A stretch of DNA of 20,000 nt from an uncultured virus (IMG/VR IMGVR_UViG_3300028833_000149) (IMGVR_UViG_3300028833_000149:53005-73004); one strand, 5' to 3'; shown: positions 1-20,000, counted from the first letter of the stretch. A program made the numbers and translations. Notes: generated by a model from the sequence alone, not told the origin.

Positions 1-3000
1 TAATTGCGGAGCCATATCCTTTCAAATTACAATAAATTGTTTATCAATAGTTTGATTTATAATAGGAACGTATGCTGTATTAATATCAACATAACTAAAA
101 TTCTTATTTTCATCATAAACTGGGAATATTACAGAGAAATGGTTTGTCACTTTTTCTTCTTTTATTCTTCAGTCACTAGGAACAAAGATATCGCATAATA
201 AACTTGCTGCATAAGCCTCATTTCAATATAATTGAAGGTTTGACTCAATTAGCGCCGCACGTTCTCTCATTGGGACTAAGTTATTACCAGTATCCTCAAT
301 AGTATATTTGTATCAGAAATCTCCATTGGTAGCATTATTAAGTGCTACTCCATTAGATTGAATTGTTACTTCATATTTAAAATCTCCATAAGGACCATAA
401 CCGTGTAATTCATGAGGTTGATTGTCATCTGGTATATTAGATATATCCATATCATAAGCTATTATATCTGGAGTTATTGATTCACTATTATAACGATATA
501 AACGAATAGTCTGACTTATAGTTTTATCAAATACATCATAATTATATGTTTGATTAGTTTTATATAATAAGTTATTGAAAATTTGATTTATAGTATAAAC
601 TCGTTCATCTTGATCATTATACAATTCATATGTGTTATCTAATAAATGAGCTTTTAAATCATATCCAATTGATGATGGAGAAACTTTAACATTTTCTTTA
701 ATATAATATAAATTTTTAACTATATCAGTTTTATCATATTCTTTAGTTATATTAAAACTTCGTCCATTTTCATCACATAACTCACTTGTAAAAAACTCTT
801 TAAAAGAAGATGCTATATTTTCAACGACTCCATTTAAAATCAAATATATTACATAATTATATTCATCATATTCATCATCTGCTTTAATTCTACTTCCAGA
901 AAGAAATTCTCCTTCTTTTATTATATCATAATCAGTATATTCATTTAAATTATCTGGTCATGTATAATTAGGAAACGTGTTTTTGTATATTATTAAATAG
1001 CTTAAATCATCTTCAAGTGTGTTAAAAGTTGTTTTCTTTATATAAGTTTTTGTTTGTCTATATGTATAATTTTTAAATTTACTACCTTCCTCACCTTTAC
1101 CTTTAGCATTAAAATCTGCGGCAATATTACCAAAAGTGTATGCTAAAAATTCACTAGGATCATTTCCATCTACTGGCTTTGTTGTATAGAAAAACAAATA
1201 AGGGAAATCACTAATAAAATCTTCATGAAGTTCAGTAAGGCTTTCAGCTACCTTCGCAGTATCATCAACACTGCAATAAGTTCCGTTTCCTGCTAAATTA
1301 TAGTCGCTTGCATTATTGTTTTTATTAGATATCCTTGTATAGAAATTTTGATAATTAGTATTAGTAACTAATTGCATTTCTTTTCCATTTTTATCAAAAA
1401 TAGATGCTAATGGATATTCTTTTATGTAAAGTGAATCATTTTTACCTTTAGGACTAATATATGGACTATATTGTTTAAAAACTCTATCACTATCTTGACG
1501 ATGTGTAGGTGTTTTAGTATATCCACCTTGAACTAGAATATATTCTTTTCAATCAAGAATAGGAATTTGAGTTCAAGACAATAAACCTGATACAATATAC
1601 CATGACATAGTTTGGAAGTTATTAATTATACCTCAACCAGGATAATTTGTATGACCACTTAATTCATCTGGTCCATAATATGTTCTATTGGCAGTTTTAG
1701 GTTCAAAAGTACTATTAGTTTCAATTATTAAACTATCATTGTTATAAAACAAATCAGTTAAAGGTAAATTTTTAAATTTTTTATGAGCTTTAACATTTAA
1801 TGTATTACGATTACGATATAAGTAGTTTCTTAATATTTCAGAAGGGCTAATTTCTTGATAAAAAATATTTTTATTTTTAGAAAAATCTATTGTACCATCA
1901 ATCTCATTAAGTCCTTCTCTATCTTTATAAATTATATTATCTAATGCTATATCACTTTCTTGCTCAATTTTTTGTCCATTTATAACTATATAAGTTTCAT
2001 TTGATGAATAGAAAGTTGCATCCGCAAAAGGTCTTCCATCTTCATATAATTTGTTAAAGATTATATAATTTGAATCTCAATCATAGAATTTTCCAGTACA
2101 CCAATATTTATTATTATCACCATTATACTTAATATAAAAAGAGAAGAAAGTATTAGCTTCAGTTACTAATGTATGATCTAAGTTTTCAACATCATTAAAA
2201 CATATATTTAAGAAATCTTCTTTTTTTATAAAGCATACTTCACGTAAATAATTTATATCTTTATTATAATTATCTTCTGAACCGGTTTTTTCTAAAATAT
2301 CTTGATAACAATATACATTTATATCTTTATAATTGTTTTCAGTTAGTAAATGACTATCTTTATTAAAAATTGTATGTTGAGTATTGTTATAATATAGTTG
2401 AATATTATTATAATCCTTTACTCGATGTTCTTCATCGAAAATGAAGAAATTGCTATAATTATTTACAAAATCACTAGATAACATAGCATATTTGTCTTCT
2501 CTAAATGGCTCAAAATAATAGAAATTCTTTCTGTCATTACCTGAATCATTTTTAATATCAATAACAACGTGATAGTAATTATTATATAGCGGATCTAATG
2601 GAGTTTCAAAGTATTTTCTAAAATTATATAAATTTTTTAAACATCTTTGTCTTGCATCTAAATATTTTCTCATATAATCTGAAGTTGTTCCATATAAATC
2701 CATAAAAGTAGATGATAGATAAGAACCTTTTATATCTGTTTGAGATGCGTCTGTGGCGCCGCTAATATTAGATTGAAGTAAATTCCATCTTTGAAGTAAA
2801 TTATCCTTATCATAAGATTCAGCTTTTCCTTTTTTCTTATAAATGTCTTCTATGCTTGATACTTCAGCTCCAACCATATCTATATTATTAGTCATTTCCG
2901 CTATATATTTTGTTTGTGAATGTAATCTACTATAATAATTCTCTGCATTTAGTAATATATCAGAATTAATTTTTCTTAAATCATTATAAATTCTATTATT

Positions 3001-4569
3001 AATATCTTTTTCTTGAATCTTAGATAATAACCCTGCATTAATAAAATAGTTAAAATCAATCAATTTATTCTCTAATCAAGGAAGTTGATCCGCGATTCGT
3101 GCAAATTGTATATCTTCATCAGAATATTCTACTTTAAAGAATATAGAAATATCGTAATCTTTCAAATCACTATAATCAGCAAAATCATTTTCATTTTTTA
3201 CTGATATAATAATATTTGAACCACTTATTTCCATAGAAAAATTAGAATTATCTGGTGTTATAATTTTTAAATCACCAAAAATAGTACTAAATTGAATTTG
3301 ACTAACAGTGTTTTGTGTTTTAAAAACTTGTAAAGGATATAGTTTAAATAAGTTAATTTCTTCATTAGATAATGTATATGAAGTAAATTTTATACCAATA
3401 ATTCTATTGTTTTTTCTTATTAATGTAAAAGTTCCATTTGGTTTGGTTAATCTATACTGTGGTCCGTATAATATGTTTGTATACATTCCAGTATAATATT
3501 TACTAAATTTTCTTCAATAAGTGCTATCAAAATAAGTTATGAAAAAAGGACTTACTTTTGGTAAAGCAGTTATTACTTCATCAGAACTTAATGTCCTACT
3601 ATTTATATTTAAAACAGTTACTAATGAATCGGCTTGTTGAGATAAACTAAAAGTTTTTATATTTCTAAAAGGAGAATATTGTAATCCATTTACCATATCT
3701 TTTTTAGAAGGTTCAAATCAGAAATATGTTACTAATGTAATAAAATTACTCATATTTTCTGGTTCAAGTAATACAGTAGCAGTATTTAGTACCATACCTA
3801 TTTGTTCGCCTAATGATATTAATGCGCCATTTGCAGTTGTTGATGAACAACTAAAAGGTATAGTTTCATATAAATCTGCATTTTTCATAGTATTTGAATA
3901 ACTATTTTTTAATGTTTTTACTATTTTTTTATTTGAACTTTTTCTTGCAGTTGTATTTATTACAGTTCCATCATCACACAAATATAGAGGAACTTCTAAT
4001 TTTAAGTATTTATATGATATTTTACACTCATTAACAATCTTTTCTGTCCAATTGTCAATATTTAATGCACCAATAAAATCTTTTGAATTTATATCATTAT
4101 TTATTGTATATCCATCACTTTGTTTTGCTAATTGATAAGAGAAACTATCTTGACAAGTAAAATTATAAACAATGTTATTTTCAGTTATTGTATATGTGAC
4201 ACTTTTTACTGAAAATAATATTTTATTATTATAACTATATTCAAGTAATAATTGACTACCAATTTTAATTTTAGATGCGAAAGGATTATCTTTTCAAGTA
4301 TCATCATCTAAAATCATCTTATCAAGAGAAAAAGTTAAATCTTTTTGAGCTTGTTGGTGGATATTTAATTTTTCATTATAAGTATAAGTTTTTGTATATA
4401 TATTAGTTAAATTATCTTTTAAATTTTTTGTGTTATTTTCTTTTTCATATTGTAATAAGTCTTGATTAACATTATTACTATAAAATTCAGATATAACATT
4501 CTTAATATACTTATTAAGATTATCTTGGTCATATGCTTTTGTTAATAAGCTTAATTTAAAATATGCCAT
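1..4569 (-). CDS. Large tail-tip/baseplate hub (Tal-like) protein, >1523 aa, runs off the window edge; code 4
   Basis: Start ATG at 4569 with an AGGTGG SD. Seven track ORFs (4294, 3718, 3514, 3076, 2077, 958, 313) share one frame. Reading the gaps by hand gives no TAA/TAG down to base 1, only 13 TGA (4294, 3718, 3514, 3076, 2077, 1633, 1573, 1549, 958, 313, 223, 169, 22). Function is inferred from its position after the TMP and Dit-like genes and its hub-like N-terminus (LTFSLDKMILDDDTWKDNPF). Confidence 0.75.
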
Positions 4570-4580
4570 AAAACCACCTT

Positions 4581-6275
4581 CTAACTAAATATTATTTCAA
4601 AATTTTCTTCTATTGTTGGTGTACTTTCATCTCTATTTCAATTAAGACGAACTTGAAATTCACTTTCTTGTGCAGGTCTTTGATATGTAATAACATCTGC
4701 AATTAAATCTTCATATGAATTATCATCAGAATCTTTGAATACTGATTGAGTAACAATTGATGAATTTCCTTGCCAACGTTGATAACGAGGATTGTTTGGT
4801 TCGTTTTGCGGAACAAATGTGTCATCATTTTGTTTAACTTGTAGGTTAATATTATTATAATCAAAAATTGTTCCAGACTCAAAAGCGTCATTTCTATATC
4901 TTATTTTATAATCATAACCACTATTTTGTGAATGATAATAATATCTAGGAGCCATAACCGCAATTTGTATTGCATATGATAAACCAAAATCTAATTCATC
5001 ACAAGGAACACAATTGTAAATAATTACAGGGTCTCCATCCTTATCAAATCCTCCTATAAAATTCCAATTATAATATTGAGCAAGTGCGGATTCAAATATC
5101 ATAAAATGAGATACAGAAGGAATCGAATTTCTATCTAACTGATATTGAATATATCTATCAAAATAATTAATATTATCTTCTTCGTCTATTCAAACTGAAC
5201 GTCCATAAAATGCTGATTGATTTTTCCAATATTTAAAATATCAAATATCACTTTTTCTATTTAATACATATTGGTCTGTATTATATGAATAATAAATGTT
5301 TTCTCCATCTGTTCATACATATGCGCCATTAAAATTTGTTAAACCATTTCAAGTTTTTTTAGACCAAGTTGAAGTTGATTTGTCTAATACATATTGAGTA
5401 AGACCATTTGAATAATAAATATTATCTCCGTCTCTTCAAATTGCTCCACCACTAAAATTTGTTAATCCACTTCAAGTCTTATTTGTTCAGTATGGTTCTG
5501 GTTCTTCATCATCATTTACAATTAAGACTTTGTGTTTACTTGAAAGAGAATAATATATATTTTCACCATCTGTTCATATATCTGTACCATAAAAACTAGT
5601 ATCATCTAATCCAGTTCAAGTTTTTTCCTTTCAAGTTAAATCTACTGGATCTAATTTATATTGATAAGTACCACTTGAATAATAGGTGTCTTTACCATCT
5701 GTCCATATATTATATCCTTGTCCTTGTAAAGTACCGCCGCCTTCTACAGCTCATTCTTTAACTATTCATTTGCTTGTTGTTTTATCGAACATATAACTAT
5801 TTCTACCATTTAAATAATAAGTATTATTGTCATAAGTTCAAATACAAGAGCCGTTACTAATAGGTAAATCAATTGTATCTCTTATAAATCATCTAGATTC
5901 TAAATCATAAGCATCTTTTTTATAAATTGATGCACCTATATTCAAAGTCTCACTGTAATCTGCACCATATTGATATACATGAGTTGTTCTATTTTTAAAA
6001 CCTCATCTAAAAAATAACTTATAAATATCAATAGCATCATTTTCATTTTCATTAATTATGCTATCTTCTGTAATAACTGTATCATCTTTCTTAATAAAAG
6101 TATAAGTATTATCGTTATTCTCATTATATCCCAATAGTCTTCATTCAGGATTATAATAATGTAAATATTCATATAATGAATCAATACTATTTTCTAAAGA
6201 CAAAATATATTCTTTGTGAATTGCTTGTCTTTGTTGACTTAGAGGCCTTTGAACTGTAATATTAAAAAATTTCAT
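4581..6275 (-). CDS. 564-aa tail protein with six Trp-rich repeats (predicted beta-propeller; candidate receptor-binding protein); code 4
   Basis: ATG at 6275 overlaps the upstream stop (TAATG). The frame is open to TAG at 4581-4583 with 17 TGA and 5 TGG, and it includes track ORF 4638..5102. The ORF is certain under code 4; function is inferred. Confidence 0.7.
5131..5925 (-). repeat. About six degenerate tandem 40-46 aa coding repeats, consensus QYvLD.....W..KtW.gl..f.G..iWtDGeniYYS
   Basis: Examples are QYKLDPVDLTWKEKTWTGLDDTSFYGTDIWTDGENIYYS and QYVLDKSTSTWSKKTWNGLTNFNGAYVWTDGENIYYS. Nucleotide similarity is also visible (GGATTAACAAATTTTAGTGG vs GGTTTAACAAATTTTAATGG). Boundaries are approximate. 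Confidence 0.9.
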
Positions 6276-7000
6276 TATCTCACCCTCATAACAATATCAC
6301 TAAAAATAGGTTCGCTCGTATTAAAATATTCAATTTTAACTACAATTTCATCTTCAACATCATCATAAGTCCATTTTCAATTAGCATAAAATTCTTCATA
6401 CCCTGATTCTGATTTAATATAAAATTTAATTAATGGTTTTAATATTGATATTCCATCAATTTTCACACTTGAAAAACGCTTTATAAGATATGTTGGATTT
6501 TGTTCTGGACTTGGTGTAAAACTACTAATAGGTTCATCTAATAGATAAGCAGATTGTGATGTATCTATTTTTATAACACTCTCTATCGAACCTTCCTCAG
6601 GAGTGCTATTATATGTATAACTTAATTTTAATTGGTCATTGTCAGTATCATAAGTAATTGTTGGTTGATAAATACCTTTATTTTCAGCAGGTATATATAA
6701 TAAATTGCCATCTAATTGCTTATAAATTACATCTCCACGATAATATGTATCTTTACCATTAGTAATAGAATTTGCATTAACAATAGCGGATTCACCTATA
6801 TTTAATAATGCTAATTTTGAAGTAATATCACTATCACTTAATAATACTTGTGTAACATTGTATATATCTCAGAAGGAAACTTGTCTAGTAACATTTTCTA
6901 ATTTATCATATAATTTATTTAAAGCTTCTTTAATATCGTCAATTTCTTCAAATTTTTGTGTATTATAAAATTGAGTTTCTGTATGTTGTAAATTACTCAT
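6275..7000 (-). CDS. Hypothetical tail-region protein, 241 aa (MSNLQHTETQ...DIVMRVR); code 4; absent from the ORF track
   Basis: GAGGTG SD followed by ATG at 7000. Two in-frame TGA (6869, 6377). TAA at 6275-6277. It exactly fills the gap between neighbouring genes. Confidence 0.8.
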
Positions 7001-7010
7001 ATAATCACCT

Positions 7011-8150
7011 CTACACTAAAATAGCTTTTGCTCTACCATATGATACTGCTTTTATTTTACTATCTTCTGATAATGGAGACAACTTATAAAACTCTCAATA
7101 TAAATATATATCTCCAACTTCTTCATTCTTATTTACTTTCATCTTAGTAGTTTTCATATCATTAACCATTAAATCTCCATAGGTATTAGTTAATAATAAA
7201 TTTAATACTTTATAATCTGAATCTCCATATTGTAAAAATACCAATCCTGAAGTCGAATCATACTTAATTGAAATAGTTCTATCTAATTGATTAAAAGAAG
7301 TTGGTTCGCCATTTATTTGTTCTGTATCTTGCCAATTTTCAGTTTGCGGCATAAAATCTACTTCACATAATAAATCACAGTATTTTGTAACTTTATTTGC
7401 AGTTTCAGTATCTACTATTTCATTAACATCTGGTCCTATGTATAAACGTAATGATGGATAAGCATTAGTACTGGTATCTCCAGTAAAATAGAAAGACACT
7501 TCACTAACTATTCCAAAAGATAATTCTGAAAATGGTAATAAATCACTTGGTAATAAGCCACTAGAATTTTTTGGTAATCCAAGAATATAATAAGTATTAA
7601 CGTTACCATCAGTAATATAAGTATCTGTTTGAGTTCATACATATTGTCTTTGAGCTAATGCACATTGTTCTCCTTGAATTTCAAAAGTAATTGTATTTTC
7701 AGCCATATATAAATCTTTACCATTATCAACACCAATTACGGTTTTTACGGCTTCTTTCATACCAGTAGTCTTTGCTAAATAACATAAATTATTATCATAA
7801 GCAAAAGAAAGATAATCAATTTCATACGGACCTAGTGCCGCAATTAAACTACGATATTCTTCTGCGGTAACTCCATAAGTACAAATAGTAAAACTTACTT
7901 GCATTCTACTGAATTTTACGCCTGTTAAATTACCCATTGCGTGATCATATTGTGGTGAACTGTACTCATTAGAGAAGGAAGGCCCATTAACAAACTTAAG
8001 GGCACTTCCGTTATTTGTAATAAATGTATGATATGTATCTCACATATCTTCACCACGCCAATAAAATTTAGCATATTTATCAAGTCTACGACCAAGATAT
8101 TCTTGTTGCTTTTTTATTGTATTAACTTGTGAATAACTTTTTGTACTCAT
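7011..8150 (-). CDS. Putative distal tail (Dit-like) protein, 379 aa; code 4
   Basis: GAGGTG SD followed by ATG at 8150. It joins track ORFs 7635..7937 and 7095..7499 through TGA at 8040, 7635 and 7095, and ends at TAG 7011-7013. The Dit call comes from its position directly after the tape measure gene. Confidence 0.6.
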
Positions 8151-8161
8151 TATAACACCTC

Positions 8162-11100
8162 TTATGCAGATACATTTATACCACTTTGAATTATTGCGGC
8201 GATAATTGCATCTTTCAAATTACGTCCTTGCATTTCATTTCCACTTAATTGAATTACTTGGTCACCAATATTTAATGTTAAATTTCCACCTGTATCATTA
8301 ACGCTAATTTGACTTGAATCAATATTAGATACTTGACTACCAAAAGTAGCAAAGAAATTATTTAAGTCTAATTGCGCTTCATTCGCTGTTTTTGCTAAGA
8401 AACTGTCTGAAGTTAAGAAACTTGCTAATAATTCTTCACTTTCAGTTCCTCTTAATAAATTTAATAATTCTCTGTTATTTGCTAAAAGCTCATCGAATTT
8501 CTCACTAATCTCTGAAATTGAATCTTCAATATTTTGAATAACTGCTTCTTGTGCACGTTCACGTAAAGTATTTAATCTTTCTTTTTCTAATTCAGCAAAA
8601 GAATTTGTAAGTTCTTCTATTTGTGCTTTTGAAGACATACTTGTAGAACCAGCAAGTTTAGTTAAATTAGATACGAATAATTCTGCTTTTTCTTCATACT
8701 CTTCATCTTCTTGAGCTTGATTAATTGATTCAAAATATTTTTGATAAGCATCTTTTCTTTCTTCAAGAGATTTAGTTAAAGCATCTTGTTCTTCTTTAAG
8801 AAGTTCCTTATACGCTTCAATACGCTTATTTTCTTGTTCAACTAAAGTTTCTAAATCTACACTGAAGAAATCCTTACTTTCTAACTCTCTCATTTGTTGC
8901 TCTAAATATGTGACTAATGCCGCATTATATTCAGAGCCTTTTCTTGCCCTTTCAACTTCTCATTCTGCTCTCAATTCGTCAAGTTGTCTTTTTCTATTTT
9001 CTTGTAAAGTTTTATTTGAAGCAAGAGCTTGTTCAATTTGTTGATAATCTTGTGAGTTAAAAGCAGCTAATAATCTTTCTCCATCTTTACCTGAGAATAA
9101 CTCTCCATGCTCACTTAAGAATGTTGTCTTATCAGTCTCTGTCATAGTAGACCATTTTGATGCTGTTTCATAGAAACTTTTTACTGAATTTGTTAATTTA
9201 TCTACATTTTGTCCTATATTTTGAATACCAACTTGAATTGTATTACCAATTTGATTTAAAATTACATTATATGCTTCATCATAATCTTCCAATCCAGATA
9301 ATATTCCACCAAAAGATTCTTTCATTGCCATAGTAATGTTGCCATTATTTGCTGCAAGAGATTTAAAGAATGTGTCTGATATTATATTTTTATATTGTTC
9401 TTCAGATAATACTTCTTCAAGTTGTCCACTCACGCCTTGTTCTTTTAAGGTACGTAAAATTGATTGATATCCAGTATATAAATCATTTATTTCTTCATTA
9501 GTAATATTTAATTTGTCAATTAAATCTAATGCAGAAGCTCCCATTTGTTCAAATACATTAAACTCTTTAAATGCAGTAGAAATTGCTTTAAATTCCTCTG
9601 AAAATTCTCCTAAAGAATCTTTTAACATAACAAATGCTTCTGTTCTCTCTTTTAAAGATAAACTTTCATCTTGAAGGATATCCGCGGCAACACTTCCATT
9701 TATTTTTATAGAAGCAATTTCTTTTAATATATCTCTTATTTTAGTTGAATCTTTTAAAAATTCTTTTAACGTCTCATCTGAAACTGATTCAATGATTTTT
9801 TCCATCATTGTTCGTCTTGAAGTTTTTTCAACACTTGTTAAAGACGTGTCTTCATCTAAATAAGAATATAATGATTGTTTTGCTATAGTACGAGCACTTA
9901 ATCTATAAGAAGCATTTTCTTTTCAATCGTTAGAATTTGTCCTTAAAAGTACACCAGATAATTTTTCTCTATCTTCTCTTAATTTTTCATCTAATAATGT
10001 TTGATAATATTTTAAATATTCTTGTTTCTCACTATCATTTAAACCTTCATAATAGTCTTTTTCTGACATTGATAAAGAAGTATCAAGATTTTCTTCTTTA
10101 ACTGAAGATAAATTATCTGCAACTTCTTTTAAACTATCAGAAAGTTTTTGTGCGTCATCACTAGTTTTTATTAATTTATTATCTAAGTCTTCAATACTAC
10201 TAACTGCAGTTTTAATACTTTCTGCTCTTTTAGTTAAATTATAAATTTCAGCATTAATTTCATTCATTTCATCTTCTGCTGATTCACTACTACCTGCTAT
10301 CGATGCAGCTATTGCAACACCAATTAATGAAGCAAGTATTGCAGCACCAACTACTCATCCCGCAGCCATAGTAGCACTACCTGCCATTTTTCAAGCAGTT
10401 TTTGCTCTTTCTAATCCAACAGATTTTTGTAATTCAGCATTTTCTTTCTTAGTATATATAATTGCAGCATTAATAGCTCTTGCAATTAATTTTCAAAGAC
10501 CTCATACAGCTAAAATTGGAGCAGCTAAACCAAGAACAGTAGATTTTAAATTATCTACTAAATGTTCTTGACTTTCTAATAATGATAATTGTTCTCCATA
10601 TGATTCAGAAACTGCTTGAGTTTGTTCATACTTTAATTGTTCTGCTTTGTAATTGTTAAGTTGTTGCTCTTGTATTAATATCTCTTTATCTAATTCTTCA
10701 GTAGATTCTTTATTTTCTAATGCTTGAAGTCTTTGTTTTTTTAATTCTATTAAATAATCTTCTGTTTGTGTAATAAGTCCCTTACGTTTTTCGTAATTTT
10801 CTTTTTGAGACATAATATAAGCATCTGCTTGTATCTTTTTTCTTTTTAATTCTATTTTAGCTTCTTGTTGTGTATACTGTAATTGTAACTTTGCTATTTT
10901 TGCTTGTCTCATTTTATTGCCTAACATAGTCACAGCCACACCAGCAAGCACAACTGCAAGTGATACTAAAACCCATTCCTGACTAAGAATTTGATTAAGA
11001 AGATTTAATACACCAGTTACTTGATTAACTAAAAATACAATAAAATCACTATTACTTACAGTTGAAATAATTTTTTCCCAAGAAGTAGCTAATCTATTTA

Positions 11101-12901
11101 AAGCAGCTTCTAGTCCTTGAGTATAAGTCGCCATTTGTGCCATTGTAGCACCAGCTGAACGAGCAGATATTTCTTGTAATTCAATAACTCTTTCGTAATC
11201 ACTCATCATTGCAATTAAACGTGATTGTTGACGAGTACCTGCCAATGCTTTTGCAATAGCAGCTTGTTGATTAGAATTTAATGAATCCCATTTTTTACCC
11301 AAATCATCCAACACATCTTCAGTAGAACGTAAATCTCCATTAGCGTTTCTTAACTGAATACCTACATATTCTAATTGACTTTCAACATTATTTAAATTAA
11401 TACCATCTTCAAGCGTTTCACCATAGTCTGTAATTTCACGCATACGCGCAATAACTGTCTTTAACGCAGTACCTATAGTTTCTGGCGCTTCACGTGTTGT
11501 TTCAAGACCTTTAGCAAGTAACGCAGTAGTATAATCAATTGACATACCTGCTAAATTAGCTTGAGATGCAACCTTACTTAATGCTATCGCAATTTCCTCA
11601 TAAGATGTAGCGGCATTTGCTGATACTGCTGCAAACTTATCTGAAACAATCATAGCTTGATCAGTACTTAGTCTAAAACCATTTAATGCAGTAGTTAAAT
11701 AATTAATTGAATCTGAAGTGTTAATTGCAGCAACTTTTGCGGCAGAAATCGCAGCTTTAGCAAGTACTAATGCATCTTCAGTACTTTTACCTTGACGTAC
11801 GAATTCTGTTACGGCTGCTGATACTTCTTTTGTTGTACCACCAATTTCAATAGCTAAATCTTGATAACTTTTTAATAGTTGATAAACTTCTTTACGAGTT
11901 TTACCAGTAACCATCGCTTGTTCAGTTAAAGATTTATCCAAGTCTATTACTGTACTTCTAACTTCACTCATCGCTCTACGAACTAATCTTAACCCAACAG
12001 TTCAAAGACTTAATTGCTTAGTTAATTTTCCTATAGATGAAGCAGAATTAGAAATACTCTTAACATTTGTATCAAGAAGAGTTGATTCTCCATTAAGTAT
12101 AGTTTGATTACGCTCTGATTCATTTAAATTATTATACATATTTTGAATATCAGTTGAAGTGTCATGTAATGCTGGATTTACAACTGTATTTCTATATGCA
12201 TCATCGCTATCTATTTTATTTTTCTTTTCAAATTGTCTTCTTTCTTTAATTGCATCTTGTGTCTCTTTTAATTTATTACCGTATTGTTCTATATCTTTAT
12301 TAGCTTTATCTTGCTCTTCAATCGTTTCATTATAAGTATTAATAAGTTCCTGTAATTTTGATGTAAAAGTTTTATTAAGAACTCTACCATCTTTTATTTG
12401 ATTACCTTCTGAATCGTAATAAGTTAATTTATCAAAGCCTGTTTTTGCTACAGTACTTAATCTTTTAAGATCATGCCCTCCATTTGGACCTTTTACTGAA
12501 ATACCTTTAGTTGATAAAAGATTAAAAAATTCTTCGTCTTTATTTTTTAATTTAACAGTTGTTTTAGATTTTGTTGCTTTCGCTTCATCAATCTTTTTGG
12601 TATATTCATCTTCTGATTCATATAATTTTTGCATTTTTTCAGTAACTGTCGTCGCATTCTTAGATACTTTTTCTAGTATCTCTTGAACTTGTTTAAAAGC
12701 GTGATTGAATTTATCTAAATCACTTCTTGACATTTCAGTCTGTTTAGCAAGTTCTTGCATTTCTGATATATATGCATTAAAATTATTTATTGATTTTTCA
12801 GATGGAAAGGCATTTTTTGCTATTCCTTGTTTTCCAGCTTCACTTAAATTTTTAACATCAGTTTCAATGGAGCCATCAACTTTTATTTTTAATTCTGCCA
12901 T
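8162..12901 (-). CDS. Tail tape measure protein, 1579 aa, with a TP901-type core domain; code 4
   Basis: Five track ORFs are in one frame, joined by 7 TGA (12002, 10502, 10493, 10391, 10355, 9923, 8960), and end at TAA 8162. It carries typical tape-measure motifs (ETTREAPETIGTALKTVIARM, KWDSLNSNQQAAIAKALAGTRQQSRLIAMM), long coiled-coil stretches and hydrophobic segments. GAGGTG SD. Confidence 0.93.
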
Positions 12902-12928
12902 CTATCATCACCTCTATGGCAATTAAAA

Positions 12929-13330
12929 TTAGTTAATTTCTTTATTTTTATCTCTTTCGTTTAAAATCCTTTGATTTTTAATAATATCAGCACCGCCCAA
13001 TTCTTTAAACTCTTCCAATTGAGTTAATGTCGCTTCATTATTGGCTTCTAAAATAGATCCACCTTTATCAAGTATATCTGCAAGTTTTTCAGCATCTAAA
13101 TTATTAATAATATCATTAATTTTATCACTTATTGCTTTTATATTAGTTAAATAGAATACTCTAGCATCTTTTACTAAATCCATTAAATTAATTTTAGTAA
13201 TTTTATAAAAATCACTTTGCTTATATTCTTTTTCAAAATCTTTTAATTTTAATAATACATCAAAGAAATTATCAGTTTCTTCAAGTATTTCTTTTAATTT
13301 ATTGTTTAAATATTCATTAGTTAATTCCAT
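12929..13330 (-). CDS. Small helical protein, 133 aa, possible tail assembly chaperone
   Basis: AAAGGA SD precedes ATG at 13330 (MELTNEY), which is preferred over the track start at 13390. TAA stop. It lies immediately before the tape measure gene; function is positional only. Confidence 0.5.
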   Translation of the reverse strand: MELTNEYLNNKLKEILEETDNFFDVLLKLKDFEKEYKQSDFYKITKINLMDLVKDARVFYLTNIKAISDKINDIINNLDAEKLADILDKGGSILEANNEATLTQLEEFKELGGADIIKNQRILNERDKNKEIN

Positions 13331-13349
13331 AATATCATTTTCCTTTCTT

Positions 13350-14069
13350 TTAATCTTCTCAACCAATATAATTTTCGGTTGTATCATCATTTATAACTAA
13401 AAAAGTTAAATCAACTGCGTTAGCATTTGAATTAAAATATAAAGATTTATTTACTTGAACTACCGCTTTATCTATATGTATCCAAGTTTCAGTAGTTTCA
13501 TCATCTTCATTAGAAATAGTAGATATATCTAAAGTTACATAAACATTGTTTCTTTTATCAAGAGAATAAAGATTATTTGTAATAACTTCATATACAACTG
13601 TATAATATGCATCTGCATTATCTACTACAATTTCGTCCTCATCTAATGTTGAATATGCTTTTTCAAGCGTTGGCGCCGCATTTTCATCATCAGCATAGAA
13701 AACATATACTAATTTCTTTTGTTTTCCTAAACCTTTAGTAAGATATAATTTATAATCTTCAGAAGATAAGATTTTTTCCTGGAAAGTTACCGAAAATCCT
13801 TCTTTTTTTAAATAAATTAGATTCAAAATCTTATCTGTGAGTGTTACATTATATATTGAAAAACTATTAATTTTTTCTGTTGCGTATCCAGCATTTCTGT
13901 CTGTTCCAGCCATATCAACACTACGAGAATTAAAATTAATAACACCATTTTCACCATGTATGATAGTATATGGCTCGTGGTCATATGTTATTTTATAATC
14001 TCCAATTGGGTCAGAACTGTATGCACGAATAATACAATCGATTTGATTTCCTATCTTATGTGTTGCCAT
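13350..14069 (-). CDS. Tail-region protein, 239 aa, possibly a divergent second tail-tube-fold protein
   Basis: GAGGTG SD followed by ATG at 14069 (MATHKIG). TGA at 13359 is read through to TAA at 13350-13352 (…YIGWED). The C-terminal beta-strand pattern loosely parallels the tail tube protein. Confidence 0.5.
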
Positions 14070-14097
14070 ACTAACACCTCTTCTTTTCTCTAATAAT

Positions 14098-14126
14098 AGT
14101 ATAGACCACAAAATTGAAAATATCAA
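14098..14126 (-). promoter_or_regulatory. Sigma70/SigA-type promoter, TTGATA-N17-TATACT
   Basis: -35 TTGATA at 14126-14121, a 17-nt spacer and -10 TATACT at 14103-14098. Each hexamer is 5/6 to consensus. It is intergenic, just downstream of a terminator and upstream of an SD. AT-richness raises the chance-match rate. Confidence 0.6.
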
Positions 14127-14142
14127 CTATGGAGATGTGGCA

Positions 14143-14177
14143 AAATAAAAAGACTCACGATTTTCATCGTAAGTCTT
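14143..14177 (-). terminator. Intrinsic terminator after the major tail gene
   Basis: Minus strand reads AAGACTTACGAT-GAAA-ATCGTGAGTCTT then TTTATTTT. This is a 12-bp stem with one G-U pair and a GAAA loop, about 10 nt after the stop. Confidence 0.85.
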
Positions 14178-14187
14178 AAATTAGTTA

Positions 14188-15087
14188 TTAGTCTTTTAGA
14201 CCGTTATCCTCTATAATTTGTGCATTAGTAGCATAATCTAATCTAGGTAAAATAGTATAGAATGTACCAGTTATAACGCCATCTTCGTCTCCTGCTGTTT
14301 CATCATCACCGATAAGAATTTTAACTTCATTTAAGTCACCATTCATATCAAATACAGTAGCATCTCCTTCTGCATCTTGAGTTAATGATAATAATGAGTC
14401 AGATAAGAAGTCATAGAAAATAATATATGCTTGAACTTGCTTACCAGTGTTAGCATCAACAAGGAAAGTATCACCAACAACAGTTTTATGACCTGCAAAA
14501 GTAGTTGTAGCATGTAATGCATCAGTAGCACCTTTAGTTAAAGTAGCATCAGTCGCTAAATCTGTTCTAAAATATTCAACAGTTAAACCTGTTAAAGCTT
14601 CTAGAGCTTCTGCGTTACCTAATGCATTTTGCATTTCAAGACGAGCAGTCTTACCATATTTAACTAATGGAGAAGCGTTTTGTCCACCAGTAATAGTTTT
14701 AGTAGGACCTTCTTGAGTAGCATTTGCAGTCTTTAAGTACTTTAAGTAAGAAATTTCCTTAGTCATTAAATATAATGCAATAATTTCATTAGCTTTTAAA
14801 TCTTCAAAATTAATTTTTGCATTTTCATTTAACTCATAAGTGTAAGATCCTTCAGATTCTTCAGATTCACTTCTAGTAACAAAAGTATTCTTAATATTAT
14901 ATAAAGCTTCTAATTGAGTATTGGTAAAAGTTTTTGTTGCTGTATGATCTTGAAGTTCTTTCATTGTCATACCATCATAAACATCATAAATCTTTGCGTT
15001 CATAACGGTAACAATACCAAAGTTTCTTAAAGCAGAGTTCCAAGCTGCACTACTATTTTTTAAATTACTATAAGAATTTGTAGCCAT
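14188..15087 (-). CDS. Major tail (tube) protein, 299 aa
   Basis: Intact ORF with a GAGGT SD, a TAA-TAA stop and its own terminator. Tube-like motifs include TITGGQNASPLVKYGKTARLEMQNAL and LTQDAEGDATVFDMNG. It lies between the tail completion region and the tape measure. No TGA; the single Trp is TGG. Confidence 0.8.
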   Translation of the reverse strand: MATNSYSNLKNSSAAWNSALRNFGIVTVMNAKIYDVYDGMTMKELQDHTATKTFTNTQLEALYNIKNTFVTRSESEESEGSYTYELNENAKINFEDLKANEIIALYLMTKEISYLKYLKTANATQEGPTKTITGGQNASPLVKYGKTARLEMQNALGNAEALEALTGLTVEYFRTDLATDATLTKGATDALHATTTFAGHKTVVGDTFLVDANTGKQVQAYIIFYDFLSDSLLSLTQDAEGDATVFDMNGDLNEVKILIGDDETAGDEDGVITGTFYTILPRLDYATNAQIIEDNGLKD

Positions 15088-15106
15088 CTTTATACCTCAT
15101 TTTTAA

Positions 15107-15841
15107 TTATTTTATAAAGAAATTGGGTGTTTGTCCCTTTTTCAAATTGCCGGAAGCGTAAGCCATTTTGGTTACGTCATAAGACACTGACTGTGCGGCA
15201 TAGGTATATAATCAGTGAATTTGAGCCATTGTTTGATTAAATAAATAATCAAATGTGAGAGCAGGAATTTGATAAGATATAGTAAGCAAAATTTTTAAAA
15301 TTTGCTCAGTATCTCCACCGTTCTTGTTTTTGATTTTATTGACTTGCTTTTCAAACTCTTTTTGAGCCAGATAGAGTTGTCTAGCAGCCTCATTTTCAAA
15401 AACAGGTGTTTTTTCCTCTTTTTCTCCACAAGATAATTTTAAAATATTTATGATATAATTTCAAATATCTGATGTAATAATAACATCATTTGCAATAAGT
15501 TCTTTTTTCTTAAAATCAAAAAATAAATTATGAATTAATGTACTTAATTGCTCACGTAATAATGATACTATTTTAGTATATTGAGCATACATACCAAATT
15601 CAAAAATTAAATTTTTAATTTCTGTTAAGCTATCTTCTGATTGAAATTGAGTTGGTAATAATTTCTTTCTATACTCATCTCTACAAATTATTGTATAACA
15701 AGTTGCTCATTCTTCATTAGAGAAAAAATTTTTTAAAGATTTTAAATATAAAATAATTACTTGATTACCAATAAAAATTTTTACTTCTTTATTGTCTTTT
15801 ATAAATAAATTTAAAATCGAATAATTACTATTAATTTCCAC
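15107..15841 (-). CDS. Hypothetical morphogenesis protein, 244 aa (MEINSNYS...TPNFFIK); code 4; absent from the ORF track
   Basis: GTG start at 15841 overlaps the upstream TAG (TAGTG), with an AGGGG SD. Three TGA (15707, 15461, 15212). TAA at 15107-15109. It fills a 750-bp apparent gap. Confidence 0.8.
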
Positions 15842-16353
15842 TATAAATCAGCCCCTTTCGAAGGTTGGTCTGAAATTTGGAATTCAATCTTATAACCAAA
15901 TAGATAATTAGAATATGAAATAGCAGTAGAAGAAAGAACTTCAAGTTGTCCTGAGCAACTGAACTTTGTACCATCTATTAAATCAACTATTTCTGATTCT
16001 AATTCCATTAAACGTAAATTATGGTCTTTTAATACTAAATGGTCTAAATCTGAACAAATAAAAATAGAACCAGAAAATAAATTATTATTATCTTTCTTAT
16101 CTAATGTTACATCTGTTGCAACATTAATTACCATAAAAGTATTTCGTCCCATTTCTTTTATTCCTGTTTCACTCAAGGGAGAAATAGAAATATACTTGTT
16201 ATCCATTAATTGTTTGAAAGTAAGCGGAGTAAAATCGATTGATAATGCATCAATCGAATCTACCACTAATAATCTTTGAATAATTTCATTTTGTGAAAAA
16301 AGACGGCTTAACTCTAATGGTAATTTTTTAATGTTCTTAAAATTTTTAACCAT
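15841..16353 (-). CDS. Putative tail completion/terminator protein, 170 aa
   Basis: Intact ORF. ATG at 16353 lies one base after the upstream TAG. Size, position and the RLMELESEIVDLIDG helix followed by beta strands fit tail-completion proteins (inference). Confidence 0.55.
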   Translation of the reverse strand: MVKNFKNIKKLPLELSRLFSQNEIIQRLLVVDSIDALSIDFTPLTFKQLMDNKYISISPLSETGIKEMGRNTFMVINVATDVTLDKKDNNNLFSGSIFICSDLDHLVLKDHNLRLMELESEIVDLIDGTKFSCSGQLEVLSSTAISYSNYLFGYKIEFQISDQPSKGADL

Positions 16354-16354
16354 C

Positions 16355-17185
16355 CTATTCACCGTCCTTTGTATAAGTTATAGTAACTATTGTACCTTGT
16401 TGCTTAACTTCAATTTCAACTATATCAATTCCAAAAGGAATTGAGAATTTAACTAAATTGCTTGTTCTAGAAACAACATTTAATACATTACAAGAAGTTC
16501 TAAAATATCCATTTTCAGTTTCAACTTCATATATCTTATTTGGAATAATTATATAATCTGAATCATCATCATATTGAACTTCTTCCGCTTGCTCTATTAT
16601 AGGCTCTTTGTCTACACGAGTTTCAATAACATCTTTACTCATAGTAGTTGGAGTAACTGAATAATATGTTACGCCTGGATGAGTATAATTATCAAACTCT
16701 TGAATTAATCAAGCTCTATCAGCAATCATTACTTTATCATTGTAATCAAATGGTTTTCCTGCGGTAACTAATAAAGGTTTTGCTAGTGATTTAATAAAAG
16801 ATTTTTCTCTTAAACTTACATCAATATAATCATCTTTCTTAAAATACCATCAAGTACCATCAGCTTCTATATTACATAAAAGGGCATGATATTTTCTAAA
16901 TTTTACATCTTTAATAATAATGATTTCTTCATCAATTAAAAAATGTAAACCTTTAGCGTTCCAACAAGAGCCAATTTGAATTGGTTCGTTGTATGGAGTA
17001 TAAATATATCCCTCATCATTTTCTTGTTTATTATATACATAAGCAAGTTGAGTAACTGTATCGTCTGCATCACTAATCATAGTAATAGATGCATAACCTA
17101 ATGCGACAAAATCCGCATTTACACTCTTTTCCGATTTGTTCATCAACTCATTACGTTGTTTAAATCTCTCAAACGAACTAGCCAT
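16355..17185 (-). CDS. Putative head closure (stopper) protein, 276 aa; code 4
   Basis: AGGTGA SD followed by ATG at 17185. It joins track ORFs 16850..17194 and 16355..16642 through TGA at 16850 and 16709 (DRAWLIQEFDNYTHPGVTYYS) and ends at TAG. Function is positional. Confidence 0.55.
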
Positions 17186-17687
17186 TAATATCACCTACCG
17201 CTGGACGCTTTGATGTATTAACTCTACTATAATGCTCTTCTAACTCTCTTGCATCCGCACGATAAGTGCTATATTGTTTAATCCACTTATCTATTGCATT
17301 AGCTTTTGAGAAAGTTTTTATGTTTGAATCAGTATAAATGTCTTCATAATTATTGGAATTAGACATTAATCTTTCGCACCAATATACTTTCATTCATGCG
17401 ATGATAATCGATACCTCAGCATACTTAACTTCATCTGAGTTGAAATATGCATGAGGTACTCCATCTTGATCATCATCAGTAACTTCTACGGTATTACCGT
17501 TGTCGTCGGTTTTCGCATAATAAGTGGTGTAGTCTAATGAGGTATGAGGAAATTTAAAAGCAGATATGGCACGACATGCTAAATAATAGCATTCTTCATC
17601 TAACATATCTTTTGTAATTACGCCATAATATGAACCTCTTATTGTATCCCTAAAAGCGGGATATAAACAATCATCTCATCTTTGCAT
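17178..17687 (-). CDS. Putative head-tail adaptor/connector, 169 aa; code 4
   Basis: GAGGTG SD followed by ATG CAA AGA TGA (codon 4 is TGA). A second TGA at 17394 directly abuts track ORF 17178..17393 in frame (IIIAWMKVYWCE). It is helical and ends at TAG. Function is positional. Confidence 0.6.
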
Positions 17688-17710
17688 ATATTACACCTCT
17701 TTACTTATTT

Positions 17711-18205
17711 TTATTCTTCGTTCAAAGAGAATGATACTTTTAATGTTTGTTCAAGCATTTGCTTTACACCAACAGTAAGTTTATCAATGTTTGCTTTTGC
17801 TATATCCATAACTTTGTCTTTACCAAAATCTTTTATTGCAGATTCGATTGCTGCTCTGTTACCCTTTTGTAGGCGGGTAAGAATAGTTTCATTTGTTTTT
17901 TCATCTGCGGGTACAAAGTCTAATTCATCTGCGAAATAAAGATTGGCTTCTTTTGCAGCTTGTAACAATTCATTGGTGTCACTAAAAGTGAAATACCCTT
18001 TCTTAAATAATCTATAAACATCGTTATTAGTAAAAACGCCTAATGCTAAACTGATTGGCATAATTATTTCTTTATTTGTATTGCTTGCACCTAACTTAAT
18101 TAATCTTACATTTGAAGGATTATCATAAGGTGATAAATTAAAGATAATTAAATTTGGTGTTGTGTTAATCATTCTAATTGTTTTGTTAAAATTTACTTCG
18201 GACAT
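17711..18205 (-). CDS. Hypothetical protein following the major capsid gene, 164 aa
   Basis: AAAGGGGA SD lies 8 nt before ATG at 18205. The ORF is intact with a TAA stop and no Trp codons. Confidence 0.8.
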   Translation of the reverse strand: MSEVNFNKTIRMINTTPNLIIFNLSPYDNPSNVRLIKLGASNTNKEIIMPISLALGVFTNNDVYRLFKKGYFTFSDTNELLQAAKEANLYFADELDFVPADEKTNETILTRLQKGNRAAIESAIKDFGKDKVMDIAKANIDKLTVGVKQMLEQTLKVSFSLNEE

Positions 18206-18261
18206 ATTCAAAGTCCCCTTTCTGATAATTTTTATTTTTGGATTTTTATTTTAAAATTAAA

Positions 18262-18294
18262 TGAATAATCGGAAGAGTGGGGTTACCACTCTTC
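18262..18294 (-). terminator. Probable intrinsic terminator or mRNA-stabilising hairpin after the major capsid gene
   Basis: Perfect 9-bp stem GAAGAGTGG-TAACC-CCACTCTTC (18294-18272) followed by an imperfect U tract (CGATTATTCATTT), so it is likely leaky. Confidence 0.65.
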
Positions 18295-18308
18295 TTCATT
18301 TATTGCTA

Positions 18309-19406
18309 TTAGTTGTTTTGGATGAATTCAGAATCTTCTAATCCATCAACTGCAGCATCAGATACTTCGATAACTGCATAGTTGTTAGCCATAGCAAGAC
18401 CAACACCTAACATTCTATGAATTTCCCACTTTTCTCCACCAACAGCGTTGTTGTTCTTTTGGATCATAGTGTCGCCCTTGAATGCAACTTTAACTGGTTT
18501 AACGCCTGTAGGTAATAAGAATACCTTGTTAACGTCATAGAACCACTTAGTATTAGAGTTGTCTAGTAAGTAGTTAGGTAATTCAATTACTTGAGCACCC
18601 TTGTAAATAGTTACGTGACCTAAACGTCTAACATCTTCGTTGTCTTCACGAGTTGGATATTGGATTACTACACCACCAGTAGTTGTTGAAGCAACTGGGT
18701 TGTATAATTCAGAAATTGCTTGGTATGAACCAATAATTGTAGGTTGACCATAAGCTTTAACATATGGCATTACTACGTCGATAGCTTGACCTAATGTAGC
18801 CTTAGTAGCAACGATCTTACCACCTTGAGCTTCACCAATTCTAGCATATCCTGCAGCTGGAGTACCAGATGCTAATTCTTCGAAGATTTCCTTATAGATT
18901 TCTTCTTGGAATCCTTCAACGATTGTAGCAAACATTTCAGCTAGACTTACCTTACCAGCAAGTAATTCTTCTAATGAAATGAATACTGCAGCAGTTTCAA
19001 CGAAAGTAGGTAAACTGAATGTAGCAGATGTTAATCTAGCTGCACGGTAGATACCTTCTCTTGAACCTTTGCTAATAACTAATTTAGCACGATTCTTACC
19101 TAACTTGTTAAGTTCGAATACAACTTCTTCATCTCTAGCAAAAGTTTTAACTTCAGCAAATTGACCTAAAACGTCTCTGATTTTTGCAGGAACGATTTCA
19201 TCAACAGCTTCTTCGATTAATGCGAATGCAGCACCTTCTACTGCTCTGATGTCTCTAACAGATGCATTTTCAGGTAAACCTAAAGTTTCGCAAATTGCTT
19301 TAACAGCTGCTTCATTTACATCTAAAGCTGAGAAAGTTGTGTCGCCAAATGCTACAGGTTGGTTTTGGCAAGCGCCTTTAATTAATGTTAATAATTCTTT
19401 TTCCAT
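18309..19406 (-). CDS. Major capsid protein, 365 aa (presumed HK97 fold)
   Basis: Size and position fit. GAGGTG SD, TAA-TAG double stop and a downstream hairpin. Codon use is biased to TTC/AAC/GGT/GCT, as expected for high expression. Capsid-like motifs include FALIEEAVDEIVP, FAEVKTF and GHVTIYKGAQVIELPN. Both Trp are TGG. Confidence 0.85.
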   Translation of the reverse strand: MEKELLTLIKGACQNQPVAFGDTTFSALDVNEAAVKAICETLGLPENASVRDIRAVEGAAFALIEEAVDEIVPAKIRDVLGQFAEVKTFARDEEVVFELNKLGKNRAKLVISKGSREGIYRAARLTSATFSLPTFVETAAVFISLEELLAGKVSLAEMFATIVEGFQEEIYKEIFEELASGTPAAGYARIGEAQGGKIVATKATLGQAIDVVMPYVKAYGQPTIIGSYQAISELYNPVASTTTGGVVIQYPTREDNEDVRRLGHVTIYKGAQVIELPNYLLDNSNTKWFYDVNKVFLLPTGVKPVKVAFKGDTMIQKNNNAVGGEKWEIHRMLGVGLAMANNYAVIEVSDAAVDGLEDSEFIQNN

Positions 19407-19421
19407 TCTTTCTCACCTCTA

Positions 19422-20000
19422 TTACTTTAAGAATACATAAGTATATGATGGTTGACCATCAGCAAACTTATTGCAATCTAAGAAATCATCTAAACAATAT
19501 TGAGCATGATCAGTCTTTGTAGAGTCACCATCAATATAGTTTCTAGTAATGCATGCGATACGACCATCAGCAATAGCATCTGCCATTTGATCGCTATCTG
19601 GAGCATAAGTAGTAGTGAATTCATCACCAGGAATTAATTGTACTAAACGAGCAGGATCTTCAGTGATTTCTGCAGCATAGTAGCTATATCCACCAAATGG
19701 TAATAATTCTTCAGTATAAGTTACAAATAATGGAGCTGTTTCATCAGCATTAGTTGCATAATCAATATAACCATCAGCAGTTAATTGAGCTAATTGACCA
19801 TTTTCAACAAATAATTTACCAGGTACTTTTGTAGTGTTGATTAACTTATTAGCTGCAGCGATTGCTGTTGCATCCTTTAATGTACCATCAGCGTTATAAA
19901 CACCTTTTGGTTCAACTTGTGCTACAACGAAGCCAGGTTGTAAACCTTTTAAGTTATTAGGTTCAATAATGTTGAATTTTGGTAAAAAATCAAAAATATT
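19422..20000 (-). CDS. Capsid decoration/minor head-like protein, >=192 aa, start just outside the window; absent from the ORF track
   Basis: The frame is open from base 20000 (NIFDFLPKFNIIEPNNL…VENGQL…LIPGDEFTTT…YTYVFLK) to TAA at 19422-19424, followed by TAG. It has high-expression codon bias and lies directly upstream of the capsid gene. Confidence 0.7.
   Translation of the reverse strand, partial: NIFDFLPKFNIIEPNNLKGLQPGFVVAQVEPKGVYNADGTLKDATAIAAANKLINTTKVPGKLFVENGQLAQLTADGYIDYATNADETAPLFVTYTEELLPFGGYSYYAAEITEDPARLVQLIPGDEFTTTYAPDSDQMADAIADGRIACITRNYIDGDSTKTDHAQYCLDDFLDCNKFADGQPSYTYVFLK

What the first reader, a model, noticed from the sequence alone, without database searches (positions are those of the whole stretch)
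1..17687. Phage structural operon written in an alternative genetic code: about 50 in-frame TGA codons read as Trp
Seen: nearly every short minus-strand track ORF stops at TGA and the same frame resumes. Allowing readthrough gives 15 abutting genes, and all 14 visible gene ends are TAA or TAG. Hand count of TGA per gene: 13, 17, 2, 3, 7, 1, 3, 2 and 2 in nine genes, against about 21 TGG in the same genes. The amino acid can be read from the window itself. ATA TGG ACA GAT GGT (5703) matches ATA TGA ACA GAT GGT (5574) and GTA TGA ACA GAT GGA (5313). ACT TGG TCT AAA AAA ACT TGA (5364) matches ACT TGA AAG GAA AAA ACT TGA (5631). Established: code 4 is used by Mycoplasma/Spiroplasma relatives, and stop-recoded gut phages are known, so the phenomenon is described but this lineage may not be.
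Basis: partly seen in the sequence, partly recalled or inferred. Interest (0 to 1): 0.88.

Follow-up and report, generated by a model that had tools for sequence, protein, structure and literature searches.

The report
Phage late genes reading TGA as tryptophan
This is the tail and head gene block of a large gut phage that writes many tryptophans with the stop codon TGA and carries its own TGA-reading tRNA, a kind of phage recoding that has already been described.

Summary
Twelve abutting minus-strand genes in window 1-17687 contain 50 in-frame TGA, 23 TGG and no in-frame TAA or TAG. All 14 visible gene ends are TAA or TAG.

TGA means Trp. TGA and TGG alternate in three repeat columns of one window protein. 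TGA exchanges mainly with TGA/TGG in a 49%-identical recoded relative. All 5 TGA columns of the phage's PFL and NrdG are W-dominated in bacterial-type homologues.

The window is the end of a 73-kb fragment of a phage of at least 103 kb with a tape-measure protein. Its capsid-like protein is distantly like those of SPbeta-like Firmicute phages. The phage encodes a tRNA with anticodon UCA, which ARAGORN mis-types.

TGA is nearly absent from the left-end and replication blocks (3 TGA against 80 TGG) but is 79 against 40 in the structural block. This fits the published model of stop-recoded phages in standard-code hosts and resembles its "Agate" clade (passages read). The host's code was not shown.

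Verdict: a new member of a known kind. The odd suppressor tRNA and TGA's avoidance of ancestral Trp columns in late genes are modest extras.

The parts
1..4569 (-). First 1523 codons of a 1773-aa late protein (the gene ends outside the window, at genome 52252); 13 in-frame TGA and 4 TGG in the window part. No family match; probably a distal tail or baseplate protein, judged by position only.
4581..6275 (-). 564-aa Trp-rich repeat protein (five units of about 41-46 aa, motif [IV]-W-x-D-G...Y-Y). It has 17 TGA and 5 TGG, the densest TGA use in the window. Each of three repeat Trp columns mixes TGG and TGA.
   Evidence: no Pfam or PHROG match
6275..7000 (-). 241-aa late protein, 2 TGA, 1 TGG.
7011..8150 (-). 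379-aa late protein, 3 TGA, 2 TGG.
8162..12901 (-). Tail tape measure protein, 1579 aa, 7 TGA (aa 300, 800, 803, 837, 849, 993, 1314) and 4 TGG.
   Evidence: PF10145 E 2.8e-31; 18 PHROG families, 16 of them tape measure; 120 full-length homologues at 47-76% identity listed
12929..13390 (-). 153-aa ORF upstream of the tape measure, no TGA. The real start is probably the ATG near 13330, which follows an AAAGGA ribosome-binding motif.
13350..14126 (-). 258-aa protein. Its single TGA lies 3 codons before the TAA, so it is ambiguous between sense and stop.
   Evidence: weak DUF6836 match
14188..15087 (-). 299-aa virion structural protein (possibly the major tail protein, by position), no TGA.
   Evidence: phrog_2729 E 1.6e-08
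15107..15841 (-). 244-aa late protein, 3 TGA, 0 TGG.
15841..16362 (-). 173-aa late protein, no TGA and no TGG.
16355..17194 (-). 279-aa late protein, 2 TGA, 2 TGG.
17178..17687 (-). 169-aa late protein, 2 TGA, 2 TGG.
   Evidence: phrog_3853 E 3.6e-10
17711..18211 (-). 166-aa head-region protein, no Trp codon of either kind.
18309..19406 (-). 365-aa probable major capsid protein, 0 TGA, 2 TGG. It is 22-30% identical to proteins of SPbeta-like, Enterococcus and Clostridioides large phages and of the TAG-recoded phage Phass-1.
   Evidence: phrog_4088 E 1.7e-42 and phrog_12438
19422..20000 (-). C-terminal 192 codons of a 193-aa head-region protein (complete in the longer record G001), no TGA.

Best explanation
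The window is the late (tail and head) operon of a large, low-GC (29%) tailed phage with a tape-measure protein. Our contig (73 kb) and an overlapping IMG/VR record give at least 103 kb of it. In this phage UGA is translated as tryptophan. The likely decoder is a phage-encoded tRNA with anticodon UCA at genome 14051-14148, outside the window. Its acceptor stem and discriminator look Trp-type, and it is presumably charged by the host TrpRS. The left-end genes and the replication module avoid TGA and can be read by an unmodified standard-code host. Structural and lysis genes, homing endonucleases and some auxiliary enzymes carry TGA. Those proteins can only be made full length once the suppressor is active, so recoding acts as a translational timer or lock on late functions. 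The host is most likely a standard-code Firmicute (Clostridia-like). Shown here: the open frames, Trp as the meaning of TGA, the tRNA(UCA) gene, and the uneven distribution of TGA. Inferred: charging by TrpRS, the host's code and identity, and the regulatory purpose.
For: (1) Frames. There are 50 TGA against 0 TAA/TAG in frame across 12 genes. Whole-contig coverage by ORFs of 100 aa or more rises from 0.645 to 0.883 with TGA as sense, against 0.675 with TAG as sense. The 188 TGA in 126 ORFs are spread evenly along the genes, not piled up at their ends.

(2) Amino acid.
- PFL: the 3 TGA columns are W in 67 of 71, 77 of 78 and 80 of 80 residues aligned from 80 bacterial loci, and W in the two PDB homologues aligned.
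- NrdG: the 2 TGA columns are W in 94 of 118 and 104 of 118.
- RNase H: the TGA column is W in the best PDB hit and Y in E. coli.
- Recoded relative G002: 41 proteins, 14,191 aligned positions, 49% identity. Our TGA pairs with TGA 21, W 12, Y 6, F 5, G 2, other 15 (n = 61). Our TGG pairs with W 57, TGA 15, Y 7, F 7, other 11 (n = 97).
- Three repeat columns in window gene 4581-6275 mix TGG and TGA.
- A strain variant turns TGA into TGG at 5889.

(3) Decoder. Rfam tRNA match of 59.5 bits with anticodon loop CU-UCA-AA. The sequence shows A1-U72, G5-C68, A9 and G73; that these are Trp identity elements is recalled, not tested. A preprint passage reports Trp incorporation for all 13 phage tRNA(UCA) analysed in E. 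coli extract (PMC12636597, passages read).

(4) Code switch. TGA:TGG is 2:35 in the left block (both TGA lie in one doubtful antisense ORF), 1:45 in the replication block and 79:40 in the structural block. Fisher p is 1.3e-15 for replication against structural. Of 126 ORFs, 55 (44%) carry TGA; the preprint gives clade means of 26-71% for phages of standard-code hosts and 90% for code-25 phages.

(5) Host hints. The closest PFL homologues (75-77%) are in Clostridia MAGs. Capsid relatives are Firmicute phages. A Shine-Dalgarno core lies upstream of 59 of 126 ORFs, against 4% background.
Against: - The host was not identified, so its standard code is inferred, not shown.
- The suppressor tRNA carries an unusual 25-nt variable-region insertion with only a weak stem. 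Its function and charging are untested.
- No RF1 or TrpRS was found in the 106 of 126 ORFs scanned with Pfam, but the genome is incomplete.
- In late genes, none of 16 TGA columns is W-majority in standard-code-type relatives. There the Trp reading rests on exchange with a recoded relative and on internal repeats, not on distant homologues.
- The two PhoH TGA columns align to A and V in the single PDB homologue. The five exonuclease TGA sites give P, F, two gaps and one unaligned residue.
- TGA-bearing genes also sit among enzymes in the 8-31 kb region (16 of 28 ORFs), so 'late genes only' is not clean.
- Some close homologues in the protein database may themselves have been translated with code 4. 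For NrdG I therefore also counted only the 111 rows at 51% identity or less, with the same result.
Confidence: 0.75

Rival explanations
1. The phage infects a host that itself uses code 4 (a Mycoplasma/Spiroplasma-type bacterium of the animal gut) and simply shares the host's code. No code switch takes place.
For: TGA = Trp is exactly table 4. The GC content of 29% is Mollicute-like. No release factor or TrpRS was found. No host was identified.
Against: TGA:TGG is 1:45 in the replication block and 2:35 in the left block, against 79:40 in structural genes. A code-4 host gives no reason for that. The phage carries its own tRNA(UCA). PFL is closest to Clostridia, capsid relatives infect Firmicutes, and only 44% of ORFs carry TGA.
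Confidence: 0.12
2. TGA is read as glycine (code 25), as in phages of Absconditabacteria or Gracilibacteria, or as another residue such as Ser, Cys or Sec.
For: The tRNA(UCA) D-arm also occurs in phage tRNA-Gly genes. Its long variable region recalls type II tRNAs (Ser, Sec), and ARAGORN calls similar phage tRNAs SeC.
Against: No residue in the 3 PFL TGA columns is G, S or Sec: 224 of 229 are W and the other 5 are K (2), C, A and R. In NrdG no residue is G or S. Against G002, G occurs 2 times and S 0 times in 61. The acceptor stem has A1-U72 and G73, not the U73 recalled for tRNA-Gly. With 188 sites and no SECIS search hit among the Rfam results, selenocysteine is implausible.
Confidence: 0.03
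3. The TGAs are genuine stops: a decaying prophage, pseudogenes, or sequencing or assembly errors.
For: Table 11 does break the genes.
Against: Only TGA interrupts the frames: 50 TGA against 0 TAA/TAG. The sequence is identical in an independent sample (X3) and in an RNA-library contig set (X4). The same pattern is kept in a relative at 49% protein identity, with 21 shared TGA positions.
Confidence: 0.01

Closest known systems
'Agate' clade of TGA-recoded gut phages (Borges et al., preprint 10.1101/2021.08.26.457843; passages read)
   Same: Animal-gut origin, about 127 kb, TGA read as Trp, and suppressor tRNA(TGA). DNA replication genes stay in standard code, while structural and lysis genes sit in several recoded modules. 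Homing endonuclease genes are rich in TGA; ours are GIY-YIG genes with 2 and 5 TGA. A transmembrane protein in the lysis cassette is recoded; ours is the holin plus a 151-aa protein whose C-terminal stretch looks hydrophobic by eye, 2 TGA each.
   Different: Membership is untested because no Agate sequence was available for comparison. Our genome size is known only as at least 103 kb. Our suppressor tRNA has a 25-nt variable-region insertion, which the passages I read do not mention.
phAss-1 / proposed Phassvirus group (PMC10607447; abstract and passages read)
   Same: Large gut phages with a long tape-measure protein (siphovirus-type, per the paper), distantly related to SPbeta-like and Enterococcus EF1-like phages. 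The capsid-like protein is 27.6% identical to ours. They show stop-codon recoding with suppressor tRNAs and are predicted to infect Clostridia.
   Different: They recode TAG, not TGA, and the relationship is distant.
NCBI table 4 organisms (Mycoplasma, Spiroplasma) and their phages
   Same: UGA read as Trp through a tRNA-Trp with anticodon UCA; low GC.
   Different: In those organisms the code is genome-wide and belongs to the host. Here TGA use is confined to part of a phage genome that carries its own tRNA(UCA).
'Jade' phages with a TrpRS-RF1-tRNA 'code change' operon (same preprint; tested pairs in PMC12636597)
   Same: TGA-to-Trp recoding of lysis and structural genes in phages of Firmicutes.
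   Different: No TrpRS or RF1 was found in the 103 kb available.

Membership tests
Stop-recoded (alternatively coded) phage, TGA to Trp | Coding density and gene length rise when TGA is read as sense, and no other stop interrupts the frames | tested here: met
   Coverage 0.645 to 0.883; 50 TGA against 0 TAA/TAG in frame
Stop-recoded (alternatively coded) phage, TGA to Trp | TGA columns align with Trp in homologues | tested here: met
   PFL 224 of 229 and NrdG 198 of 236 residues are W; TGA/TGG exchange with G002. Not met in late-gene columns against distant relatives (0 of 16 W-majority)
Stop-recoded (alternatively coded) phage, TGA to Trp | Phage-encoded suppressor tRNA for the recoded stop | tested here: met
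   RF00005 match of 59.5 bits, anticodon UCA, genome 14051-14145
Stop-recoded (alternatively coded) phage, TGA to Trp | Recoded codon concentrated in structural and lysis genes, early or replication genes readable in standard code | tested here: met
   79:40 against 1:45 and 2:35, p 1.3e-15
Stop-recoded (alternatively coded) phage, TGA to Trp | Host uses the standard code | not testable with these tools
   Only indirect hints: PFL nearest to Clostridia, Firmicute-phage relatives
Stop-recoded (alternatively coded) phage, TGA to Trp | Peptides with Trp at UGA | not testable with these tools
   No proteome data on hand
Phage of a code-4 host (uniform table 4) | TGA used as the Trp codon throughout the genome, early genes included | tested here: not met
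   0 TGA in 18 left-end plus-strand ORFs and 1 in 12 replication ORFs
Code 25 phage (TGA = Gly) | TGA columns align with Gly | tested here: not met
   G in 0 of 229, 0 of 236 and 2 of 61
'Agate' clade (Borges et al.) | Placement in the clade by large-terminase phylogeny | not testable with these tools
   No Agate sequences in the collections searched; Pfam did not recognise a terminase in the record
'Agate' clade (Borges et al.) | Genome of about 127 kb with replication genes in standard code and recoded structural and lysis modules | tested here: inconclusive
   At least 103,156 bp after merging; G001 estimated 71% complete at 79 kb; gene pattern as described
Trp-type opal suppressor tRNA | Trp identity elements (G73, A1-U72, G5-C68, A9; recalled from the literature on E. 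coli and B. subtilis TrpRS) with anticodon UCA | tested here: inconclusive
   The elements are visible in the sequence, but no isotype-specific model was available and charging is untested. The 25-nt variable-region insertion is atypical for tRNA-Trp
SPbeta-like large siphophages of Firmicutes | Shared capsid and tail module | tested here: inconclusive
   Capsid-like protein only 22-30% identical

The most novel reading that the evidence does not exclude
The suppressor may belong to an undescribed class of phage opal-suppressor tRNAs. These have a Trp-type 7/5 cloverleaf with G73 and anticodon UCA, plus an expanded variable region of 22-46 nt. I saw this layout in ours and in four other low-GC IMG/VR records whose frames open when TGA is read as sense (G003-G006). 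Three of them share a hairpin loop UGUCCAAAG or UGUCCAUAG, and TGA/TGG exchange between G003 and G006 again indicates Trp. ARAGORN calls these tRNAs SeC, Phe or Leu-with-intron. That could help explain why only about 35% of TGA-recoded phages had a detectable suppressor. The extra arm, together with the terminator-like hairpin that abuts the 5' end of our tRNA, might gate or insulate the code switch. Linked to this, TGA in late genes avoids ancestral Trp columns (0 of 16, against 6 of 12 for TGG). This suggests TGA codons were gained as deliberate translational locks rather than by TGG-to-TGA drift.
Probability: 0.3. Interest if true: 0.6.

Novelty: new member of a known kind. Interest (0 to 1): 0.35.

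Why it matters
Annotating this contig with table 11 shreds its tail, baseplate and lysis genes, so any pipeline must switch to table 4 for it. Biologically it is one more well-resolved example of a phage that reserves a stop codon for its late genes. It has unusually clean internal evidence for Trp and a clear split between TGA-free replication genes and TGA-rich structural genes. The atypical suppressor tRNA, and the way TGA avoids conserved Trp positions in late genes, are small new handles on how and why such recoding evolves.

Tried and rejected
I used ORF coverage and homologue columns instead.
- **PDB search with NrdG** found nothing.
- **PDB search with the exonuclease** gave one weak homologue. 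It is uninformative for the 5 TGA sites: P, F, two gaps, one unaligned.
- **PhoH.** The single PDB homologue shows A and V at the two TGA columns.
- **Distant capsid-linked relatives (L009-L085)** have no W at 9 late-gene TGA columns. They neither support nor contradict Trp, because those positions vary.
- **Theta/HDV-like ribozymes next to the tRNAs.** No Rfam match at E up to 1.
- **tRNAs in records G001 and G002.** None found. Both records are incomplete, so this does not show absence.
- **D-arm pattern scan** found only phage tRNA-Gly genes. I rejected this as evidence for Gly, because the acceptor stem and the homologue columns disagree.
- **Circularity.** No terminal repeat in the contig and no end overlap in the merged 103-kb sequence.
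- **Whole-tRNA fold** scores no better than shuffles (z 0.24), which is usual for tRNAs and not informative.
- **The consensus scan** found no terminator near the tRNA, because its loop limit excludes this hairpin. I folded the hairpin separately.
- **Literature search on long-variable-arm suppressors in phages**. Of 131 papers holding at least 3 of the 4 terms, 12 were listed, and none of those listings describes such tRNAs. I did not read those papers.
- **RNA-library run X4** holds identical contigs, but contigs cannot show transcription.


Full report
**Observation.** Under table 11 the window breaks into 24 ORFs of at least 80 aa, the longest 489 aa. With TGA read as sense, the same minus-strand frames fuse into a gap-free series of 15 genes. 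One is a 1579-aa protein and another is an open-ended 1523-aa one. My counts of in-frame TGA per gene are 13, 17, 2, 3, 7, 1, 3, 2 and 2, total 50. TGG occurs 23 times in the same 12 genes.

In those genes the reading frame holds 50 TGA but no TAA and no TAG. The two other frames hold 689 TAA, 294 TAG and 444 TGA. All 14 visible gene ends are TAA (9) or TAG (5).

The sequence is not an artefact of one assembly:
- A contig of run X3, from another sample and study, is letter-identical over 5057-6204, which spans 15 TGA codons.
- Contigs of an RNA library (X4) are identical where they cover.
- Diverged relatives occur in two further runs.
- One of the 40 listed strain differences (289 more were not shown) converts a TGA to TGG, at 5889.

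**What the DNA is.** The window is the last 20 kb of a 73,004-bp virus record with 29% GC. An IMG/VR record (G001, 79,069 bp, estimated 71% complete) is 100% identical over the overlap checked. It extends 30,152 bp beyond our contig's end, so at least 103,156 bp of this phage are known. No terminal repeat was found in the contig and no end overlap in the merged sequence.

The window encodes:
- a tape measure protein (PF10145, E 2.8e-31; 16 tape-measure PHROGs);
- virion structural proteins;
- a probable major capsid protein (phrog_4088, E 1.7e-42).

Just outside the window lie a tail fibre with a Peptidase_S74 domain, a holin, and a 151-aa protein whose C-terminal stretch looks hydrophobic by eye. 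The rest of the genome carries these replication genes: GyrA and GyrB, DnaB, primase, a DHH-family (RecJ-like) protein, PolIII alpha, ligase and a UvrD-family helicase. It also carries NrdD/NrdG, ThyX, PhoH, RNase H, an HPr-like protein and a pyruvate formate-lyase.

The capsid-like protein is only 22-30% identical to proteins of SPbeta-like, Enterococcus, Mammaliicoccus and Clostridioides large phages and of the TAG-recoded phage Phass-1.

**TGA means tryptophan.** I translated TGA as X so that alignments were not biased.

Window evidence:
- The 564-aa repeat protein has three conserved Trp columns in its repeats. The first reads TGG once and TGA four times. The second and the third each read TGG once and TGA three times.

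Evidence from a recoded relative:
- Record G002 has a capsid-like protein 53% identical to ours, and its frames also open with TGA as sense.
- I compared 41 proteins over 14,191 aligned positions at 49% identity.
- Our TGA pairs with TGA 21, TGG 12, Y 6, F 5, G 2 and others 15 (n = 61).
- Our TGG pairs with W 57, TGA 15, Y 7, F 7 and others 11 (n = 97).
- The two codons therefore exchange with each other and share Trp's substitution profile.

Evidence from standard-code homologues:
- The three TGA columns of the phage PFL are W in 67 of 71, 77 of 78 and 80 of 80 residues aligned from 80 bacterial loci. None of those loci has an in-frame stop. The same three columns are W in the two PDB chains aligned.
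- The two NrdG columns are W in 94 of 118 and 104 of 118. The result is the same for the 111 rows at 51% identity or less.
- The RNase H column is W in the best PDB hit and Y in E. coli.

Gly, Ser and Cys are essentially absent from these columns, which rejects code 25.

Less favourable results:
- The two PhoH columns are A and V in the single PDB homologue.
- The exonuclease sites are uninformative.
- The seven tape-measure TGA columns are variable in 120 full-length homologues, with W in 124 of 840 cells. Three of the four TGG columns are nearly invariant W.

**The decoder.** ARAGORN reports four tRNAs. The fourth, 98 nt at genome 14051-14148, it calls Phe(aaa) or Leu(caa) with an intron. 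The Rfam tRNA model matches it at 59.5 bits with the anticodon loop CU-UCA-AA. It treats 25 nt in the variable region as an insertion.

The tRNA has a 7-bp acceptor stem with A1-U72 and G5-C68, plus A9, discriminator G73 and an encoded CCA. I recall these as TrpRS identity elements; I did not test them. A preprint reports Trp incorporation for all 13 phage tRNA(UCA) analysed in E. coli extract (PMC12636597, passages read).

The variable region forms only a weak 3-bp stem. A hairpin of -9.7 kcal/mol followed by U5 ends one base before the tRNA's 5' end (z = -4.4). A 12-of-12 sigma-70-like promoter lies about 740 nt upstream. No HDV-like or theta ribozyme was detected beside any of the four tRNAs.

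**Code switch rather than a uniform code.** TGA:TGG varies sharply by genome block:

| Block | TGA:TGG | Note |
|---|---|---|
| Left 8 kb | 2:35 | both TGA lie in one doubtful antisense ORF |
| Replication | 1:45 | |
| Exonuclease-holin-fibre | 18:9 | |
| Structural | 79:40 | |

Heterogeneity over all seven blocks gives chi-square 90 (p = 3e-17). Replication against structural gives Fisher p = 1.3e-15. Of 126 ORFs, 55 (44%) carry TGA, and TGA positions are spread evenly along the genes.

A host that itself used code 4 would give no reason for these gaps. The published model does: a phage that starts in the host's standard code and unlocks late genes through its own suppressor (preprint 10.1101/2021.08.26.457843, passages read).

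[quoted passage not shown] In them the replication genes are in standard code, the structural and lysis modules are recoded, and a homing endonuclease and a lysis-cassette transmembrane protein are rich in TGA. All of these features are seen here. I could not test clade membership.

Host hints point to a standard-code Firmicute but do not prove it. PFL is closest to Clostridia MAGs at 75-77%. The capsid relatives are Firmicute phages. A Shine-Dalgarno core precedes 59 of 126 ORFs, against 4% background.

**What is mildly new.**

First, long variable regions are not unique to our suppressor. A scan for its 17-nt anticodon arm found 29 places. Among them were five 7/5 tRNAs with anticodon UCA, G73 and variable regions of 22-46 nt. 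For four of these records (G003-G006), ORF coverage rises markedly with TGA as sense. Between G003 and G006, TGA pairs with TGA 22, W 9 and others 4, so TGA is Trp there as well. ARAGORN typed those it recognised as SeC. One literature search listed nothing on such tRNAs; I saw the listing only.

Second, in late genes TGA avoids ancestral Trp positions. None of 16 TGA columns, against 6 of 12 TGG columns, is W-majority in standard-code-type relatives (p = 0.0025). In PFL and NrdG, 5 of 5 TGA columns are W-majority. The late-versus-enzyme contrast among ancestral-Trp columns is not significant (0:6 against 5:7, p = 0.11). The sample is small and I have no firm explanation. It would fit TGA codons being gained as locks at tolerant aromatic or hydrophobic sites.

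**Verdict.** The phenomenon and probably the lineage type are already described, so this is a new member of a known kind.

Noticed in passing
outside the window: genome 27635-29907 (L002:7635-9907): The phage pyruvate formate-lyase is split. A 675-aa body ends half-way through the glycyl-radical domain (Gly_radical profile positions 2-50). The rest of the domain (positions 52-106) is a separate 77-aa ORF immediately upstream, next to NrdD and NrdG. A solved chain (38la_A, 687 aa) ends at the same point. The closest bacterial homologues are in Clostridia MAGs (75-77% identity).
   Followed up: partly
outside the window: genome 14020-14050 (L001): A stable hairpin (-9.7 kcal/mol, z = -4.4) followed by U5 ends one base before the 5' end of the tRNA(UCA). 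It lies just after a GIY-YIG endonuclease gene, and a 12-of-12 sigma-70-like promoter lies about 740 nt upstream. It could gate expression of the suppressor.
   Followed up: partly
L101, L104, L106, L112, L091 (records G003-G007): Other IMG/VR phage contigs carry tRNA(UCA) genes with a 7-bp acceptor stem, G73 and variable regions of 22-46 nt. Three share the hairpin loop UGUCCAAAG or UGUCCAUAG on covarying stems. In G003-G006 ORF coverage rises markedly when TGA is read as sense.
   Followed up: partly
window 13350-13362 (minus strand): The only TGA of gene 13350-14126 lies three codons before its TAA, so the protein is 255 or 258 aa depending on the code in force. The next gene probably starts at the ATG near 13330, behind an AAAGGA motif, and not at 13390.
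   Followed up: partly
outside the window: genome 13645-14004 and merged coordinates 79306-80349: Two GIY-YIG endonuclease genes carry TGA (2 and 5 codons). One abuts the suppressor tRNA. The other sits on the opposite strand inside the late operon. The published account of Agate phages likewise notes a TGA-rich homing endonuclease.
   Followed up: no
P0023: A full-length tape-measure homologue (57% identity) is filed by a public source under a Methanobrevibacter MAG. This is probably a binning artefact of a related phage. It was annotated at full length, so that relative's gene presumably lacks in-frame TGA.
   Followed up: no
outside the window: genome 7307-7570 (L001): The phage encodes an HPr-like phosphocarrier protein (PF00381, E 7.3e-13) in the TGA-free left block. 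This is an unusual auxiliary gene.
   Followed up: no
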